Shown: in pieces, positions 1 to 64,000 of the stretch | Layout of the letters: each line of letters begins with the position of its first letter | How positions within the stretch are numbered: position 1 is the stretch's first letter | DNA from: Candidatus Eiseniibacteriota bacterium | Lineage (GTDB): Bacteria; Eisenbacteria; RBG-16-71-46 | Assembly: GCA_044222065.1 (NCBI GenBank) | Contig: JBGAOA010000007.1 | Location: 6,462 to 70,461 of the forward strand | Reading direction: 5' to 3' | Length of the DNA stretch: 64,000 nt | The notes under the pieces: model-generated | What the model was told of the DNA's origin: nothing | What the model saw: the letters and a program-made list of their open reading frames with translations, nothing else | The model's database searches: none | Program-made: the position numbers and the translations under genes

Positions 1-2
1 CG

Positions 3-368
3 ACGCATCGCGAGCTGGTTCCGCTCGCGGGGGGCGCCGTGCTGCTCGACACGCCCGGCCTGCGGCTGCTCAAGCTGTGGTCCGCCGAGGACGGGATCGC
101 CGGCGTCTTTCCGGACGTGGCGGGCTTCGCGGCCTCGTGCCGCTTTCGCGACTGCCGGCACGCCGAGGAACCCGGCTGCGCCGTGCGCGCGGCGGCGGAC
201 TCGGGCGCGCTTCCGGCCGAGCGGCTCGCGGCGTGGCGCAAGCTCGTGCGCGAGCAGGAGTGGCTCGAAGCCCGGCAGGACGCCCGCCTCCGGGCGCAGC
301 GCGAGGCCCGGTGGAAGGCGATCCACAACAGCCTCAAGCACCACCCGAAGTTCCGTCGCGAGCGCTGA
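3..368 (+). CDS. rsgA: Ribosome small-subunit-dependent GTPase RsgA, C-terminal part; the 5' end lies upstream of the window
   Basis: The frame is open from the window edge. It contains the LLDTPGL motif and the C-terminal zinc finger CRFRDCRHAEEPGCAV that is characteristic of RsgA/YjeQ. Confidence 0.8.
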   Translation, partial: THRELVPLAGGAVLLDTPGLRLLKLWSAEDGIAGVFPDVAGFAASCRFRDCRHAEEPGCAVRAAADSGALPAERLAAWRKLVREQEWLEARQDARLRAQREARWKAIHNSLKHHPKFRRER

Positions 369-530
369 GCGATGGGGGGAGCGGGCGGGACGCGGCCGCG
401 ATGCCGCGTGCCCGTGCGGCTTGTCTCGGACGGCCGGGTCGGGCGACACTGCCGCGATTCGATCCACCTTCCGGCGCGGCGACGAGCGCGCGCCGGGCAC
501 GCGCCGCCCGCTCCATTCCCGGGATCCGAC

Positions 531-1253
531 ATGGGACGCATCTTCGAAACACGCAAAGCCACGATGTTCGCGCGCTGGGACCGCATGTCCAAGGCGTTCT
601 CCCGCATCGGCAAGCAGATCGCGATCGCGGTCAAGGCCGGCGGGCCGAACCCCGACGACAATCCCGCCCTGCGGCGCTGCTTCCAGAACGCGCGCGCCGT
701 GAACATGCCGAAGGACAAGGTCGAAGGCGCGATCAAGCGCGCGCTCGGCAAGGACCAGACGGACTACCAGGAGATCGTGTACGAGGGCTACGGGCCGCAC
801 GGCGTCGCCGTGCTGGTCGAGGCCGCCACGGACAATCCGACGCGCACGGCGGGCAACGTGCGCTCGATCTTCAACAAGTACGAGGGCAACCTCGGTTCGA
901 GCGGCAGTGTCGCGTTCCAGTTCAAGCGCATGGGGGTCTTCCGTCTGAAGCCCGAAGGGCTCGATGCCGAGGCGCTCGAACTCGAGCTGATCGACTTCGG
1001 TCTCGAGGAGATGGGCGAGAGCACGGGCGAGAAGGGCGAACCGCAGCTCGTCGTGCGCTGCGGGTTCTCGGACTTCGGACACCTGCAGAAGGCGCTCGAG
1101 GACCGCAAGCTCACGCCGATCTCGGCCGAGTCCGAATTCATCCCGACGACTCCCGTGCATCTGCCCGAAGATCAGGCGACCGCCGTGCTCAAGCTCGTGG
1201 ACTCGCTCGAGCAGGACGACGACGTGCAGAAGGTCTTCCACAACCTGGGCTGA
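531..1253 (+). CDS. yebC: YebC/PmpR family DNA-binding transcriptional regulator
   Basis: A 240-aa protein starting [21 protein letters not shown]... with the [12 protein letters not shown] and KAIKRA-like segments of the YebC (DUF28) family. Start taken at the ATG at 531 inside a longer ORF. Confidence 0.88.
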
Positions 1254-1293
1254 TCGCGTCGCGTTCCGCCCCGGTTCGCGATGTTTAGAAGCA

Positions 1294-1332
1294 CGCGACC
1301 CCCGACTCCACTCGCGGGTCGTTCGTTTTCTC
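1294..1332 (+). terminator. Putative intrinsic terminator after yebC
   Basis: Stem CGACCC(1296-1301)/GGGTCG(1316-1321) followed by TTCGTTTTCTCC. Confidence 0.5.
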
Positions 1333-1480
1333 CGGTGAGGGTGGATTTCTATTGAGCGGCGCGCGCGCGGTCCCTAGGCTGAGCGGCGGCAATCCGTCCC
1401 TCGCGTGCCGCTCCGGATCCGGGCCGAAACCCTGCTTCCCTGCGCCCCGCCGACACTCGTCTCTCTTGCTGGAGGCTCCC

Positions 1481-4400
1481 GTGTCCCCATCCCTTGCCCC
1501 GCGCGTCCCACGCGCACTGTTGTCGGTTCTGCTGGCGCTGGCCGCCCTGCTTCCGGCGGCCGGAGTCCAGGCCAAGAAGGCGCCCGAGACGTCGGCGAAG
1601 CGCGCCGCGCTGCTCGCGCGGCCGCTCATGCTGCGCGACATCGAGAACGGCGGCGCGCTGCAGAAGAGCGGCGGCGCGCAGTCGAGCATCGGCACGGCGA
1701 CGGGCCGCCTGCTGCGCTACTGGCGCATGACGCCGGACCGCGGCGGCGTGTCGTCCACGGCGCCCCGCGCGATCGCCGAGTCGTACCTGACCTCGAACGC
1801 GGCGCGTCTCGGCCTCGTGGCTTCGAAGCTCGGCGACGACCTGTCGCTGTTCTCCGAGAAGGCGTCGCCGTCGGGCACGCACGTCCGCTACCAGCAGCAG
1901 GTGAACGGCGTGCCGGTGTATCGCGGCGACCTCGTGATCAAGGTGTCGAACGGCGGACAGATCTCGTCGGTGATGAACAACCTCCGTCCCGACGTGCAGA
2001 TCGACACGCAGCCGGCGTTCGACGCGAAGCGGGCGATCGAACTCGGCGCCGCGGCGATCGCGCCGACCGGGAAGGCGATCGGCACGTATCGCGCGGACCT
2101 CGAGGTGTTCGACCTCGAAGGCGGCGCGCGGCTCGGCTATCGCGTCAGCATTCCGAACGAAGATCCGATGGGCGACTGGCAGGTGTTCGTGGACGCGAAG
2201 GACGGCAAGGTTCTCGGCATCGTGGACCGCGCCCAGTACGCGGACGGCACCGGCCAGGTCTTCGATCCCGATCCGCGCAGCAAGATGAGCGACAGCTCGT
2301 TCGTGGACAGCGGCGACGCCGACTCGGCGGTGCCGTTCCCGGCCGCGTACGACATCGTGAACCTGCTCGGCATGACGTTCTCGGCCGGCACGTACTCGCT
2401 GAGCGGCCCGTACGCGCAGCTCATCGACAACGAATCGCCGACCGTGGTGCCCGTCACCGCGACGCACGCCGACAGCTTCCGCTACCAGCGCAGCCCGTCG
2501 GGCTTCGAGGACGTGATGTGCTACTGGCAGCTGGACATGAGCCAGCGCTACATCCAGAGCCTCGGCTTCACGAACGTGAACAACCGCGTGCAGGGCGTGG
2601 ACTCGCACGGCCTCTCCGGCGCGGACAACTCGCATTACGTTCCTTCGACCGGAAACCTCGCGTTCGGCGAGGGCGGCATCGACGACGACGAAGACGCGGA
2701 CGTGATCTGGCACGAGTACGGCCACTCCATCCAGGACAACATCGTTCCGGGCTGGGGCGGCGGCCAGGAAGGCGCGATGGGCGAGGGCTTCGGTGACTAC
2801 TGGGCCCACTCGTACTCGCTGTTCAAGGCCCCGGGATTCCAGCCGCTGCACGTGTTCACGTGGGACGGCAACGGCGAGACGTGGCCGGGCCGCGTCGCGA
2901 TCGACGTGACGATGCACTATCCCGAGAACTGCTGCGGTGAGGTGCACGATTCCGGCACGCTGTGGTGCTCGGGCCTCATCGACGCCTACAACTCGGTCGG
3001 CCGGACGGCCATGGACCGCATCGTGCTCGACCACCACTTCGCCCTCGGCACGAGTGCGACGATGGCGGACGCGGCGGCGCAGATCATCCAGTCCGACTTC
3101 GACCTCTACGGCGGCGCGCACGTCTCGACGCTCGTCGCGAAGTTCGGGTTCTGGGGCTTCGTGAACCCGGCCGACTTCGTCCCGACGATCACGCACACCC
3201 CGCGCACGGACACCGAGGCTTCCGGCCCGTACGCGATCGTCGCGACGATCACGTCGGTGCAGCCGCTCGACCCGACGTCTCTCAAGGTCCACTACGGCGT
3301 CGGCGCCTTCACGAACGAAGTCACGATGACGCCGACCGCGAATCCGAACGAATACTCCGCTTCGATTCCGGATCTCGGTTCGAACGTCGACATCCGCTAC
3401 TACATCATCGCGAGCGACAACGTGGGCGGCACGTCCACGCACCCGGTCAATGCTCCGACCGCGTTCCACCAGTTCCACGTCGGTCCGGACGTGACGGCGC
3501 CGGTGATCACGCACACGGCGATCGGCAACTTCCCGCAGATCCAGTGGCCGGCGACGGTCAACGTGACCGTGACGGACAACCTCGGCGTGAACGCCGACTC
3601 GGTGCGCGTGAACTGGCAGAAGAACGGCGTTTCGCGCGGCGCGTTCTACCTGACGCGCGTCGGCCTCACGAACAACTGGACCGGCGCGTTCCCGGGCGTC
3701 AACGCGGACGTGTCGGTGGGCGACGTGATCGACTACCGCATCACGGCGCGCGACGTGGCTTCGACGCCGAACGTCGCGACGCATCCGGCGGTCGGCTTCC
3801 ACACGTTCAACATCATCGCGAGCCGCGGCACGATCCTCGTGCTCGACGACGACGAAGTGGCCTCGCACTCGGCGGCGAAGCAGCTGACGGGCGAAGAGGC
3901 GAAGGCGGCGTCGGAAGCGGCGTCGGCGAAGCCGGCCGGTCCGCAGGGCCTGTCCGCGACGAACATCGCGGCGATCCTGAACGCGCGCGGCTTCACGGCG
4001 ACGGTCGAGGCGGCGAACACCTCGAACCCGGCGACGTGGTCGAACTACCAGCTGCTCGTGTCCTCGAGCGGCGGCAACGAGGGTCCGGTCGCAAACGCGG
4101 CGTACCGCACCGCGATCGAGAACTGGGTGGCGGGCGGCGGCAAGCTGCTCGTCGAAGGCGGCGAGGTCGCCTACGACGCCGCGTCGACGCCCGGCTATCC
4201 GACGTTCGCGGCGAACGTGCTCCACACGATCGACTGGGACGCGGACAACGCCGGCGCGCTGACGCTGCTCACGCCGGGACATCCGATCGCGACGACGCCG
4301 TACGCGATTCCGTCCGGGCTGGCGATCAACTACACGGCGTTCGGCAGCGAGGACTCGTACAAGCCGGTGGCGCCCGCGTACATCGTGTACGGCGTCACGG

Positions 4401-5524
4401 CGCAAGCCGGCAACGGCGGCATCCTCGTGTACGACGACACGCCGTCGCCGCAGAGCGCGCAGATCGTCGTGTTCGGCTTCGACTTCAAGGACCTCGCCGA
4501 CGCGACCGCGGCGGCGAACCTGCTCGACAACACGGCGACCTATCTGCTGGCGTCCGAGGGCGCGCCGACCGGCGCGATCGCCGGCCAGGTGCTGCTGTCC
4601 GGCACGTTGAATCACGCCGGCACGACCGTGACGCTGTCGCCGGGCGGCGCTTCGACGACGACGGACGCTCTCGGCAACTACTCGTTCGGCAGCCTCTACC
4701 CGGCGACGTACTCCGCGAGCGTGACGCACGCGGGCTACACGTCGGGCGGCGCGTCGGGAATCGTGGTGACCGGTGTCGGAACTGCGATCGTGCCGACGAT
4801 CGTGCTGTACCCGCAGGTGACGTATCAGTACTGCGCGTCGCCGGCGCTCGCGATTCCGGACAACAACCCGACGGGCGTGACGAGCAACCAGGTCGTGAGC
4901 GACGTGTTCGCGGTGGCGGGCGTCGAGGTGGACGTGAACATCACGCACACCTATCGCGGCGACCTCACGGTGGATCTGTCCAACGGCGTGCACACGGTGC
5001 GTCTGCACAACCGCACGGGCGGCAGCGCGGACAACATCGTCGGCACGTATCCGACGACGCTCACGGTCAACGGACCGGGCGCGCTCTCGGACTTCCTCGC
5101 CGACGGCTCCGCGCACACGTGGAGCCTCAAGGTGGTGGACGCCGCGAGCATCGACGTCGGCACCCTCAATTCGTGGTGTCTGCGGCTCAAGGCGGTTCCG
5201 GATTCGAGCGGAAACGTCGACGCGGGTCCGAGCGCGCTTCCGAAGGCGTTCGCGTTCGCGCCGGTCGCGCCGAACCCGGTGCGCGGCGGCCGCACGATGC
5301 TGCACTTCGCTCTGCCGTACGCCTCGGACGCTTCGCTCGCGATCTACGACGTCAGCGGACGCCTCGTGCGTTCGGTGGTGAAGGGGTCGCTCGAGGCCGG
5401 CAACCACGACGTCCTGTGGGACGGCCGCGACGAGAGCGGGACGCTCGTGCGTCCGGGTCTCTACCTGGCGAGCTTCCGCGCGGGGTCGTTCTCGGCCGCG
5501 CGCCGGATGGTGGTCGTGAAGTAA
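1481..5524 (+). CDS. Large secreted multi-domain zinc metalloprotease (clan MA, fungalysin/thermolysin-like HEYGH) with carboxypeptidase-regulatory-like and proprotein-convertase P domains and a Por-secretion-tail-like C-terminus
   Basis: GTG start at 1481, 5 nt after GGAGG, followed by signal peptide VSPSLAPRVPRALLSVLLALAALLPAAGVQA. Zinc-binding motif WHEYGHSIQD plus downstream EGFGDYWAHS. P-domain-like segment DLTVDLSNGVHTVRLHNRTGGSADN. C-terminal tail LAIYDVSGRLVRSV...WDGRDESG...GLYLASFRAG. The opposite-strand ORF 1349..5407 is an Arg-rich artefact. Confidence 0.82.
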   Translation: MSPSLAPRVPRALLSVLLALAALLPAAGVQAKKAPETSAKRAALLARPLMLRDIENGGALQKSGGAQSSIGTATGRLLRYWRMTPDRGGVSSTAPRAIAESYLTSNAARLGLVASKLGDDLSLFSEKASPSGTHVRYQQQVNGVPVYRGDLVIKVSNGGQISSVMNNLRPDVQIDTQPAFDAKRAIELGAAAIAPTGKAIGTYRADLEVFDLEGGARLGYRVSIPNEDPMGDWQVFVDAKDGKVLGIVDRAQYADGTGQVFDPDPRSKMSDSSFVDSGDADSAVPFPAAYDIVNLLGMTFSAGTYSLSGPYAQLIDNESPTVVPVTATHADSFRYQRSPSGFEDVMCYWQLDMSQRYIQSLGFTNVNNRVQGVDSHGLSGADNSHYVPSTGNLAFGEGGIDDDEDADVIWHEYGHSIQDNIVPGWGGGQEGAMGEGFGDYWAHSYSLFKAPGFQPLHVFTWDGNGETWPGRVAIDVTMHYPENCCGEVHDSGTLWCSGLIDAYNSVGRTAMDRIVLDHHFALGTSATMADAAAQIIQSDFDLYGGAHVSTLVAKFGFWGFVNPADFVPTITHTPRTDTEASGPYAIVATITSVQPLDPTSLKVHYGVGAFTNEVTMTPTANPNEYSASIPDLGSNVDIRYYIIASDNVGGTSTHPVNAPTAFHQFHVGPDVTAPVITHTAIGNFPQIQWPATVNVTVTDNLGVNADSVRVNWQKNGVSRGAFYLTRVGLTNNWTGAFPGVNADVSVGDVIDYRITARDVASTPNVATHPAVGFHTFNIIASRGTILVLDDDEVASHSAAKQLTGEEAKAASEAASAKPAGPQGLSATNIAAILNARGFTATVEAANTSNPATWSNYQLLVSSSGGNEGPVANAAYRTAIENWVAGGGKLLVEGGEVAYDAASTPGYPTFAANVLHTIDWDADNAGALTLLTPGHPIATTPYAIPSGLAINYTAFGSEDSYKPVAPAYIVYGVTAQAGNGGILVYDDTPSPQSAQIVVFGFDFKDLADATAAANLLDNTATYLLASEGAPTGAIAGQVLLSGTLNHAGTTVTLSPGGASTTTDALGNYSFGSLYPATYSASVTHAGYTSGGASGIVVTGVGTAIVPTIVLYPQVTYQYCASPALAIPDNNPTGVTSNQVVSDVFAVAGVEVDVNITHTYRGDLTVDLSNGVHTVRLHNRTGGSADNIVGTYPTTLTVNGPGALSDFLADGSAHTWSLKVVDAASIDVGTLNSWCLRLKAVPDSSGNVDAGPSALPKAFAFAPVAPNPVRGGRTMLHFALPYASDASLAIYDVSGRLVRSVVKGSLEAGNHDVLWDGRDESGTLVRPGLYLASFRAGSFSAARRMVVVK

Positions 5525-5553
5525 CGCGGTTCCCTGCAGCCTGTCGTACGCGC

Positions 5554-5590
5554 GGCCCCCGGGGTTTCGTCCCCGGGGGCCGTTCGCGTC
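5554..5590 (+). terminator. Strong GC hairpin downstream of the protease gene; possible terminator without a clear U-tract
   Basis: GGCCCCCGGGG-TTTCGT-CCCCGGGGGCC perfect 11-bp inverted repeat. Confidence 0.4.
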
Positions 5591-5874
5591 CGCGCAGGAA
5601 GGCGTGTCCGTTCGTCAGGACGGCCGCTCGTCTGTCAGGCAGGCCCTGACGGAGCGTCGGTCAGGGCGCGGACGAACGCGTGCTCGAGGGGCACCGAAGG
5701 CGCGCCAATCGCCCGCCCGAGCGCACTGGACCGCCGTCACGATCCGGTGGAACGACCGCGGCACGCGCCATGCCATGAAGCCTCCCGACGGGATTCCGAC
5801 GGTTTCGTCCGCCTCGGCGGTCCGGCCCGGATGGCGTGCTCGCCTGCGGACTTCCTCGCGCGAAGGAGGCTGCG

Positions 5875-6492
5875 ATGCGCGAATTACGCATTCACGGGCG
5901 CGGCGGGCAGGGAGCGGTGATCGCCTCCAAGCTGCTCGCGACGGCCCTGTTTCTCGAAGGCAAGTCGGTGCAGTCGTTCCCCGCGTTCGGCGTCGAGCGC
6001 CGCGGCGCCCCGGTCGCGGCGTTCCTGCGCGTGAGCGACGGACCGATCCTGCTGCGCTGCGAAGTGACGACGCCCGACGACCTCATCGTGCTCGATCCCA
6101 CGCTCGTCCGCGCCGTGGACGTGACGTCGGGCCTGAAGGACGGCGGAGGCATCCTGATCAACGCCGACGGCGGGCCCGAATCGTTCGCGGAACTCGGGCG
6201 CCGCTTCCGAGTCGGCACCGTGAACGCGAGCGCGATCGCGCAGCGTCACGGCCTCGGCTCGCGCACCCAGCCGATCGTGAACACCGCGATCCTCGGAGCG
6301 TTCGCGACGTTCTCGGGGCTCGTTTCGCTCGAGTCCGTGTGCCGGGCGATCGCGAGCGACGTGCCGATCAAGACCGATGCGAACGTCGCCGCGGCGCGCG
6401 AAGCGGGCGCGGCCGCGCTCGTGGTCGTCGCCGGGCAGGCCGCCGCACGTGCGTTCGGCCCCGCGGGCGGACCGGAGGTGCTCCGTGCCTGA
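5875..6492 (+). CDS. porG: 2-oxoacid (pyruvate):ferredoxin oxidoreductase gamma subunit
   Basis: MRELRIHGRGGQGAVIASKLL... is a typical PorG/KorG N-terminus. GAAGGAGG RBS lies upstream of the ATG at 5875. Confidence 0.88.
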   Translation: MRELRIHGRGGQGAVIASKLLATALFLEGKSVQSFPAFGVERRGAPVAAFLRVSDGPILLRCEVTTPDDLIVLDPTLVRAVDVTSGLKDGGGILINADGGPESFAELGRRFRVGTVNASAIAQRHGLGSRTQPIVNTAILGAFATFSGLVSLESVCRAIASDVPIKTDANVAAAREAGAAALVVVAGQAAARAFGPAGGPEVLRA

Positions 6493-8320
6493 CGCGCGCG
6501 CGAACTCCGATCTGCGGCACGGCGTGCCGCCCGTGGCGGTGAGCAGCACCTCGACCCGCGTCAACAAGACCGGGTCGTGGAAGTACATCCGGCCGATCTA
6601 TCGCGACCGCGTCGCGCCCTGCAACCAGGGCTGTCCGGTCGGCATCGACATCGAGGGCTACATGAACCTCGCGCGCGAGGGGCGGGTCACGGAGGCGCGC
6701 GACCTGCTGCTGCGCGAGAACCCGCTGCCCGCGACCACGGGCCGGGTCTGCTACCACCCGTGCGAGTCGTCCTGCAATCGCGCGTCGTTCGACCAGCCGG
6801 TCGCGATCCACGCGGTCGAGCGCATGCTCGGCGACCTCGCGCTCGAAGCGCCGGTCGAACGGCCGGAGCGCACGCGCGACGAAACGGTCGCCGTCGTCGG
6901 CGCGGGCCCCGCGGGGCTCGCGTGCGCGTACCACCTCGCGCGCCTCGGCTACGGCGTCACCGTGTACGATGCCGATCCGGAGCCGGGCGGCGTGCTGCGC
7001 TGGGGCATTCCCGAGTACCGGCTTCCGAAGCGCGTGCTCGCGGGCGAGATCGCGCGCATCCGGGCGCTCGGCGTGCAGTTCGAATCGGGCGTGCGCGTCG
7101 GCCGCGACCTGCCATTCGAGGGGCTCTCGAAGCACGACGCCGTGTTCCTCGCGACCGGCGTCCACCGGAGCCGTCCGCTCGGCATCCCGGGCGAGGACTT
7201 CTCCGGCGTGTGGCGCGGACTCGAGCTGCTGCGCCGCGTGAACGCGGGCGAACGTCCGGACCTCGGCCGGCGCGTCGTCGTCGTGGGCGGAGGCAATACC
7301 GCCATGGACTGCGCGCGCACCGCCGTGCGGCTCGGCGCCGAGGTGACGGTGCTGTACCGGCGCGGCCGCGCCGAGATGCCGGCCAATCACGAAGAGGTCG
7401 AAGAGGCGCTGCACGAAGGTGTGCGGTTCGGCTTCCTCGCGGCGCCGCTCGCCGTGCTCGCGGACGAACGCGCGCCGGAAGAGGACGCGCTCGAGGCCAT
7501 CGGCGATACGTTCGGCGAGTTCGAATCGCTCGATGCGCGCCCGCGCGTCGCCGGCCTGCGCTGCATCCGCATGCAGCTCGGCGCGCCGGACGCCTCGGGT
7601 CGCCGCCGTCCCGAGCCGGTCGAGGGCTCGGACTTCACGGTGCCGTGCGACACGCTCGTGACCGCGCTCGGCGAGGACGCGGAACTCGAGTACCTGCCGA
7701 AGGAGCTCCAGACGCGCGGCGGCGCGATGCACGTAAGCCCGCTCGGGGCGACGAGCCGCACCGCGGTGTTCGCCGGCGGCGACATTACCGAGGAGCCGCA
7801 CACGGTGGCGTTCGCGATCGGCTCCGGGAAGCGCGCCGCGGTCGGCATCGACCACTACCTGCGGCTGCTGAACGGCGAGGACTCCGACGCGGTCGAGATC
7901 GGGGAGTTGCGCTTCGGACCCGAGGGCAACGTCTCGGCGACCCGCTGGCGCGACGACGACCCGGTGCTGCGCGTGGATCCGGTGAACGAGGTCGTGCGCT
8001 TCGAGGCCATCAACCCGGCGCACTTCGAGCACGCCGCGCGGCACGCGGACCGGCTGCGGCCGGCGCACGACTCCCGCCACGACTTCGGCGAAGCGAACCT
8101 CGGGCTCGCCCGCGAGGACGCGCTCGCCGAGGCGCGGCGCTGCTTCAACTGCGGCGTCTGCAACGGCTGCGAAGTGTGCCTCGTGTTCTGTCCCGACGTG
8201 GCGATCTCGCGGCGTTCGGACGGACGCTTCGACATCGCCTACGACTACTGCAAGGGCTGCGGCGTGTGCGCCGAGGAGTGCCCGCGCGGTTCGATCGTGA
8301 TGACGCGGGAGGGACTGTGA
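6485..8320 (+). CDS. Fusion protein: GltD-like NAD(P)H/FAD oxidoreductase (N-terminal Fe-S, FAD and NAD Rossmann motifs) joined to a C-terminal 2x[4Fe-4S] ferredoxin (PorD-like delta subunit)
   Basis: GTG at 6485 overlaps the porG stop. The N-terminal Cys cluster CNQGCPVG...CYHPCESSCNRA resembles GltD. Dinucleotide-binding motifs VAVVGAGPAGLACA and VVVVGGGNTAMDCA are present. The C-terminus carries CFNCGVCNGCEVCLVFCP...CKGCGVCAEECP, two ferredoxin CxxCxxCxxxCP motifs. It sits in the canonical porD position. Confidence 0.8.
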   Translation: MPDARANSDLRHGVPPVAVSSTSTRVNKTGSWKYIRPIYRDRVAPCNQGCPVGIDIEGYMNLAREGRVTEARDLLLRENPLPATTGRVCYHPCESSCNRASFDQPVAIHAVERMLGDLALEAPVERPERTRDETVAVVGAGPAGLACAYHLARLGYGVTVYDADPEPGGVLRWGIPEYRLPKRVLAGEIARIRALGVQFESGVRVGRDLPFEGLSKHDAVFLATGVHRSRPLGIPGEDFSGVWRGLELLRRVNAGERPDLGRRVVVVGGGNTAMDCARTAVRLGAEVTVLYRRGRAEMPANHEEVEEALHEGVRFGFLAAPLAVLADERAPEEDALEAIGDTFGEFESLDARPRVAGLRCIRMQLGAPDASGRRRPEPVEGSDFTVPCDTLVTALGEDAELEYLPKELQTRGGAMHVSPLGATSRTAVFAGGDITEEPHTVAFAIGSGKRAAVGIDHYLRLLNGEDSDAVEIGELRFGPEGNVSATRWRDDDPVLRVDPVNEVVRFEAINPAHFEHAARHADRLRPAHDSRHDFGEANLGLAREDALAEARRCFNCGVCNGCEVCLVFCPDVAISRRSDGRFDIAYDYCKGCGVCAEECPRGSIVMTREGL

Positions 8321-9483
8321 AGAAAGTCATCGTGGGCAACCACGCCGTCTCGTGGGGCGTCGCGCTCGCGCGCGCCGAAGTCATCGCCGCGTATCCGATC
8401 ACGCCGCAGACGCAGATCGTCGAGGAGCTGGCCGAGATGACGGACGACGGCCGGCTGAACGCACGCTTCATCAAGGTCGAGTCCGAGCACTCCGCGATGG
8501 CGGCGTGCATCGGCGCCTCGGCCGCGGGCGTGCGCGCGTTCACGGCCACGTCCTCACAGGGCCTGCTGCTCATGCACGAACTGCTGCACTGGGCGGGCCT
8601 CGGACGGCTGCCGATCGTGATGGCCGACATCAATCGCGCGGTCGCTCCCGGCTGGAACATCTGGACCGACCAGAACGACACGCTCGCCCAGCGCGACACG
8701 GGCTGGGTGCAGCTCTACTGCGAGAACAACCAGGAAGTGCTCGACACGACCGTGCAGGCGTTCAAGCTCGCCGAGCGCGTCGGGCTGCCGGTGATGATCG
8801 TGCTCGACGCGTTCTTCCTGTCGCACACGTCCGAGCCGGTGGACATCCCGGACGCCGCGGACGTGGACGCGTTCCTGCCGAAGCGCGACGCCGCGCTCAA
8901 GCTCGACACCGCGGACCCGCACGCGTTCGGCGCGCTGACGACGCCGGCCGTGTACATGGAGATGCGGCTGCGCCAGCAGGAGGCCTTCGACGGCGTGCCG
9001 GATGCCTACCGCGCGATCGACGCGGAGTGGGCCGCGCGCTTCGGGCGCTCGTGGTCGCCGGTCGAGGCCTATCGCTGCGACGGGGCGGACACGGTGCTCG
9101 TCACGTCCGGGACCGTGACCTCGACCGCGCGCCACGTCGTGAACGAGCGGCGCGCGCGCGGCGAGAAGGTCGGCCTCGTGAAGGTGAAGATGTTCCGGCC
9201 CTTCCCGACGCACCTCCTGCGCGAGACGCTCGCCGGGATCCCGCGCGTCGCGGTGCTCGATCGCAACATCTCGCCGGGGCACGGCGGGATCTTCGCCGAG
9301 GAGCTGCGTTCGTCGCTCTACGACCTCGCGGACTGGCTGCGCCCGCGCGTGGACGGCTACATCGTCGGGCTCGGCGGGCGCGACGTGACGCCGGCCGTGA
9401 TCGAGGAGTGCCTCGACCGCACCCGCGCGAAGGCGGCGTCGAGTTCGGTCCGGGAAGACCAGTGGGTGGGGGTGAAGCCATGA
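8317..9483 (+). CDS. porA: 2-oxoacid:ferredoxin oxidoreductase alpha subunit
   Basis: GTG at 8317 overlaps the upstream stop (GTGA). VKKVIVGNHAVSWGVALARAEVIAAYPITPQTQIVEEL is a typical PorA N-terminus. Confidence 0.9.
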   Translation: MKKVIVGNHAVSWGVALARAEVIAAYPITPQTQIVEELAEMTDDGRLNARFIKVESEHSAMAACIGASAAGVRAFTATSSQGLLLMHELLHWAGLGRLPIVMADINRAVAPGWNIWTDQNDTLAQRDTGWVQLYCENNQEVLDTTVQAFKLAERVGLPVMIVLDAFFLSHTSEPVDIPDAADVDAFLPKRDAALKLDTADPHAFGALTTPAVYMEMRLRQQEAFDGVPDAYRAIDAEWAARFGRSWSPVEAYRCDGADTVLVTSGTVTSTARHVVNERRARGEKVGLVKVKMFRPFPTHLLRETLAGIPRVAVLDRNISPGHGGIFAEELRSSLYDLADWLRPRVDGYIVGLGGRDVTPAVIEECLDRTRAKAASSSVREDQWVGVKP

Positions 9484-10376
9484 GCCAGATCTCGTTCAAG
9501 GACGCGGTCCCGCAGATCGAGCTGCTCGACTCCGGGCACCTCGCCTGTCCGGGCTGCGGCGCCGCGCTCGCGATGCGCATGGTGCTGAAGGCGCTCGGCG
9601 AGAAGACCGTCGTCGCCCTGCCCGCGTGCTGCTGGAGCATCATCGCGGGGCCGTACCCGCAGTCGTCGCTCAAGGTGCCGCTCTACCACACGGCGTTCGA
9701 GACCGGCGCGTCGGCGGCCTCGGGCATCAAGGCGGCGCTCGTCGCGCGCGGCGACACCGAGACCACGGTCGTCGCCTGGGCGGGCGACGGCGGCACGTTC
9801 GACATCGGCCTGCAGGCGCTGTCGGGCGCGGCCGAGCGGAACGAGGACATCCTGTACGTCTGCTACGACAACGAGGCGTACATGAACACCGGCATCCAGC
9901 GTTCGTCGGCGACGCCGTTCGGCGCGTGGACGACGACGACGCCCGGCCAGCACACGAAGTCGCATCCGAAGAAGGACATTCTCGCGATCCTCGCGGCGCA
10001 CCGCATTCCGTACGCCGCGAGCGCGACGCCGGCGTATCCCGAGGACCTGATGCGCAAGGTGCAGCGCGCGAAGGCGACGCGCGGCATGCGCTTCCTGCAC
10101 CTGCTCGCGCCGTGCCCTCCCGGCTGGAAGACGGAGGACTCCGAGACGATCGAACTCGCCCGGCTCGCCGTGCAGGCGCGCGTGTTCCCGCTGCTCGAGG
10201 TCGAGAACGGCGAGACGTGGCGGCTCACGATCGAGCCGCGCGGCGACTCGGTCGCCGAGTATCTCGAACGGCAGGGCCGCTTCCGCCACCTCGGCGACGA
10301 GGCCGTGCAGGCGATCCAGGTGCAGGTGGACGCGCGCTGGCGTTCGATCGAGCGGAGGGTGAAGGACGGGGTGTAG
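9480..10376 (+). CDS. porB: 2-oxoacid:ferredoxin oxidoreductase beta subunit (thiamine-diphosphate binding)
   Basis: ATG overlaps the porA stop (ATGA). CPGCG, GDGG and YDNEAYMNTG motifs of the TPP-binding beta subunit are present. Confidence 0.9.
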   Translation: MSQISFKDAVPQIELLDSGHLACPGCGAALAMRMVLKALGEKTVVALPACCWSIIAGPYPQSSLKVPLYHTAFETGASAASGIKAALVARGDTETTVVAWAGDGGTFDIGLQALSGAAERNEDILYVCYDNEAYMNTGIQRSSATPFGAWTTTTPGQHTKSHPKKDILAILAAHRIPYAASATPAYPEDLMRKVQRAKATRGMRFLHLLAPCPPGWKTEDSETIELARLAVQARVFPLLEVENGETWRLTIEPRGDSVAEYLERQGRFRHLGDEAVQAIQVQVDARWRSIERRVKDGV

Positions 10377-10385
10377 TCCGCGGCC

Positions 10386-10772
10386 TCAGTACGACTGGTA
10401 GGACTTCTCCTCGAGCAACGTCGAGCCGAGCGCGACGTTGAGGTCGCGCTTGATCGCGGCGCGCCGGTCGTTCGTGCGGTAGACGGCGCGCGCGAGCTCG
10501 ATGAAGTCGGCGTCGAACGTGCGGGCCGCTTCCTTTTCGCGAATGCGGTCCTCGATCTCCCACAGCGTCTCGTTCACGCGCTTGAGGTCGGCGACGAGCG
10601 CCGCGACGTCTCGGCTCGCGAGCGGCGAAGCCGCCCACGTCGCGCGCAGCAGCTCGAGTTCGCGCCGGACGTTCTCGAGTTTGGCCGGGTCGGTGATGCG
10701 CTCGGACTTGATCTCGAGGATCGTGAGCTTGTCGAGGAACTCGCCGGGCGAAGTCTGAACGTTGAGCAGCAT
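10386..10772 (-). CDS. Conserved hypothetical protein (128 aa, predicted coiled-coil)
   Basis: ATG at 10772 (MLLNVQTSPGEFLDKLTILEIKSERI...). The longer ORF extension upstream is Arg-rich and was rejected. Convergent with porB. Confidence 0.55.
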   Translation of the reverse strand: MLLNVQTSPGEFLDKLTILEIKSERITDPAKLENVRRELELLRATWAASPLASRDVAALVADLKRVNETLWEIEDRIREKEAARTFDADFIELARAVYRTNDRRAAIKRDLNVALGSTLLEEKSYQSY

Positions 10773-10961
10773 CGGCGCGGGTCTCCGTGGGGCCGTGGAA
10801 GGCAGCGGGCGCGCGCAGCATAGCGGGCCGCGGCGGCCGCGTGCACGCCCGCGCCGCGCGGAAATCCCTTGCGGCCGGCCGGGGGAGCGGGCAGCGTGGG
10901 CGCGCCCCGCGCGGCCCGTCGGACCGCGCCGCACGGTCGCCTCGAGCGAAAGGAGCCCCCG

Positions 10962-11402
10962 ATGTCGCAGGCCGTCTCGCCGTCCATTCCGTCGAGTCCG
11001 ACGTCCGTCGCCTCGGGGCTCGCTCGCCTCGCGCTCGTTGCCGCCGCGTTGGCGACCGCGCTCGCGGCGCTGTGGCTGCTCTCGACGGTCGCGACCGTGC
11101 TGCCCGCGCGCGATCCGGCGCGCGTGCCGTTCTGGACGACGGTGGCGGTCGCGCTGCTCGCCTACAGCGCGCTATCGCTCGGCGCGGCGTGGCGGGGTCC
11201 GCGGGCCGGCTGGCTGCGGCTCGCGCTGCTGTGGGCGTCCGTTGCGGCGGTGTTCGTCGGCGGCTTCGAGGTGGCCGAGAACCTGTCCCCGCCGCCGGGC
11301 CGGCACTTCGAGGGCTATCTCGTGCTGCTCGGCGCGATCGTCGCGGCGCACGGCGTCGCCGCGGTCGCGTGGATCGCCGGGCGGCGGCTCCGGCGCGCCT
11401 GA
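10962..11402 (+). CDS. Hypothetical small integral membrane protein
   Basis: AAGGAG RBS before the ATG at 10962. Four predicted hydrophobic helices (LARLALVAAALATALAALWLL..., TTVAVALLAYSALSLGAAW...). Confidence 0.5.
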   Translation: MSQAVSPSIPSSPTSVASGLARLALVAAALATALAALWLLSTVATVLPARDPARVPFWTTVAVALLAYSALSLGAAWRGPRAGWLRLALLWASVAAVFVGGFEVAENLSPPPGRHFEGYLVLLGAIVAAHGVAAVAWIAGRRLRRA

Positions 11403-11431
11403 TGCGCGGCGCCGCGGCTATACTGCGGCGC

Positions 11432-12745
11432 ATGACCGCTCGCCCCCGAGGCTTCGGCTTCGCCGCGTCCTGCGCGCTCGCGCTTTCGCTCGCGTGCGCA
11501 CCGCGCGCGCTGCGCGGTCCGGACGGGAACGCGTCCCCGTCCGCGATCCGGCTCATCGAGTCGCGACCGGTTGGGACCGCGCTCGGGAACCCCGCGCTCG
11601 AGGCCGCCGATCACGCGTGGCTCAACCTGATCCGCGGCTCGCAGCGCACGCTCGACATCGAGCAGTTCTACGTGTCGCGCTGGCCGGGAGAGCCGCTCGA
11701 TCCGGTGCTCGACGAGATCGGCCGCGCGGCGAAGCGCGGCGTGCGCGTGCGGCTGCTCGTGGACGCGCGCATGCATCGCACGTATCCGCGCACGGTGGAC
11801 TCGCTCGCGAACGTGCCGGGCATCGAGGTGCGGCGCATCGACTACGGCCGGCTCGCGGGCGGCGTCCAGCACGCGAAGTTCTTCGTCGTGGACGGCGCGA
11901 CCGTCGTGCTCGGGAGCCAGAACTTCGACTGGCGCGCGCTCGCGCACATCCACGAACTCGGCGTCGTGATCCTCGACCGCCGCGTCGCGGGCGCGATCGG
12001 GAAGGCGTTCGAACTCGACTGGGCAGCGGCCGCGGACACCGTGGCGCTCGCGAGCGCGGCCGCGGTGGCCGCGTCGCGGGAACACGCGCTGCCCCCGGGG
12101 CACGCGCCCTCGCCCGTGTGGCGAGTCTCGATGTCGTTCGGCGACTCGGCGCTCGTGCGCGCGAGCGCGAACCCGCTCTCGACCGTTCCCGATTCCGTGG
12201 ACTGGGACCGCGACGCGATCCAGCGCCTGATCGACGGCGCGCGCGGCGAAGTCGTCGCGGCGATGCTCAGCTACTCGATCCGCTCCCGGAGCGGCGTGGA
12301 CTCGACGCTCCACGCGGCGCTCCGGCGCGCGGCCGTGCGCGGCGTGCGCGTACGGCTCATCGTCTCCGACTGGCAGGCCGACAGCCCGAGCCTCGGCGAC
12401 CTCAAGTCGCTCGCGCGCACGCCCGGAATCGAAGTCGTGATGTCGCGCGTGCCCGAGTGGAGCGGCGGCTACATCCCGTTCGCGCGCGTCGAGCACTGCA
12501 AGTTCCTCGTCGCGGACACGCTCCAGACCTGGATCGGCACGAGCAACTGGGGGCCGGACTACTTCCACGAGTCGCGCAACGTCGGCGTGACGATCGAGAA
12601 CCGCACGATCGCGCGGCAGGCGCGCGCGACGTTCGAGACGAGCTGGACGTTCCCGAACTCGGTCCGGCTCCACCCGGATTCGACCTACGCCCCGCGCGTT
12701 CACGGCGAGGAGCCGCCCCCGGGGGCGAAGAAGTACGGCGGCTGA
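11432..12745 (+). CDS. Phospholipase D / cardiolipin-synthase-like family lipoprotein with two HKD motifs
   Basis: Lipoprotein signal MTARPRGFGFAASCALALSLAC. Two HxKxxxxD motifs, HAKFFVVDGATVVLGSQNF and HCKFLVADTLQTWIGTSNW. An alternative ATG lies at 11402. Confidence 0.82.
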   Translation: MTARPRGFGFAASCALALSLACAPRALRGPDGNASPSAIRLIESRPVGTALGNPALEAADHAWLNLIRGSQRTLDIEQFYVSRWPGEPLDPVLDEIGRAAKRGVRVRLLVDARMHRTYPRTVDSLANVPGIEVRRIDYGRLAGGVQHAKFFVVDGATVVLGSQNFDWRALAHIHELGVVILDRRVAGAIGKAFELDWAAAADTVALASAAAVAASREHALPPGHAPSPVWRVSMSFGDSALVRASANPLSTVPDSVDWDRDAIQRLIDGARGEVVAAMLSYSIRSRSGVDSTLHAALRRAAVRGVRVRLIVSDWQADSPSLGDLKSLARTPGIEVVMSRVPEWSGGYIPFARVEHCKFLVADTLQTWIGTSNWGPDYFHESRNVGVTIENRTIARQARATFETSWTFPNSVRLHPDSTYAPRVHGEEPPPGAKKYGG

Positions 12746-12968
12746 GACGCCCGTCGGGGCCGCGATCGCCGCGCCCGGGAAATAGCCTGCGACTCGCGCG
12801 TGCGCCCGGCATCAGAGGCCGACACGCGGCCGACGGAGGCCCCGGAGCCGCGTCCCCGACCATGAACTTCACGCACCTCCAGATGTGTTGTGGCTGTTGC
12901 GCTCCGCACGCGCGGAGGGCCGGTCGCACCGTATCCGGAAGCTGCTGACGAAGAGCCGGAAAGCCGGA

Positions 12969-13010
12969 GCGCAACGCCCACCGCAAACGCGGTGGGCGTT
13001 TTCGTTTCCG
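12969..13010 (+). promoter_or_regulatory. Terminator-like hairpin with U-tract lying 18 nt upstream of the cysteine-synthase start; either a PLD terminator or a leader attenuator
   Basis: GCCCACCGC-AAAC-GCGGTGGGC followed by GTTTTCGTTTCC, then the GAGGAG RBS and the ATG at 13024. An additional hairpin CTCCGC-ACG-GCGGAG lies at about 12903. Confidence 0.45.
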
Positions 13011-13023
13011 ATCGAGGAGTCCG

Positions 13024-13989
13024 ATGGACCACGCGAATCGCGTTTACGACGACGTGCTGCAGACGCTGCCCGGTCCCGACAACCCGTCGCCGATGGTACG
13101 GCTGCGGCGGGTCGTGGCGGACGGCGGACTCGAGCTGTTCGCGAAGCTCGAGTGGATGAACCCGTTCGGCTCGGTGAAGGACCGCGCGGCGTCGTACCTG
13201 CTGCGCGACCTGGTCGAACGGGGCGAGCTGTCGGGCGAGCGGGGCGTCGTCGAGCCGACTTCGGGCAACACCGGAATCAGCATGGCCGCGATCGCGGCGG
13301 CCTACGGCGTGCCGATGCGCGCCGTCGTGCCGAACAAGGTGCCGCTCGAGAAGAAGGTGCTCCTCAAGATCGCGGGCGCCGAACTCGACGTCGTGAACGA
13401 CAACCTGTGCCCGAGCCCGGGAATGGGGGAGGGCTCGATCGGCCTCGCGAAGACGCGCGCCAGGGCCGAACGCGGGCGCTACGCGATGCCGAACCAGTAC
13501 GAGAACGACTTGAACGTGCGCGCCCACTACGAGACGACGGCGCCCGAGATCTGGAAGCAGACGGGCGGAAGGGTCACGCACCTGTTCGTCTCGCTCGGCA
13601 CGTCCGGCACCGCGATCGGGTGCGCGCGGTTCTTCCGCGACCGCGGCGCGAACGTGAAGGTCGTCGCCGTGCAGCCGAGCGAGGGCCACGACGTGCCGGG
13701 GCTGCGCAACCTGTCGGAGCTCGGCGTGTCGAAGCTGTTCGACCGCTCGCTGATCGACGAACTGATCGAAGTGCCCTACGAGCTCGCGTACACGCGCGCG
13801 CTCGAACTCGCGCGCCGCGAGGGTCTGCTCGCGGGGCCGAGTTCCGGGCTGATCCTCGAGGGCGCGCGCCGGGTCGCCGAACGCGGGGACCGCGGACTCG
13901 GCGTGCTGATCTTCCCCGACAACGCCTTCAAGTACGTCTCGAACTTCGTGAAGCACGCGCCGGAACTGGCCGAGGGAACGACGCCCTGA
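13024..13989 (+). CDS. Cysteine synthase family PLP-dependent enzyme (fold type II; CysK/CysM-like)
   Basis: SVKDRAA PLP-lysine motif, GNTG and GTSGT glycine loops. 321 aa with no CBS domains. Confidence 0.82.
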   Translation: MDHANRVYDDVLQTLPGPDNPSPMVRLRRVVADGGLELFAKLEWMNPFGSVKDRAASYLLRDLVERGELSGERGVVEPTSGNTGISMAAIAAAYGVPMRAVVPNKVPLEKKVLLKIAGAELDVVNDNLCPSPGMGEGSIGLAKTRARAERGRYAMPNQYENDLNVRAHYETTAPEIWKQTGGRVTHLFVSLGTSGTAIGCARFFRDRGANVKVVAVQPSEGHDVPGLRNLSELGVSKLFDRSLIDELIEVPYELAYTRALELARREGLLAGPSSGLILEGARRVAERGDRGLGVLIFPDNAFKYVSNFVKHAPELAEGTTP

Positions 13990-14036
13990 CGTCGGAACGC
14001 GGGGACCGCGAGCGGTCCCGTAGGAGGACACGCACC

Positions 14037-14909
14037 ATGAGCGGATACGCGCATCCCGAAGCACTCGTCACGACCGACTGGGTCCGGGCGCATCTCGGCG
14101 ATCCGAACGTGAAGGTGGTCGAGGTGGACGTGGACACCCAGGCCTACGAAGCGGGCCACATCCGCGGCGCCGTGGCGCTCAACTGGCAGACCGAGCTGCA
14201 GGATCTGCTGACGCGCGACATCGTGTCGAAGGCCGAGTTCGAAGCGCTGCTCGGCCGGAACGGCATCCGCGCCGAGGACACCGTCGTGCTCTACGGGGAC
14301 CACAACAACTGGTTCGCGGCGTACGCGTTCTGGCTGTTCAAGATCTACGGGCATCGGGACGTCCGACTGATGAACGGCGGGCGCGTGAAGTGGCTCGCCG
14401 AGGACGACAAGGAACTTGTCGTGGACCGCACCGCCGTGTCGCCGTCGCGCTACGTCGCGGGGGCGCCGGACCTGACGCTGCGCGCGCGCGTGCTCGACGT
14501 GCTGCAGTCGCAGGAGGGGCGAACGCACAACCTCGTGGACGTACGCAGCCCGGACGAGTTTACGGGCAAGGTCATCGCGCCTCCGGGCATGAACGAGACC
14601 GCGCAGCGGGCGGGCCACGTGCCCGGGGCGAAGAGCGTGCCGTGGTCCTCGGCCGTGAACGCGGACGGGACGTTCAAGGGCGCGGAGGAGCTGCGCGCGA
14701 TCTACCTGGAGCGCGCGGCGCTCGATCCCGCGAAGCCGACGATCGCGTACTGCCGCATCGGCGAGCGCTCGAGCCATACGTGGTTCGTGCTCCGCTACCT
14801 GCTCGGACTCCCGGACGTCCGCAACTACGACGGCTCGTGGACCGAGTACGGCTCGATGGTGGGGCTGCCCATCGAACGCGACGCGCCCGTCGCCGTGACG
14901 GTCGCCTGA
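14037..14909 (+). CDS. sseA: Thiosulfate / 3-mercaptopyruvate sulfurtransferase (tandem rhodanese domains)
   Basis: AGGAGG RBS before the ATG at 14037. Active-site CRIGERS loop, and an overall SseA/TST-like sequence. Confidence 0.85.
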   Translation: MSGYAHPEALVTTDWVRAHLGDPNVKVVEVDVDTQAYEAGHIRGAVALNWQTELQDLLTRDIVSKAEFEALLGRNGIRAEDTVVLYGDHNNWFAAYAFWLFKIYGHRDVRLMNGGRVKWLAEDDKELVVDRTAVSPSRYVAGAPDLTLRARVLDVLQSQEGRTHNLVDVRSPDEFTGKVIAPPGMNETAQRAGHVPGAKSVPWSSAVNADGTFKGAEELRAIYLERAALDPAKPTIAYCRIGERSSHTWFVLRYLLGLPDVRNYDGSWTEYGSMVGLPIERDAPVAVTVA

Positions 14910-14924
14910 AGCCTCCGGCAGGAC

Positions 14925-14960
14925 CGGCGTCGCGCTCCGCGTGACGCCGGTTCGCGCGCG
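14925..14960 (+). terminator. Possible terminator hairpin after sseA
   Basis: CCGGCGTC-gcgctccgcgt-GACGCCGG inverted repeat followed by TTCGCG. Confidence 0.35.
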
Positions 14961-15024
14961 GTCGTAACCTGCGCGTCGTCGGCCGGGCGCGAGGTGCGCG
15001 GGCCGCTCTTAGGGAGGAGGCGTC

Positions 15025-17367
15025 GTGGCGGTGGGCGAGCGGAGCCGACTGCGGTGCGAGGTGCGTGGCGCCGTCCAGGGCGTCGGCTTCCGGCCCTTCG
15101 TCTACCGACTCGCGACCGGGCTCGGACTCGACGGCTGGGTGCTCAACGACGCGCGCGGCGTGTTCCTCGAGGTCGAGGGTTCGCGCGCGACGCTCGAGCG
15201 CTTCTCCGAGCGCCTCACGGCGGAAGCGCCGCCGCACGCCGTGATCGAGTCGCTCGAGCGCGCCTGGCTCGAGCCCGCGCCGTTCACGGGCTTCGAGATC
15301 CGACACAGCGACGGCGCCGGCGAGAAGAGCGTCGCCGTGCTGCCCGACCTCGCGACCTGCCCCGACTGCCTCGAGGAGACGCTCGAGGCTCACTCGCGAC
15401 GCTTCGGCTACCCGTTCACGAACTGCACGCTGTGCGGCCCGCGCTTCACGATCGTGCGCGCGCTGCCCTACGACCGGCCGAACACGACGATGGCGGGCTT
15501 CGCGCTGTGCGAGCCGTGCGCGCGCGAGTACGGCGATCCCCTCGACCGCCGATTCCACGCGCAGCCGATCGCCTGCCCGGCGTGCGGACCGCACGTGGAG
15601 CTGTGGGACGACCAGGGCGAGTCCCTCGCCACGGGCGAAGCGGCGATCGCGTCCGCGCTCGAGACGCTGAGCTCGGGCCGCATCGTGGCGGTGAAGGGAC
15701 TCGGCGGCTTCCACCTGATGTGCGACGCGCGCGACGAGGCGGCGGTCGCGCGGCTGCGCGAGCGCAAGCGTCGCGAGGAGAAACCGCTCGCCGTGATGGC
15801 CGCGACGCTCGACGATGCCCGAGCGCTCGGCGAGATCGACGGCGAGGCGGCGCATGCGCTCGCGTCGTCCGAGGCGCCGATCGTGCTCGTGGTCCGGCGC
15901 GCGGACGCGCCGCTCGCCCCGGGCGTCGCGCCGCGCCTCGCCACGGTCGGCGTGATGCTGCCCGCGACCCCGCTCCACCACCTGCTCGCCCGCGGCTTCG
16001 GCGCACCGCTCGTCGCGACGAGCGGGAATCACAGCGAAGAGCCGATCTGCACGGACGACCGCGAGGCGCTCGACCGGCTCGGCGGCATCGCGGATCGCTT
16101 CCTCGTGCACGACCGTCCGATCGCGCGCCACGTGGACGACAGCGTGGGCTGGATCGCGCACGGCCGCTTCGCACTGCTGCGCCGCGCGCGTGGATTCGCG
16201 CCCCTGCCCGTGCGCGTCGCGGACTCGCGCCGCGTCGTGCTCGCGGTCGGCCCGCACCTCAAGAACACGATCGCGCTCGCGGTCGGCCCGCGCGCGTTCG
16301 TGAGCCAGCACCTCGGCGACCTCTCGACGCCGGAGGCGAATCTCGCGTTCGCTCGTGCGATCCGCGACGTGGTCGCGCTGTACGAGGCGCGGCCCGAGGC
16401 GATCGCGCACGATCTTCACCCCGACTACGAATCGACGCGCTGGGCGCAGCGGCTCGCGAAGGGCGCCGCATCACGGGAGGGCGCCGAAGCGGCGCTCGTG
16501 GAAGCCGCGCGCCGGCTCGTCCCCGTCCAGCACCACCACGCGCACCTTGCGGCGTGCCTCGCCGAGAACGGCGTCGCGGGCCCGGCGCTCGGCGTCGTGT
16601 GGGACGGCACGGGCTACGGCACCGACGGCACGATCTGGGGCGGCGAGTTCCTGCTCGGCGACGCGTCCGGCTTCGAGCGCGTCGGGCACCTGCGGTCGTT
16701 CCGCCTGCCCGGGGGCGAGATCGCCGTGCGCGAGCCGTGGCGCGTCGCGCTCGCGCTGCTCCACGACGTGCTCGGCGCGGAGGCGTTCGAGCGCGACGAC
16801 CTCGTCCCGGGCGTCACGCCCACGGCCGAAACCCGGCGCGTGCTCGCCCGGATGATCCCGAAGGATCTCCATTCGCCCGCGACGACGAGCGCCGGGCGGC
16901 TCTTCGACGCGGTCGCTGCGCTCGCCGGCGTGCGCACCCACGCGGCGTACGAAGGGCAGGCCGCGATCCTGCTCGAAGCCGCGGCCGACCGCGCCCGCCC
17001 GGACGCCGGGGCCGCGTATCCGCTGCCGCTCGTCGAGAACGACGGAGGCGCGCGCGTGCTCGACTGGCGGCCGATGGTGCGCGCGATCCTCGCGGATCGG
17101 GATCGCGGCGTCCCGCCCGAGGCGATCGCGGCGCGATTCCACGACGGCCTCGTCGAGGCGATCGTCACCGTCGCCGCGGCGGTCAGGGCGCCGCGCGTCG
17201 CGCTCACGGGCGGCTGCTTCCAGAACCGCCGGCTCGCCGAGCGCGCCGCCGACCGCCTGCGCTCGGCCGGCCACGAGGTGCTGCTCCACCGGCTCGTCCC
17301 GCCGAACGACGGCGGCGTGAGCCTCGGTCAGATCGCCGTCGCGCGCGCCGCGCTCGAGCGCGGCTGA
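15025..17367 (+). CDS. hypF: [NiFe]-hydrogenase maturation carbamoyltransferase HypF
   Basis: GTG start after GGAGGAGG. Acylphosphatase-like N-terminus, two CxxC...CxxC zinc fingers (CPDCLEE...CTLCGPRF and CEPCARE...CPACGP), a YrdC-like domain and a Kae1/HypF C-terminus with HHHAH. Confidence 0.9.
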   Translation: MAVGERSRLRCEVRGAVQGVGFRPFVYRLATGLGLDGWVLNDARGVFLEVEGSRATLERFSERLTAEAPPHAVIESLERAWLEPAPFTGFEIRHSDGAGEKSVAVLPDLATCPDCLEETLEAHSRRFGYPFTNCTLCGPRFTIVRALPYDRPNTTMAGFALCEPCAREYGDPLDRRFHAQPIACPACGPHVELWDDQGESLATGEAAIASALETLSSGRIVAVKGLGGFHLMCDARDEAAVARLRERKRREEKPLAVMAATLDDARALGEIDGEAAHALASSEAPIVLVVRRADAPLAPGVAPRLATVGVMLPATPLHHLLARGFGAPLVATSGNHSEEPICTDDREALDRLGGIADRFLVHDRPIARHVDDSVGWIAHGRFALLRRARGFAPLPVRVADSRRVVLAVGPHLKNTIALAVGPRAFVSQHLGDLSTPEANLAFARAIRDVVALYEARPEAIAHDLHPDYESTRWAQRLAKGAASREGAEAALVEAARRLVPVQHHHAHLAACLAENGVAGPALGVVWDGTGYGTDGTIWGGEFLLGDASGFERVGHLRSFRLPGGEIAVREPWRVALALLHDVLGAEAFERDDLVPGVTPTAETRRVLARMIPKDLHSPATTSAGRLFDAVAALAGVRTHAAYEGQAAILLEAAADRARPDAGAAYPLPLVENDGGARVLDWRPMVRAILADRDRGVPPEAIAARFHDGLVEAIVTVAAAVRAPRVALTGGCFQNRRLAERAADRLRSAGHEVLLHRLVPPNDGGVSLGQIAVARAALERG

Positions 17368-17377
17368 CGCCGGCGGC

Positions 17378-18055
17378 TCAGCGCCGCGCGGACGCCGCGC
17401 GCTTCGCCGCGGCCCGCGCCGCGAGCAGCGCGCACCAGTCGTCGAGACCGGCGCCGCTCGTGGCGGATACGGTCAGGATCACGCCGTCCGGCCGGAGCGC
17501 CGCGATCTGCTCGCGCACGACCGACTCGTGGAATCCGGGCACGTGCGGCAGCAGGTCCGACTTCGTGATCAGCGCGACGTCGGCGCGCGCGAAGATCGCC
17601 GGGTACTTGAACGGCTTGTCCTCGCCCTCGGGCACGGACAGCAGCACGACCTTGAAGTCCTCGCCGAGGTCGTACGACGTCGGGCAGATCAGGTTGCCGA
17701 CGTTCTCGATCAGGAGCAGGTCGAGGTCGCCGAACGCGGCGCGTTCGAGCGCCGCGTCGATCTGGCGCGCATCGAGGTGACAGGCCCCGCCCGTGAGGAT
17801 CTGGTGCGCCGGAATGCCGCTCGCGCGCAGCCGGTCGGCATCGCGCTCGGTCGCGATGTCGCCGTCGAGTGCGGCGATCCGGAGCTTCGGCGCGAGGCGC
17901 TCGGCCGTGCGTTCGAGCAGCGTCGTCTTGCCCGAGCCCGGCGACGAGATGAGGTTCACGACCAGCGTGCCGCGTTCGGCGAAGCGCGCGCGCAGGGATT
18001 CCGCGGCGGCGCGATTGGCGGCGAGCACGTGCTCGCGAACTTGGACGTCGGTCAC
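17378..18055 (-). CDS. hypB: HypB-like G3E-family metallochaperone GTPase that lacks the N-terminal CxxCGC nickel-binding motif
   Basis: GTG start at 18055, preceded by GGGAGGGCGAG. Motifs ISSPGSGKTTLLE (P-loop) and ENVGNLICP. Convergent with hypF. Confidence 0.78.
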   Translation of the reverse strand: MTDVQVREHVLAANRAAAESLRARFAERGTLVVNLISSPGSGKTTLLERTAERLAPKLRIAALDGDIATERDADRLRASGIPAHQILTGGACHLDARQIDAALERAAFGDLDLLLIENVGNLICPTSYDLGEDFKVVLLSVPEGEDKPFKYPAIFARADVALITKSDLLPHVPGFHESVVREQIAALRPDGVILTVSATSGAGLDDWCALLAARAAAKRAASARR

Positions 18056-18162
18056 CGGACTCGCCCTCCCGAGGAGCCGCGACGCGCGGCTCGACGCGGG
18101 CAGGGTACCGCGGCGCGCGCCGGACGGGAATCGCGGCGCTCGTGGCGGCGACGCGAACGAAG

Positions 18163-20067
18163 CTAGAGGACGTCCTTGAGCGTGATCTCGATCGTCGTGG
18201 GCGCGTCGTCGAGGCGCCGGTACGTGATGCGGTGCACGGACCCGACGTCGCCCTCTTCGAGCAGCCGGTCCACCTCGGCGCGCGTCCACTGGTCGAGCGG
18301 GCGGTCGTCGATCGCGACGATCTCGTCGTACCAGCGCAGGCCCGCGTCGTAGGCCGCCGAGCCGCTCAGGATGTTGCCAGCGTAGACCTTCGCGCCGACG
18401 CGCGCGAGCAGGGCGCCGAAGCGCGACACGCGCTCCTCGCGGCCGAAGCGCGCGCCGGGTTCGAGGTACAGCGTCCGGCGCGGGTAGTCGAACGTGCAGC
18501 GGAACTTCTCGAGCACCGTGCTGCCGATGTTCCCCGCGAAGTCCTCGCTGCCGATCATTCCCGAGCGGTGCAGCGCGAGCGCCGCGACCTGATGCGACCA
18601 GCGGTACGGTCCGAGCTGCACGCTGTCGAGACGACAGAGCGTCGAGACGAAGCCGCCGCCGATGCCGCCGCCCATCACCTCGACCTCGCGTCGCGGGCCG
18701 TGGTTGCGGATCATCTCGCACGACCGCACGAGCGAGCCGTGCACGGTGAAGTGGAACGCGTTGCCGACGTCCACGATGAACTTGCCCGAGCAGCCGTTGT
18801 CGAGCGACATCTCGACGACCGGGATGCCGCCGTGGATCTCGAACGGCAGGGCCGCGCCGTTGCCCGCGTAGTGGAACGTCTCGGGGTCGTAGAGCGTGAC
18901 GCGCGACGAGTCGTAGTCGATCTCGACGACGAAGTGGCTCAGGAAGTCGGCGCCGAGCAGGCCGACGGCGTTCCGCCACAGGACGACCTTGTTGCCCTTC
19001 GCGAGCGAGACGAGCGCCGCGCGGAAGTCCTTCAGCGTGGCCGACTGCCCCTTCGCGCCGGTGAGCGCGATGGACTTCACGCTCGCGAACTTCATCCCGC
19101 CCGTGGACGCGATGCCCTGAACGGTCGCCGAGCCCTCGCCGACGAGGCCGACCCGGTCGGCGAACTCGGGATCGATCGCCGTGAGGCTCGCGCCGGTGTC
19201 GAGGATGAAGTCGGCCGGCTCGGAACCGTTGATCGAGACCTTCACGAGGACGGACTTCGAGTCGTACTGGAACGGCACGCGCAGCAGGCTCTGCGATTTC
19301 TTCCACGCGATCTGCCGGCTCTCGACGACCGGCATCGAGAACACGGCCGAATCGAGCGCGGGGTTCGTCCAGACGGAGTCCACGATCATGCGCTCGATCG
19401 GCTTGTCGGTCGGCAGGAACGTCGGCGCCGCGAACACGGTCGGACGCTTGCGGCCCGCGAGCAGCTTGTACTCGCTCGGCCGCTCCTCGACCGCGTACTG
19501 GTCGCTCTCGCCGACCACGCGTTCGATGAACCCGGTCTTCACGTTCACGAACATGCGGCGCGGCTTGCCGGTCGGCGGCGTGACCTCGAAGACCTCGTAG
19601 ATCGCCTTCGCGCCGAACACCTGGCTGCGCGGCAGGATCTTGCCGCCGCCCTGGTCGAGCCGCGACCAGCGCTCGTTCAGGAACCAGCCTTCCTCGCGCG
19701 CGTCGCGCGCCGCGATCTGCGACAGCGCCGTCGGGTTCCTGCCCGACAGGTCGGTGCGCCAGGCGGTCGTGCCGTCGAATCCGGTGCGGAACTGGAGCGG
19801 GCCGAGCGAGATCGATCGCATCCACCGGTCGGGCGCGGCGGTCCACAGCTCCCACGTGCCGTCGAGCCCGTTGGCCTCGATGCGGCCGCGCACGTGCAGC
19901 GACTGCTCGGCCTCGATCGCGGCGCTTCCCCCGGTCGCGTCCACGTAGCGCTGCACGGCCGCGGCGGCGTCGGGGTGGAGTTCGGCGCGCGCGCCCGCGG
20001 GTGGGAGCGCGAACAGGACGAGCGACGCGGAAACGGCGAGCGGGAGCGGAACGCGGTTCGGATGCAT
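18163..20067 (-). CDS. Secreted protein with tandem retropepsin-like aspartyl-protease domains and a C-terminal PDZ domain
   Basis: Signal peptide MHPNRVPLPLAVSASLVLFALPPAGARA. Two catalytic-type motifs, FILDTGASLTAID and FIVDVGNAFHF. The C-terminal ~90 aa (KVYAGNILSGSAAYDAGLRWYDEIVAIDD...) is PDZ-like. Confidence 0.68.
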   Translation of the reverse strand: MHPNRVPLPLAVSASLVLFALPPAGARAELHPDAAAAVQRYVDATGGSAAIEAEQSLHVRGRIEANGLDGTWELWTAAPDRWMRSISLGPLQFRTGFDGTTAWRTDLSGRNPTALSQIAARDAREEGWFLNERWSRLDQGGGKILPRSQVFGAKAIYEVFEVTPPTGKPRRMFVNVKTGFIERVVGESDQYAVEERPSEYKLLAGRKRPTVFAAPTFLPTDKPIERMIVDSVWTNPALDSAVFSMPVVESRQIAWKKSQSLLRVPFQYDSKSVLVKVSINGSEPADFILDTGASLTAIDPEFADRVGLVGEGSATVQGIASTGGMKFASVKSIALTGAKGQSATLKDFRAALVSLAKGNKVVLWRNAVGLLGADFLSHFVVEIDYDSSRVTLYDPETFHYAGNGAALPFEIHGGIPVVEMSLDNGCSGKFIVDVGNAFHFTVHGSLVRSCEMIRNHGPRREVEVMGGGIGGGFVSTLCRLDSVQLGPYRWSHQVAALALHRSGMIGSEDFAGNIGSTVLEKFRCTFDYPRRTLYLEPGARFGREERVSRFGALLARVGAKVYAGNILSGSAAYDAGLRWYDEIVAIDDRPLDQWTRAEVDRLLEEGDVGSVHRITYRRLDDAPTTIEITLKDVL

Positions 20068-20166
20068 GCCGGCCTCGAGCGGGAACGTGGGGTGGAGGAT
20101 CCTCGTCGTTATCGGCCCCGGGACGGGGCGCTTGAGCCCTGCCGGGGAGCCGCTAGGATGCGCCCC

Positions 20167-21024
20167 ATGAGCATGATCGAGTTCGTTCCAGCGTCACGTT
20201 TCGAGCCCGTCCGCCTCGCGGAGCTGTTCACGCGCGGCTACGAGGGCTACTACGTCCCGATGACGCTGACGGCGGAGGCGTACGCGGACATGGTGCGCTG
20301 GTTCGACCTCGACCTCGAGGCCTCGCGCGTGGCGCTCGCGGGCGGCGTGCCGGTCGGGATCGTGCAGCTCGGCGTGCGCGGGTCGCGCGGGTGGATCGGA
20401 GGCATGGGCGTGGTGCCCGAGGCTCGCGGCCGCGGGCTCGGCCGCGCGCTCATGGACGAGGCCGAACGCTCGGCGCGCGCGCTCGGCCTGCGCACCGTGG
20501 ACCTCGAAGTGCTGGTCCAGAACGTCCAGGCGATTCCGATCTACGAGGCGTGCGGCTACCGGCACACGCGCCGTCTGCTCGTGCTCGAGCGTGCGCCCGC
20601 GCCGCTCGCCGCGGAGGCCGCGGCGGAACGCCCCGCGCTCGACGAGGTGTTCGAGCGCTGGGACGCGCTGCACGCCGTGCCCGCTCCGTGGCAGCGCGGG
20701 CGCGAGACGGTCGAGCGGTTGCGCGACGTGCTCGAGGCGTTCGGCGTGCGCGAGCGCGGGCGGCTTGTCGCGAGCGTGCTCGTCGCGCGACGGCCCGCGC
20801 GCTCGAACGTGATCGCGCTCGGCTTCGAGGCCGGCGCGGATCCCGGGGCGCTCGATCGCGCGATCGCGGCCGCGGTCGCCGCGCACGCGGACCGGCCCCA
20901 GATGCTGCTCAACCTGCCCGCCGGGCAGGCGGGCGAGGCGGCGCTGCGCCGCGCCGGCTTCGAGTCGCACCTCGAGCAGTTCGAGATGGAACTCGCCCTC
21001 GGACCTGCGCCCCGCGTGCGCTAG
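20167..21024 (+). CDS. GNAT family N-acetyltransferase
   Basis: Acetyl-CoA-binding segment GMGVVPEARGRGLGRALM, with the Q/RxxGxG/A motif. The start was set at the ATG at 20167 within a longer artefactual ORF. Confidence 0.72.
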   Translation: MSMIEFVPASRFEPVRLAELFTRGYEGYYVPMTLTAEAYADMVRWFDLDLEASRVALAGGVPVGIVQLGVRGSRGWIGGMGVVPEARGRGLGRALMDEAERSARALGLRTVDLEVLVQNVQAIPIYEACGYRHTRRLLVLERAPAPLAAEAAAERPALDEVFERWDALHAVPAPWQRGRETVERLRDVLEAFGVRERGRLVASVLVARRPARSNVIALGFEAGADPGALDRAIAAAVAAHADRPQMLLNLPAGQAGEAALRRAGFESHLEQFEMELALGPAPRVR

Positions 21025-21068
21025 TCTCCGCGCGCCTGACGACCCGACCCGAACCGAGGAGCGAGACG

Positions 21069-21926
21069 ATGCGTTGGAGGAACGAGCGGCGGAGCGACAA
21101 CGTCGAGGACCGGCGCGGCGCGGGCGTGCCGCGCGGTGCGGCGCTCGGTGGCGGCGGCGTGCTGATCGCGCTCGTGCTGGCGCTGGTGTTCGGCGCGGAC
21201 CCGCGCCAGATCCTGTCCCAGCTCGAGGGCACGACGGCGCTGTCCGTGCCCGAACGAGGCGCAACCGCGCCGGGCGCCGCCGACGACGAAATGAAGCAGT
21301 TCGTCTCGGTCGTGCTCGCCGAGACCGAGGACGTGTGGCGCCGCAAGTTCGCCGAGATGGGGGAGACGTACCGCGAGCCGACGCTCGTGCTGTTCACGGG
21401 CCAGGTCGAGTCCGCGTGCGGGAACGCGAGCGCCGCGGTCGGGCCGTTCTACTGCCCGGGCGACGAGAAGCTGTACGTGGACCTGTCGTTCTACGATCTG
21501 CTGCGCGAGCGGCTCGGCGCTCCGGGCGACTTCGCGCAGGCCTACGTCATCGCCCACGAGGTCGGGCACCACGTGCAGAACCTGATGGGGATCACGGACA
21601 AGGTGCACCGCATGCGCGGGCGGCTGAGCGAGGCGGAGTACAACCAGCTGTCGGTGAGGCTCGAGCTGCAGGCCGACTACTTCGCCGGCGTGTGGGCGCA
21701 CGACGCCGACCAGGCGCGGCAGCTGCTCGAGGCGGGCGACCTGGAAGAGGCGCTGAACGCCGCGTCCCAGATCGGCGACGATCGGCTGCAGCGCCGCTCG
21801 CAGGGCTACGTCGTTCCGGACGCGTTCACGCACGGCACGTCGGAGCAGCGCGTGCGCTGGTTCCGCAAGGGCTACGAGAGCGGCGACGTCGCCGGCGGCG
21901 ACACGTTCAACGCGGAGGCGCTGTAG
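21069..21926 (+). CDS. ypfJ: YpfJ-family putative neutral zinc metallopeptidase
   Basis: N-terminal TM segment, HExxH as AHEVGHHVQN, and the ELQADYFAG motif typical of the family. GAGGAG RBS. Confidence 0.78.
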   Translation: MRWRNERRSDNVEDRRGAGVPRGAALGGGGVLIALVLALVFGADPRQILSQLEGTTALSVPERGATAPGAADDEMKQFVSVVLAETEDVWRRKFAEMGETYREPTLVLFTGQVESACGNASAAVGPFYCPGDEKLYVDLSFYDLLRERLGAPGDFAQAYVIAHEVGHHVQNLMGITDKVHRMRGRLSEAEYNQLSVRLELQADYFAGVWAHDADQARQLLEAGDLEEALNAASQIGDDRLQRRSQGYVVPDAFTHGTSEQRVRWFRKGYESGDVAGGDTFNAEAL

Positions 21927-21954
21927 GGCGCGAACGGGCCGCGCGGCGACGGAC

Positions 21955-22944
21955 TCACCACTCGATCGCCGCGGCCGCCCACGAGAAGCCGGCGCCGAAG
22001 GCGGCGAGCACGACGAGGTCGCCAGGGCGCACGAGGCCGTCCTCTCGCGCCTCGGTGAGCGCGATCGGAATGCTCGCGGCGGTCGTGTTCCCGTAGCGTC
22101 CGATGTTCTGGAACACGCGCTCGGGAGGGAGCCCGAGGCGCTCGGCGACGGCGTCGCCGATGCGCCGGTTCGCCTGGTGCGGCACCACGAGCGCGACGTC
22201 GGCGAGCTTCCGCCCGGCGCGCTCGAGCACCTCGTGGATCACTTCGGGAAACCGCGTCGTCGCGTGCTTGAACACCTGGCGGCCGTTCATCGCGGGGAAG
22301 TGTCGCCCCTGCTCGATCATCTCGTGCGTGATGCGGCCCGGCACCGCGGAGCTCGGCGCCTCGCACCACAGCTCGCGCGCGTACGCGCCCTCGCTGTGGA
22401 GCGTCCACGCGAGGATGCCGCCCGATTCGGCGGGCTCGACGACCGCCGCGCCTGCGCCGTCGCCGAACAGCACCGCCATGTCGCGGCCGGCGGTCGTCAG
22501 GTTGAGGCCGGTGCTCTGCACCTCGGTGCCGACGACGAGCGCGCAGCGGTAGCGTCCGACGCCGACGAAGGCGTCCGCGACCGAGAGGCCGTACACGAAA
22601 CCGCTGCACGCGTTGCGCAGGTCGAGCGCGGGCACGGTGCCGAGGCCGAGCTTGTCGGCGATCAGCACGCCCGATCCCGGGAACATGTACTCGGACGTCG
22701 TGGTCGCGCAGATCACGACATCCACGTCGGCGGCCGTGCGGCCGGCGTCAGCGAGCGCCCGGGCCGCCGCTTCGGCGCCGAGATCGGCCGCGCCCGTCGG
22801 CGAGTCCACGAAGTGGCGCTCGTGGATGCCCGTGCGCTCGACGATCCACGCGTCGTTCGTGTCCATGAGGCGCTCGAGGTCGTGGTTCGTCACGACTCGC
22901 GGCGGAACGTGGAAGCCGATTCCCGTGATGCGCGAGCGACCCAT
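21955..22944 (-). CDS. fabH: 3-oxoacyl-[acyl-carrier-protein] synthase III
   Basis: GGAGG RBS before the ATG at 22944. Active-site Cys in LDLRNACSGFVYG. His/Asn motifs HQANRRI and GNTTAAS. 329 aa. Confidence 0.9.
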   Translation of the reverse strand: MGRSRITGIGFHVPPRVVTNHDLERLMDTNDAWIVERTGIHERHFVDSPTGAADLGAEAAARALADAGRTAADVDVVICATTTSEYMFPGSGVLIADKLGLGTVPALDLRNACSGFVYGLSVADAFVGVGRYRCALVVGTEVQSTGLNLTTAGRDMAVLFGDGAGAAVVEPAESGGILAWTLHSEGAYARELWCEAPSSAVPGRITHEMIEQGRHFPAMNGRQVFKHATTRFPEVIHEVLERAGRKLADVALVVPHQANRRIGDAVAERLGLPPERVFQNIGRYGNTTAASIPIALTEAREDGLVRPGDLVVLAAFGAGFSWAAAAIEW

Positions 22945-22967
22945 CGATTCCTCCCGGCGACCGGCGC

Positions 22968-23750
22968 CTAGCGGCCCGTCAGCATTCGGAGATACGCGTC
23001 GATCCAGCCGTCGCCCCACAGCAGCGCGATCATCGCGGCCGGCGCGAGGAACGTCCCGAACGGAATTTCGGTCGTGCCGCCCGTGCCTCGACGGCGCATG
23101 ACGACGAGACCATAGGCCGCGCCGCCGAGGGCGGCGAGGAAGATCGTGAAGAGCGAGAGCCGCCATCCGAGCACGGCGCCGAACATGGCCGCGAGCTTCA
23201 CGTCGCCGAATCCCATGCCTTCGATCTTCCGCACCCGGATCCACAGCTCGGCGAGGCCCCACAGGAGACCTGCGCCCGCGACGATCCCGAACAGCGCGTG
23301 GCGAGCGCCGCCCGGCCAGGTCAGCGCCGCGGCGAGCCCGATCAGCGTGCCGGGGAACGTCAGCACGTCGGGGAGGAGCTGCACGTCGAGGTCGATCCAG
23401 AAGAGCGCGACGAGCAGGAATCCCCAGAGCGCGAGGAACGGCGTGTCCCACCCGAGCGGGCGCAGCGTGACGAGCGCGAGCGCCCACGCGCCGCACCACA
23501 GCTCGGTGAGCGGGTAGCGCGGCGAGACGCGCGCGCCGCAATGGCGGCAACGTCCGAGCGCGAGCGCCCACGACAGCACCGGCACGAGATCGCGGGGCCC
23601 GAGCACGTGGCCGCACGAAGTGCACGCCGATCGGCCGCGCACCCACGACACGCCGCGCGGCACCCGGTGCGCGAGCGCCGTCACGGCGCTCCCCATGACG
23701 AACCCGAGGACCGTGACGAGGACCGGGAGCGAGGCGGCGAGGAGCGTCAC
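22968..23750 (-). CDS. pilD: Prepilin peptidase (A24 family) with an N-terminal zinc-finger domain
   Basis: CTSCGH...CRHCG tetra-Cys segment. Multi-TM protein with catalytic-Asp regions FWIDLDVQLLPD and GMGFGDVKL. Confidence 0.85.
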   Translation of the reverse strand: MTLLAASLPVLVTVLGFVMGSAVTALAHRVPRGVSWVRGRSACTSCGHVLGPRDLVPVLSWALALGRCRHCGARVSPRYPLTELWCGAWALALVTLRPLGWDTPFLALWGFLLVALFWIDLDVQLLPDVLTFPGTLIGLAAALTWPGGARHALFGIVAGAGLLWGLAELWIRVRKIEGMGFGDVKLAAMFGAVLGWRLSLFTIFLAALGGAAYGLVVMRRRGTGGTTEIPFGTFLAPAAMIALLWGDGWIDAYLRMLTGR

Positions 23751-23861
23751 GATTCCGCTCCGGACGGCGCCCGCCGCGGACGATCATTGCTCCGACGGAA
23801 CGCGTCTGCGAAACTTCCCGCGCCGTTCATCCTCGAGTCACCGGCTGGAGCCCGCCCGTCC

Positions 23862-24179
23862 GTGCGCATCCTGTTCTTCCTCGCTCTCATCGCCAACAGC
23901 TTCGATCTGGTCGCGACCGCGCTCGGCATCCACTGGTTCGGCAACCGCGAGGGCAATCCGCTGCTCGCCGGCATCGCCCACGAACACTGGATCGCGTTCG
24001 TGCTGTTGAAGGGGCTGCTGATTCCGCTCCTGATCGTGCGCCTCTACCGCTTCCGCGCCCGCACTCCGATGCTCGCCGGCGCGGGCCTCGCGCTCGTCAC
24101 CGTCGCGCTCACCGTCGCCGTCGGCCAGTGGATCGGCTGGATGGCGGGCGTCGTGACCGTGACGACCACGCGCGGCTGA
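23862..24179 (+). CDS. Hypothetical small membrane protein (DUF5658-like)
   Basis: GTG at 23862. Three hydrophobic segments. Weak family resemblance only. Confidence 0.4.
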   Translation: MRILFFLALIANSFDLVATALGIHWFGNREGNPLLAGIAHEHWIAFVLLKGLLIPLLIVRLYRFRARTPMLAGAGLALVTVALTVAVGQWIGWMAGVVTVTTTRG

Positions 24180-24224
24180 ACGGACCGCGGCCCGCGCCGC
24201 GCTCCGTCCGCTCGCGCGGGACCG

Positions 24225-25523
24225 TTACTGCTGATCGGGCAGGATACGCGGCGTGATCTCGATCACCAGGTCCGTCTTCTTGGTCTGGATGGACTGGTGC
24301 TGGAACAGATAGCCGAGCCCGGGGATCGAGCCGAGGATCGGGACCTTCGAGACCGTGGACGTCTTCTCCTCGGTGAGTAGCCCGCCGATGATCACGGAGT
24401 TCCCGTCCTTGAGCCGCACCGTCGTCGTGGCCTGGCGCGTCGCGACGATCGGCAGGTCCGCGTTCGGACCCTTGAAGCCGGTCACCGAGCTGACCTCCGG
24501 CGTGATCGTCGTCGTGATGTAGCCGTCGGCGTTGATGAGCGGCGTGATCTTGAGCTTCACGCCGACTTCTTCCTTCTCGATGCGCTGCGTCGGCGCCGCG
24601 GCGCCGCCGGCGAAGACGGTCCCGCTCACGACGTAGGGAATGCGCGAGCCGATCAGCATGCTCGCTTCGTGACCGTTCAGCGTCGCGAGTTTCGGATTCG
24701 CGAGCACACGCGCGTTGCCGTCGCGGACCAGCAGGTCCACGGCGGCCCGGAACGTCTTGCCGACGCGGCTGAAGTTCTTGAGCTGCCAGACGTCGTGCGT
24801 GCCCGGCGTGTTCGGGAACACGTTGATGCCGCTGAACGTCGTGTTCTCGTTCTCGCCGCTGCTGCCGGTGAGCGAGTCGTAGTTTCCTTCGACGAACACG
24901 AAGCCCTGGCGCGTGAGCATGTCCCAGTCGATGCCGAGCCTCTTCACGTCGTCCGTGGACACCTCGACGACGCGCGCCTCGAGCATCACCTGCTTCGCCG
25001 GCACGTCCATGCGCGTCACGATCGTCGTGATCTCGGACAGCACGCGCGGACTCGTGACGACGATGAGCCGGTTCCCGCCCTTGTCCACCGTGACGTCGGC
25101 CTTGAGGCTCGCGAGCGCGTTCTTCACCTCGTTCGCGTCGGCGTAGCGCAGGTCCACGACGTACGACGACAATCCCGTCTCGTCCTTGAGCGCCGCCTTG
25201 TCGGCGACGAGGATCGAATTCCCGATGCGCTCGTAGGCGAGGCCCGCCGCGCGCACGACGAGGTTCACGGCCTGGTCGATCGGCACGTCCCTCATGTGGA
25301 TCGTGATCCGGTCGTTCGTGACGCCGGGGCCGGTGATGATGTTGAGCCCGCCCTTCTCGGCGAGGATCTTCAGCACGCCCGGGAGTGCGGCGTCCTCGGC
25401 GTCGAGCGAGACCTTGGGGCCGTCCGTGGCCTGGGCCGTGAGGCCCGGAGCGAAGGCCGCGAGCGCGAACAGCGCGAGCACGGCGCCGAGCGCGAGCGCT
25501 CGTGGAGCGCGGGCGAGCATCAT
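24225..25523 (-). CDS. pilQ: Type IV pilus secretin PilQ
   Basis: Signal peptide, N0/N1-like domains, and a C-terminal secretin domain (VPILGSIPGLGYLFQHQS...). GGAGA RBS. ATGA overlap with the upstream gene. Confidence 0.85.
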   Translation of the reverse strand: MMLARAPRALALGAVLALFALAAFAPGLTAQATDGPKVSLDAEDAALPGVLKILAEKGGLNIITGPGVTNDRITIHMRDVPIDQAVNLVVRAAGLAYERIGNSILVADKAALKDETGLSSYVVDLRYADANEVKNALASLKADVTVDKGGNRLIVVTSPRVLSEITTIVTRMDVPAKQVMLEARVVEVSTDDVKRLGIDWDMLTRQGFVFVEGNYDSLTGSSGENENTTFSGINVFPNTPGTHDVWQLKNFSRVGKTFRAAVDLLVRDGNARVLANPKLATLNGHEASMLIGSRIPYVVSGTVFAGGAAAPTQRIEKEEVGVKLKITPLINADGYITTTITPEVSSVTGFKGPNADLPIVATRQATTTVRLKDGNSVIIGGLLTEEKTSTVSKVPILGSIPGLGYLFQHQSIQTKKTDLVIEITPRILPDQQ

Positions 25524-26053
25524 GGAGTGGTGTCTCCTTTCAAGGGCAGCCGCAGGACGATCTGCTCGCCGCCGCGATCGAGCACGACCTGCTCGCGGGT
25601 GATGCTGACGACTCGGAAATCCGAAAACAGCGTGTTCTCGCGCACCGACCAGTCGCGTCCGCCCCAGCGCACGGTCGCGCGCGGATCGGCGTCCCACACG
25701 ATCGAGGTGAGCAGCGGACGCGGCTTCTCGACGGGCGGCGCCGGAACGCGCGGCCGCGCCGGACCGGGCGCGGGATCGGGCGTTGCGATCGCGACGCCCG
25801 CGAACGGATCGCGGACGGGCGGCGTCACGGACGAACCGCGCGCGAGCAGCAGCGTCAGGCGCGAGTAGGGGTCCACGTGCGGCGCGCCGCGCGTCTGAGC
25901 GCGCTGCCAGGCGCCCGACTGACGGAGCGCCGTGGTCGTGACGTTCAGCACGAGCACGAGCGTGAGGAGCCCGAGGACGGGCGGCAGGAGCTGCGCGGGC
26001 GAGAGCTTCACGGACGTTCCGCCGGACGTTGCAGGACGAGGCGCTTCATCCAC
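25520..26053 (-). CDS. pilP: Putative pilus assembly protein in the PilP position
   Basis: Single N-terminal TM segment (LLPPVLGLLTLVLVL) and a Pro-rich region. Lies between pilO and pilQ. The assignment rests mainly on position. Confidence 0.5.
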   Translation of the reverse strand: MDEAPRPATSGGTSVKLSPAQLLPPVLGLLTLVLVLNVTTTALRQSGAWQRAQTRGAPHVDPYSRLTLLLARGSSVTPPVRDPFAGVAIATPDPAPGPARPRVPAPPVEKPRPLLTSIVWDADPRATVRWGGRDWSVRENTLFSDFRVVSITREQVVLDRGGEQIVLRLPLKGDTTP

Positions 26054-26571
26054 AGCTCGATCATCGGTTCGTCTCCGGCGCGCGTCAGGGTGAAGCGCTC
26101 GATCGCATCGAGCTTGCCCGAACGCTCGATGCCGTCGAGGAAGCGGACGAACTCGGGGTAGCCGCCGCGGAGCTTCAGGTGCGCGCGCAGCTCGATCGTG
26201 CGCTTGTTCGTCGTCACCGGCCCGGGTTCGGTGAGCATCACGCCCGAGCCGGCGCGCTGCGCGAGCGACGTGAGGTCTTCGAGCATTGTCACCGTGAGCT
26301 GGCCCGAGTTGCCCTTCTCGCTCGCCTCGCGGCCGGGCAGCGAGTTCAGCGTCACGAGCGAGAACACCGCTGGCGGCAGCGGAACCGTGGATCCGCCGCC
26401 ACCCGGGCTTTCGACGCCGCTGAACGGCTGGAGCGCCTTCTGGGCCGCCTCGTAACGCCGCACGGTCGGCAGGAACCAGAACGCGTGCAGTCCGAGCAGC
26501 ACGAGGCAGATCGCGACGCCGCCCGCGAGCTGCCAGTGGCGGCGGATCGTGGCGAGGAGGACGGGGTTCAT
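26008..26571 (-). CDS. pilO: Type IV pilus assembly protein PilO-like
   Basis: ATG at 26571 overlaps the pilN stop. Single TM (VAICLVLLGLHAFWFLP) followed by a periplasmic domain. Confidence 0.62.
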   Translation of the reverse strand: MNPVLLATIRRHWQLAGGVAICLVLLGLHAFWFLPTVRRYEAAQKALQPFSGVESPGGGGSTVPLPPAVFSLVTLNSLPGREASEKGNSGQLTVTMLEDLTSLAQRAGSGVMLTEPGPVTTNKRTIELRAHLKLRGGYPEFVRFLDGIERSGKLDAIERFTLTRAGDEPMIELWMKRLVLQRPAERP

Positions 26572-27143
26572 CGGCACTCGATCGTGAACTCGGCAGTCGG
26601 ATCCGAGGCGGCGCTCGAACTCGTCGAACCGAGCTGGATGTTGCGATAGCCGCGCGAGAACGCGGAATCCGAGTGCAGCGTCGAGACGAAGTTCATGACG
26701 CTTCGCATGCGCTCCTGCGCGTCGGCCGCGCGCAGCGTGCCGGTGATGATGAACGGCGGCGAGTCCACGCCCGTGACGTTCTGCGGATTCAAAGCGAGGG
26801 ACGAGACGCGTGCGGTCGGCGGCGTCAGGTCGGCGAGCCGCCCCATGCGCTCGCGCCAGCGCCGCGGATTCTCGACCGCCGACTCGATCTGGGCGATCTC
26901 CGCGGGCGTGAACGACCACGCGACGCGCTGCCCGGCTTCGACGCGCAGGCTCTTCGCCTGGCGCTCCATCGTCGCGACGCGGCGCGAGAACATGACGGCG
27001 TTCAATCCGTACAGGCCCAGCAGCAGCGCCATCACGCCGAAGTACGCGACCCACACGCCGAGCGCCACGACGCGGCGCCGCGCGCGCGCCTGCTCCTGTT
27101 CCCACGCTTCGCGGCGAAAGTTGATCGTGAACGTCGTGCTCAC
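26568..27143 (-). CDS. pilN: Type IV pilus assembly protein PilN-like
   Basis: GTG at 27143 overlaps the pilM stop. TM segment VVALGVWVAYFGVMALLLGLYGL. Fimbrial-assembly (PilN) topology. Confidence 0.68.
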   Translation of the reverse strand: MSTTFTINFRREAWEQEQARARRRVVALGVWVAYFGVMALLLGLYGLNAVMFSRRVATMERQAKSLRVEAGQRVAWSFTPAEIAQIESAVENPRRWRERMGRLADLTPPTARVSSLALNPQNVTGVDSPPFIITGTLRAADAQERMRSVMNFVSTLHSDSAFSRGYRNIQLGSTSSSAASDPTAEFTIECR

Positions 27144-28186
27144 ACGGACCTCAGCGCGAGGCCGTAGGCCTGCGCGAACTGCGGGCCCGTGCGCGCGCCC
27201 GCCGATTCGGCGTCGCGCTCGAGCGGGCTGAAGAGCAGCACGGGGAATCCGATCAGCTCCCCGAGCCGCGCCGCGAGTCCCGGAATGCGCGCCGTGCCGC
27301 CCGAGAGCCACAGCTTCATCGGATCCGGCAGACGCCCCATCGTGCGGTAGAACGCGAACGAGCGGCGCAGTTCCTCGACGAGATCGCGGCGCAGCGCATC
27401 GAGCATCGCCTGCATCTCGGGGGAGCCCCAGTCCACGCGGAAGCCCGGCTGGTCCGAGCCGGCGGCGAGCTTCCACTCGGCGGCCTCGTCGAGCGGGATG
27501 CGGGTCTCGCGCGCGATCGCGCGCGTGAGCGTCGCGCCGCCGAATTCGATGCGCCGGCCGAAGTACGGCTCGCCGCGCTGCCACAGCGTGAGGTGCGAGG
27601 ACTGGTGGCCGATGTCGAGCAGCAGCTGCGCCTCGCGCTCGGTCTCGCGTCCGTGCACGAGCGCGTTCGTCAGCGCGAGCGGCGCCGCGTCCACGATGTC
27701 GGCTTCGAGGCCGAGAGCCGTGAGCGGCGCCGAGCAGCGCGCGAGCCGCTCCTGCGAGACCGCGGCGAGCAGCACTTCGAGGCGCTTCTCGGACGGGTAG
27801 CGCGAGAGGATCTGGTAGTCCACGACCATGGAGCCGAGATCGAACGGCACGTGCTTGCGGGCTTCGAAGCGGAGCGCCGGACCGACCTCGTCGTCGGCGA
27901 GCAGCGGCAGCGTGATCTGCTTCACGAACACGTCCGGGCCCGAGAGGCCGAGCGTGAGGCCGCGAAGTCCGCGCGGCGACAGGCCGATCTGGCCGAACGC
28001 GTCGGCGACGAGGCGCACGACCGCATCCGTCGGCGGCGGCCCGTCACCGCTTTCGCCACCCGGCATCGAGACTTCGGCGAACAGCGGGCGCCCCGCGCCC
28101 ACGCCGACGGGCAACGCGACCAGTTTGATGGAGAACGTGCCGATGTCGAGCCCGACCCAGGGTCGGGAACGGATGCCAGACTGCAT
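27140..28186 (-). CDS. pilM: Type IV pilus assembly protein PilM (actin-like ATPase fold)
   Basis: VGLDIGTFSIKLVAL start motif. 348 aa. First gene of the pilMNOPQ block. Confidence 0.85.
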   Translation of the reverse strand: MQSGIRSRPWVGLDIGTFSIKLVALPVGVGAGRPLFAEVSMPGGESGDGPPPTDAVVRLVADAFGQIGLSPRGLRGLTLGLSGPDVFVKQITLPLLADDEVGPALRFEARKHVPFDLGSMVVDYQILSRYPSEKRLEVLLAAVSQERLARCSAPLTALGLEADIVDAAPLALTNALVHGRETEREAQLLLDIGHQSSHLTLWQRGEPYFGRRIEFGGATLTRAIARETRIPLDEAAEWKLAAGSDQPGFRVDWGSPEMQAMLDALRRDLVEELRRSFAFYRTMGRLPDPMKLWLSGGTARIPGLAARLGELIGFPVLLFSPLERDAESAGARTGPQFAQAYGLALRSV

Positions 28187-28202
28187 GTCGGGGAGTTTTA
28201 GC

Positions 28203-29450
28203 CTAATTGGACGCGGTGTTCCACGTACCGGGCTTGAGGGTCAGCTGGCCGCCGGTGAACACGGCATTCGGGAGCGCGCCCTGTTGTGTGAGCCAGTCGA
28301 TGACGCCGCCCGGCTGGTCCTGGGATGCGGTCTGGCGGTGGCGCAGCGTCCAGTCCTCCTTCTCGGCTTCCTTGAAACGCACCTCGGAGGCATAGACGCT
28401 GAAGTAGTCGACGCTGCGGACTTGGTTGTCGTAGCGCTTGGTCAGCTGCACTGCACCGTTGGTGACCAACACGACCGGCAGGCCGTCGGGTCCATCCGAG
28501 TCGAGGCCGTCGTCGAACCAGATGCCCTTGCCGGCCCACGGGCCCTCCGGGTCCGATTCGGTGCAGGTGCTCGGCCCCGCGACGATCACGAGGCACGCGG
28601 ATGGATCCGAGCCGATCTTCTCGACGCGCACACGATTCTGGAAGAACACGCCCTCAGGGAAGACCCAGACGGCGCGGCCGCGCACCCGGATCGTCGTCGT
28701 ACCGTGCGTCTCGAGGAACGTGAGGCCCGCGAACGTGCTGCGAACATAGGAGAAGTAGCGGAGGTTGTTCGCGCCCGCATCAAGCGTGTACGTCGGCGTC
28801 GTCATCGAGTCCTGAAGCGTCGCCTGGGTCGTCGAGCCGTGCGCCGCGAGATACGCCGCGATCGGTGGCGCCGGCACCGAGGGCGGCGCCATCCGGATGC
28901 CGTCCAGCTCGTTGTGGAGCTGCCCGAGCCAGCTCGCGTTCGCCGTGTTCCACCACGCCGTGTCGCCCCGCACGATGATCTTGTCGGTGTTCAGGGCGGT
29001 GATCGGGCCCGCGACCGTGAGCAGCCGCTTGTAGTAGTCGATGCTCGCGCGAATCTCGAACTGGCCGCCCGTCGCGACCGACACGTCGCCGAGCCGGCCG
29101 TAGGCGGTCAGGCTCACGGGCACGCCACCCGCGATCACGCCAGTCCGGTAGGTATTCGGCCCGATCGTCTGGGTCGCGACGACGGAGTCGATGCCGCCCG
29201 CGGGGAAACCCCAGTTCGAGTTCTCGAGCCGCCCGCCCTTCGCGAGCTGGAACTTCGCGCGCTCGATCGCGCTCTGGGTGGCCTCGAACATCTGCTCGCG
29301 GTCGAGCGAGGCGATCATGAACTGCGACTCGTACGACGACAGCGCGAACAGCGAGCCGCCGATCCACGTGAGCGCGATGATCAGCATGATCACGCCGATC
29401 AGCGCGAAACCGCGTTCACCGCGCTCGGAGGTTCGAAGCTCGCGCGTCAT
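28203..29450 (-). CDS. pilX: PilX-like minor pilin / pilus assembly protein with a PilX N-terminal domain
   Basis: ATG at 29450 overlaps the pilW stop. N-terminus MTRELRTSERGERGFALIGVIMLIIALTWIGG matches the PilX_N pattern. Confidence 0.62.
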   Translation of the reverse strand: MTRELRTSERGERGFALIGVIMLIIALTWIGGSLFALSSYESQFMIASLDREQMFEATQSAIERAKFQLAKGGRLENSNWGFPAGGIDSVVATQTIGPNTYRTGVIAGGVPVSLTAYGRLGDVSVATGGQFEIRASIDYYKRLLTVAGPITALNTDKIIVRGDTAWWNTANASWLGQLHNELDGIRMAPPSVPAPPIAAYLAAHGSTTQATLQDSMTTPTYTLDAGANNLRYFSYVRSTFAGLTFLETHGTTTIRVRGRAVWVFPEGVFFQNRVRVEKIGSDPSACLVIVAGPSTCTESDPEGPWAGKGIWFDDGLDSDGPDGLPVVLVTNGAVQLTKRYDNQVRSVDYFSVYASEVRFKEAEKEDWTLRHRQTASQDQPGGVIDWLTQQGALPNAVFTGGQLTLKPGTWNTASN

Positions 29451-29932
29451 CGGTTGTACATCCCCATCGTGGTGTTCAACTCGACGACGGCGCCGTTCGC
29501 GGAGCGCAGGTGCAACGCCGTCACGACGACTTGCGCGGTGTCCGCCCAGGCTTCGAAGCGCACGACCGTCGAGCTGCCGAGGCCGCCGCGGTCGATGAGC
29601 GTGCCGGGAATGCTCGCGACGTATTCGTGGACGAGGGAGTCCCCGCCGAGCTCGTACTTCGCGATCGAAAGTCCGTCGTGGTCGAAGAGGGTGATCGACG
29701 TCGGGCCCGTGGAAACCGTCGCCGACGCCGCGGGGCGGATGTGCTGCGTCATGCGCTCGAGGATGAACGTCCCCTCGCGCTGCGTGAGCGATTGCCCGGA
29801 CGACTCGATCCACGTCGCCTGCGACGTCAGGTAGAAGCCCACCATGCCGACCATGACGATCGTCGCGAGCACGACGACCACCGTCAGCTCGAGCAGCGTG
29901 AGGCCGCGTTCGTTCGAGGTCGTGCGCGTCAT
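29447..29932 (-). CDS. pilW: PilW-like minor pilin (prepilin-type N-terminal cleavage/methylation domain)
   Basis: MTRTTSNERGLTLLELTVVVVLATIVMVG. ATGA overlap with pilV. Confidence 0.68.
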   Translation of the reverse strand: MTRTTSNERGLTLLELTVVVVLATIVMVGMVGFYLTSQATWIESSGQSLTQREGTFILERMTQHIRPAASATVSTGPTSITLFDHDGLSIAKYELGGDSLVHEYVASIPGTLIDRGGLGSSTVVRFEAWADTAQVVVTALHLRSANGAVVELNTTMGMYNR

Positions 29933-30387
29933 TGGGCGGGGAAGAGCCGGGTGAGCACGATGCTGTCCGCTTCGGCGCCGGCGCCCCACGAGACCGAGAC
30001 GCGCGCCTGCTTCAGGTCGTTCGGTCCGTCCGAGTCCGAGCCGCCGGTGCTGTCGAATGCCGCGTCGTACCACGACACGTTCCAGCGTTCGGTGCCGTAG
30101 CTCGTTCCGCGATAGTCGAAGGTCGCGCTGCCCGTCGTGCCGGGCGTGAGCAGCGTCGCCGGCAGCACGGCGAGCTGTTCCATGCGCGACTGCGCGACGC
30201 CGAGCGCGGCGCGCGCGATCTCGTAGCGGCCGATCAAGCCGCGGCCCACCCCGAACGTGTACGCGAGCCCGAGCACGGCGACGACGGCGATCGCGGTCGC
30301 GAGCACCGCCTCGACCAGAGAGAAACCGCGCTGGCCGCGTGCGTCCGCGGCCAGCGCAGTGGGAGCCTTGCCCTGAAGGTCCTTCAT
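29929..30387 (-). CDS. pilV: PilV-like minor pilin
   Basis: MKDLQGKAPTALAADARGQRGFSLVEAVLATAIAVVAVLG, the N-terminal pattern of the PilV family. Confidence 0.68.
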   Translation of the reverse strand: MKDLQGKAPTALAADARGQRGFSLVEAVLATAIAVVAVLGLAYTFGVGRGLIGRYEIARAALGVAQSRMEQLAVLPATLLTPGTTGSATFDYRGTSYGTERWNVSWYDAAFDSTGGSDSDGPNDLKQARVSVSWGAGAEADSIVLTRLFPAQ

Positions 30388-30415
30388 CGATTGCGGCCCG
30401 TCCGGGGCCGTGCGA

Positions 30416-30811
30416 CTACGGCGTCCAGGTGCCGGTGCCCGTCGTGCGGTCGTACGCGTACGTGACGGTGCCGGCGGAGGCCACGTCGCCGATGCCGACG
30501 GCCGTGACCGTGTACCCGGTCGCACCCGTCGCGGCGACCGTGATCGTCCAGTGCGCCTTCGCTTCGGTGAGGTCGCAGTTCAGCGTCGTGCCGAGGCCGG
30601 TCGTGAAGTCGTCCGACGCGTACACGCCGTTGACCTGGAAGTGCGTCTGCTCGGCCGTGATGACGGCGCCGATCGCGCCCTTGGCTTCCGTGCGCTGTGC
30701 GTCCCGGACGTAATTGATGTAGAGCGGCACCGCCACCGCGGCCAGGATCGCCACGATCACGATGACGACCATCAACTCCATCAGGGTGAAGCCTTTTTGG
30801 TTCCTGCGCAT
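30416..30811 (-). CDS. pilA: Type IV major pilin PilA
   Basis: GAGGAGA RBS. MRRNQKGFTLMELMVVIVIVAILAAVAVP is a class III signal sequence with the G|FTLMELM cleavage site. 131 aa. Confidence 0.85.
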   Translation of the reverse strand: MRRNQKGFTLMELMVVIVIVAILAAVAVPLYINYVRDAQRTEAKGAIGAVITAEQTHFQVNGVYASDDFTTGLGTTLNCDLTEAKAHWTITVAATGATGYTVTAVGIGDVASAGTVTYAYDRTTGTGTWTP

Positions 30812-30939
30812 TCCGACGTCTCCTCTGCGGGTGGGCTCCCGTGTGACGGCCGCCCGGCGAACGTCGCCGGGGGTGTTGCGTTCGTGGGGATTCGCCGGCC
30901 GGATTCCAGCGGAACCCGGGTTCGGCGCGGTCGCGACTC

Positions 30940-32208
30940 CTAGTGTCCGAGCAGGCCGGACCGCATGGCCTGACCGAGGTTGAAGATCGGCAGGTAGAGG
31001 GCGATCAGGACGATGCCGACGACCCCGCCGAGCAGGACGATGGCGATCGGCTCGATCAGTGAAGACAGCCCGTCCACCGCCGCAGTCACTCGTTGTTCGT
31101 AGAAGTCTGCCGTGCGGCCGAGCATGTTGTCCAGTTGTCCCGTCTCTTCGCCGGTCGCCGTCATCTGGACGAGCATTTCCGGGAACACGCCCGTGTCGCC
31201 CATCGCCTTGGAAAGCGACGTTCCGGTCTCGACCTTCGCCCGAACCTCCTCGATGCCGCGCTCGAGCACCCGGTTGCCGGGCACCGGCTTCATCACCTTG
31301 AGCGCGTAGAGGATCTGGGTGCCGCTCGCGGTCAGGATCGAGAGCGTGCGGGCGAACTTCGTGATCGCGTACATGCGGATCAGGGAGCCAAAAACCGGCA
31401 ATCTGAACTTGAGGCGATCCATCCACAGCCGCCCCGCCTCGGTCTGGAGCGCGTTCCAGATCGCGAGCACCGCCACGACTCCGAGCGCTGCAACGAGCAG
31501 CAAGTTCTCGGTGATGACCCGGCTCACGACGAGCAGGATCTGGGTCGGCAGCGGGAGCGGGACCTTGAAGCGCGCGTAGATGGTCGCGAACATCGGGATG
31601 ATCTTGAGGATCATCACGAGCAGCACCATGAACGAGAACGTGAGCACGAACGTCGGGTAGCGCAGCGCCGCTTCGACGCGCACGCGCAGCGACTCGGCGC
31701 GCTCGAGGTAGGCCGCGGTCTGGTCCATGATCTGGTCGAGCGTGCCCGAAACCTCGCCCGTGTGGACGAGGCTCACGAACACCTCGTCGAACACCGCCGG
31801 GTGCCGCGACAGGGCGCTCGAGAGCGACTCGCCCTTCTGCACGTCCTCGGCGAGTCGCTCGAGGATGGACGCGAGCTTGCGGTCCTGATGGTCGCGCGCG
31901 ATCGAGCGCAGCGAGCGGACGAGCGGCAGGCCCACGCCGATCATCGTGGACAGCTGGCGTGCGAACAGCGCGACCGAGCCGGGCTGTACGTGGTTCTGCC
32001 AGCGGTCGAGCGCGTGGTGGTAGGCCTTGAGCAGCGGGAAGGCGCGAGCGCTCGCCCGCACGCCCTCGGGCGCGCGCGGCTCGATGAACACGGGCACGAG
32101 CTTCGAGCCCTCGAGGATGCGCAGAACTTCCTCTTCGGAAGCGGCGACCTCGATGCCCTCGTGCGCCCGCCCGCTCGAATCGCGGGCCTTGTAGTAGTAG
32201 CTCGGCAA
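30940..32208 (-). CDS. pilC: Type IV pilus platform protein PilC (GspF family)
   Basis: 422 aa with a duplicated GspF domain and three TM segments. Confidence 0.88.
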   Translation of the reverse strand: MPSYYYKARDSSGRAHEGIEVAASEEEVLRILEGSKLVPVFIEPRAPEGVRASARAFPLLKAYHHALDRWQNHVQPGSVALFARQLSTMIGVGLPLVRSLRSIARDHQDRKLASILERLAEDVQKGESLSSALSRHPAVFDEVFVSLVHTGEVSGTLDQIMDQTAAYLERAESLRVRVEAALRYPTFVLTFSFMVLLVMILKIIPMFATIYARFKVPLPLPTQILLVVSRVITENLLLVAALGVVAVLAIWNALQTEAGRLWMDRLKFRLPVFGSLIRMYAITKFARTLSILTASGTQILYALKVMKPVPGNRVLERGIEEVRAKVETGTSLSKAMGDTGVFPEMLVQMTATGEETGQLDNMLGRTADFYEQRVTAAVDGLSSLIEPIAIVLLGGVVGIVLIALYLPIFNLGQAMRSGLLGH

Positions 32209-32211
32209 TGC

Positions 32212-33936
32212 CTACTCCGGGTCGGCGAGCGTGACCGCCCGCACTTCGTCCAACGTCGTCACGCCGTCGAGCGCCTTGCGGATGCCGCTCTTGCGCAGCG
32301 TCATGAGTCCGTCGGCGACCGAGCGCTGCTTGATCTGGTCTTCGTTGAGGCCGTCGAGGACCATGCGCCGGACGCCCTTCGTCACTTCCATCACCTCGAA
32401 CACCGCGACGCGGCCCTGATAGCCGGTCTGCTTGCAGACGATGCAGCCGCGTCCGCGCGCGAGTCTCTTTCCCACGAGCAGCGGCGCGTCCTCGCCGAGC
32501 GCCGCGACCGTTTCGGCGTCGGCGACGTACCACTCCTTGCAGCGCTCGCACACGCGGCGCACGAGGCGCTGCGCCATCACCATCGTCACGGCGGAGCCAA
32601 CGAGGTAGCGCGGCACGTCCATGTCGACGAGGCGCGTCACCGTGCCGGGCGCGTCGTTCGCGTGCACCGACGACAGCACGAGGTGGCCCGTGAGCGCCGA
32701 CTTCACCGCGATGTCCGCGGTCTCGGCGTCACGGATCTCGCCGATCATGATCACGTCCGGGTCCTGGCGCAGGATCGAGCGCAGCGCGCGCGCGAACGTC
32801 ATGCCGACCTTGTGGTTCGCGTGCACCTGGTTCACGGCCTCGATGTGGTACTCGATCGGGTCCTCGACCGACACGACGTTCTTGTGGACGCTCTTGATCT
32901 CGCCGAGCGCCGAGTAGAGCGTCGTCGTCTTTCCCGATCCCGTCGGGCCCGAGACGAGGATCATGCCGTAGGGCTGGCGGATCGATCGCTGGAACACCTC
33001 GAGGCCCTGGCCTTCGAGCCCGAGATTGTGGATCTCGCGGGTGAACGCCATCTTGTCGAACAGTCGCATCACGACCTTCTCGCCGAACGCGGTCGGCAGC
33101 GTCGAGACGCGGATGTCCACCTCGCGGTCCGGCAGGTGCACCGTGAGCCGGCCGTCCTGCGGCAGCAGCCGCACGGCGATGTCGAGGTCCGAGAGCACCT
33201 TGATGCGCGAGATGATCGCCATCTGCAGATTCTTCGGCGGCTTCATGACCTCGTGCAGCAGGCCGTCGATGCGGAAGCGCACGACGACGCGGTCGCGCGC
33301 GGGCTCGACGTGGATGTCGCTCGCGCGCTGGTCGATCGCCTCGGCGAGCATCAGGTTCACGAGCCGCACGACCGGCGCGTCCTCGACCTGCGCGCGCAGC
33401 GCGGCGAGGTCCACGTCGGACTCCTCGTCGCTCGCGGCCGTGAGGTCGATCTTGTCGAGGATCTCGCCGACCTGCTCGGTCGCGCGGATCTCCTGGTAGA
33501 ACTCCTCGACCGCCTCGCGCACCTCGCTCGGCTGCGAGATCCACACCTTGAGCGAGCAGCCCGTGAGCGCGCGCAGGTGGTCGAGCGACACGACGTCGAG
33601 CGGATCGCCGACCGCGACCTCGATCTGGTCCTCGTGCCGCGCGAGCGCCAGCATGCCGGCCTGCTTCGCGAGGTGTTCGGGGATCAGCTTCACCGCGACG
33701 GGGTCGGCCTTCGAGAGCCGCTCGGCATCCGCGATCGGGAGCGAGAACTGCTCGGCGAGCAGCTCGACGACGTGACGCTCCTTGAGCACGCCCATGCGGA
33801 CGAGCGTCTGGCCGAGACGTTCCTTCGGATCGCTGCGTCCCTTGAGCGCGCCCTGCAGCTGCTCGGGCGTCACGAGCCCGCGCTCGACGATCAACTCGCC
33901 GAAGCGCCGCGTCGAGAGGCGGAACGAAGTCGTCAT
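32212..33936 (-). CDS. pilB: Type IV pilus assembly ATPase PilB (GspE family)
   Basis: ATG at 33936 overlaps the pilT stop. Walker A GPTGSGKTT, a tetra-Cys motif CERCK...CIVCKQTG, and an N-terminal GSPII domain. Confidence 0.9.
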   Translation of the reverse strand: MTTSFRLSTRRFGELIVERGLVTPEQLQGALKGRSDPKERLGQTLVRMGVLKERHVVELLAEQFSLPIADAERLSKADPVAVKLIPEHLAKQAGMLALARHEDQIEVAVGDPLDVVSLDHLRALTGCSLKVWISQPSEVREAVEEFYQEIRATEQVGEILDKIDLTAASDEESDVDLAALRAQVEDAPVVRLVNLMLAEAIDQRASDIHVEPARDRVVVRFRIDGLLHEVMKPPKNLQMAIISRIKVLSDLDIAVRLLPQDGRLTVHLPDREVDIRVSTLPTAFGEKVVMRLFDKMAFTREIHNLGLEGQGLEVFQRSIRQPYGMILVSGPTGSGKTTTLYSALGEIKSVHKNVVSVEDPIEYHIEAVNQVHANHKVGMTFARALRSILRQDPDVIMIGEIRDAETADIAVKSALTGHLVLSSVHANDAPGTVTRLVDMDVPRYLVGSAVTMVMAQRLVRRVCERCKEWYVADAETVAALGEDAPLLVGKRLARGRGCIVCKQTGYQGRVAVFEVMEVTKGVRRMVLDGLNEDQIKQRSVADGLMTLRKSGIRKALDGVTTLDEVRAVTLADPE

Positions 33937-35069
33937 CGGGGCGCCGCCGATCGCGCCGGAACGCCGCCGGCGATGTTCGCCGCCCGGTAGTGGCGCTTCT
34001 GGAGGTGGGCGCGCTTCTCGGTGTCCTCGAAGTACGGATGCGCGACCTCGAAGTCGATCGTGCCGCGATCCACGAGCTCGGCGAGCGAATCGTCGAGCGC
34101 GATCATGTCCTCCTTGAGGCTCGTCGCGATCACGTTCGTGATCTGGTGGATCTTGTCCTCGCGGATCAGGTTCTGCACCGCCTGGTTGACGAACAGGATC
34201 TCGCGCGCCGCGACGCGCCCGCGGCCGTCCGTGCGCGGCAGCAGCACCTGGCACACGACGGCGCGCAGCGTGAGCGAGAGCTGCGAGCGGATCTGCGACT
34301 GCTGGTGCGGGGGGAACGAGTCGATGATGCGCGTCACGGTCTGCGAGGCGGACTGCGTCGCCATCGTCGAGATGACGAGGTTGCCCGTCTCGGCCGCGGT
34401 CAGCGCGATCGCCATGCTCGAGAGGTCTCGCATCTCGCCGACGAAGATCACGTGCGGCAGCTGCCGCAGCGCGCCGCGCAGGCCGCGCGCGTAGCTCTTC
34501 GTGTCCACGCCGACCTCGCGCTGTTCGATCACGGCGTTCTTCGGCTCGAACACGAACTCGATCGGGTCCTCGACCGTCACGATGTGCTTGCGCGCCGCAC
34601 CCTGGTTCAGCTGCTCGACGAGCGACGCGATCGTCGTGGACTTGCCGGCGCCGGTCGGCCCCGTCACGAGCACGAGGCCGCGCGTGAGCCCGAGCAGCCG
34701 CTGGACGACGTGCGGGGCGAGCCCGATCTCGGTCGGAAGCGGGATGCGCATGGGAACGATGCGGATCGCGGCGCCCCAGCAGCCCTTCTGGACGAACAGG
34801 TTGACGCGGAAGTGGGCCACGCCCGCGAGCACGTAGCGCGTGTCGAGTTCGAGGTCGCGCAGGAAGCGCTCGTGGAGCGCGGGGGTGAGGAAGCTCTCGG
34901 CGAGGCGGCGCGAGTCGTCCGGCGTGAGCGATTGCGTTCCCGTCATCGGCTGCAGCACGCCCGCGACCGTGACCATGACCGGGTGGCCCGCGGTCAGGAT
35001 GAGGTCCGAGGCGCCGAGTTCGGCCGCCCGCCTCAGGATCGGGTCGCGTTCGAGGAGGATGGCGTCCAT
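33933..35069 (-). CDS. pilT: Twitching-motility retraction ATPase PilT
   Basis: Walker A GPTGAGKST, His box and AIRNLIRE-like motif (AVQNLIREDKIHQI). Confidence 0.88.
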   Translation of the reverse strand: MDAILLERDPILRRAAELGASDLILTAGHPVMVTVAGVLQPMTGTQSLTPDDSRRLAESFLTPALHERFLRDLELDTRYVLAGVAHFRVNLFVQKGCWGAAIRIVPMRIPLPTEIGLAPHVVQRLLGLTRGLVLVTGPTGAGKSTTIASLVEQLNQGAARKHIVTVEDPIEFVFEPKNAVIEQREVGVDTKSYARGLRGALRQLPHVIFVGEMRDLSSMAIALTAAETGNLVISTMATQSASQTVTRIIDSFPPHQQSQIRSQLSLTLRAVVCQVLLPRTDGRGRVAAREILFVNQAVQNLIREDKIHQITNVIATSLKEDMIALDDSLAELVDRGTIDFEVAHPYFEDTEKRAHLQKRHYRAANIAGGVPARSAAPR

Positions 35070-35819
35070 GGGAACGGCAGCGAGCCTCGCAAACCTCGCT
35101 CACGCCCCCGAAGGGACGCGGCGAGCCACAGGTCGGACCCAGAATGCTCTTTCGGGCCTTCCGAAAGCGGGCAAGGGGGCATCGGAAGCGAGCGCTTCGG
35201 GACTTGAGAAGTACGGTGGAGTGGATCCCGAAACCGATTCGAGCGGCGAAGAATAGGCAGCCCCTCCCCGGGGTGTCAACGATCACGCATCGAGCGCGCC
35301 ACGAGCCTCGACGAGTTCGGCGCGAAGCGCGCGATCGCGCTCGAACTCCGCGCAAAGCGCACGATCCGAGCGCTCGTTCGTCGTGGTCTCGCATCTTCTC
35401 GCGCGCCGCAAGTGCGGCGATTCGAACTCCGATCGACCGGCTCGCGACTGGCCGCACCGGACGCGAACGTTGCACTCGCGGCTTGTACGGATTGCACGAT
35501 TCAACGTCCTTCCGCCTCGCGCCTCGCCGGACCCGCGTCGACCGTGCGGCATCCGCCCCCGAATTCCCCACATTTCCGGCACATCTGCGCCGAATGCCCC
35601 GCCCGGCTGCGCGAGGCGACCCGCAGGGCACGTTTCTCGCTGAACGGCCGCGCGGTTCGCCGGCGCGGGGGACGCCCCGGCGGCCATTGCGGTGCACACA
35701 GGACGTCCGGGTACCTCCTCTCCCGGCGCCGCCCTCTGACTCCTTCGCTCGACTCAAGCGGTGTCCGGTCGTCGTACGTGCAGGGATGCCACGCACGGCG
35801 CCGGCTGGGGGATAGCCGG

Positions 35820-36632
35820 ATGAACCTGCTTCGCTCCACGCTCACGCTCACGGCCCTCGGACTCGTGCTCATGGTCTCCTCGGTGCAGGCGCAGTCCACC
35901 TGGAACAGCGTCACCGTGCGCTGGACCACGCCGGGTGACGACAGTCTCGCGGGCACGGCCTCGGAGTTCGACCTGCGCTACTCGACTTCGCCGATCACGA
36001 TCGCGAACTTCGCCTCGGCGACCCGATTCCTCGCCACGCCCACGCCCGCGACCCCGGGGACGCAGCAGTCCGTGGTCGTGACGGGGCTCCAGCCGAGCAC
36101 GACCTACTATTTCGCGATCAAGACCGGCGACGACGTCCCGAACTGGTCGGGGCTCTCGAACGTCGTCTCGAAGACGACGACCGCGGCGCCCGACGACGTG
36201 CGTCCGGCGGCGATCGCGAACGTCGCGATCACGGCGCTCACCGACTCGTCCGCCGCGCTCGCGTGGACGGCGACCGGCGACGACAGCCTGACGGGCACGG
36301 CGACGACCTACGACGTCCGCTACTCGACGGCGCCCATCACGCTCGCGAACTGGGCGGCCGCGTCGCAGGCGACCGGTGAACCGGCGCCGGCGGTCTCGGG
36401 CACCGCGCAGTCGTTCACGGTGCGCGGTCTCGCGCGCCAGACCACCTACTACTTCGCGATCCGGGTCGCGGACGAGGGCGGCAATCCGTCGGCGCTCTCG
36501 AACGTTCCGAGCGGCACCACGACCGATACGCTCGCCCCGGCCGCCATCCGCGACCTGGCCGCGAGCTTCGTGTGGTTCGGCTCGACCCTGAGCGCGGTGC
36601 TGCCGCGGCAGCCGGAGCCTTCGTCCCGATGA
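35820..36632 (+). CDS. Secreted protein with three fibronectin type III-like repeats
   Basis: Signal peptide MNLLRSTLTLTALGLVLMVSSVQA. Three repeats of the pattern W(T/A)ATGDDSL(A/T)GTA..YD(L/V)RYST(S/A)PIT(I/L)ANW...TTYYFAI. Confidence 0.72.
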   Translation: MNLLRSTLTLTALGLVLMVSSVQAQSTWNSVTVRWTTPGDDSLAGTASEFDLRYSTSPITIANFASATRFLATPTPATPGTQQSVVVTGLQPSTTYYFAIKTGDDVPNWSGLSNVVSKTTTAAPDDVRPAAIANVAITALTDSSAALAWTATGDDSLTGTATTYDVRYSTAPITLANWAAASQATGEPAPAVSGTAQSFTVRGLARQTTYYFAIRVADEGGNPSALSNVPSGTTTDTLAPAAIRDLAASFVWFGSTLSAVLPRQPEPSSR

Positions 36633-37642
36633 TCTTCTTCACGACGCCGAGACGCCCGCGCACGGGCCGGCCCGCGTGGCGGCGATACTTCGCCGGCATC
36701 GTCGCGGTGCTGCTCGCGCTGCTCGCGCCGGCGCTCGTGAACGCGCAGACGCCGACCGACAGCCTGACGCTGACGTGGACCGCCACGGGCGACGACTCGA
36801 CGATCGGCACGGCGACGCTCTACGACATGAAGTACTCGACCTCGCCTATCACGCTCGCGAACTGGAGCTCGGCGCCGAGCGTGCCCGGCATGCCGGCGCC
36901 GCTGCCGTCCGGCACGCGCCAGACCGTGAGGCTGCGCGGCCTGTCGCGCGACACGACCTACTACGTCGCGATCCGCACCCGCGACGACGCGAGCAACTGG
37001 TCCGCGCTCTCGAACGTCGTGCGCTGGGACTGGACGCTCGACACGGCGCCGCCGTCGGCGCCGACCGGCGTCGCGGCCGCGAACGAAGGCGACAACGTGC
37101 GCGTGACGTGGAACGCGAACGCGGAGGCCGACCTCGCGGGTTACTTCGTGTACCGCGCGACCGCCGCGGGCGGACCGTTCACGAAGCTCACGCCGTCGCT
37201 TCTCACCGGCACGACGCAGTACCTCGACACGAACGTCCCGTCGGGCGCCGCGTCCGTGTGGTACCGCGTGACCGCGCGCGACCTCAACCTGAACGAGAGC
37301 GCGCAGAGCGCCGCGGCGCAGGCGGTCGTGGGCGGCACGAACGGCGTCGTCGCCGACTGGACGCTCTCGCCCGGCTATCCGAACCCGAGCCGCATCGGTC
37401 AGCCCGTGTGCTTGCCCATGGTCATCCCGGCGAGCGGCGCGGGCGAGGCGGTCGTGGACATCCTGAACGTCGCGGGCTCGCGCGTGCGGAGGCTCTACGT
37501 CGGCTCCGCGCCGAGCTGCCTCGGCGGCATCGAGTGGGACGGCCGCAACGACGCAGGCGCCGACGTCGCCCCCGGCGTGTACCGCGCGTGGCTGATCGTG
37601 GGCGGCCAGCGCAACGTCATCAAGCTGGTGCGCCAGCCGTGA
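36629..37642 (+). CDS. Secreted protein with FN3-like repeats and a Por-secretion-tail-like C-terminal domain
   Basis: ATG overlaps the upstream stop (ATGA). It has its own signal peptide. Repeats have the same pattern as the upstream gene. C-terminal tail VVDILNVAGSRVRRLY...WDGRNDAGADVAPGVYRAWLIVGGQRNVIKLV. Confidence 0.72.
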   Translation: MIFFTTPRRPRTGRPAWRRYFAGIVAVLLALLAPALVNAQTPTDSLTLTWTATGDDSTIGTATLYDMKYSTSPITLANWSSAPSVPGMPAPLPSGTRQTVRLRGLSRDTTYYVAIRTRDDASNWSALSNVVRWDWTLDTAPPSAPTGVAAANEGDNVRVTWNANAEADLAGYFVYRATAAGGPFTKLTPSLLTGTTQYLDTNVPSGAASVWYRVTARDLNLNESAQSAAAQAVVGGTNGVVADWTLSPGYPNPSRIGQPVCLPMVIPASGAGEAVVDILNVAGSRVRRLYVGSAPSCLGGIEWDGRNDAGADVAPGVYRAWLIVGGQRNVIKLVRQP

Positions 37643-37656
37643 GGAAGGAACCGCGC

Positions 37657-39345
37657 ATGAGACTCCGGATCGCACCGTTCAGCCTTGTCCTCGCGCTCAC
37701 GCTCGCGCCCGCCACGGCGCTCGCCGGCATCGAGCAGGCGGGCACGACGGCCGCGAACTTCCTCAGCGTCGGCTCGAGCCCGGCGACGCTCGCGATGGGC
37801 GGCGCGGGACTCGCGCGCACGGGCGAGCTCGGACTCACGACGTGGAACGCGGCGACGCTCGCGTGGATCGGCGAGACCCGCTACACGTTCTCGCACGCGT
37901 CGCTCACCGAGCAGAGTTCGCAGGAGTGGGCGGCTGCGGCCGGCCGCATGGGCCAGGGTCCGTGGCGCTGGGCGATGACCGGCCTCTACCAGGGCGACGG
38001 ATCGTTCGATGGCCGCGACGCGCTCGGCAATCCGACCGGCAGCTTCAACGTTTCGAGCATGGCGATCGGCGGCACGGTCGCGCGCAGCTTCAACGGGCTG
38101 TCGGGCGTCGGCGTCGGCTTCAAGTACGTGAGCGAGAACCTCGGCGGAGTCACGGGCTCGGGGATCGCGATGGACGCGGGCTTCACTTACGCCGCCGGCC
38201 CCGTCAGCCTCGGTGCCGCCGCGCAGAATGCGTTCGGCAACATGTCCTACTCCGGCGCGAAGTACTCGATGCCTTCGAACTACGGCGCGGGCGTCGCGCT
38301 GAACGTCCCGGCGAGCGGCGTCACGCTCGCGCTCGACGCGAACTTCCCGAAGGCCTACTACAACGACGTGCGCTTCGGCGCGGAGTGGCGCTACCGCGAG
38401 GCGATCGCGCTGCGCGGCGGCTACCGCATGGAACTCGGCGCGGGCGACGGCGAGCCGCTCTCGGGCCCGACGTTCGGCCTCGGCGCCGGCGCGAACGGAT
38501 TCTGGTTCGACTACGGCTTCATCGTCGGCGGCGGCGGCGCGAGCGGACAGCACCGCCTCGGCCTGACGTTCCGTCCCGGCGTGCTCAATCCGGGCGCGAC
38601 CTCGGTCGCCGCACCCGGCTCGGGCTACTCGACGGGATCGTCGAAGCCGCGCCTCGCGGACTCCGAGTCGCCGCGCGTCGAGAAGTCGCCGAAGCCTGCG
38701 AAGCCCGCGAAGCCGGCGAAGGTCGTGGCGCCGAAACCCGAGCCCGTCGCGAGCGCCGAGCCCGTGAAGCCGGCGAAGCCCGCGAAGGCCGAGAAGCGCG
38801 CGGTGAGCGTCGGCGACGATTCGCCCGTGCTCACGGACACGCCGCAGGCCGTGAAGATCGAGCCGACGAAGCCGGCCGAGCCGGCGTCCGACACCGAGGC
38901 CGCGGTCGTGTCGTCTCCGAAGACGAAGGCGCCGAAGGCCGAGAAGGTGAAGACGCCGAAGCCCGAGAAGGTGAAGGTCGAGAAGCCGAAGAAGACCAAG
39001 ACCCAGCCCGACGCTCCGCTCGCCCCGCTCACCGTGATCGCGCCCGAAGGCGGCGCGGTCGCGATGGCTGCGCCGAGCGAGCCGGCCGAAGCCGCGGCGC
39101 CGAAGGCGGCCGAGCCGGTGCGCGTCGAGGCTCCGAAGCCCGCGAAGACCGAGGCGCCGGCGCCGGTGGTCGCGAAGCCCGCGTCGCGCCCCGACAAGGT
39201 GAAGGTCGGCGCGGACGAGTCGCTCTCCGACATCGCGAAGCGCTGGGACACGAGCGTCGCCGCGATCATGATGGAGAACAACCTCGTCAGCGACCGCGTG
39301 AAGCCGGGTCAGACGCTCAAGCTGCCGCCGCCTTCGAAGAAGTGA
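37657..39345 (+). CDS. PorV/PorQ-family-like outer-membrane beta-barrel fused to a Lys/Pro/Ala-rich low-complexity linker and a C-terminal LysM domain
   Basis: GAGGAAGGA RBS. Signal peptide MRLRIAPFSLVLALTLAPATALA. N-terminal motif GTTAANFLSVGSSPATLAMGGAGLA resembles the PorV-family signature. A barrel of about 300 aa. PAKPAKPAK/KPEKVK repeats. C-terminal VKVGADESLSDIAKRWDTSVAAIMMENNLVSDRVKPGQTLKLP is a LysM fold. Confidence 0.68.
   Translation: MRLRIAPFSLVLALTLAPATALAGIEQAGTTAANFLSVGSSPATLAMGGAGLARTGELGLTTWNAATLAWIGETRYTFSHASLTEQSSQEWAAAAGRMGQGPWRWAMTGLYQGDGSFDGRDALGNPTGSFNVSSMAIGGTVARSFNGLSGVGVGFKYVSENLGGVTGSGIAMDAGFTYAAGPVSLGAAAQNAFGNMSYSGAKYSMPSNYGAGVALNVPASGVTLALDANFPKAYYNDVRFGAEWRYREAIALRGGYRMELGAGDGEPLSGPTFGLGAGANGFWFDYGFIVGGGGASGQHRLGLTFRPGVLNPGATSVAAPGSGYSTGSSKPRLADSESPRVEKSPKPAKPAKPAKVVAPKPEPVASAEPVKPAKPAKAEKRAVSVGDDSPVLTDTPQAVKIEPTKPAEPASDTEAAVVSSPKTKAPKAEKVKTPKPEKVKVEKPKKTKTQPDAPLAPLTVIAPEGGAVAMAAPSEPAEAAAPKAAEPVRVEAPKPAKTEAPAPVVAKPASRPDKVKVGADESLSDIAKRWDTSVAAIMMENNLVSDRVKPGQTLKLPPPSKK
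38640..39200 (+). repeat. Coding low-complexity K/P/A/E-rich region including tandem PAK tripeptide repeats
   Basis: AAGCCNGCGAAGCCNGCGAAGCCGGCGAAG tandem codon repeats at about 38688-38722, then KPEPV/KAPKAEKVKTPKPEKVK-type repeats. Confidence 0.7.
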
Positions 39346-39405
39346 GCGCGCATCGCGCGCGAACCGCGCCCGGCGAGGGATCGCCGGGCGCGTTCGTTTT
39401 GCGCC

Positions 39406-39750
39406 TCACTCGCGCGCGGGGCCCGGCGAGTACTTGAGGACTTCGACGCGCTCGAGCGTGACGAGCCCGTCGCCGATCATCTCGTCGCACACGGGCAGGA
39501 ACGCGCGGATGCGGTCCTCGCGGTCCACGATCTCGACGACGAGCGGCAGGTCCTCCGAGAGCCTCAGCACCTTCGCGGAGTGGAGCCGGCTCTTCGCGCC
39601 GAATCCAAGCACGCCGCGCGTCACGGTCGCGCCCGCGAGCCCGCGCTCGCGCGCTTCGGCCACGAGCGCTTCGTAGAGCGGCCGGCCGCGCCAGCGGTCG
39701 GCCTCGCCGATGAACACGCGCAGCAGCAGTCCGTGACCTTCGAGCTTCAA
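39406..39750 (-). CDS. DUF190 (PII-like) domain protein, the usual partner of CrcB/fluoride-resistance loci
   Basis: MKLEGHGLLLRVFIGEADRWRGRPLYEALV... matches the DUF190 family pattern. Lies directly downstream of crcB. Confidence 0.72.
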   Translation of the reverse strand: MKLEGHGLLLRVFIGEADRWRGRPLYEALVAEARERGLAGATVTRGVLGFGAKSRLHSAKVLRLSEDLPLVVEIVDREDRIRAFLPVCDEMIGDGLVTLERVEVLKYSPGPARE

Positions 39751-39769
39751 GGGGCACCTCCGGCGCGGC

Positions 39770-40144
39770 TCAGAGTCTCACGGCCGCGGCGTAGCCCGCG
39801 AACGCGGCCAGTACGCCGACCCCGAGCGAGCCGAGCGCATAGCCGGCCGCGGCCGTCCACTGGCCGTCCCTGAGCAGCGCGAGCGCCTCGTACGAGAACG
39901 CCGAGAACGTCGTGAAGCCGCCGAGCACGCCGACGATCGCGAACAGCCGGAACGGGGGAGGGACGAGCGCGCGCTCGAGCGCGAGCGCGCCGAGGAATCC
40001 GATCGCGAGCGAGCCCGCGGCGTTCACGGCGAACGTCCCCCACGGGAACGCCCCGCCCGCGGCGCGCTGCACGAGCCCCGAGAGCCACCAGCGCAACAGG
40101 CTGCCGATCGCGCCACCGCCCGCGACCAGCAGCACGTCCCTCAC
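39770..40144 (-). CDS. crcB: Fluoride ion channel CrcB (Fluc)
   Basis: GTG at 40144 overlaps the E1alpha stop (GTGA). Motifs GGAIGSLLRW, GTFAVNAAGSLAIGF and GGFTTFSAFSYE. 124 aa. Confidence 0.8.
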   Translation of the reverse strand: MRDVLLVAGGGAIGSLLRWWLSGLVQRAAGGAFPWGTFAVNAAGSLAIGFLGALALERALVPPPFRLFAIVGVLGGFTTFSAFSYEALALLRDGQWTAAAGYALGSLGVGVLAAFAGYAAAVRL

Positions 40145-41253
40145 AGCGGGAAGGCCCCGTCGAACTTCGTGCCTTCGCCCATCGCGATCGCGTGTCGCAT
40201 CTGTTCGGCGAGGTGCGGCGGCACTTCGTGGTAGACGTTCGTGAACAGGCTCTCGATCGCGGGCGGCGGCAGCGCTTCGGCCTCCTGGATAGCGCTCGAG
40301 ATCTCGGCGTTCAGCTCTTCGGTCCAGCGCGACTCGTCGTCGGCCGTGAGCCGGCCCTCGCGCGTGAGATAGGCGCGCACGCGATGGAGCGGATCGCGCT
40401 TCTCCCACGTTTCGACGAGCCCCGCGTCGCGGTAGCGCGTCGGGTCGTCACTCGAGGAGTGGCCGCCCATGCGGAACGTCACCGACTCGATGAACGTCGG
40501 CCCGCCGCCCGCGCGCGCCCGCTCGACGGCCTCGCGCATCGCCGCGATCACCGCGAACAGGTCGTTGCCGTCCACGCGCACGCCGGGCATTCCGTACGCG
40601 ACGGCCTTGATCGCGATGCTGCTCGAGCGCGTCTGCTTCGAGAGCGGCACCGAGATCGCCCACTGGTTGTTCTGGCAGAAGAACACGACCGGCGCCTCGT
40701 ACACGGCCGCGAAGTTCAGCGCCGCGTGGAAGTCGCCCGTGGACGTGCCGCCGTCGCCGATGTAGCCGACCATCACCGTCCGCTCCTTGCGGAGCTTCGC
40801 GGCCCACGCCGCGCCGACGGCCTGCGGGAGCTGCGTCGCGATGACGCTCGACCACGCGACCGAGTTCACCTTGCGGTCGCTGAAGTGCATCGGCATCTGA
40901 CGCCCGCCGAGCACGTCGCCGCTGTTGCCGATGAGCTGGCAGACGATTTCCCGGATCGTCGTGCCGCGCCACAGGCACACGCCCGTCTCGCGCAGCGCGT
41001 GAAAAATCCAGTCGCCCGGCTCGAGCGGATAGGCCGATCCCGTCACCGACGCCTCCTGCCCGGTCGCCATGCCGTAGAAGCCGATCCGGCCCTGGCGCTG
41101 GAGAGACAGCATGCGCTGGTCGAGCGTGCGCATCTTCAAGAGGTGGCGGAACAGCCGGCGCTGGTCCTCGGCCGGAACGTCGGGCATCGCCCCGACGACG
41201 TTGCCGTCGGGATCGAGCACCTGCCGCAGCGTTTCGTCCACGAGCGCGTTCAT
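40141..41253 (-). CDS. 2-oxoacid dehydrogenase E1 component alpha subunit (TPP-dependent; BCKDH/PDH type)
   Basis: AAGGAGAC RBS. TPP motif GDGGTSTGDFHAALNFAAV...NNQWAIS. 370 aa. Confidence 0.88.
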   Translation of the reverse strand: MNALVDETLRQVLDPDGNVVGAMPDVPAEDQRRLFRHLLKMRTLDQRMLSLQRQGRIGFYGMATGQEASVTGSAYPLEPGDWIFHALRETGVCLWRGTTIREIVCQLIGNSGDVLGGRQMPMHFSDRKVNSVAWSSVIATQLPQAVGAAWAAKLRKERTVMVGYIGDGGTSTGDFHAALNFAAVYEAPVVFFCQNNQWAISVPLSKQTRSSSIAIKAVAYGMPGVRVDGNDLFAVIAAMREAVERARAGGGPTFIESVTFRMGGHSSSDDPTRYRDAGLVETWEKRDPLHRVRAYLTREGRLTADDESRWTEELNAEISSAIQEAEALPPPAIESLFTNVYHEVPPHLAEQMRHAIAMGEGTKFDGAFPL

Positions 41254-42443
41254 GCGAGGTCTCCTTCCTTGAGCCACGACAGGTCCTGGAGCCGCGCGAC
41301 GAGCGCGTACAGGAACGCGGCGCCGATCGCGCCGTCCACGACGCGGTGGTCGAGCGACAGCGACAGGTTGCCGAGCTCGCGGATCGCGATCTGGTCGTTC
41401 ACGACCGCGGGCCGCTTCTTGACCTCGTGCACGCCGAGGATCGCGACCTGCGGGTGGTGGAGGATCGGCGTCGCGAGCACGCCGCCCTGCGCCCCGGTGC
41501 TCGTCACGGTGAACGTCGCGCCCTGCAGTTCCTCGAGCTTGAGCTTGTGGTCGCGCGCCGCGAGCGCGAGCCGGTCGAGTTCGCGCGCGAGTTCGAACAG
41601 CGGCTTCCGACCGGCGTCGTGGATCACGGGCACCGTGAGGCCGTCGAGCGTGTTCGTCGCGACGCCGAGGTGGAACGCGCTCTTGAGCACGATCTCGTGC
41701 GTGGCGTCGTCGAGACTCGCGTTCAGGTACGGGTGCTGGCGGAGCGGCTCGGCGAGCGCTTTCGCGACGTAGGGGAGGAACGTGAGCTTCGCTCCCGCCG
41801 CTTCGGCGCGCGCCTTGAGGCCCGCGCGGTGCCGCACGACCTCGCTCCAGTCGCACTCGGCGACGAACGTGAACTGCGCCGCGGTCTGGAGCGAGTGCCG
41901 CATGTGCTCGGCGATCTTGCGGCGCAGCCCGCGCAGCGGCACGCGCGTCTCGCCTTCCGCCGCCGCCGCTTGTCCGGCGGGCCGCGCCGAAGAAGCGGCC
42001 GCGCGCTTCACGTCGTCGGCGGTGATCGCGCCGCCCGGGCCCGAGCCGGCGACGCCCACGAGCGCGACGCCGAGCTCCTTCGCGCGCGCGCGCACGGCGG
42101 GCGTCGCCTGCACGCGCGCGCTCGCGGGCGCGGCGGCCGGGGCCGCGGTCACCGTCGTCGCGGCCGCGTGCGAGGCGCCGGCCGGCGCCGCCACGGGCGT
42201 ACCGCCCGCGACCTCGATCGAGACGATCACCTGGCCGACGGGGACGATCTCGCCCGCCTCGGCGCACAGCGCCGCGATCGTGCCGGTGCGCGGCGAGGGG
42301 ATCTCGACCGTGGCCTTGTCGGTCATCACCTCGACGAGAGGCTGATCTTCCTTCACCGCGTCGCCGGCCTTCACGAGCCAGCGCACGATCTCGCCTTCGG
42401 CGACGCCTTCACCGATGTCGGGCAGCTTCACGTCGTAGGTCAT
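41250..42443 (-). CDS. 2-oxoacid dehydrogenase E2 dihydrolipoamide acyltransferase
   Basis: N-terminal lipoyl domain with EVMTDKATVEIPSP (lipoyl-Lys). Ala/Pro linker, an E1/E3-binding segment, and a catalytic domain with DHRVVDGA. Confidence 0.9.
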   Translation of the reverse strand: MTYDVKLPDIGEGVAEGEIVRWLVKAGDAVKEDQPLVEVMTDKATVEIPSPRTGTIAALCAEAGEIVPVGQVIVSIEVAGGTPVAAPAGASHAAATTVTAAPAAAPASARVQATPAVRARAKELGVALVGVAGSGPGGAITADDVKRAAASSARPAGQAAAAEGETRVPLRGLRRKIAEHMRHSLQTAAQFTFVAECDWSEVVRHRAGLKARAEAAGAKLTFLPYVAKALAEPLRQHPYLNASLDDATHEIVLKSAFHLGVATNTLDGLTVPVIHDAGRKPLFELARELDRLALAARDHKLKLEELQGATFTVTSTGAQGGVLATPILHHPQVAILGVHEVKKRPAVVNDQIAIRELGNLSLSLDHRVVDGAIGAAFLYALVARLQDLSWLKEGDLA

Positions 42444-42455
42444 CGCGTCCTCGTT

Positions 42456-42758
42456 CTAGTCCACGAAGTCGAAGCGTCCGACTTCCGATTCGCTCTGCCA
42501 CAGCCGCGCGCCGCGCTCGGACAGCTCGGCGTAGCGCTGCGCGTGGGCGTGCTTGAACTGCTCGTAGGTCGTCTCGCTCGTCCAGCGGTCGGCGATCAGG
42601 TAGCGGCCCGGCACGCGCAGGTCCTTCATGAGCGTCACGCTCACGAACCCGGGCGCCTCGTGGAACAGCTGCACCCACGGGCCGTCGGGCCGGTAGAACG
42701 ACTCGAAGTCTTCGACGCGTTCCGGCTTCGCGCGGTACTCCCACACGATCACGAGCAT
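42456..42758 (-). CDS. Antibiotic-biosynthesis-monooxygenase (ABM/Dabb) domain small protein inserted within the dehydrogenase operon
   Basis: A 100-aa protein, MLVIVWEYRAKPERVEDFESFY..., with an ABM-fold sequence pattern. Confidence 0.58.
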   Translation of the reverse strand: MLVIVWEYRAKPERVEDFESFYRPDGPWVQLFHEAPGFVSVTLMKDLRVPGRYLIADRWTSETTYEQFKHAHAQRYAELSERGARLWQSESEVGRFDFVD

Positions 42759-42764
42759 GGGGCC

Positions 42765-43739
42765 TCAGTACTGGAGCACGTGCTCGATCGCGCGCATCAC
42801 GCGCGGCGCATCGGGCAGGTAGGAGTGTTCGAGCGTGTACGGGAACGGCGTGTCGTATCCGGTCACGCGCAGCACCGGCGCCTGAAGCGAGGTGAGCGCC
42901 TGTTCGGCGACGAGCGCCGCGAGTTCCGCGCCGTAGCCGCACGTGCGCGGCGCCTCGTGCAGGATCACGACGCGGCCGGTCTTGCGCACGCTCGCGAGCA
43001 TCGTCTCGGTGTCGAGCGGCAGCAGCGTGCGCAGGTCCACGACTTCGACCGACGCGCCCGCCGCCGCGGCCTTCTCGGCCGCCTCGACCGCGACCGGCAC
43101 CATCGCGCCGTACGCGAGCACCGTGACCTGCTCGCCGGCGCGCGCGATCCGCGCGCGGCCGAGCGGCACGTGCGTGCGTCCCTCGGGCACGTCCTCCTTC
43201 ACGCTTCGATAGAGGCGCTTCGGCTCGAGGAAGATCGTCGGGTCCTCGCTCGCGAGTGCGGCGAGCAGCAGGCCCTTCGCGTCGGCGGGCGTGGACGGGA
43301 TCACGACCTGCAGTCCGCTCGTGTGGCAGAAGAAGGCCTCGGGGCTCTGCGAGTGGTAGAGCCCGCCGCGGATGCCGCCGCCGTAGGGCGCGCGCACGAC
43401 GACGGGGCAGGCGTACTGGCCGGCGGAGCGCCACCGCATCTTCGCGAGTTCCGAGACGATCTGGTCGAACGCCGGGTAGATGAAATCGACGAACTGGATC
43501 TCGGCGATCGGCTTCATGCCGTTCAGCGCGAGACCGATCGCGGCGCCGACGATTCCGTTCTCGGCGAGCGGCGTATCCGCGACCCGCTCCTCGCCGAACT
43601 CGGCGGCCAGGCCCTCGGTGACGCGGAACACGCCGCCGTTCCGGCCCACGTCCTCGCCGAGCACCATCACGCGCGGGTCCTCGCGGAGCGAGACGCGGAG
43701 CGCGTCGGTGATCGCCTGCACCATCGTCATCTGGGGCAT
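42765..43739 (-). CDS. 2-oxoacid dehydrogenase E1 component beta subunit
   Basis: GGAGAG RBS before the ATG at 43739. MPQMTMVQAITDAL..., a transketolase-like pyrimidine-binding domain and C-terminal domain. 324 aa. Confidence 0.9.
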   Translation of the reverse strand: MPQMTMVQAITDALRVSLREDPRVMVLGEDVGRNGGVFRVTEGLAAEFGEERVADTPLAENGIVGAAIGLALNGMKPIAEIQFVDFIYPAFDQIVSELAKMRWRSAGQYACPVVVRAPYGGGIRGGLYHSQSPEAFFCHTSGLQVVIPSTPADAKGLLLAALASEDPTIFLEPKRLYRSVKEDVPEGRTHVPLGRARIARAGEQVTVLAYGAMVPVAVEAAEKAAAAGASVEVVDLRTLLPLDTETMLASVRKTGRVVILHEAPRTCGYGAELAALVAEQALTSLQAPVLRVTGYDTPFPYTLEHSYLPDAPRVMRAIEHVLQY

Positions 43740-43874
43740 CGGGGGCTCTCCGTGTTGGGAAAGGACGCGGCAGCCTAGCCCAACCCGAGCGCGCTCGGCG
43801 AGCCGATTCGGGGCACGGCGCGCGGGCTCGCGCTGCGCGGCCGTCGCGACGTCGTCGCGCGTGCCCGGTCCACT

Positions 43875-43916
43875 CCTTAGCTTTGACAAACTCGAAATTT
43901 AGTCGTATCTAAATCG
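43875..43916 (+). promoter_or_regulatory. AT-rich palindromic operator-like element (DtxR/MntR-box-like) with an embedded TTGACA, in the divergent region upstream of mntR
   Basis: TTAGcTTTGACAAACTCGAAATTTAG-TCGTAT-CTAAAT contains the inverted repeat ATTTAG/CTAAAT with a 6-nt spacer and repeated TTAG/CTAA half-sites. It is markedly AT-rich in a ~70% GC context. Confidence 0.5.
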
Positions 43917-43952
43917 CGCCGCGCTCGACCGCCACCCCGGAGTTCCAACGCC

Positions 43953-44642
43953 GTGAAGGCTTCCACGCCCCGACTCTCGCGTTCGCGCGAGGACTACTTG
44001 AAGGCCCTGTTCGCGCTCGGCGCGGGCGAGGGTGTCGTCTCGGGCGCCGCCATCGCGCGCCGGCTCGAAGTGTCGGCGCCATCGGTCACGAACATGCTCG
44101 GCCGGCTCGCCGAGGAGCGGCTCGTCGAGTTCCTCGCGCGCGAAGGCGCGCGGCTCACGCCCGCGGGCAGGCGCGCCGCGATCGAAACCGTGCGGCGGCA
44201 CCGCCTGCTCGAGACGTTCCTCGTGCGCGTGCTCGGCATGGACTGGAGCGAGGCGCACGAGGACGCCGAGGTCCTCGAACACCACATCAGCGACCGCGTG
44301 ATCGAGGCGCTCGACCGCCTCATGGGGAGTCCGACCGAGGACCCGCACGGACACCCGATCCCGGACCGACAGGGCCGAATCGCGCGCCGCGCGCTCGTCG
44401 CGCTGTCGGGCCTTCCGGCCGGCACGCGCGCGGTCGTGCGCGAGATCCGCGATCGCGACCACGCGCGCATGGCGCGCTGGAAGCGCGCGGGGCTCGTACC
44501 GGGCGCCGAGGTCGAGGTGCGGGCGGGCGAGCCGGACGACGACCTGCTCGAACTGTCGGTGGACGGCCGCGTGCACACGGCGGCCCGCGCCGGAGTGGAC
44601 GGCGTGTTCGTCGAGCGCCGCGCGGGGCGGAGGACGCGATGA
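43953..44642 (+). CDS. mntR: DtxR/MntR family metal-dependent transcriptional repressor with a C-terminal FeoA/SH3-like domain
   Basis: GTG start. REDYLKALF, a wHTH region and a metal-binding dimerisation region (VEALDRLMGSPTEDPHGHPIP). Confidence 0.85.
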   Translation: MKASTPRLSRSREDYLKALFALGAGEGVVSGAAIARRLEVSAPSVTNMLGRLAEERLVEFLAREGARLTPAGRRAAIETVRRHRLLETFLVRVLGMDWSEAHEDAEVLEHHISDRVIEALDRLMGSPTEDPHGHPIPDRQGRIARRALVALSGLPAGTRAVVREIRDRDHARMARWKRAGLVPGAEVEVRAGEPDDDLLELSVDGRVHTAARAGVDGVFVERRAGRRTR

Positions 44643-46642
44643 GCGACGACGCCCGCTCGCTGTCCGAGGTTCACTCGAGCGTCCGCGTGCCGCACGGGCT
44701 GTCGTGGTTCCGGCGCCTGTTCGCGTTCGCGGGTCCCGCGTACCTCGTCAGCGTCGGCTACATGGACCCGGGCAACTGGGCGACCGACCTCGCGGGCGGC
44801 GCGCGCTTCGGCTACCAGCTCGTGTGGGTGCTCGTGATGAGCAACCTCATGGCGGTGCTGCTCCAGACGCTCGCGGCGCGCCTCGGCCTCGTCACGGGGA
44901 GGGACCTCGCGCAGGCGTGCCGCGACTACTACCCGCGCTGGCTCACCGCGCCGCTCTGGATCCTGTGCGAGATCGCGATCGTCGCGTGCGACCTCGCCGA
45001 AGTGCTCGGCGCGGCGATCGGCCTGCACCTGCTGTTCGGCCTGCCGCTCTTCTGGGGCGTGCTCGTCACCGCGCTCGACGTGCTCATCCTGCTGAGCCTG
45101 TCGCGTCTTGGCATGCGGCGGCTCGAGGTGCTCATCATCGGGCTCGTCTCGACGATCGGCGTGTGCTTCGCGATCGAGATGCTGCTCGCGCGGCCGGACG
45201 TGATGGCGGTGCTCGCGCACGTGATCCCGCGCAACTTCGACGGCGTGCCGGAGCTGTTCGGCCGCGTGGACGGCGGCGGCGTGTCGGTGCTCGGCCTCCA
45301 CGGCGACTCGCTGTTCATCGCAATGGGCATCCTCGGCGCGACCGTGATGCCCCACAACCTGTACCTGCACTCGGGGCTCGTGCAGACGCGCACCGTGCAG
45401 TCGTCGCGCGAAGGGAAGCGCGAGGCCGCGCGCTTCAACCTGGTGGACACGATCGTCGCGCTCAACGCCGCGCTGTTCGTGAACGGGGCGATCCTCGTGC
45501 TCTCGGCCGCCGTGTTCCACGGCTCGGGCCACCGCGACGTCGCGAGCCTCGAGGACGCGCACCGACTGCTCGCGCCACTGCTCGGCACCGGGCTCGCCTC
45601 GACCGTGTTCGCGCTCGCGCTGCTGTGCTCCGGCCAGTCGAGCACGATCACCGGCACGCTCGCGGGCCAGATCGTCATGGAGGGCTTCCTGCGCGTGCGC
45701 ATCCGGCCGTGGCTGCGGCGGCTCGTGAGCCGCGGCCTCGCGATCGTGCCGGCGGCACTCGTGATCCTGTGGCGCGGCTCGGGCGCCGTGGACGACCTGC
45801 TGCTGCTGTCGCAGGTCGTGCTGAGCCTGCAGCTCTCGTTCGCCGTCATTCCGCTCGTCACGTTCACGAGCGACCGCTCCAAGATGGGCGAGTTCGTGAA
45901 CCCGCCGTGGGTCGTCGTGCTCGCCGTGCTCGTGACCGCGGTGATCGCCGGACTCAACGTGAAGCTCGTCGCCGACCAGGTCTCGGCGTGGTTCGGCGCG
46001 GCGGGGCCGAACGCGATCTGGCTCTGGTCGCTGCTCGTGCCGGCGCTCGCCGCGACCGGAGCGATGCTGCTCTACCTGCTGCTCGCGCCGATCGCGCAGC
46101 GGCTCTGGCCCGCGCTCGCGCCGCGGCGCGACGCCGTCGCGCCGGTCGAACTCGCGGGCTCGCGCGCGCGCGAGGCGGCGGCCGCTCCGGAGCCGCTCGC
46201 GGGCCTCGCGCCGCTCACGAGCTACGGGCGCGTCGCGCTCGCGATCGAGCTCGGCTGGGGCGACGACGCGGCGATCCGCTACCTGCGCGCGTCGTCGTTC
46301 GCGCCCGACGCCGAGCTGCTGCTCATCCACGTCGCCGAGAGCGCGGCGAGCCGCTACCTCGGCGTCGAGAGTTCCGACGTCGAGGCGCGCGCCGACGCGC
46401 TCGCGCTCGAATCACTCGCCGCGGACTTCCGCGCGCTCGGCGTGCGCGCCGAGGCGTGCCTCGCGCACGGCGACCCGGCCGAGGAAATCCGGCGGCTCGT
46501 CGAGGCGCGCGGCGTGGACCTGCTCGTCACGGGCGGCCACGGCCACGGCGCGCTGCGCGACCTGATCTACGGCTCGACCGCCGCCGCCGTGCGGCACCGC
46601 GTGAAGTGTCCGGTGTTCAGCATCCCGGCGACGCGACCCTGA
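44639..46642 (+). CDS. mntH: Nramp-family divalent-metal (Mn2+/Fe2+) transporter MntH fused to a C-terminal universal stress protein (UspA) domain
   Basis: ATGA overlap with mntR. Nramp motifs GPAYLVSVGYMDPGNWATDLAGGA and MPHNLYLHS. The C-terminal ~140 aa (LLLIHVAES...LLVTGGHGHGALRDLIYGSTAAAVRHRVKCPVF) is Usp-like. Confidence 0.85.
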   Translation: MSDDARSLSEVHSSVRVPHGLSWFRRLFAFAGPAYLVSVGYMDPGNWATDLAGGARFGYQLVWVLVMSNLMAVLLQTLAARLGLVTGRDLAQACRDYYPRWLTAPLWILCEIAIVACDLAEVLGAAIGLHLLFGLPLFWGVLVTALDVLILLSLSRLGMRRLEVLIIGLVSTIGVCFAIEMLLARPDVMAVLAHVIPRNFDGVPELFGRVDGGGVSVLGLHGDSLFIAMGILGATVMPHNLYLHSGLVQTRTVQSSREGKREAARFNLVDTIVALNAALFVNGAILVLSAAVFHGSGHRDVASLEDAHRLLAPLLGTGLASTVFALALLCSGQSSTITGTLAGQIVMEGFLRVRIRPWLRRLVSRGLAIVPAALVILWRGSGAVDDLLLLSQVVLSLQLSFAVIPLVTFTSDRSKMGEFVNPPWVVVLAVLVTAVIAGLNVKLVADQVSAWFGAAGPNAIWLWSLLVPALAATGAMLLYLLLAPIAQRLWPALAPRRDAVAPVELAGSRAREAAAAPEPLAGLAPLTSYGRVALAIELGWGDDAAIRYLRASSFAPDAELLLIHVAESAASRYLGVESSDVEARADALALESLAADFRALGVRAEACLAHGDPAEEIRRLVEARGVDLLVTGGHGHGALRDLIYGSTAAAVRHRVKCPVFSIPATRP

Positions 46643-46731
46643 TCGTCGCGAAGGGCGGGTTGGACGCGGGGCGCACGCGCACTAGTATCCGCCCGCCCTT
46701 CGTCACGGCGACCTCGAACGCGGAGCTTCCG

Positions 46732-47217
46732 GTGAGCGATCGTCTGCAGCACGGCCGGCTCGCGGCCACGGTGTCCGAAATCCTCGACCTCGGCCCCGAG
46801 GTCCTGCCGCACTTCGAGATGGCGGCCGTGCCGACACTCGACGGCAACGAGCGCCCGGGCGAGGAGCCGCGCGTGCGCCGCCAGCTGCGCGCCGAGGGCG
46901 TGCGCGCGTCCCAGCACCGCGGCGTGCTGCTGCTCGAACCCGGCGACCTCGAACGCCTCGCCGGCTCGGGGATCCTGAGCGGCTCCGACGAAGTGTTCTT
47001 CCTCGCCGAATGGAACGACGAGTTCGAGCCGTTCCCGGGCCGCGTGAGCGCCGACCTTCACGACTTCAACGAGTCCACGCCGCTCGGACTGGAAGAGTGG
47101 ATGGTGGACAGCGGCTGCCTGCTCGCGATCGGCGACGGCCGCGGCGTGAACGTCGCGACGACGAGCCGGCCGCTCCTCGACCGGATCCGCGGCGCCTTCA
47201 AGGCCGCGAAGGGCTGA
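46732..47217 (+). CDS. Hypothetical protein (start uncertain)
   Basis: The ORF continues in frame from upstream with no ATG. The GTG at 46732 was chosen. I recognised no motifs. Confidence 0.35.
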   Translation: MSDRLQHGRLAATVSEILDLGPEVLPHFEMAAVPTLDGNERPGEEPRVRRQLRAEGVRASQHRGVLLLEPGDLERLAGSGILSGSDEVFFLAEWNDEFEPFPGRVSADLHDFNESTPLGLEEWMVDSGCLLAIGDGRGVNVATTSRPLLDRIRGAFKAAKG

Positions 47218-47225
47218 GCGCCGGA

Positions 47226-47891
47226 ATGACGCATCGCCCCGCGGCCGGCCCCGCGCCGCGCCTCGTGCCGTTCACGATCGAAGGTCCGGCCGGTCCGCTC
47301 GAGGCGCTGCTGCAGGAGCACGACGAGCACGACCACACGCTCACGGCCGTCGTGTGCCATCCGCATCCGCTCTACGGCGGCACGATGCACAACAAGGTCG
47401 CGCACCGCGTCGCCTCCACGCTGCACGAACTCGGCGCCGCCGTCGTGCGCTTCAATTTCCGCGGCGTGGGGAAGAGCGCGGGGCAGCACGACCGCGGCCG
47501 CGGCGAGACCGAGGACGCGCGCGCCGCGCTCCGCTTCCTGCGCCAGCGTTACCCGGCCGCGCGCCGCTGGGTCGCAGGGTTCTCGTTCGGCTCGGGCGTC
47601 GCCGCGCGCCTCGCCGCGAGCGAGCCCGAGATCGAACGGCTGATCCTCGTCGCGCCTCCGGTCGCGAGCGTGAACTTCGACATCCTCAAGTCGCTCTCGA
47701 CCCCGAAGCTCGTGCTCCAGGGAACGGCCGACACGACCTGCCCGCCGGAGCGGCTCTACGCCCAGTTCCCGACGTGGTCGCCGCCGCGCGAACTCATCGA
47801 GATTCCGAACGCCACCCACTTCTTCGACAAGCAGTTGGGCGCGCTCGCTCACGCACTGGAGCAGGCGCTCGGCGGGCGGAGCGCGGCGTGA
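47226..47891 (+). CDS. Alpha/beta-fold hydrolase (COG2945-like small hydrolase)
   Basis: HPHPLYGGTMHNKV, GFSFGSG (nucleophile elbow GxSxG) and a C-terminal His region. 221 aa. Confidence 0.7.
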   Translation: MTHRPAAGPAPRLVPFTIEGPAGPLEALLQEHDEHDHTLTAVVCHPHPLYGGTMHNKVAHRVASTLHELGAAVVRFNFRGVGKSAGQHDRGRGETEDARAALRFLRQRYPAARRWVAGFSFGSGVAARLAASEPEIERLILVAPPVASVNFDILKSLSTPKLVLQGTADTTCPPERLYAQFPTWSPPRELIEIPNATHFFDKQLGALAHALEQALGGRSAA

Positions 47892-48808
47892 GCGCGCGAC
47901 GCGTCCTCGCGTTTGCGCTGCTCGGGCTCGCGCTCGGCGGGTGCGGCCGGCCGGGCACGAACGAGCGTCCGACCGAGTCGGCGATGCCCGCGTCGGATGC
48001 CGGCTTCCCGTGGGCGCTCGACACGCTCTGGGACGACGGCCGCGCGGAGGTCTCGCGCTACGTCGGCACGACGATCCGCTACGACGCGCCGCGTGCGACC
48101 GAGGCGCGGATCGTCGTCGTGAAGGAGGACGTGCTGAACGACCAGCTCGTGAAGAGCGATCGCGGCGCGATTCCCGGCCGGACGACCGAAGCGCTCAAGC
48201 AGATCGCGACGATCGAATTCACGACCGGGACTTACGGCTACCGGCTCGCGTCCACGACGTTCTTCTTCCGCCGCTCGCTCGAGCCGTTCAAGGAGGTTGC
48301 GAGCACGTACGACGGCTGCGGCGTCACGACCGCGCGCGTCGGTCCCGCGCAGGGGCGGCTCATGCATTCGGCGCATTCCTACTGGGAGGGCGAGGCCGAT
48401 CGCATGCTCGACGTGACGTGGCCGCTCGACGGCCGGCCGCGCGTGTGGTTCGACGCGCTGCCCGTGTGGCTGCGCGGCGCGCTCGACTCGGGCGCGGTGC
48501 CCGAGCGCGTGTGGCTCTTGCCGACGCAGATGAGCGGGCGCTCGCCCGCGAGCGCCGCGGTGCCCGTCGCGGCGGACCTCGTCGCCTCGGACGGCGGGGG
48601 GCTCAAAGTTCCCGCGGGCCGTGTCGCCGCGACGCGTCTCGTCGAGGTGCGCACTGCGGCCGACACGTCGCGCTGGTGGTTCGACGCGGTGGCGCCGCAC
48701 GTGCTCGTGAAGTTCGAGTCGCGCGAGCGCACGCTCGAACTCGCGAAGACGCTGCGGCTCGACTACTGGAACCACCGCGCGCCGGGCGACGAGGCGCTGC
48801 TCCGCTGA
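47888..48808 (+). CDS. Hypothetical lipoprotein
   Basis: GTGA overlap with the upstream gene. Lipobox LGLALGGCG. No recognisable domain. Confidence 0.55.
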   Translation: MSARRVLAFALLGLALGGCGRPGTNERPTESAMPASDAGFPWALDTLWDDGRAEVSRYVGTTIRYDAPRATEARIVVVKEDVLNDQLVKSDRGAIPGRTTEALKQIATIEFTTGTYGYRLASTTFFFRRSLEPFKEVASTYDGCGVTTARVGPAQGRLMHSAHSYWEGEADRMLDVTWPLDGRPRVWFDALPVWLRGALDSGAVPERVWLLPTQMSGRSPASAAVPVAADLVASDGGGLKVPAGRVAATRLVEVRTAADTSRWWFDAVAPHVLVKFESRERTLELAKTLRLDYWNHRAPGDEALLR

Positions 48809-48874
48809 GCCCGGCGCATCGGGCGGGGGTCGAGCGCCGCGTTCCGGCGTCGCCCGCAGCCCGGGCGACGAACC

Positions 48875-49813
48875 TCAGCTCTCGGCCTTGAGGCCGCCGC
48901 CCTCGCGCCGCTGCGCCCGCTCGCTCTCGAGCGCGGGCTCCACGTGCACCACGACGTCCGTGAGGCCGGCCCAGCGCGCCCGCAGCCGCTGCTCGACGCG
49001 GTGGCCGATCGCGTGCGCGTCGGCGACCGGCAGCGCCGGGTCCACGAGCACGTGCAGGTCCACGTGGATGTCGTCGTCGGGACCGCGCGAGCGCACGTTG
49101 TGCGCCTCGCGCACGCCGGGCTCGCCGAGCGCGGTCTCTTCGATGTCGCGCGGGTCGATGCGCCGCTCGTCCGAGAGCGTGGACAGCGTGTGCCGCAGGA
49201 TCTCGAGGCCGGCGCGCAGGATCAGCGCCACGATCATCGCCGCCGCGATCACATCGGCCCACACGAGCCCGAGCTTCGTCGCGGCGAAGCTCACGAGCAC
49301 GAGCACGCTCGCGAGCACGTCGCTGCCGGTGTGCGCCGCGTCCGAGAGCAGCAGCTCGCTCTGGAGCCGACGGCCCTCGCGGCGCTCGAGCCACACGACG
49401 AACAGGTTCACGCCGATCGTCGCGACCAGGATCACGACGCCGGCGATCGAGACCTGCGGCACCGCCGGATGGCGCAGGCGCTCGATCGCCGCCGTGACGA
49501 TCTCGTGGCAGCCGAAGAACAGCATGCCGGCGATGCCGAGTGCGGCGAACGTCTCGTACTTGCGGTGTCCGTACGGGTGGTTGTCGTCGGGCGGGCGGCG
49601 CGACACCGCGATGCCGACGAGCCCGATCACGTTGCTCGAGCCGTCGAGCAGGGAGTGGATGCCGTCGGCCGTGATCGAGAGCGCGCCGCTGCGATAGCCG
49701 TACACGAGCTTCGCCACCGCGACGAGCAGGTTGAGCCCGAGGATCTGCCACAGCACGAGTGAGATCGCATCGAGGCGGCGTGCCGCCTGAGGCTTGAGCG
49801 CGGTCTCGTTCAC
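48875..49813 (-). CDS. Cation diffusion facilitator (CDF) family metal efflux transporter
   Basis: Six TM segments, HSLLDG and HxxxD motifs, and a C-terminal cytoplasmic metal-binding domain (HVDLHVLVD). Confidence 0.85.
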   Translation of the reverse strand: MNETALKPQAARRLDAISLVLWQILGLNLLVAVAKLVYGYRSGALSITADGIHSLLDGSSNVIGLVGIAVSRRPPDDNHPYGHRKYETFAALGIAGMLFFGCHEIVTAAIERLRHPAVPQVSIAGVVILVATIGVNLFVVWLERREGRRLQSELLLSDAAHTGSDVLASVLVLVSFAATKLGLVWADVIAAAMIVALILRAGLEILRHTLSTLSDERRIDPRDIEETALGEPGVREAHNVRSRGPDDDIHVDLHVLVDPALPVADAHAIGHRVEQRLRARWAGLTDVVVHVEPALESERAQRREGGGLKAES

Positions 49814-49874
49814 GCGAGGGGCTCCATGCCGCGCATCATGCGGCGCTCACGGCCGCGCGAGCAAGCGCCGCGGG

Positions 49875-52487
49875 TCAGCGCACGCGCACGACGCGAGCGT
49901 GCGCGAGCGTGCGGCCGTCGGCGATGAGCCGTGCGAAGTAGAGCCCCGCCGCGACGCGCGCCGGAATCGCCGCCGCGAGTTCGCGCGCGCCCGCGGGCGC
50001 GGGACCGCGCCACAGCGAGGCGACGCGGCGGCCCTGCACGTCGTAGAGCGCCCAGTCGAGGTCGCGCACGCCGGCTCCGAGCGCGAGCGACAGACGCAGC
50101 CGGTCGCGCGCGGGGTTCGGCCACGGTGCGCCGACCGCCGCGCGCGGCGCGGATGGCTCGACGTCGAGCGCCTCGCCGTCCGGGTAGAGCACGCGAACGT
50201 GGTCCACGAACCAGCCGTCGAGGCCGTAGAAGTCGTCCGTGAGCATGCGGAAGCGGAAGCGCAGCGGTCCGGCGCCGAACGCGCCGAGGTCCACCGTTTC
50301 CGTGCGCCAGCCGTTCGAGACGCCGCTCCAGCACGGCGTGCCCGTCTCGAACGGGTCGCCGCCGAGGATGAACGTGTGCGTGTAGCCCGCGGCCGGTGTC
50401 GCGACGAGCCAGGGGCCGTTGTTCACCGAGACCTCGACGCGCGCGCCGTCCCACGCGCGCGTCGCGTTCGCCTGCTCGAGCGCGTAGCGGTGGTCGAAAC
50501 GCAGCCGCGTGCCCGGGACGACGTCGTTGAGGAGCGGCGAGTAGAGGACGGCGTCGAGGTGCGGCGGATAGACGCCGCCCGGCGCGCCGCACTTCCAGCT
50601 CGTGCCGCCCGGAGGCGAGGCGTCCTCGGTCGAGAATCCCCACGCGTCGCGGTACGACCACCAGTAGGGCAGGTGGAAGAACCCGTCGGCCCCGTTCTCG
50701 AAGTCGTGCAGCCGGTCGCGGGTCACGCGCACCGTGTCGAACGCGGCGTTCGAGTACGCCACGTTGTGCGCGGCCGAGGCGTCGCGCGCGACGAAGCGGT
50801 ACGTGAAGAACTGCCCGGGCTGGAGGCCCCAGCCGAGGTCGATCGTGAACGAATCGCGTCCGGCGCGCGTCGTCGGGAAGACGCCGAGCGCGCCGCCGTT
50901 CGCGCGCGTCTCGGCCCACACCGTGTCGAGGCCGACGTTGTCCGTGATGCGCGCGAGCAGCCGCCGCGGCATGGATCCGGACGCGGTTTCGACCTGAACG
51001 CGGTGAGTGATCGCGGGCGGCGTCGTGTCGGGGCCGATCGTGAACGCGTGCGGCGCGAGCGCACCCGCGGGCGGATCGTCGGCCGCGATGCCGGCCGAGT
51101 CGGTCGCGGCGTGCAGGTAGTACTCGAACGCGCCGCTCGCGAACGTCGCGGGGAAGACGGCCGCGAACGAATCCGCGCCCGCGCTCGCGAACGGCACGAC
51201 GTTCCAGGGCCCGCCGCCCGCCGGCCGCCAGTGGAGCGTGAGGCCGCCCGCGGGAACCGCGAGCCCGAGCCCTCCGCCCGTGATGCGCACGCGCGCGCCG
51301 AGCGGCCGTGGCGCCGCGGCGTTCTCGGAGTCGCCGAGCGGCGTGTGCGCGATCTCGACGCTCCCCGCGCGCGAGTCGAGCGCCGTGCTCACCGCGCCTC
51401 GGTACCACGTCGCCTCGGCGAACCACGTCTCGAAGCGCGCGCGGAACGACTCGAGCTTCGCGAGATCGGCCGTCGACGGCGGCGCGCCGGGCGGCGTGAC
51501 GAGCGCAATTCCGAGGCGGAACGCCTTCGGGCTCGTCGCCGCGTCGGGCACGCGCGGACCTTCCGCGGCGATGACGTCGGACACGTTCCAGGTCGTCTTG
51601 CGCCCGTCGGCGCCGAGTCCCACGAACGGATCGGAATGCACGACGTAGGTGTTCGGAGGGTTGAAGTCGTGCGGGTCGTTCACGACGAACACGGACGGCG
51701 TCTCGAACGCCGGGCGCAGGCCCATCAGGTACTGGTCGAGCGGCGTGTAGCCGGTCGAGACGCTGTCGGTGACGAACGTGTCGGGGGCGACCTCGCGCCA
51801 GCCGCAGCCCTCCATGATCGAGGACTGGTCCGAGAAGAAATTCCAGTGCTGCTCGTCGCGGCCGAGCAGCGCCGGCACGCGATCGCCGGCCGAGTCCACG
51901 TACACGTAGCTCAGCCACGCGTGCCCGAACTCGTGGCCGAGCAGGTCCATCGCGGTCATGCCGTTCGCCCACGTCGTCGAATCGGGTTCGTCGAAGTAGC
52001 GTTCCAGGCCGTTCATCACGAGCACCGCCTGCAGCCGGCCGGCGCTGCCCGAGCCGCCGGGGAGGTCGTAGGCCGGCAGCCCGATGCCGGCGACGTCGTT
52101 CTTCAAGAGGTACGACGCCGCGAGTGCGCCGGGCGAGCCGAGCCACACGTTGCTGCCGCTCGTGAAGTAGAACGCGAGTTGGTCGTAGTCGTCGCCGTGG
52201 GTGCGGTAGAAGGCGCGCGCCGCGGCGAACACGTCGAACAGGCGGTGGCCGACCTTGTCGTTGAAGAACAGCGTGCCGTCGTCCTCGATCACCGCGATCT
52301 CGCCGGCGTCGTAGCGCGCGGCCGCGGGCGCGGCGAGAGCGGCACATCGCGCGCGACGCGCGCCCAGAGAGGGATGCCGTGTTCGCGAGCGAGGCGCTGC
52401 ACGCGGAGCCCGGGGCCGGGGCGGCGAGCACGTCGCGCGCGGCGGCGGCCGGCGCCACCGGCGCGGCCGGAGCGCGTCCGCGGGCAC
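49875..52487 (-). CDS. Secreted HExxH-motif (LLGHEFGHAW) protein, putative zinc metallopeptidase, with a Por-secretion-tail-like C-terminus; N-terminus unresolved
   Basis: HExxH motif LLGHEFGHAWLSY. C-terminal tail PNPARDRLRLSLAL...WALYDVQGRRVASLW...GLYFARLIADGRTLAHARVVRV. The first ~60 residues from M(52487) are Arg/Pro-rich without a convincing signal peptide. No in-frame ATG, GTG or TTG lies near the hydrophobic stretch CAALAAPAAA. Confidence 0.62.
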   Translation of the reverse strand: MPADALRPRRWRRPPPRATCSPPRPRAPRAAPRSRTRHPSLGARRARCAALAAPAAARYDAGEIAVIEDDGTLFFNDKVGHRLFDVFAAARAFYRTHGDDYDQLAFYFTSGSNVWLGSPGALAASYLLKNDVAGIGLPAYDLPGGSGSAGRLQAVLVMNGLERYFDEPDSTTWANGMTAMDLLGHEFGHAWLSYVYVDSAGDRVPALLGRDEQHWNFFSDQSSIMEGCGWREVAPDTFVTDSVSTGYTPLDQYLMGLRPAFETPSVFVVNDPHDFNPPNTYVVHSDPFVGLGADGRKTTWNVSDVIAAEGPRVPDAATSPKAFRLGIALVTPPGAPPSTADLAKLESFRARFETWFAEATWYRGAVSTALDSRAGSVEIAHTPLGDSENAAAPRPLGARVRITGGGLGLAVPAGGLTLHWRPAGGGPWNVVPFASAGADSFAAVFPATFASGAFEYYLHAATDSAGIAADDPPAGALAPHAFTIGPDTTPPAITHRVQVETASGSMPRRLLARITDNVGLDTVWAETRANGGALGVFPTTRAGRDSFTIDLGWGLQPGQFFTYRFVARDASAAHNVAYSNAAFDTVRVTRDRLHDFENGADGFFHLPYWWSYRDAWGFSTEDASPPGGTSWKCGAPGGVYPPHLDAVLYSPLLNDVVPGTRLRFDHRYALEQANATRAWDGARVEVSVNNGPWLVATPAAGYTHTFILGGDPFETGTPCWSGVSNGWRTETVDLGAFGAGPLRFRFRMLTDDFYGLDGWFVDHVRVLYPDGEALDVEPSAPRAAVGAPWPNPARDRLRLSLALGAGVRDLDWALYDVQGRRVASLWRGPAPAGARELAAAIPARVAAGLYFARLIADGRTLAHARVVRVR

Positions 52488-52743
52488 CGGCCGGGCGACG
52501 GCGAAGCTCGCGGGTCGCGACGAGCGCGAGCGAGACCGGCAGAGCGAGCGAGCGATTCGGGCGTCGGCGGTGTCCGGTGCATGGCAGTATCGGAGCGGAT
52601 CGCCGTCCGGGCCACGGTCGATCGCGGACGTCGATCCCGGCCCGGACGCGTGTGACGGTCACCCGGGTCGCGCATTCGCTGGGTGCCGCCCTCCGGGTGA
52701 CGCCCGGCCCCACCGCCTCGAATCCGACAGGAAGGAACCGCCC

Positions 52744-53316
52744 ATGCGACCCCGCTTCGCGCTGCTCGCGCTCGCCGCCACACTGCTCGCCGCCGCTTCG
52801 GTTCAGGCCGCCCCTCCGCAAGCGCCGCGACTCGGCCAGGCCGTCGCGCTGCTCGGCGGCGGCCAGACCGTGCCCTCGGCCTGGGCGGGCGTGTGGCAGA
52901 ACGTGGATTCGACCTACACGGGCTGCGACGTGCTCGCGCCGATCGGCACGTCGAACGCGACGGACACGCTCTGCACGGGGCAGACGCTGCTGCCCGACAC
53001 GACCGGCATCGGTTCGCTGAACTGCAACGGCACCGTCACGGACACGCAGGTGGACATCACGTGCACGGGTTCGACCGCGCAGGACAGCTGCACGATCGAC
53101 TTCACGTACCACATCACGGGAACGCGCACCGGGAACTCGGCGGTGTTCGTGACGACGCTCGTGCAGCACTACTCGCCGCCGAGCGCGTGCTTCTTCCTGC
53201 CCGACCAGTGCATGCGCTTCGTCTCGCGCGGCACGCGCATCGCGGCGGAACCGCCGACGTGCGGCACGCCGGCGCGGCGAACGACGTGGGGGACGGTGAA
53301 GACGTTGTACCGGTAA
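52744..53316 (+). CDS. Small secreted Cys- and Thr-rich hypothetical protein
   Basis: AGGAAGGA RBS. Signal peptide MRPRFALLALAATLLAAASVQA. At least 10 Cys in 168 mature residues. Confidence 0.55.
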   Translation: MRPRFALLALAATLLAAASVQAAPPQAPRLGQAVALLGGGQTVPSAWAGVWQNVDSTYTGCDVLAPIGTSNATDTLCTGQTLLPDTTGIGSLNCNGTVTDTQVDITCTGSTAQDSCTIDFTYHITGTRTGNSAVFVTTLVQHYSPPSACFFLPDQCMRFVSRGTRIAAEPPTCGTPARRTTWGTVKTLYR

Positions 53317-53382
53317 CGGCGCCCCGCCGTCGCGGAATCCGTGGGGGCTCGGCCCCGCCGCTGGCGCTCAGACGCCCGCGCG

Positions 53383-53420
53383 CGGGGCCGGGAATTTCTG
53401 TTCGGTTCTCCCAACCGGGC
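53383..53420 (+). terminator. Possible terminator after the Cys-rich gene
   Basis: GCCCGCGC/GCGCGGGGC GC-rich near-palindrome followed by GGGAATTTCTGTTCGGTTCTC. Confidence 0.35.
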
Positions 53421-53493
53421 CGTCCAGTGGATTGGGGCCTCTCCGCGCCTCGCTCCGCCGACAAGACGCTTCCACCCACCCGAGGAGACTCCG

Positions 53494-55848
53494 ATGCTCG
53501 ACCGCGCGCGCCCTCCTGTTGGTCTGCTCGTCACCCTCGTGGTGGTCGGCTCACTCGGCCTGCTGCCGGCGCCGCTCGTCCGGGCCGAACCGAGCCCCGA
53601 ACGCGGCGTGCTCCAGACCGGTCCAGTCGCGATCGCGCGCACGACGGCCGAGATCATGGCCTCGACCGGCGATGAGGCCGCCGCGCCGCCGCGTCCGGCG
53701 CTCGTGATTCCGCGGCCCGGCGCCAACGCGATCGAACCTGCGCAGGCGGCCCTGGGTTCCGCGTCCGATCCCCTGGCACCGCTCTACCTCACTGGCCCCG
53801 CGGACCCGCCCGCGATCTTCTCGCCGCAGACGGTCGCGCTGGCGTTCAACGGAATGACGCGGGCCGAGATCACGAACTACGTGCCCGACGACATGGGCGC
53901 GGTCGGGCCGCAACAGTTCGTCGTGCACGTCTCGGGCCGCATCCGCACGTTCACGAAGTCCGGCGTCCCCGACGGCGTGCTCGACGTGACGACGGACGCA
54001 TTCTTCTCGTCCGTCCGCACGCCCGCCGGCGGGGGCGTCGCGTTCAGCACGACGATCGACCCGCGCATCCGATACGACCGCGCGACGGCGCGCTGGTTCC
54101 TGATCATGTCCGAAGCCACGTGTGCGGACGGCGCGTGTTCCCGGCTCACGCCCAATCGCCTGCTCGTCGCCGTGAGCGACGCCGCGAGTGCGGGGGTGAT
54201 CTCGCCCGCGACCGTGTGGAGGTTCTTCTACCTCTCCGCCGACGCCACGGCCTTCAGCGACACGCCCACGCTCGGTGTGGACGCGCTCGCGCTGTACGTC
54301 GGCGTGGACGCCTTTGGCGTGTCCCCGGCGAGTCCGGCCTATCTCGGTTCCAACGGCGTCGTGATCCGCAAGAGTTCCATCCTCGGTACGGGGCCGATCG
54401 TCTTCACTCGGTTCGAGGACATCACCGGCATCGTGGACGGTCCCTTGAATCCCGCCGGCGTGGACAACGCCGACCCGGCCGCGAACGAGGGCTATTTCAT
54501 CGGCCCGAGCCCGTTCAGTTTCGGTCGTCTGTGCCTGCGGCGAATCAGCGATCCGGGCGGAGTCCCGGCGATCTCCCCGACGATCGCGTTGACCGTTCCG
54601 GCGACTTCGCCTCCCTTGTCCGTCCCGTCCTTCGGAACGTCGACGCGGCTCGCTGCGGGCGACGACCGCCTCGCCGGCGCCACGATGCGCGACGGCGAAG
54701 TGTGGACCGCACACTGCATCGCGGTGAACGCGTCCGGCGTCGCGACCACGAGCACGAGCGTGGGGCGGGACGGGATCCGATGGTATGCGCTGACCGGCAT
54801 TCGCAGCGTGGACAACGGCGGAGTTCCCGCGGTCGTCCAGAGCGGGACGATCTTCGATCCGTCCGCCACGACGTCGAACGCGCGCCAGCACTGGAATCCT
54901 TCGCTCGCGCTGACCGGCCAGCGCCACGCGGCGTTCGGCTTCACGACCGCCGGCTCCCCGTACTTCGTGAACGCCGCGACCACGGGTCGGCTCGTCTGGG
55001 ACGCGCCCGGAACGACGCAGGCGCTCTCGCTGATCACGGCGAGTCCGGGCGCCTTCACTTCGGCGCTCAGCTCGTGGGGCAACTACTCCCACACGTCCGT
55101 GGACCCGCTCGACGACATGACGGTGTGGACGATCCAGCAGTACGCGACCGGGGCGGCGACGTGGGCGTGCCGCGTCGCGAAGTTGCTCGCACCGCCGCCC
55201 GCCACACTGTCGGACGTGCCCGCGGTCGCGGCCGGACACGCGTCCGTGAGCGTCATCGTGACGGGCATTTCGCTGGGTGGTTCGGCGTTCTTCGATCCCG
55301 GACCCAACCTGCCCGCGCCGGCGCTGCCGTACGCGCACGTGTCCGTGACGCTCGCGCCGAACGGATTCAGCGGTACGCCGCCGGTCGTGAACGCGGTCAC
55401 GGTGCTCGATCCCACGCACCTGCAGCTCGACCTCAACACCGTCGGAGCGACGCCGTCCGACACGAGTTCGGCGTACGACGTGACGGTGACGAACCCCGAC
55501 GGACAGTCGGTGATCGGCGCGGCGCTCTTGAAGGTGCTGCCGCCATCGAGCGATGTGGGGGGCGATCGCGCGCTCGCGACCGGCCTGCGCGGGGTTTCGC
55601 CCAATCCCGCGCACGGCGACATCCACGTCGCGTTCGCGCTCGAGCGTGCGGCGCGCGTGCGGGTGAGCGTGCTGGACGTGCAGGGCCGCGAGGTCGCCGT
55701 GCTCGACGACGGCGCGCGCAACGCGGGCGAGCACGCTGCGCGCTGGGACGGACGCCGCGGCGGAGCGCGCGTCGCGGCCGGCGTGTACTTCGTGCGCTTC
55801 GTCGCGGACGGCCTCGAGCAGCAGCGCCGACTCGTCGTGGCGCACTGA
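53494..55848 (+). CDS. Large secreted hypothetical protein (784 aa) with a Por-secretion-tail-like C-terminal domain
   Basis: GAGGAG RBS. Signal peptide MLDRARPPVGLLVTLVVVGSLGLLPAPLVRA. C-terminal tail PNPAHGDIHVAFAL...VSVLDVQGREVAVL...WDGRRGGARVAAGVYFVRFVADG...RLVVAH. Confidence 0.7.
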   Translation: MLDRARPPVGLLVTLVVVGSLGLLPAPLVRAEPSPERGVLQTGPVAIARTTAEIMASTGDEAAAPPRPALVIPRPGANAIEPAQAALGSASDPLAPLYLTGPADPPAIFSPQTVALAFNGMTRAEITNYVPDDMGAVGPQQFVVHVSGRIRTFTKSGVPDGVLDVTTDAFFSSVRTPAGGGVAFSTTIDPRIRYDRATARWFLIMSEATCADGACSRLTPNRLLVAVSDAASAGVISPATVWRFFYLSADATAFSDTPTLGVDALALYVGVDAFGVSPASPAYLGSNGVVIRKSSILGTGPIVFTRFEDITGIVDGPLNPAGVDNADPAANEGYFIGPSPFSFGRLCLRRISDPGGVPAISPTIALTVPATSPPLSVPSFGTSTRLAAGDDRLAGATMRDGEVWTAHCIAVNASGVATTSTSVGRDGIRWYALTGIRSVDNGGVPAVVQSGTIFDPSATTSNARQHWNPSLALTGQRHAAFGFTTAGSPYFVNAATTGRLVWDAPGTTQALSLITASPGAFTSALSSWGNYSHTSVDPLDDMTVWTIQQYATGAATWACRVAKLLAPPPATLSDVPAVAAGHASVSVIVTGISLGGSAFFDPGPNLPAPALPYAHVSVTLAPNGFSGTPPVVNAVTVLDPTHLQLDLNTVGATPSDTSSAYDVTVTNPDGQSVIGAALLKVLPPSSDVGGDRALATGLRGVSPNPAHGDIHVAFALERAARVRVSVLDVQGREVAVLDDGARNAGEHAARWDGRRGGARVAAGVYFVRFVADGLEQQRRLVVAH

Positions 55849-55864
55849 TCCCCGCGGCCGGCGG

Positions 55865-57322
55865 TCACGGCATCGGCCGCGGGTCGAAGAACGCGTCCTC
55901 GGGGGCGCCCGGGTGCGGACGCGAAGGATCGGCGCCGGCGCGCGCGCGCAGCGCCTGGTACTCGTCCTTCGTCACCCACAGAGTGCTCCGGTGGGTCCAC
56001 CACGCGGTGAAGTCCGGGAAGTTCGAGAACATCGGCGGTTCGAGCACCCCCGGGCGCGCGCGCGAGGGCGCGAGCGCCGCACGCATCTCGCGCGCGCGTC
56101 GCTCGAGCTCGCGCGACTCGGTCGCGGCCTGCTTGAGCGCCGGCGCGAGCGACGGCGCGAGCAGCAGCGCCGCCGCGCCGAGGCGCGCGCGCGGCGTGCG
56201 CGCCCACGACGGCAGGTGCTGCCACAGCCACGCGAGGCCCGCCGCGGCGAGCACCGCGAGCGGCGCGAGAAACGGCGCGACGTAGCGTTCGTCGAACAGC
56301 GTCACCGTCTGAAGCGCGACCGACAGCGCGAGCAGCGCGGCCGAGAGCGCGACGAACGGCCGCGCCGCGCGGTCGCGGAACGCGCCGAGCGCGCCGATCA
56401 CGACGAGCCAGCCCGTGCCGCCGCTCGGCGACATCAGCACGCGCTTCACCGCGTGGGGGAAGAGCACGGGCCACTTCGTCGCGGCGAGGTGCGGCAGCTC
56501 GGCGCTCAGCACGCCGGGCCAGCGCGCCGGGGTGAGCGCGAAGTCGCGCATCGGCGACAGCTCGGGGTGCGAGGGCTGGTAGCCGATCATCATGTAGGCC
56601 GAGAGGTTGAAGAACGGATTGCCCGTCGCGAGCGCGTGGTGCGCCCACCACGGCAGCATCGTCGCGACGAACCCGGCGAGCGTGCGCGGCGCGCCGCGTC
56701 CCGCCGCGATCGCGACGAGCGGCGCGACGAACAGCCCTTCCGCGCGCACGAGGCCGAAGAGCCCGAGCGCGAATCCCGCCGCGAGCGGACGCGGGGCGTC
56801 GCGCAGCAGCAGGTCGAGCGCCGCGGCGAGCAGTGCGGCGCCCATCACGATCGACAGGTCGTGGTGCACGCTCGCGAGCAGCAGCGGCGAACCCGTCCAC
56901 AGCAGCGCCGCGACGAGTCCGGTCGCGGCGCCGAAGCGTCGCGCCGCGAGCCGGAACGCGAGCCGCGCGCCGTACACCGCGAACGCGGCGGCGACGAAGC
57001 GGCCCGCGAACGGCGCGGAATCGCCGAGCACGGCGACGAACGGCAGCAGCGCGAGCGAGGGGAGCGGGCCGTGCACGAGCACCGGCACCGTGAGCGCGGC
57101 GTCGCGCAGCCCCCAGAGCGGCGGGTGGATCGCGCTCGTGCGGAACACGCGGCCGGCGAGCAGCTCGCGCGCGGCGAGCGCGTACTCCCACAGGTCGTCG
57201 AGCGGGGAGGGCGCGCCGACGCGCAGCACGAGCAGCACGACCGCCCAGTAGGCGATCGCGACCGCGGTCACGGCGAGCAGCGCGCGCTGCGTCGTGCGAT
57301 CGGGGAACTCGGGCGCGGACAC
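55865..57322 (-). CDS. Polytopic integral membrane protein, possibly a GT-C-type glycosyltransferase or DUF2029-like
   Basis: At least 10 predicted TM helices. Ala/Leu-rich. No soluble catalytic motifs recognised. Confidence 0.55.
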   Translation of the reverse strand: MSAPEFPDRTTQRALLAVTAVAIAYWAVVLLVLRVGAPSPLDDLWEYALAARELLAGRVFRTSAIHPPLWGLRDAALTVPVLVHGPLPSLALLPFVAVLGDSAPFAGRFVAAAFAVYGARLAFRLAARRFGAATGLVAALLWTGSPLLLASVHHDLSIVMGAALLAAALDLLLRDAPRPLAAGFALGLFGLVRAEGLFVAPLVAIAAGRGAPRTLAGFVATMLPWWAHHALATGNPFFNLSAYMMIGYQPSHPELSPMRDFALTPARWPGVLSAELPHLAATKWPVLFPHAVKRVLMSPSGGTGWLVVIGALGAFRDRAARPFVALSAALLALSVALQTVTLFDERYVAPFLAPLAVLAAAGLAWLWQHLPSWARTPRARLGAAALLLAPSLAPALKQAATESRELERRAREMRAALAPSRARPGVLEPPMFSNFPDFTAWWTHRSTLWVTKDEYQALRARAGADPSRPHPGAPEDAFFDPRPMP

Positions 57323-57391
57323 GGCGCGCGACTGTGCCTGTCCGTGGACAGCGGGTCAACGCTCCCGCTGTGCTAGCGTGTCCGGCCTTCC

Positions 57392-58654
57392 ATGAAGCTC
57401 CACGGGTCGCGAATGAAAGCGGTCGTCCTCCAGAGCGACGACTGGGGGCTGTGCGCGTGGTCGCCCGACGCCGAGTCGTGGCGCGCGCTGCGCGAGACGC
57501 CCGCGTACCAGAGTGCGCCCGGCCGCCGCTACGGCGGTTCCACGCTCGAGAGCGCGGACGACGTTCGCGCGCTCGCCGACCTGCTGCTGTCGTTCCGCGG
57601 CGGCGACGGGTTCCCGCCCGTGCTGCAGGCGAACACGGTGCTCGCGAACCCGGACTACGACCGGCTCGCGGCCGCGGGCTTCGAGGGCGACGACGTGCCC
57701 GCGGTCGAACTGCCCGCGTTGCCGTCGCGCTGGAGCCGGCCGCGGCTCTGGGAGCAGCTCACGATCGCGCGGCTCTCGGGCGTGTGGTGGCCGGAGCTGC
57801 ACGGCTACCACCACGCGCCCGCGGCGACGTGGCTCGAGGCGATGCGCCGCGGCGACTCGGACGCGCTGATCGCGTTCGAGCACCAGGTGATGGTGTGCGC
57901 CGCCGTCGAGGCGAGCGGCGAGTTCGATCCGGCCGAGCCCGAGGCCGCGCGCACGCGCCGCCTCGAGCGCGCGGTCGCGCGCTTCCGCGAACTGTTCGGC
58001 CGCAGTCCCGGTTCGTTCTGCCCGCCCGACTACCGCTGGGACGAGCGGCTCGAGGCCGACGCCGAGCGGCTCGGCGTCACGGCGTTCCAGGGCAAGAACG
58101 AGCAGCACGGCGCGCGGCAGGGCCGCGTGTCGCGCCTCGTGCTCGGCCCGTCGGGCGCGCGCTCGGCCGGCGCGCGCTTCTACCTGCCCGCGCGCATCGC
58201 GTTCGAGCCGTCGCTCGGCGGGCCGTCGGGGGCGCGCGTGGACGTGGACGCGGTCGTGCGCGCGGTGCGCGCCGCGTGGTCGCGCGGCCGGCCCGCGGTC
58301 GTGAGCACGCACCGCCTGAACTTCGTGCACCTCGACGACAACCTCGTCGCCCACGGCCGCGCGCGCCTGCGCGCGCTGCTCGGCCGGCTGTGCGAGGAGG
58401 GCGCGGTGTTCCTCGTGGACCGCGAGCTGCGCGAGCTTCTCGAGCGCGGCTGGTCCGCGCGCGAGATCGGCGAGCGCGGCGTGCTCGTCCGGCGGCTCGA
58501 GGGCGGCCCGGAGTCGCTCGCGATTCCGGCGCCCGCGGGGGCCGCGAACGTGCGCGTGCGCGAAGGGCGGCTCGAGTCGCTGGCGTTCGAAGACGGCGCC
58601 GCGCGCGTGCGGCTCGCCGAGCACGAGGTGCTGCTCGAATGGGAGCGCGCGTGA
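57392..58654 (+). CDS. Hypothetical protein (420 aa)
   Basis: ATG at 57392, with an alternative at 57413 (MKAVVLQS). A coding-type ORF that is translationally coupled to the downstream methyltransferase. Confidence 0.55.
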   Translation: MKLHGSRMKAVVLQSDDWGLCAWSPDAESWRALRETPAYQSAPGRRYGGSTLESADDVRALADLLLSFRGGDGFPPVLQANTVLANPDYDRLAAAGFEGDDVPAVELPALPSRWSRPRLWEQLTIARLSGVWWPELHGYHHAPAATWLEAMRRGDSDALIAFEHQVMVCAAVEASGEFDPAEPEAARTRRLERAVARFRELFGRSPGSFCPPDYRWDERLEADAERLGVTAFQGKNEQHGARQGRVSRLVLGPSGARSAGARFYLPARIAFEPSLGGPSGARVDVDAVVRAVRAAWSRGRPAVVSTHRLNFVHLDDNLVAHGRARLRALLGRLCEEGAVFLVDRELRELLERGWSAREIGERGVLVRRLEGGPESLAIPAPAGAANVRVREGRLESLAFEDGAARVRLAEHEVLLEWERA

Positions 58655-59391
58655 GCTGGCTGCGCCGCCAGCAGCTCCGTCCCGCCTCGAAGTGGGCGGT
58701 GTGGCGCTACAACTGGATCGCGAACGCGGCGATCCTCTCGGCGCTCGAGCGCGTCGCGCCGCACGCGCGCGGCGCGCTGCTCGACATCGGCTGCGGTCGG
58801 CGGCCGTTCGAGTCCGCGTTCCGCGGACGGCTCACGCGCTACTGGGGCGTGGACCTGCCGGGCTCGCGCGACATCGTGGGCCGCGCGCCGGACGCGTTCG
58901 CGGTCGGTGAGGCGCTGCCGATCCGCTCGGGCTCGATGGACACGGTGATCGGGCTGTCGCTGCTCAACTACCTCGCCGAGCCGGCGCTCACGCTCGCCGA
59001 GGCTCAGCGCGTGCTCAAGCCCGGAGGGGTCGCGATCTTCGAGTTCCCGCAGAGCATGCCGCTCGACCCGCATTCGCCGGACTACTACCGCTTCACGAAG
59101 TTCGCGGCCGCGCGGCTCCTCGAACAGGCCGGCTTCGAGGTCGTCGAACGGCTGCCGATCGGCGGGCTGTGGCGCCGCGTGGGGATGTCGGTGATCCGCG
59201 GGCTCAACCGCCTCAACCGCGGCCCAACGCGCGTGCTGACCGAGCTGCCGGTGCGGGCGCTCTACGTGGTCCTGCAATCGTGGTACGCGCTCCTCGACCG
59301 GCTGTTCTTCGAGGATTCCGAGGCGCTCAGCCACCTCGTCGTCGCCCGCAAGCGTTCGCCGGCGGGCGAGGGGCCGCGATTCGGCCGTTGA
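58651..59391 (+). CDS. Class I SAM-dependent methyltransferase
   Basis: GTG overlaps the upstream stop. Motif I LLDIGCGRRP and post-I/II segments VLKPGGVAIF. Confidence 0.78.
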   Translation: MSWLRRQQLRPASKWAVWRYNWIANAAILSALERVAPHARGALLDIGCGRRPFESAFRGRLTRYWGVDLPGSRDIVGRAPDAFAVGEALPIRSGSMDTVIGLSLLNYLAEPALTLAEAQRVLKPGGVAIFEFPQSMPLDPHSPDYYRFTKFAAARLLEQAGFEVVERLPIGGLWRRVGMSVIRGLNRLNRGPTRVLTELPVRALYVVLQSWYALLDRLFFEDSEALSHLVVARKRSPAGEGPRFGR

Positions 59392-59424
59392 CGCAATTTC
59401 GAACGCTTTGTTAGCGTCTCCGCC

Positions 59425-61173
59425 GTGACGTCCACGACCTCCCCGTCCGCGCCGGGCCCAGCGGTGCGCGTCATCCCGCAGCTCGTCGCGTTCGCGGCCC
59501 GCCAGTACGGGGACACGCCGTTCCTGCTGCGTTCGACGCCCGAGGGCTGGCAGGGCCTGAGCTTCGCCGCCGCCGCCGCCGCCACGCACTCGTTCCGCGC
59601 GTTGCTCGAATCGCTCGGCGTCCGCCGCGGCGACCGCGTCGGGCTCCAGTCCGAGAACCGTCCCGAGTGGGGCGTCGCCTACCTCGCGATCCTCGAGGCC
59701 GGCGCCGTCGTCGTTCCGCTCGATGCGCAGCTCAAGGCGCAGGAGGCGGGCGAGATCCTCGCGACCGCGGGCGCCGAAGTCGCCGTCGCCTCGGCGCGGC
59801 AGATGCCGGTCATGAAGCAGGTGATCGAGAAGCGGCTGCCGTCGCTCAAGCTCGTCTCGCTCGATCCCGCCGACGAGCTGCCGAACTTCAAGCAGGCGCT
59901 CGAGCGCTTCCCGAACGAGAGCGCGAAGGATCCCGGGGGAGCCGCGACCGACCTCGCGGTGCTGATCTTCACTTCGGGCACGACGGGCCAGGCGAAGGGC
60001 GTCATGCTCTCGCACCAGAACATCCTCACGAACGTCGAAGGCGTCGCGCGCACGATCGAGGTCCATCCGGGCGACCGGTTCCTCTCGGTGCTGCCGCTCC
60101 ATCACACGTTCGAATCCACGATCGGCTTCCTCGCTCCGATGCGCACGGGCAGCACGGTCTGCTACGCGCGCGGCCTCGACTCGAAGCAGCTGCGCGAGGA
60201 CATGGCGACGTCGCAGGCGACGATCTTCATCGCCGTCCCGCTGCTCTACGAGAAGCTGCTCACCGCGATTCATCGCGGGGTCGAGTCGCTGCCGCTCGCG
60301 CGCCGGCTGTTCGTGAAGTCGCTGTTCTTCGCATCGCGCTGGACGCGACGCCTCACCGGCCAGCGCATCGGGCACAAGCTGCTCCGACCCGTGCGCGAGA
60401 AGGCGGGCATCGGCAAGGTGCGCCTGTTCGCGACCGGCGCCGCCGCGATCGCGGAAGAGGTCTTCTGGGGCTACATCGACCTCGGCATTCCGCTCGTCGA
60501 AGGCTACGGCCTCACCGAGACCTCGCCGGTCGTCGCGCTCAACACGCCGCGCCGTCCGAACCCGGGCGCCGTCGGCTGGCCGCTCGTCGGCGTCGAGGTG
60601 CGGATCGACCATCCGGACGGCGAGGGCAACGGCGAGATCCTCGTGCGCGGGCCGAACGTCATGCTCGGCTACTACGGGAATCCCGAGGCGACCGCCGAGG
60701 TGATGCGCGACGGCTGGTTCTGCACCGGCGATCTCGGCCGCATGGTCGGCGACGGCCGGCTCAAGATCACGGGCCGGCTCAAGAACATGATCGCGACCGC
60801 GGCCGGCAAGAAGATCTACCCGGAGGAGGTCGAGGCGCAGCTCGCGAACAGCCCCTACATCCTCGAGGTCGTGGTCGCGGGCGGCAGCGATCCGCGCGGC
60901 GAGCGCGAGGAAGTGCACGCGCACATCTACCCGAACGTGCCCGAGCTCGAGCTGCTCGCGAGGGCGACCGGTAAGACGTGCGACGACGCGTTCGTCGAAG
61001 CGACGTTGCGCGCCGACGTCGAGGCGCGCTGCGAGCACCTCGCCACCTACAAGCGGGTGAAGCGCGTGATCCTCCGCAAGGAGGAGTTCCCGAAGACGAC
61101 GACCGGCAAGATCCGCAGGCAGGCGTTCAACGCCGTCGCGAGCGCCGAGAAGAAGGCGGGCGCGGTCGCCTGA
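59425..61173 (+). CDS. Long-chain acyl-CoA synthetase (AMP-binding enzyme, FadD-like)
   Basis: AMP-binding motif IFTSGTTGQAKGVMLSHQN, plus GYGLTETS, GWFCTGDLG and the C-terminal PKTTTGKIRR lysine motif. Confidence 0.88.
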   Translation: MTSTTSPSAPGPAVRVIPQLVAFAARQYGDTPFLLRSTPEGWQGLSFAAAAAATHSFRALLESLGVRRGDRVGLQSENRPEWGVAYLAILEAGAVVVPLDAQLKAQEAGEILATAGAEVAVASARQMPVMKQVIEKRLPSLKLVSLDPADELPNFKQALERFPNESAKDPGGAATDLAVLIFTSGTTGQAKGVMLSHQNILTNVEGVARTIEVHPGDRFLSVLPLHHTFESTIGFLAPMRTGSTVCYARGLDSKQLREDMATSQATIFIAVPLLYEKLLTAIHRGVESLPLARRLFVKSLFFASRWTRRLTGQRIGHKLLRPVREKAGIGKVRLFATGAAAIAEEVFWGYIDLGIPLVEGYGLTETSPVVALNTPRRPNPGAVGWPLVGVEVRIDHPDGEGNGEILVRGPNVMLGYYGNPEATAEVMRDGWFCTGDLGRMVGDGRLKITGRLKNMIATAAGKKIYPEEVEAQLANSPYILEVVVAGGSDPRGEREEVHAHIYPNVPELELLARATGKTCDDAFVEATLRADVEARCEHLATYKRVKRVILRKEEFPKTTTGKIRRQAFNAVASAEKKAGAVA

Positions 61174-61195
61174 CGTCGCGCCGCGACGCGGCCGG

Positions 61196-61570
61196 CTACT
61201 TCAGCTCGGCGTGGTAGACGATCGCGTCGTCGGCTTCGATCTGGATCCGGTGACGCTGCGCCATCGGGCCGGCCGACACGGTGCCGCCTTCCCAGTGGCG
61301 CTCGCCCATCAGGTCGGCGTACTCCCACGTCAGCCCGATCTCGCCGAGGCCCGTCGCTTCGAATTCGATCGTGCGCGCCTCGCCCTTCGCGAGCGCCTCG
61401 CACGCCATGCGGTGCCCCGCCACGGCGACGCGGATGCGTTCCATGTCGTGGTCGGTGGCGTTCACGATGACGACTTCGCTCGGCGACTTCGGGTGCAGCA
61501 CGTCTTCGTAGTGGTGGTAGCCGTACCAGACCGCGTATCCGAGCAGGACGAGCAGCAACAGCTTGCGCAT
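61196..61570 (-). CDS. Small hypothetical secreted or membrane-anchored protein
   Basis: N-terminal hydrophobic segment MRKLLLLVLLGYAVWYGY. 124 aa. Confidence 0.5.
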   Translation of the reverse strand: MRKLLLLVLLGYAVWYGYHHYEDVLHPKSPSEVVIVNATDHDMERIRVAVAGHRMACEALAKGEARTIEFEATGLGEIGLTWEYADLMGERHWEGGTVSAGPMAQRHRIQIEADDAIVYHAELK

Positions 61571-61655
61571 GGACCCTCCCGTGCTCCGGGGGTCATCGGC
61601 AGGTACGCCCGGGCGCTTGAGTCCGCATCCGGGCCGCCCGCGGGCGCCGCGAACG

Positions 61656-62951
61656 CTAGTCGGCGAGCGGGCCGTCGCCGACGAGCCCCTTCGCCTCTTC
61701 GCTCAGACGCGGATCGGTCGGGTACTCGGGGAGGTTCCGGAACGAGAGGTAGAACAGCAGCGCGGCCGAGGCGTAGAGCGTCGCCGTCAGGTAGAACGGC
61801 ACGGCGTAGCCCCAGTGCTGGATCACGACGCCCGCGAGCGAGGCGCTGATCGCCCAGCCGACGTTCCACACCAGGTTGTTGACGCTGCTCGATCGCGCGC
61901 GCAACGCCGGCGGCAGCGCCTCCATGACGAAGTTCTGGAGCAGCGGCGTCGCGGCCTGCATGAGCGTCGCGCGCAGGAGGAACGATCCGACGGCGACGCC
62001 GAGGTGGCGCTCGTGCCCGAGCGTGACGAGGAACGGCAACGACAGCACCTGCGAGGCGACGGCCGTGCGCATCTTGCCGAAGCGGCGCGCGAGCGCGGGG
62101 CCGAGCAGCGACGCGAGCGCCGTGACGATTGCGGCGACCGAGAAGTACAGGCCGATGTCGGCGCTCGAGCGGTGGAAGCGCTCGGAGAAGTACAGGTTCA
62201 TGAACGGGATCACGAGTCCGGCGCCGCTCCCGATCAGCAGGAAGTTGAGCGCGATCGGGACGAGGCGGCGGTGCGCGCCGGGCGGCAGCGACTCGCGTTC
62301 GGTGCGCAGCGCCGCTTCCTTCAGGCCGCGCAGCCTCGCGAGCGGCACGAGGCCCGCGATCGAGCAGCTGCCGGCGAGCAGCAGCGCGATGCGGTAGGCG
62401 ACGAGCCGCGACGGCCGGAACTCGGCCGGGAGGGCGAGCAGCAGCGCGGGCAGCGCGCCGCCCGCGGCGCTCCCGACGACGCCGGCGATGAGTGCCATCG
62501 CAAAGAACGTCGAGAACAGGTGCGTGCGCTCCTTGGGCGTCGAGTGCTCGGTGATGAACGGCATCGCGGCGATCTGGAACAGCGACTGCCCGGCGCCGGC
62601 GACGAAGCTGCCGCCGAGGATCAGCGCCGGCGAGAGCGCGGTCGCGCGCACGAGCAGGCCGGCGCCCTCGACGAGCGCGCCGAGCATGAGGCAGCGCCGC
62701 CGTCCCCAGCGCTCCGCGAGCACGCCCGCCGGGATCGCGAACAGCGCGAGCCCGAGTCCCGTCATCGAGAGCGTGTTCCCGACGAACGACTCGCGGAAGC
62801 CGCCGTCCACGAGATAGAGGTTGAAGAGCACCGACTGCACGCCGTGGCCGGCCCACACGAGGAACTCGGCGAGCAGGTAGAGGCGCGCCGCGCGCGAGAA
62901 CGAGCGAGCGGCCTCGCGGTACTCGGTGAACGCGACCCTCAGCGCCTTCAC
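61656..62951 (-). CDS. Major facilitator superfamily transporter
   Basis: Twelve TM segments. MFS motif A-like LAERWGRRRCLMLG. Confidence 0.85.
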   Translation of the reverse strand: MKALRVAFTEYREAARSFSRAARLYLLAEFLVWAGHGVQSVLFNLYLVDGGFRESFVGNTLSMTGLGLALFAIPAGVLAERWGRRRCLMLGALVEGAGLLVRATALSPALILGGSFVAGAGQSLFQIAAMPFITEHSTPKERTHLFSTFFAMALIAGVVGSAAGGALPALLLALPAEFRPSRLVAYRIALLLAGSCSIAGLVPLARLRGLKEAALRTERESLPPGAHRRLVPIALNFLLIGSGAGLVIPFMNLYFSERFHRSSADIGLYFSVAAIVTALASLLGPALARRFGKMRTAVASQVLSLPFLVTLGHERHLGVAVGSFLLRATLMQAATPLLQNFVMEALPPALRARSSSVNNLVWNVGWAISASLAGVVIQHWGYAVPFYLTATLYASAALLFYLSFRNLPEYPTDPRLSEEAKGLVGDGPLAD

Positions 62952-63082
62952 GAAGGCTCCTTCCTCGTTCCGGGCGTGCGAAACGCGGAACGGCGGCCCG
63001 CGAGCGGGCCGCCGTCCGCGCGTTCCTTCCGGGTGCTAGACCGCTTCCGCCGTCGCGACGACCGCGTCGGTGGAGTCGCTCT

Positions 63083-63511
63083 TCACTCCGTGTGCTCACC
63101 GTACGTCACGCGCACGGAACCTTCGAGACACAGCAGCAGCTCTTCGCCGTGGTGATAGTGACGCTTGTCGCCGCCCGACATTCCGGGCGGCAGCTCGGCG
63201 AGCAGCATCTCGAGGTTGCGCTTCGGGTGGGCCGAGAGGACCTCGACCTTGGACGTGTTTCCGCCCACGTTCACGCGCGGCCTGTCGTTCGCGCGCACGA
63301 CGTAGGGCACCTGCTCTTCCTCGACGACCAGATACGCCACCGACGTGTTCAGCGCGTTGGCGAGGTCCTTGAGGGTGGTCAGCGAAGGGGACGTCCGGTC
63401 GTTTTCGACCTGACTGATGAAGCCCTTGGACAGCCCGCTGGCCGTGGCCAGCTGCTGCACCGTGAGTCCCCGTCGCAACCGGAGATCGCGAATCTTCCTT
63501 CCGAGTTGCAT
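63083..63511 (-). CDS. XRE-family HTH transcriptional regulator with a C-terminal cupin domain
   Basis: HTH LTVQQLATASGLSKGFISQVENDRTSPSLTTL. C-terminal cupin His motifs (HYHHGEELLLCLEG). Confidence 0.8.
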   Translation of the reverse strand: MQLGRKIRDLRLRRGLTVQQLATASGLSKGFISQVENDRTSPSLTTLKDLANALNTSVAYLVVEEEQVPYVVRANDRPRVNVGGNTSKVEVLSAHPKRNLEMLLAELPPGMSGGDKRHYHHGEELLLCLEGSVRVTYGEHTE

Positions 63512-63561
63512 GGCCGCCTCCGTGGGGAGAGGTTGGCGACGGTGAACAGAGTTGAGAAATG

Positions 63562-64000
63562 CTAGGAGAGGCCCATACCCCGGTCAACGGAATTCGTGGT
63601 CGCCGGCAGGATTTCGAGCGTCTCGGGGGCCCGTGACGCGGGCCGGGCCAGGCGCCCCCCGAGCTGCTGGAGCTGGGACAGGCGGCTGTAGATGCCGCCG
63701 AGCGCGACCAGCTCCGCGTGGGTCCCGGACTCGCGCACCCGGCCGTGGTGGAGCACCACGATGCGGTCCACGTCCTGGATCGTCGAGAGCCGGTGCGCGA
63801 TCACGAGGGCCGTGCGGTCGCGCATCAGGCGGCGGAGCGCGTCCTGGATCAGGGCTTCGGTGCGCACGTCGATGGACGACGTCGCCTCGTCGAGCACGAG
63901 GATCGCGGGATCGCGCGCGAGCGCGCGGGCGAAGGCGAGCAGCTGGCGCTGTCCGGTCGAGAGCGTCGCGCCGCGCTCGCGCACTTCGGCGTCGAAGCCG
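63562..64000 (-). CDS. ABC transporter ATP-binding / permease protein, C-terminal portion; the 5' end lies beyond the window
   Basis: ABC signature LSTGQRQ, Walker [13 protein letters not shown] and H-loop IAHRLSTI. The frame is open to the window edge. Confidence 0.8.

Follow-up and report, generated by a model that had tools for sequence, protein, structure and literature searches.

The gap between pilT and a divergently transcribed operon of FN3 and PorV-like surface-protein genes, which interrupts the window (i.e. the whole 64-kb stretch of DNA that was analysed), is likely a region that controls transcription in both directions and has been conserved throughout the Eisenbacteria. It contains a sigma-54-type (-24/-12) element facing the FN3 operon, with candidate activator sites at fixed distances upstream of it, and a sigma-70-type promoter facing pilT. 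As each of these divergent, conserved promoter elements precedes its gene by about 170 nt, both mRNAs are predicted to possess long leaders, and two hairpins are conserved in the leader on the FN3 side. To judge from its sequence, the region looks like ordinary regulatory DNA of the classical divergent control type and not like a new kind of element; only the conserved leader RNA could possibly be new in kind. The coordinates of the features are compiled in Table 1.

Table 1. Features in and around the gap between pilT and the first FN3 gene (coordinates of the window)
Feature	Position	Strand	Basis and remarks
pilT	33933-35069	minus	PilT/PilU type IVa pilus retraction ATPase; Pfam T2SSE, NCBIfam TIGR01420
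Predicted pilT 5' leader, ~174 nt	35070-35243	minus	Inferred from promoter position
Sigma-70-type promoter	35250-35279	minus	-35 TTGACA 35279-35274, 18-nt spacer, -10 TATTCT 35255-35250
Variable spacer	35280-35467	none	Fewest conserved columns and most gaps in the 33-genome alignment
Candidate upstream activator sequence	35468-35506	plus	CGTTGCAC 35468-35475, GATTGCAC 35490-35497, then GATTCAACG
Sigma-54-type (-24/-12) promoter	35626-35641	plus	GGGCACG-TTTC-TCGCT; GG 35627-35628, GC 35639-35640
5'-terminal stem-loop of predicted FN3 mRNA	35650-35695	plus	Minimum-energy fold; starts at about +2 of predicted transcript
Block A hairpin	35723-35768	plus	Stem CCGGCGCCGC paired with GCGGTG(T)CCGG, enclosing a conserved CU-rich sequence
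Shine-Dalgarno-like sequence and first FN3 start codon	35807-35822	plus	GGGGGA 35807-35812, ATG 35820; (T)GGAGG in relatives
FN3/FN3/PorV-LysM operon	35820-39345	plus	Pfam and NCBIfam, gene calls, synteny with relatives
First FN3 protein gene	35820-36632	plus	ATG 35820; signal peptide
FN3 + FlgD_ig protein gene	36629-37642	plus	Pfam/NCBIfam
PorV/PorQ-family outer-membrane protein gene, C-terminal LysM	37639-39345	plus	PorV_fam 101 bits, cutoff 90

Extent, composition and coding status of the gap

The flanking genes, confirmed with Pfam and NCBIfam, delimit the gap to exactly 35070-35819 (750 bp). On one side lies pilT, the product of which scores 382.7 bits against TIGR01420 (cutoff 319) and which heads a pilus block on the minus strand, being followed by pilB, pilC, pilins, PilM, a PilQ-type secretin and a prepilin peptidase. 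On the other side lies the FN3/FN3/PorV-LysM operon, in which neighbouring genes overlap by 4 nt. The family matches of the flanks bear out what the initial annotation of this DNA had described, namely that the gap separates a divergent pilus-ATPase block from an FN3/PorV-like block. Its exceptional length in a compact window, another point of that annotation, is likewise real: according to a gene call based on GC3 and composition it is the largest of 57 intergenic gaps, the second-longest measuring at most 577 bp and the majority less than 150 bp.

Coding regions are easy to spot in the window owing to their GC3, which reaches 0.90-0.97 inside pilT and the first FN3 gene. This signal remains strong as far as the pilT start codon, collapses across the gap, where GC amounts to 0.55-0.80 in all three phases, and returns near 35810-35820, where the first FN3 gene starts. 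The long open reading frames (ORFs) of the gap, such as that at 35144-35815 on the plus strand (223 aa), have no Pfam match at E<1, and a six-frame tblastn search of the gap against 54 related loci returned nothing at E<1e-3. With neither the GC3 bias, nor a family match, nor a conserved translation, the gap shows none of the signs of a gene or pseudogene, which agrees with its initial description as a 750-bp non-coding island filled with artefactual ORFs. A decayed pseudogene, or a small coding sequence missed because of an unusual start, is extremely unlikely on the same three grounds, all of which were examined and turned out negative. Long ORFs do span the gap on both strands (plus, 223 aa; minus, 138 aa), and in one relative the equivalent gap was assigned an ORF of 205 aa by a public gene caller, an example of how artefacts of this sort come about; that ORF belongs to no Pfam family and runs on the pilT strand, whereas the longest ORF of the window runs on the FN3 strand, and the conservation described below takes the form of short blocks instead of codon-like stretches.

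The reduced GC content reported earlier has to be toned down. The dip is real and strongest at 35100-35500 (0.658, the 5th percentile of 400-bp windows), but it is mild and had been somewhat overstated, as the gap as a whole has a GC of 0.691 (22nd percentile), where the window averages 0.714, and its right-hand part (35500-35819) even exceeds this average with 0.728.

No other copies of the gap were found in the window, nor was any repeat family. Repeats internal to the gap are short and chance-like. The single copy in the window and the character of these internal repeats argue against a remnant of a repeat or mobile element.

Conservation among Eisenbacteria

Relatives were scanned with one genome per species, which resulted in 54 loci. 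The PilT of the window places this DNA within Candidatus Eisenbacteria; the nearest other sequences are at most 84% identical to it. The same arrangement, with an FN3 gene and pilT diverging from a gap, occurs in 32 other Eisenbacteria genomes, the PilT proteins of which are 70-82% identical to that of the window; their syntenic gaps are 498-956 bp long, mostly 680-830 bp. A long gap at the same syntenic place in 32 other genomes indicates a phylum-wide feature and no accident of one genome.

All 33 gaps (that of the window and those of the 32 relatives) were brought into a multiple alignment, a check which the initial annotation had proposed for the detection of conserved blocks. Such blocks were indeed found, and conservation within the gap is limited to them: they are discrete and short, and nothing resembles codon-like stretches. 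A pairwise comparison with L055, the closest relative with DNA for comparison (PilT 82% identical), repeats this pattern of block-only conservation.

The blocks divide the gap into four segments, i.e. -35 box to pilT start (210 bp), spacer (191 bp), activator site to sigma-54 element (157 bp) and sigma-54 element to FN3 start (193 bp), which together make up about 750 bp. Across the genomes the first, third and fourth of these segments are tightly kept in length, as opposed to the spacer, which varies between 14 and 357 bp. The length of the island would accordingly be explained by two promoter-plus-leader modules, the looping distance between an enhancer and its promoter, and a filler segment. 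This filler, the spacer at 35280-35467, does not align with L055 and holds GC-rich imperfect palindromes, with nothing conserved; in the genomes compared, these ~190 bp are under no detectable constraint.

A sigma-54-type element facing the FN3 operon

The most conserved block of the gap is an element of the sigma-54 type, which is present in all 33 genomes. In the window it reads GGGCACGTTTCTCGCT at 35626-35641 (or GGGCACGTTTCTCGCTG if 35642 is included), while the consensus of the relatives is GGGCAYGYTTCGTGCTG; the published sigma-54 consensus is mrNrYTGGCACG-4 bp-TTGCWNNw (PMC2725144). GG and GC are exactly 10 nt apart. GGCA and GC are invariant in the 33 genomes and a T precedes GC in 32 of them, with variable bases between the boxes; the -12 box of the window itself is TCGCT, as compared to GTGCT in the relatives, which counts against the sigma-54 reading. 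The element is always located on the FN3 strand, 138-205 nt upstream of the FN3 start. Moreover, matches to such motifs are scarce in the 64 kb of the window: TGGCACG-N4-TTGCW with at most two mismatches is matched once, by the element (with two mismatches), against 6.8 matches expected, and the same holds for GGCAY-N6-YGCW (expectation 6.4 +/- 2.6). Of 66 sigma-54-like matches in 335 kb of Eisenbacteria loci, 58 share the strand of the FN3 operon. From the position of the element, the start of the FN3 transcript is predicted near 35652 on the plus strand.

This sigma-54-type promoter (35627-35641), the main feature of the gap, had been overlooked in the first reading of the sequence.

Several relatives possess two further elements of the form GGCACG-N4-CTGCW upstream of other genes in the same cluster, one preceding a 430-aa FN3-like gene and the other a PorV-like gene. 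These paralogous elements (GGCACGCAAGCTGCT and GGCACGGGGGCTGCA) have different, non-palindromic spacers and yet keep GG-N10-GC. They are relevant to an alternative reading of the conserved block, according to which GGCAC...TGC is an operator, a palindrome recognised by a dimeric transcription factor, and the FN3 operon uses another, unrecognised promoter. Indeed, the block forms an inverted repeat, GCACG-TTT-CGTGC, in many genomes, and L008 and L012 have altered both arms together (GCATG...CATGC). A search for GAFTGA, RpoN-box and enhancer-binding-protein Walker-A motifs, furthermore, found none within the 64-kb window or the 54 related loci, so that no gene for RpoN or an activator was seen there, which the operator reading would accommodate. 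We nevertheless regard an operator as unlikely, because the palindrome is broken in many genomes (e.g. in the window, L002, L013, L020-L022 and L035) while GGCA and TGC remain essentially fixed at -24/-12 spacing throughout, and because neither paralogous element forms a palindrome. The block also keeps its orientation and its distance from the start codon, and no other promoter-like element was found to be conserved between the block and the FN3 gene. A literature search for Eisenbacteria in connection with sigma-54, RpoN or pili retrieved nothing relevant.

The sigma-54-type promoter is accompanied by conserved upstream sequences. In the window, two TTGCAC sites form a direct repeat with a distance of 22 bp, and TTGCA(C/G) sites occur at fixed positions, -157 and -135, relative to the sigma-54 element. 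In nearly all genomes the first T of (C)GTTGCA falls between -153 and -166 and that of the second TGCA site between -134 and -137. In relatives, a similar motif, CGTTGCR, also precedes both of the paralogous sigma-54-like elements. Activator sites of sigma-54 promoters are expected roughly 80-200 bp upstream. The TTGCA sites are candidate sites for an enhancer-binding protein, which, given their position and spacing, probably binds there; sigma-54 promoters require a protein of this kind, and the positions of the sites fit this requirement (PMC2725144).

The sigma-70-type promoter and predicted leader of pilT

On the opposite strand, TTGACA-18-TATTCT scores 10/12 and is the sole sigma-70-like match in the interval 34900-36000, with ~0.0 matches expected from shuffled sequences. 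It combines a TTGACA and a TATAAT-like hexamer at a distance within 16-18 nt and has a gene downstream, as is typical of sigma-70-type promoters. The motif TTGAC-N18/19-TAT(C/G)CT is kept at the same place and on the pilT strand in 31 of the 33 genomes, where the -35 box precedes the start of pilT by 109-258 nt, mostly by 180-245 nt. The TTGACA hexamer facing pilT that the initial annotation had pointed out is thus a real and conserved -35 box, although its position is 35279-35274 and not ~35272-35277.

The transcript of pilT is predicted to start near 35243 on the minus strand. In the alignment its leader is conserved in length and poorly so in sequence, and no obvious Shine-Dalgarno sequence was found ahead of the pilT ATG. 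The arrangement resembles canonical sigma-70 promoters with long 5' untranslated regions (UTRs) in that TTGACA-18-TATTCT is conserved across genomes and followed by a predicted leader of ~170 nt. It differs from them in its GC-shifted -10 box (TATCCT or TATGCT in the relatives) and in a leader that has neither a recognisable conserved element nor a Shine-Dalgarno sequence.

Hairpins in the predicted FN3 leader

The position of the sigma-54-type element implies a predicted leader of ~168 nt for the FN3 mRNA. At its downstream end the relatives show (T)GGAGG 7-9 nt ahead of the FN3 ATG, and at its upstream end the stem-loop of the window has equivalents in nearly all genomes, which start at a conserved (C)GCGG, corresponding to positions +1 to +3 if transcription starts as predicted. 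In a clade of 18 genomes that can be aligned here, 95.8% of the cells of this stem-loop are paired and 9 of 12 pairs show compensatory changes, a degree of covariation reached by none of 500 shuffles; controls in which the structure was slid along the alignment are only 22-46% paired. Since G-U pairs fit the plus (FN3-sense) strand only, the stem-loop is an RNA feature of the FN3 transcript.

5'-terminal stem-loops stabilise bacterial mRNAs, e.g. in the ompA leader of Escherichia coli. Like the stem-loop of ompA, the FN3 hairpin starts 1-2 nt from the (predicted) 5' end and is conserved in structure with a variable sequence; by analogy, and to judge from its position, it would probably stabilise the end of the FN3 mRNA. 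The loop GUG and the flanking CCGCGG, conserved in one clade, hint at something more specific than the protection of an end.

The second hairpin belongs to block A, which ranks second in conservation among the blocks of the gap, reads CCGCACTCTGCAYCTTG...GCGG in the relatives and presents CGCAC-CUGCAYCUYG with hardly any variation. Local folding closes one and the same helix in nearly every genome, although its outer pairs vary from genome to genome. Counting over fixed columns gives 69% pairing as compared to 62% in shuffles (none of 500 reach the former value), and two pairs flip from GC to CG in about half of the sequences; covariation thus lends the hairpin moderate support. A covariance model of block A matches the window at 35715-35774 with 41.7 bits and finds one match per locus, with no additional convincing copy in the 409 kb searched. 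Realignment with this model gave no better register for the outer helix. In metagenomes, a 17-mer from block A had L079 as its sole true FN3-pilT locus among the 120 loci listed, which were dominated by chance matches.

RNAalifold, applied to the 18-genome clade, suggested that block A might act as an anti-Shine-Dalgarno sequence. This was dismissed after the energy of the duplex between block A and the Shine-Dalgarno sequence had been ranked among those of control segments from the same leaders, where it falls at the median (0.59). With all 33 leaders and with sub-blocks RNAalifold found almost nothing, which is attributable to variable hairpins that cannot be aligned. An unusual stability of the RNA was rejected as well, because the predicted folds of the two leaders are no more stable than those of dinucleotide-shuffled sequences (z = -0.8 and -0.3). 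The short hairpins that the initial annotation had seen in the gap do exist, but the folding energies of both predicted leaders are ordinary.

The FN3 leader is long, carries a conserved hairpin with a conserved unpaired sequence and ends in a strong ribosome-binding site, and in these respects it resembles riboswitches and other cis-regulatory leaders. Unlike riboswitches, it matches no Rfam family, its block A pairs with the Shine-Dalgarno sequence no better than control segments do, and the support of this block by covariation is moderate; an expression platform, be it a terminator or the sequestration of the ribosome-binding site, was not found in it. That the ~168-nt leader represents a previously undescribed, Eisenbacteria-wide class of cis-regulatory RNA is accordingly possible but doubtful.

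Structured RNA could also be encoded independently of the mRNA, as a small or structured non-coding RNA gene that either occupies the spacer or gives rise to a stable product when the FN3 leader is processed. The length of the gap and its covarying hairpins would suit such a gene, and many relatives, the window not being among them, have extra covarying hairpins just upstream of the activator sites (e.g. CCAGGGAAGGTCGCCCTGG). An ASdes-like Rfam match at 35288-35348 might be added, but it is weak (20.7 bits, cutoff 40). The Rfam scan, which had been recommended at the outset and was carried out with Rfam 15 and the gathering threshold as cutoff, detected no family in the window or in 12 related loci, and the sub-threshold matches at E<=10 are at chance level (23.9 bits at best, with a cutoff of 80). 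Neither tRNA nor tmRNA was found in the gap, in line with the earlier statement that hallmarks of known RNAs are missing, and a terminator-like site was not found in the gap region either. Furthermore, the spacer is conserved neither in sequence nor in length, not even in comparison with L055; the hairpins that are shared between genomes sit between the sigma-54 element and the FN3 Shine-Dalgarno sequence, as expected of a leader, and folding energies are ordinary. An independent small-RNA gene with its own promoter and terminator and with conservation outside the mRNA leaders was not recovered, and we consider the small RNA that had been suggested for this gap decidedly unlikely.

A model of divergent control

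Under the reading that we favour, a bidirectional control region, housekeeping RNA polymerase would start near 35243 on the minus strand and transcribe the pilus block from pilT to the secretin. On the other strand, sigma-54 holoenzyme would bind at 35627-35641 and wait for an enhancer-binding protein, which would sit on the candidate activator sequence at 35468-35506 and contact the promoter by looping of ~120 bp of DNA. Upon activation, transcription would start near 35652 and proceed through the FN3/FN3/PorV-LysM operon, the mRNA end of which would be protected by the 5'-terminal stem-loop, in analogy with stabilising 5' hairpins. Among the functions initially proposed for the gap, long 5' UTRs gain support from the comparison, with two predicted leaders of ~174 nt (pilT) and ~168 nt (FN3). 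A shared regulatory hub is supported insofar as two control modules are adjacent and conserved sites lie between the promoters, but a co-regulation of the two operons is not indicated.

Sigma-54 promoters with upstream sites for an enhancer-binding protein are familiar from glnAp2/NtrC and from pilA/PilR in Pseudomonas, Myxococcus and Geobacter. The module on the FN3 side shares with these systems the GG-N10-GC geometry, a close match to TGGCACG-N4-TTGCW and tandem conserved sites upstream of -24 (about 110-130 bp), and with sigma-54-dependent pilA/PilR also the vicinity of type IV pilus genes. By contrast, the target here is not a pilin gene but an operon of FN3/PorV surface proteins that is divergent from pilT. 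No activator gene is found nearby, whereas in Geobacter pilR-pilA the gene of the enhancer-binding protein is adjacent (PMC2725144). The phylum is a different one, too.

Implications for the Eisenbacteria

To our knowledge, the Eisenbacteria have no cultured representative, and neither a promoter nor a regulatory motif has been published for this phylum. The conserved region would provide testable predictions of both: a housekeeping-type promoter consensus (TTGAC-N18/19-TAT(C/G)CT) and a sigma-54-type consensus (GGGCAYGYTTCGTGCTG) with activator sites at fixed distances. It also has practical consequences, as gene callers sometimes place spurious ORFs in the gap, so that annotation would be improved, and analysts of metatranscriptomes gain exact coordinates to check.

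For the biology of the phylum, a small candidate sigma-54 regulon is predicted, and open to testing, that would comprise FN3 and PorV-family surface proteins encoded beside type IV pilus genes. Should the more doubtful proposal of a distinct class of leader RNA be true, a protein, a small RNA or a ligand could bind to this RNA; besides its sigma-54 control, the PorV/FN3 operon would then be regulated post-transcriptionally, and the leader would be the first RNA motif defined for the uncultured phylum Eisenbacteria.

The FN3-pilT gap in related genomes

In P0002, the closest relative by PilT identity, the public gene call on the JGI contig (sample 3300056388) places a 205-aa ORF in the equivalent 937-bp FN3-pilT gap. 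This ORF matches no Pfam family and is most likely a high-GC artefact resembling those in the window. In many genomes the variable spacer within this gap harbours two hairpins, which may work at either the RNA or the DNA level. One of these, CCAGGG-AAGGTCG-CCCTGG, is kept in relatives (e.g. the loci L015, L016, L020 and L005), with covariation in its stem and a loop that does not vary, and lies immediately upstream, in the FN3 sense, of the candidate activator sites. The other, GACCC...GGGTC or GGCCCC...GGGGCC, likewise covaries and stands ahead of it. No counterpart was recognised in the window; the stretch that aligns there falls at ~35440-35467.

Translation starts

The two divergent genes, pilT and the FN3 gene, seem to differ in their mode of translation initiation. 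The FN3 gene is preceded by a strongly conserved GGAGG 7-9 nt 5' of its start, while no Shine-Dalgarno sequence is recognisable before the pilT ATG, either in the window (35070-35090) or in the relatives. In the relatives, a conserved inverted repeat, CAACGCT-CATGA-AGCGTTG, carries the FN3 start codon in its loop, and in one genome (L029) its two arms are altered together; the repeat is absent from the window. It could be a translation-initiation hairpin or, alternatively, could simply result from conservation of the MKRW N-terminus.

Other sites in the window

Directly 3' of a 2-oxoacid dehydrogenase E1 gene, and sharing a 4-nt overlap with it, lies a pair formed by crcB (fluoride channel) and DUF190; neither a fluoride riboswitch nor any other Rfam family was detected across the whole window. 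The sole other TTGAC-N18-20-TAnnnT promoter-like match in the window directly 5' of a gene occupies the extreme end of the preceding gene, and the downstream gene begins at 59464.

Coordinates of features in the window and in the related locus L020
Feature	Sequence	Positions	Strand
Additional sigma-54-type elements	L020	2146-2161 and 458-473	-
Inverted repeat at FN3 start codon (example)	L020	5185-5215	-
Shine-Dalgarno-like stretch before the FN3 start codon	window	35807-35819	
crcB/DUF190 pair	window	39406-40144	-
TTGAC-N18-20-TAnnnT match	window	59388-59417	+

Sigma-54-type elements

Sigma-54-promoter-like matches are depleted in the window (1-64000), with 1 observed against ~6.4-6.8 expected from dinucleotide shuffles, and at least one match occurred in 100 of 100 shuffles. 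Such a depletion would fit a scenario in which spurious binding sites for sigma-54 are selected against.

In relatives, the same gene cluster contains two more predicted elements of this type, GGCACGCAAGCTGCT-like and GGCACGGGGGCTGCA-like; those of L020 have equivalents in L007, L015, L016, L019, L021, L022, L026, L027 and L032. They are situated in gaps of 350-430 bp, 5' of a ~430-aa FN3-like gene and of a PorV-like gene, and each has a CGTTGCR motif upstream. In the window, the FN3-like and PorV-like genes of the cluster are joined as one operon, and the internal gaps are absent. Together, the additional elements and their CGTTGCR motifs suggest a small putative sigma-54 regulon of surface proteins.

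What the first reader, a model, noticed from the sequence alone, without database searches (positions are those of the whole stretch)
37657..39345. PorV-like outer-membrane barrel fused to a Lys/Pro/Ala repeat linker and a LysM peptidoglycan-binding domain
The N-terminal third carries the signature motif of the PorV/PorQ family (GTTAANFLSVGSSPATLAMGGAGLA; compare the A-x-FL-x-G-x-x-A-x-AMGGA pattern). PorV/PorQ proteins are the shuttle and accessory barrels of Bacteroidota type IX secretion. Here that barrel is followed by ~190 aa of PAKPAK/KPEKVK low-complexity repeats and then a canonical LysM fold. I do not recognise a barrel-linker-LysM architecture as described. It would tether an outer-membrane cargo shuttle to the cell wall. 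The gene lies immediately downstream of two FN3 cargo-like genes, one of which carries a Por-type C-terminal tail. The window holds three further tail-bearing proteins.
Basis: partly seen in the sequence, partly recalled or inferred. Interest (0 to 1): 0.75.

Follow-up and report, generated by a model that had tools for sequence, protein, structure and literature searches.

The report
Cell-wall-tethered PorV-like outer-membrane barrel
This gene from an uncultured Eisenbacteria bacterium encodes an outer-membrane barrel of the PorV/PorQ family, known from type IX secretion, joined by a long floppy linker to a cell-wall-binding LysM domain. It most likely holds the neighbouring surface protein on the cell and ties that assembly to the cell wall; this domain combination is common in databases but I found no paper describing it.

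Summary

It is not an orthologue of PorV, PorQ or PorV2, because all three equivalog cutoffs are missed. Close orthologues occur only in Candidatus Eisenbacteria. Among complete species representatives, 19 of 37 carry LysM.

Every Eisenbacteria locus that retains the upstream sequence keeps the operon FN3x2 -> FN3-CTD -> barrel. More distant PorV-family barrels (Elusimicrobia, Aerophobetes, Calditrichota and others) also often follow a gene whose C-terminal domain resembles the retained CTDs of PorU and PorZ. Other family members carry OmpA, SPOR or SH3 domains where this one has LysM.

Best reading: a PorQ-like dedicated anchor for the co-encoded CTD protein, tied to peptidoglycan. [quoted passage not shown] A roaming general shuttle fits the evidence less well.

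Whether Eisenbacteria have a T9SS translocon or motor could not be tested. Verdict: new variant of a known kind, moderate interest.

The parts
35820..36632 (+). First gene of the operon: a secreted protein of 270 aa with two FN3 domains, a signal peptide and no CTD.
   Evidence: PF00041 fn3 scores 63 bits in two stretches. Orthologues sit directly upstream in nearly all Eisenbacteria loci that retain the upstream sequence. Its stop overlaps the next gene's start by 4 nt.
36629..37642 (+). Second gene: 337 aa with an N-terminal signal or anchor helix, two FN3-like sandwiches and a C-terminal CTD. It is the proposed partner of the barrel.
   Evidence: fn3 scores 34.9 bits and FlgD_ig scores 31.7 bits. 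The AF2 model has pLDDT 89.8 and shows three tandem beta-sandwiches. The gene lies immediately upstream of the barrel gene in all Eisenbacteria loci that retain the upstream sequence.
37355..37639 (+). C-terminal domain (residues 243-337) of the FN3-CTD protein, with the motifs PNP ... GVY ... KLVRQP.
   Evidence: An HMM built only from orthologue CTDs hits the TIGR04183-positive tails of the window's M36 protease (E 1.3e-11) and of 53317-55845 (E 4.3e-7). The alignment profile hits FlgD Ig domains (E 3e-6) and, weakly, the PorZ CTD 5m11_A residues 676-753 (E 0.088). TIGR04183 itself is not significant for this tail.
37643..37649 (+). Shine-Dalgarno-like GGAAGGA, 7 nt before the ATG at 37657.
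   Evidence: Read directly from the sequence.
37657..37725 (+). Sec signal peptide (residues 1-23, ending ...ATALA|GIEQ).
   Evidence: Read from the translation. The model shows a helix at residues 6-16. The cleavage site is inferred.
37744..38571 (+). PorV/PorQ-family domain (residues 30-305): the conserved N-terminal motif region followed by a 14-strand beta-barrel (strands from residue 75 to 305).
38575..39189 (+). Disordered linker rich in Ala, Pro and Lys (residues 307-511) with KPA/PAK and EKVK repeats; inferred to be a periplasmic leash.
   Evidence: pLDDT is 43-60. Composition and net charge of +11 are. Tail length (everything after the barrel, LysM included) ranges from about 90 to 690 aa in orthologues.
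39190..39330 (+). LysM peptidoglycan-binding domain (residues 512-558).
   Evidence: PF01476 scores 38.8 bits. pLDDT is about 95, with a beta-alpha-alpha-beta arrangement: E514-516, H523-529, H534-540, E553-555. The profile hits LytE and other LysM chains in the PDB.
39365..39392 (+). Terminator-like hairpin that closes the three-gene operon.
   Evidence: A 12-bp stem with 11 G-C pairs is followed by TTCGTTTTGC. This is a consensus match only.
24225..35069 (-). Context: a divergently transcribed, complete type IVa pilus cluster (PilQ secretin, PilM/N/O, pilins, PilC, PilB, PilT). It is usually, but not always, next to the operon.
   Evidence: Pfam hits are and translations. Synteny is conserved in about 27 Eisenbacteria loci and absent in, for example, L029, L032, L039 and L045.
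1520..5524 (+). Context: an M36-type metalloprotease with a P-domain and a type A sorting CTD, showing that this genome uses Por-type tails.
   Evidence: TIGR04183 scores 29.2 bits against a cutoff of 23. Peptidase_M36, FTP, P_proprotein and FlgD_ig are found by Pfam.
53539..55848 (+). Context: a 769-aa protein with a type A sorting CTD.
   Evidence: TIGR04183 scores 32.5 bits against a cutoff of 23. FlgD_ig scores 34.9 bits.

Best explanation
The product is exported by Sec and inserted in the outer membrane as a compact 14-strand barrel of the PorV/PorQ family.

Shown: the family membership, the fold, the linker and the LysM domain.

Inferred, step 1: both barrel termini face the periplasm. 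The roughly 200-residue Ala/Pro/Lys linker therefore hangs into the periplasm, and the terminal LysM binds peptidoglycan non-covalently. This makes an outer membrane-to-cell wall leash.

Inferred, step 2: on the outside, the barrel binds the uncleaved C-terminal domain of the protein encoded just upstream (FN3-FN3-CTD, 36629-37642) and holds it on the cell surface. PorQ holds PorZ this way, PorV holds PorU, and PorP/SprF barrels hold their type B cargo.

The whole would then be a chain of surface protein, outer-membrane barrel and cell wall. That makes it a one-polypeptide version of the bridge that P. gingivalis builds from two proteins, the PorP barrel and the peptidoglycan-binding PorE.

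How the FN3-CTD protein crosses the outer membrane is not shown. A SprA-type translocon elsewhere in the genome is assumed.
For: Family and fold:
- NF033709 scores 101 bits against a cutoff of 90.
- The alignment profile hits the F. johnsoniae PorV sequence at E 4.8e-12 and no FadL chain.
- The AF2 barrel has pLDDT above 90 and 14 strands.
- Among the equivalog models, PorQ scores higher (71.6) than PorV (27.6).

Peptidoglycan tether:
- The LysM Pfam hit and a confident LysM fold.
- The linker is disordered.
- Other NF033709 members carry a different peptidoglycan-binding module in the same C-terminal position: OmpA (P0213 and P0248, 77-86 bits), SPOR (P0232) and SH3_3 (P0262; P0238 sub-threshold at 24.3 vs 27). 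This independent recurrence supports a periplasmic C-terminus and selection for wall attachment.

Pairing with the CTD protein:
- The order FN3x2 -> FN3-CTD -> barrel is kept in every Eisenbacteria locus that retains the upstream sequence (about 43 species), while downstream genes vary.
- Seven loci carry a tandem second [FN3-CTD][barrel] pair.
- In 13 of 35 testable distant loci (Elusimicrobia, Aerophobetes, Eiseniibacteriota bin56, Calditrichota, Chitinophagaceae), a CTD-ending ORF stops within 400 nt upstream of the barrel. My estimate of the chance rate is about 0.015 per locus.
- Those CTDs mostly match best (7 of the 10 tested), and in all 10 cases match, the CTD ends of the PorU and PorZ models, which are the two CTDs known to be retained on PorV and PorQ. 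For L049 the PorZ match is 63.6 bits.

Literature:
- The PorZ CTD stays bound to PorQ and the PorU CTD to PorV. Type B cargo genes cluster with their cognate PorP/SprF barrels (PMC10202324, PMC12618676).
- PorE bridges PorP to peptidoglycan, and PorE-like genes are proposed to mark non-mobile cargo (PMC9143113).
Against: - No binding was tested; the pairing rests on gene order alone.
- The window's own FN3-CTD tail does not reach TIGR04183 or the PorU/PorZ models. Its homology to type A CTDs comes from my own HMM and a weak PorZ hit at E 0.088.
- The barrel is about 100 residues smaller than PorV and has only short loops, whereas PorV uses long loops to engage cargo and SprA.
- About half of the orthologues lack LysM (16 of 37 species have only a 40-aa basic tail), so the wall tether is not essential to the family's core role.
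- The first operon protein (FN3x2) has no CTD and no assigned role.
- No T9SS translocon, motor or sortase gene was seen in the parts of the 64-kb window that were scanned. Their presence in Eisenbacteria is unverified.
Confidence: 0.55

Rival explanations
1. The protein is the organism's general PorV shuttle: it collects all type A CTD cargo (M36 protease and others) at a SprA-type translocon and delivers it to a PorU sortase. The LysM leash merely limits its range.
For: PorV is the best structural and PDB-sequence match. The window encodes at least two TIGR04183-positive cargo-like proteins. A 205-aa flexible linker and non-covalent LysM binding would still allow lateral movement.
Against: The PorV equivalog scores 27.6 against a cutoff of 250, lower than PorQ. 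The gene is strictly co-operonic with one CTD protein, and the pair duplicates as a unit. CTDs next to distant relatives resemble the retained PorU/PorZ CTDs and less often generic cargo tails. The barrel lacks PorV's long loops. I could not check whether the genome holds another, more PorV-like paralogue.
Confidence: 0.12
2. The protein is a generic envelope-stabilising outer-membrane protein, an OmpA-like tether between outer membrane and peptidoglycan. Its FadL-type barrel may also admit hydrophobic substrates. The link to CTD proteins is only inherited gene order.
Against: No Toluene_X/FadL Pfam hit appears for this protein even at E<=1. The profile finds PorV but no FadL chain in the PDB. 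CTD-gene-to-barrel adjacency recurs across unrelated phyla far above chance, which inherited synteny cannot explain.
Confidence: 0.15
3. The three-gene operon is an accessory of the adjacent type IV pilus system, for example a surface adhesin or anchor that works with the pilus.
For: A complete T4aP cluster lies divergently upstream in the window and in about 27 Eisenbacteria loci.
Against: The pilus cluster has its own PilQ secretin. Several Eisenbacteria loci with 8-9 kb of upstream sequence have no pil genes (L029, L032, L039, L045). Among distant relatives, the CTD-barrel pairs lack pil neighbours except for one pilin hit in L049.
Confidence: 0.05
4. CTD plus PorV-family barrel is a self-contained display module that works without a T9SS translocon. 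The barrel itself, or BAM-assisted co-insertion, gets the partner to the surface. See the novel case below.
For: The pair occurs in Elusimicrobia, Aerophobetes and Desantisbacteria. Papers found here describe T9SS as confined to Bacteroidota or the FCB group (PMC10515386, PMC7906972, PMC12398890). No T9SS core gene was seen in the window.
Against: A plugged 14-strand barrel is too narrow for folded FN3 domains. T9SS core genes were simply not searchable in these genomes, so their absence is not shown. In Bacteroidota all PorV-like barrels depend on SprA.
Confidence: 0.13

Closest known systems
PorQ-PorZ and PorV-PorU pairs of the P. gingivalis T9SS attachment complex
   Different: It is not an orthologue, because all equivalog cutoffs are missed. 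The barrel is about 100 aa smaller with short loops. It has a C-terminal linker plus LysM that PorQ and PorV lack. The partner is a small FN3 protein, not a sortase or an A-LPS carrier. The phylum is Eisenbacteria.
PorP-PorE-PG1035 complex and the SprF-SprB pair (PorP/SprF barrels with type B CTD cargo; PMC9143113, PMC12618676)
   Same: The cargo gene and its barrel gene are adjacent. The barrel anchors the cargo through the CTD. The barrel is bridged to peptidoglycan, which was proposed to mark non-mobile cargo.
   Different: There the peptidoglycan binder is a separate lipoprotein (PorE, with an OmpA_C-like domain); here it is fused in cis and is a LysM. The target gives no PF11751 PorP_SprF hit. 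The CTD is related to type A/FlgD_ig, not to type B.
OmpA-type outer-membrane proteins (beta-barrel, Pro/Ala hinge, periplasmic OmpA_C domain)
   Same: The layout is the same: an N-terminal outer-membrane barrel, a low-complexity hinge and a C-terminal non-covalent peptidoglycan-binding domain. Some PorV-family relatives carry a true OmpA_C domain (P0213, P0248).
   Different: The barrel has 14 strands and is of the FadL/PorV type, not 8 strands. The wall binder is LysM, not OmpA_C. The linker is roughly ten times longer.
Intimin/invasin inverse autotransporters (periplasmic LysM plus 12-strand barrel)
   Different: In intimin the LysM is N-terminal, and the passenger is part of the same chain and threads through the barrel. 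Here the LysM is C-terminal and the displayed protein is a separate gene product.
FadL/TodX/TbuX hydrophobic-compound channels and Bacteroidota BamG
   Different: There is no sequence-level family hit. Those proteins have no peptidoglycan-binding extension and no CTD-gene partner.

Membership tests
PorV/PorQ family (NCBIfam NF033709, subfamily model) | Whole-protein HMM score at or above the curated cutoff of 90 bits. | tested here: met
   101 bits, E 9.3e-29, residues 30-305 aligned to profile positions 1-324 of 326. The short orthologue P0057 scores 117 bits.
PorV/PorQ family (NCBIfam NF033709, subfamily model) | A 14-strand FadL-like outer-membrane barrel closest to solved PorV. | tested here: met
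T9SS PorV proper (NF033710, equivalog) | Score at or above 250 bits. | tested here: not met
   27.6 bits.
T9SS PorQ proper (NF033711, equivalog) | Score at or above 220 bits. | tested here: not met
   71.6 bits, with only residues 13-216 aligned.
PorV2 (NF052325, equivalog) | Score at or above 325 bits. | tested here: not met
   13.4 bits.
PorP/SprF family (PF11751) | A Pfam hit at or above the gathering score. | tested here: not met
   No hit at E<=1 for the target. Some distant relatives give only sub-threshold hits.
Type IX secretion system (as a system) | [quoted passage not shown] | not testable with these tools
   Only the 64-kb window and stretches of up to 10 kb either side of homologues could be read. 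None of these genes was seen among the window proteins scanned. No paper links Eisenbacteria with T9SS.
Type IX secretion system (as a system) | Proteins with a type A sorting CTD (TIGR04183) are present. | tested here: met
   1520-5524 scores 29.2 bits and 53539-55848 scores 32.5 bits, against a cutoff of 23. 49875-52292 scores 18.8, below the cutoff.
LysM domain (PF01476) | A Pfam hit at or above the gathering score, and a beta-alpha-alpha-beta fold. | tested here: met
   38.8 bits against 20.9. The model shows E514-516, H523-529, H534-540 and E553-555 at pLDDT about 95. Peptidoglycan binding itself was not tested.
FadL/Toluene_X transporters (PF03349) | A Pfam hit at or above the gathering score. 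| tested here: not met
   No hit at E<=1. The fold is similar but ranks second to PorV.
OmpA family (PF00691 C-terminal domain) | Presence of an OmpA_C-like domain. | tested here: not met
   Absent from the target. Present in the distant PorV-family members P0213 and P0248.

The most novel reading that the evidence does not exclude
A CTD-bearing surface protein plus a cognate PorV/PorQ-family barrel may be an ancient, modular surface-display unit. It would be spread well beyond Bacteroidota (Eisenbacteria, Elusimicrobia, Aerophobetes, Desantisbacteria, Calditrichota). It would work without the canonical SprA/PorKLMN type IX machinery, and it would have been repeatedly welded to the cell wall through interchangeable LysM, OmpA, SPOR or SH3 modules. 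On this view the Bacteroidota attachment complex (PorQ-PorZ, PorV-PorU) is a derived specialisation of that older module.
Probability: 0.15. Interest if true: 0.8.

Novelty: new variant of a known kind. Interest (0 to 1): 0.55.

Why it matters
Papers found here describe type IX secretion as confined to Bacteroidota or the FCB group. PorV-like barrels are usually discussed as free shuttles or as PorQ/PorP anchors. In the one complex characterised so far (PorP-PorE-PG1035), wall attachment is supplied by a separate protein, PorE.

This locus shows that a PorV/PorQ-family barrel can carry its own peptidoglycan anchor. The barrel is hard-wired by operon structure to one CTD protein. The same logic recurs, with different wall-binding modules, in several little-studied phyla.

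That gives a simple three-gene system for testing two things: how a CTD is recognised and retained by its cognate barrel, and whether wall tethering separates static anchors from mobile shuttles.

It also points to Eisenbacteria and Elusimicrobia genomes as places to ask whether CTD-barrel pairs need a SprA translocon at all.

Tried and rejected
1. An exact look-up of the product in the contig index found nothing. The identical protein P0134 was later shown to exist on an 85.9-kb NCBI contig. It adds no context beyond the window.

2. Literature searches returned nothing relevant for Eisenbacteria with T9SS, for PorV with LysM, or for T9SS with other FCB or candidate phyla.

3. A Foldseek search with the FN3-CTD model returned only eukaryotic tandem-FN3 proteins and says nothing about the CTD. 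A sequence profile against the PDB gave FlgD Ig domains and only a weak PorZ CTD hit.

4. The afdb50 fold library was unavailable.

5. T9SS core genes were not seen among about 40 of the roughly 58 window proteins scanned. The whole genome could not be reached, so this is not evidence of absence.

6. The idea that the barrel replaces a pilus secretin was rejected because PilQ is present.

7. The long ORFs on the opposite strand and in other frames (for example 37495-38553 on the minus strand) were rejected as artefacts of 71% GC. Only the + frame has GC3 of 0.94.

8. A mirror-tree co-evolution test of barrel against CTD was considered but not run, because shared phylogeny would confound it.
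Full report
OBSERVATION

The window is about 71% G+C, so long spurious ORFs occur in every frame. A GC3-based gene map keeps a single + strand gene at this position, with GC3 of 0.94. The ATG at 37657 is preceded by GGAAGGA 7 nt upstream. The stop at 39345 is followed by a 12-bp GC-rich hairpin and a T-rich tail.

The 562-aa product begins with a Sec-type signal peptide (...ATALA|GIEQ). It matches NCBIfam NF033709, 'PorV/PorQ family protein', at 101 bits against a cutoff of 90, over residues 30-305. It matches Pfam LysM at 38.8 bits over residues 516-557.

Residues 307-511 between the two domains are 19.5% Ala, 18.5% Pro and 14% Lys, with net charge +11. They are encoded by DNA with period-9, -15 and -24 tandem repeats.

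STRUCTURE

An AlphaFold2 model was built on 121 sequences (query plus 120 homologues). It gives a 14-strand barrel (residues 75-305, pLDDT above 90), preceded by the conserved motif region (residues 24-72, lower confidence). The linker is disordered (pLDDT 43-60). The LysM domain has a beta-alpha-alpha-beta fold at pLDDT about 95.

The barrel is about 100 residues shorter than PorV, and all its loops are short.

WHAT IT IS NOT

The equivalog models are all missed: PorV 27.6 against 250, PorQ 71.6 against 220, and PorV2 13.4 against 325. The protein is a member of the broad family, not an orthologue of a characterised T9SS component. It leans towards PorQ more than PorV.

WHO HAS IT

Close homologues (48-61% identity) come only from Candidatus Eisenbacteria metagenome-assembled genomes. 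The identical protein is on an 85.9-kb NCBI contig.

Of the 121 aligned sequences (query plus 120 90%-identity cluster representatives), 43 carry the C-terminal LysM. The rest end about 40 residues after the barrel in a Pro- and Lys-rich tail. Among GTDB species representatives with a complete gene, 19 have LysM, 16 have the short tail and 2 have another long tail.

On a neighbour-joining tree of the barrel, the LysM forms fill several large clades, with about 8 state changes. The fusion is therefore old and has been repeatedly lost or gained; it is not an assembly artefact. Tail length (everything after the barrel, LysM included) varies from about 90 to 690 residues, which fits a leash better than a spacer of fixed length.

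NCBI already names these proteins 'PorV/PorQ family protein' or 'LysM peptidoglycan-binding domain-containing protein'. I found no paper describing the architecture.

GENE CONTEXT

The gene is the last of a three-gene + strand operon:
- 35820-36632: a secreted protein with two FN3 domains.
- 36629-37642: two FN3 domains plus a C-terminal FlgD_ig-type domain. Its start overlaps the previous stop by 4 nt.
- 37657-39345: the barrel gene.

The order FN3x2 -> FN3-CTD -> barrel is kept in every Eisenbacteria locus that retains the upstream sequence, while the downstream genes vary. Seven loci carry a second tandem [FN3-CTD][short barrel paralogue] unit just upstream of the LysM-bearing pair. This suggests that each barrel goes with its own CTD protein.

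A complete type IVa pilus cluster, from PilQ to PilT, lies divergently upstream in the window and in about 27 other loci. It is missing in several loci that have 8-9 kb of upstream sequence (L029, L032, L039, L045). The pilus cluster is a frequent neighbour, not part of the unit.

THE PARTNER'S TAIL

The last 95 residues of the FN3-CTD protein carry the PNP ... GxY ... K-hydrophobic pattern typical of type A CTDs. TIGR04183 itself is not significant for this tail. However, an HMM built only from orthologous tails hits the TIGR04183-positive tails of the window's M36 protease (E 1.3e-11) and of 53317-55845 (E 4.3e-7).

The alignment profile hits FlgD Ig domains in the PDB and, weakly, the PorZ CTD (E 0.088). 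The AF2 model (pLDDT 89.8) shows three tandem beta-sandwiches. A fold search with it returned only tandem-FN3 proteins and was uninformative for the CTD.

THE WIDER FAMILY

A profile of the barrel finds 16,259 representatives at E<=1e-3 in a library of 1.8 billion proteins. In GTDB genomes the next relatives (23-31% identity) come from Elusimicrobia, Aerophobetes, a divergent Eiseniibacteriota genome, Calditrichota, KSB1, Ignavibacteria and Bacteroidota. All of those tested pass NF033709 (150-211 bits), and none reaches an equivalog cutoff.

Two patterns stand out.

1. A CTD gene precedes the barrel gene. In 13 of 35 testable distant loci, an ORF that ends in a CTD stops within 400 nt upstream of the barrel gene. 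Some of these ORFs encode giant proteins of up to 3,287 aa. With 34 such ORFs in 538 kb, I estimate a chance rate of about 0.015 per locus. The C-terminal 150 residues of ten such proteins all match the CTD ends of the PorU sortase and PorZ models, and these are the best match in 7 of the 10 (L049 against PorZ, 63.6 bits). Three of the ten pass TIGR04183. PorU and PorZ are the two T9SS proteins whose CTDs are not cleaved and stay bound to PorV and PorQ (PMC10202324).

2. Other wall-binding modules replace LysM. Many family members have C-terminal extensions, and these carry other periplasmic peptidoglycan-binding modules: OmpA (P0213 from Candidatus Desantisbacteria, and P0248), SPOR (P0232) and SH3_3 (P0262 above the gathering score; P0238 sub-threshold). 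P0202 from Elusimicrobia carries TPR repeats instead. Independent acquisition of different wall binders at the same position is strong comparative evidence that the C-terminus is periplasmic and that wall attachment is selected.

MECHANISM

Shown: the protein is a PorV/PorQ-family 14-strand barrel with a disordered linker and a LysM domain.

Inferred from outer-membrane barrel topology and the comparative data: the linker and the LysM domain are periplasmic and bind peptidoglycan.

Inferred from gene order across phyla and from the PorU/PorZ-like CTDs: the barrel docks the uncleaved CTD of its operon partner and keeps it on the cell surface.

The closest functional parallel is the P. gingivalis PorE-PorP-PG1035 complex. 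There, a PorV-like barrel holds a CTD protein, and a separate lipoprotein, PorE, bridges the barrel to peptidoglycan. The authors proposed that PorE-linked barrels hold non-mobile cargo (PMC9143113). Here the bridge is fused into the barrel's own chain.

A 200-residue leash and non-covalent binding do not rule out movement, however.

WEAK POINTS

- No interaction was tested.
- The target's own partner CTD is atypical by the curated models.
- The barrel lacks PorV's long loops.
- Half of the orthologues lack LysM.
- FN3x2 has no assigned role.
- I could not determine whether Eisenbacteria encode SprA, PorK/L/M/N or PorU. None was seen among the window proteins scanned, and no paper addresses the question.

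Papers found here call T9SS confined to Bacteroidota or the FCB group (for example PMC10515386, PMC7906972, PMC12398890). It therefore remains possible, though I rate it at about 15%, that CTD-barrel pairs operate without the canonical machinery.

VERDICT

The finding is real, and its domain interpretation is right. It is a lineage-wide, unpublished but database-visible variant of the PorV/PorQ barrel theme. Its gene context is informative, and relatives have independently acquired other wall-binding modules at the same position. I classify it as a new variant of a known kind with moderate interest (0.55).

Noticed in passing
window 24225-35069 (-): A complete type IVa pilus gene cluster: PilQ secretin with an STN domain, PilM, PilN/O-like genes, a major pilin with a ComP_DUS-type domain, minor pilins, PilC, PilB and PilT. 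It is transcribed divergently from the FN3/barrel operon and is syntenic in most Eisenbacteria.
   Followed up: partly
L002 5307-11599; also L014, L021, L022, L027, L031, L046: Some Eisenbacteria carry a tandem duplication of the unit: [FN3x2][FN3-CTD][short PorV-like barrel][FN3-CTD, 433 aa][PorV-like barrel with LysM]. Only the downstream barrel keeps the LysM.
   Followed up: partly
P0133, P0136, P0148, P0153, P0160; L016 7589-10105: A minority of Eisenbacteria orthologues have a long Ala/Pro/Lys tail that does not end in LysM. It ends instead in a short conserved motif, roughly DPF(E/D)xAIxRAKK(L/M)KPG, which has no Pfam match. This may be an alternative periplasmic end-piece of unknown function.
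   Followed up: no
L063 2-9862, L066 2-9853, L062 2-6904, L053 2990-8842 (Elusimicrobia): Giant proteins (1,951 to more than 3,287 aa, some cut by contig ends) end in a PorU/PorZ-like CTD and sit directly upstream of a PorV/PorQ-family barrel gene. T9SS is not described for this phylum.
   Followed up: partly
P0144 (916 aa), P0145 (1004 aa): These orthologues of the target have tails of 600-690 residues after the barrel (linker plus a roughly 47-residue LysM), three times the length seen in the window.
   Followed up: no
window 1520-5524 (+): A 1,334-aa secreted M36 (fungalysin-type) metalloprotease with an FTP propeptide, a CarboxypepD_reg domain, a proprotein-convertase P-domain and a type A sorting CTD.
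   Followed up: partly
window 44639-46642 (+), preceded by 43998-44642 (+): A 667-aa Nramp-type metal transporter. Its orthologues carry a C-terminal universal-stress-protein (Usp) domain fused to the transporter (Pfam annotations of L001 and L004). It lies downstream of a DtxR-family metal regulator gene.
   Followed up: no
window 40141-43739 (-): A 2-oxoacid dehydrogenase operon (E1 beta, E2, E1 alpha) has a 100-aa ABM-like small gene inserted between E1 beta and E2. The insertion is conserved in several Eisenbacteria loci.
   Followed up: no
window 18163-20067 (-): A 634-aa protein combines a retropepsin-like aspartyl protease domain (PF13650) with a C-terminal PDZ domain.
   Followed up: no
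window 15025-17367 (+): HypF carbamoyltransferase (787 bits), which implies that a [NiFe]-hydrogenase maturation pathway is encoded nearby.
   Followed up: no
window 49875-52292 (-): An 805-aa protein with an InhA-like MAM domain. Its C-terminal tail scores just under the TIGR04183 cutoff (18.8 against 23) and is not detected by the CTD HMM built from FN3-CTD orthologues. It is a marginal third 'tail-bearing' protein.
   Followed up: partly
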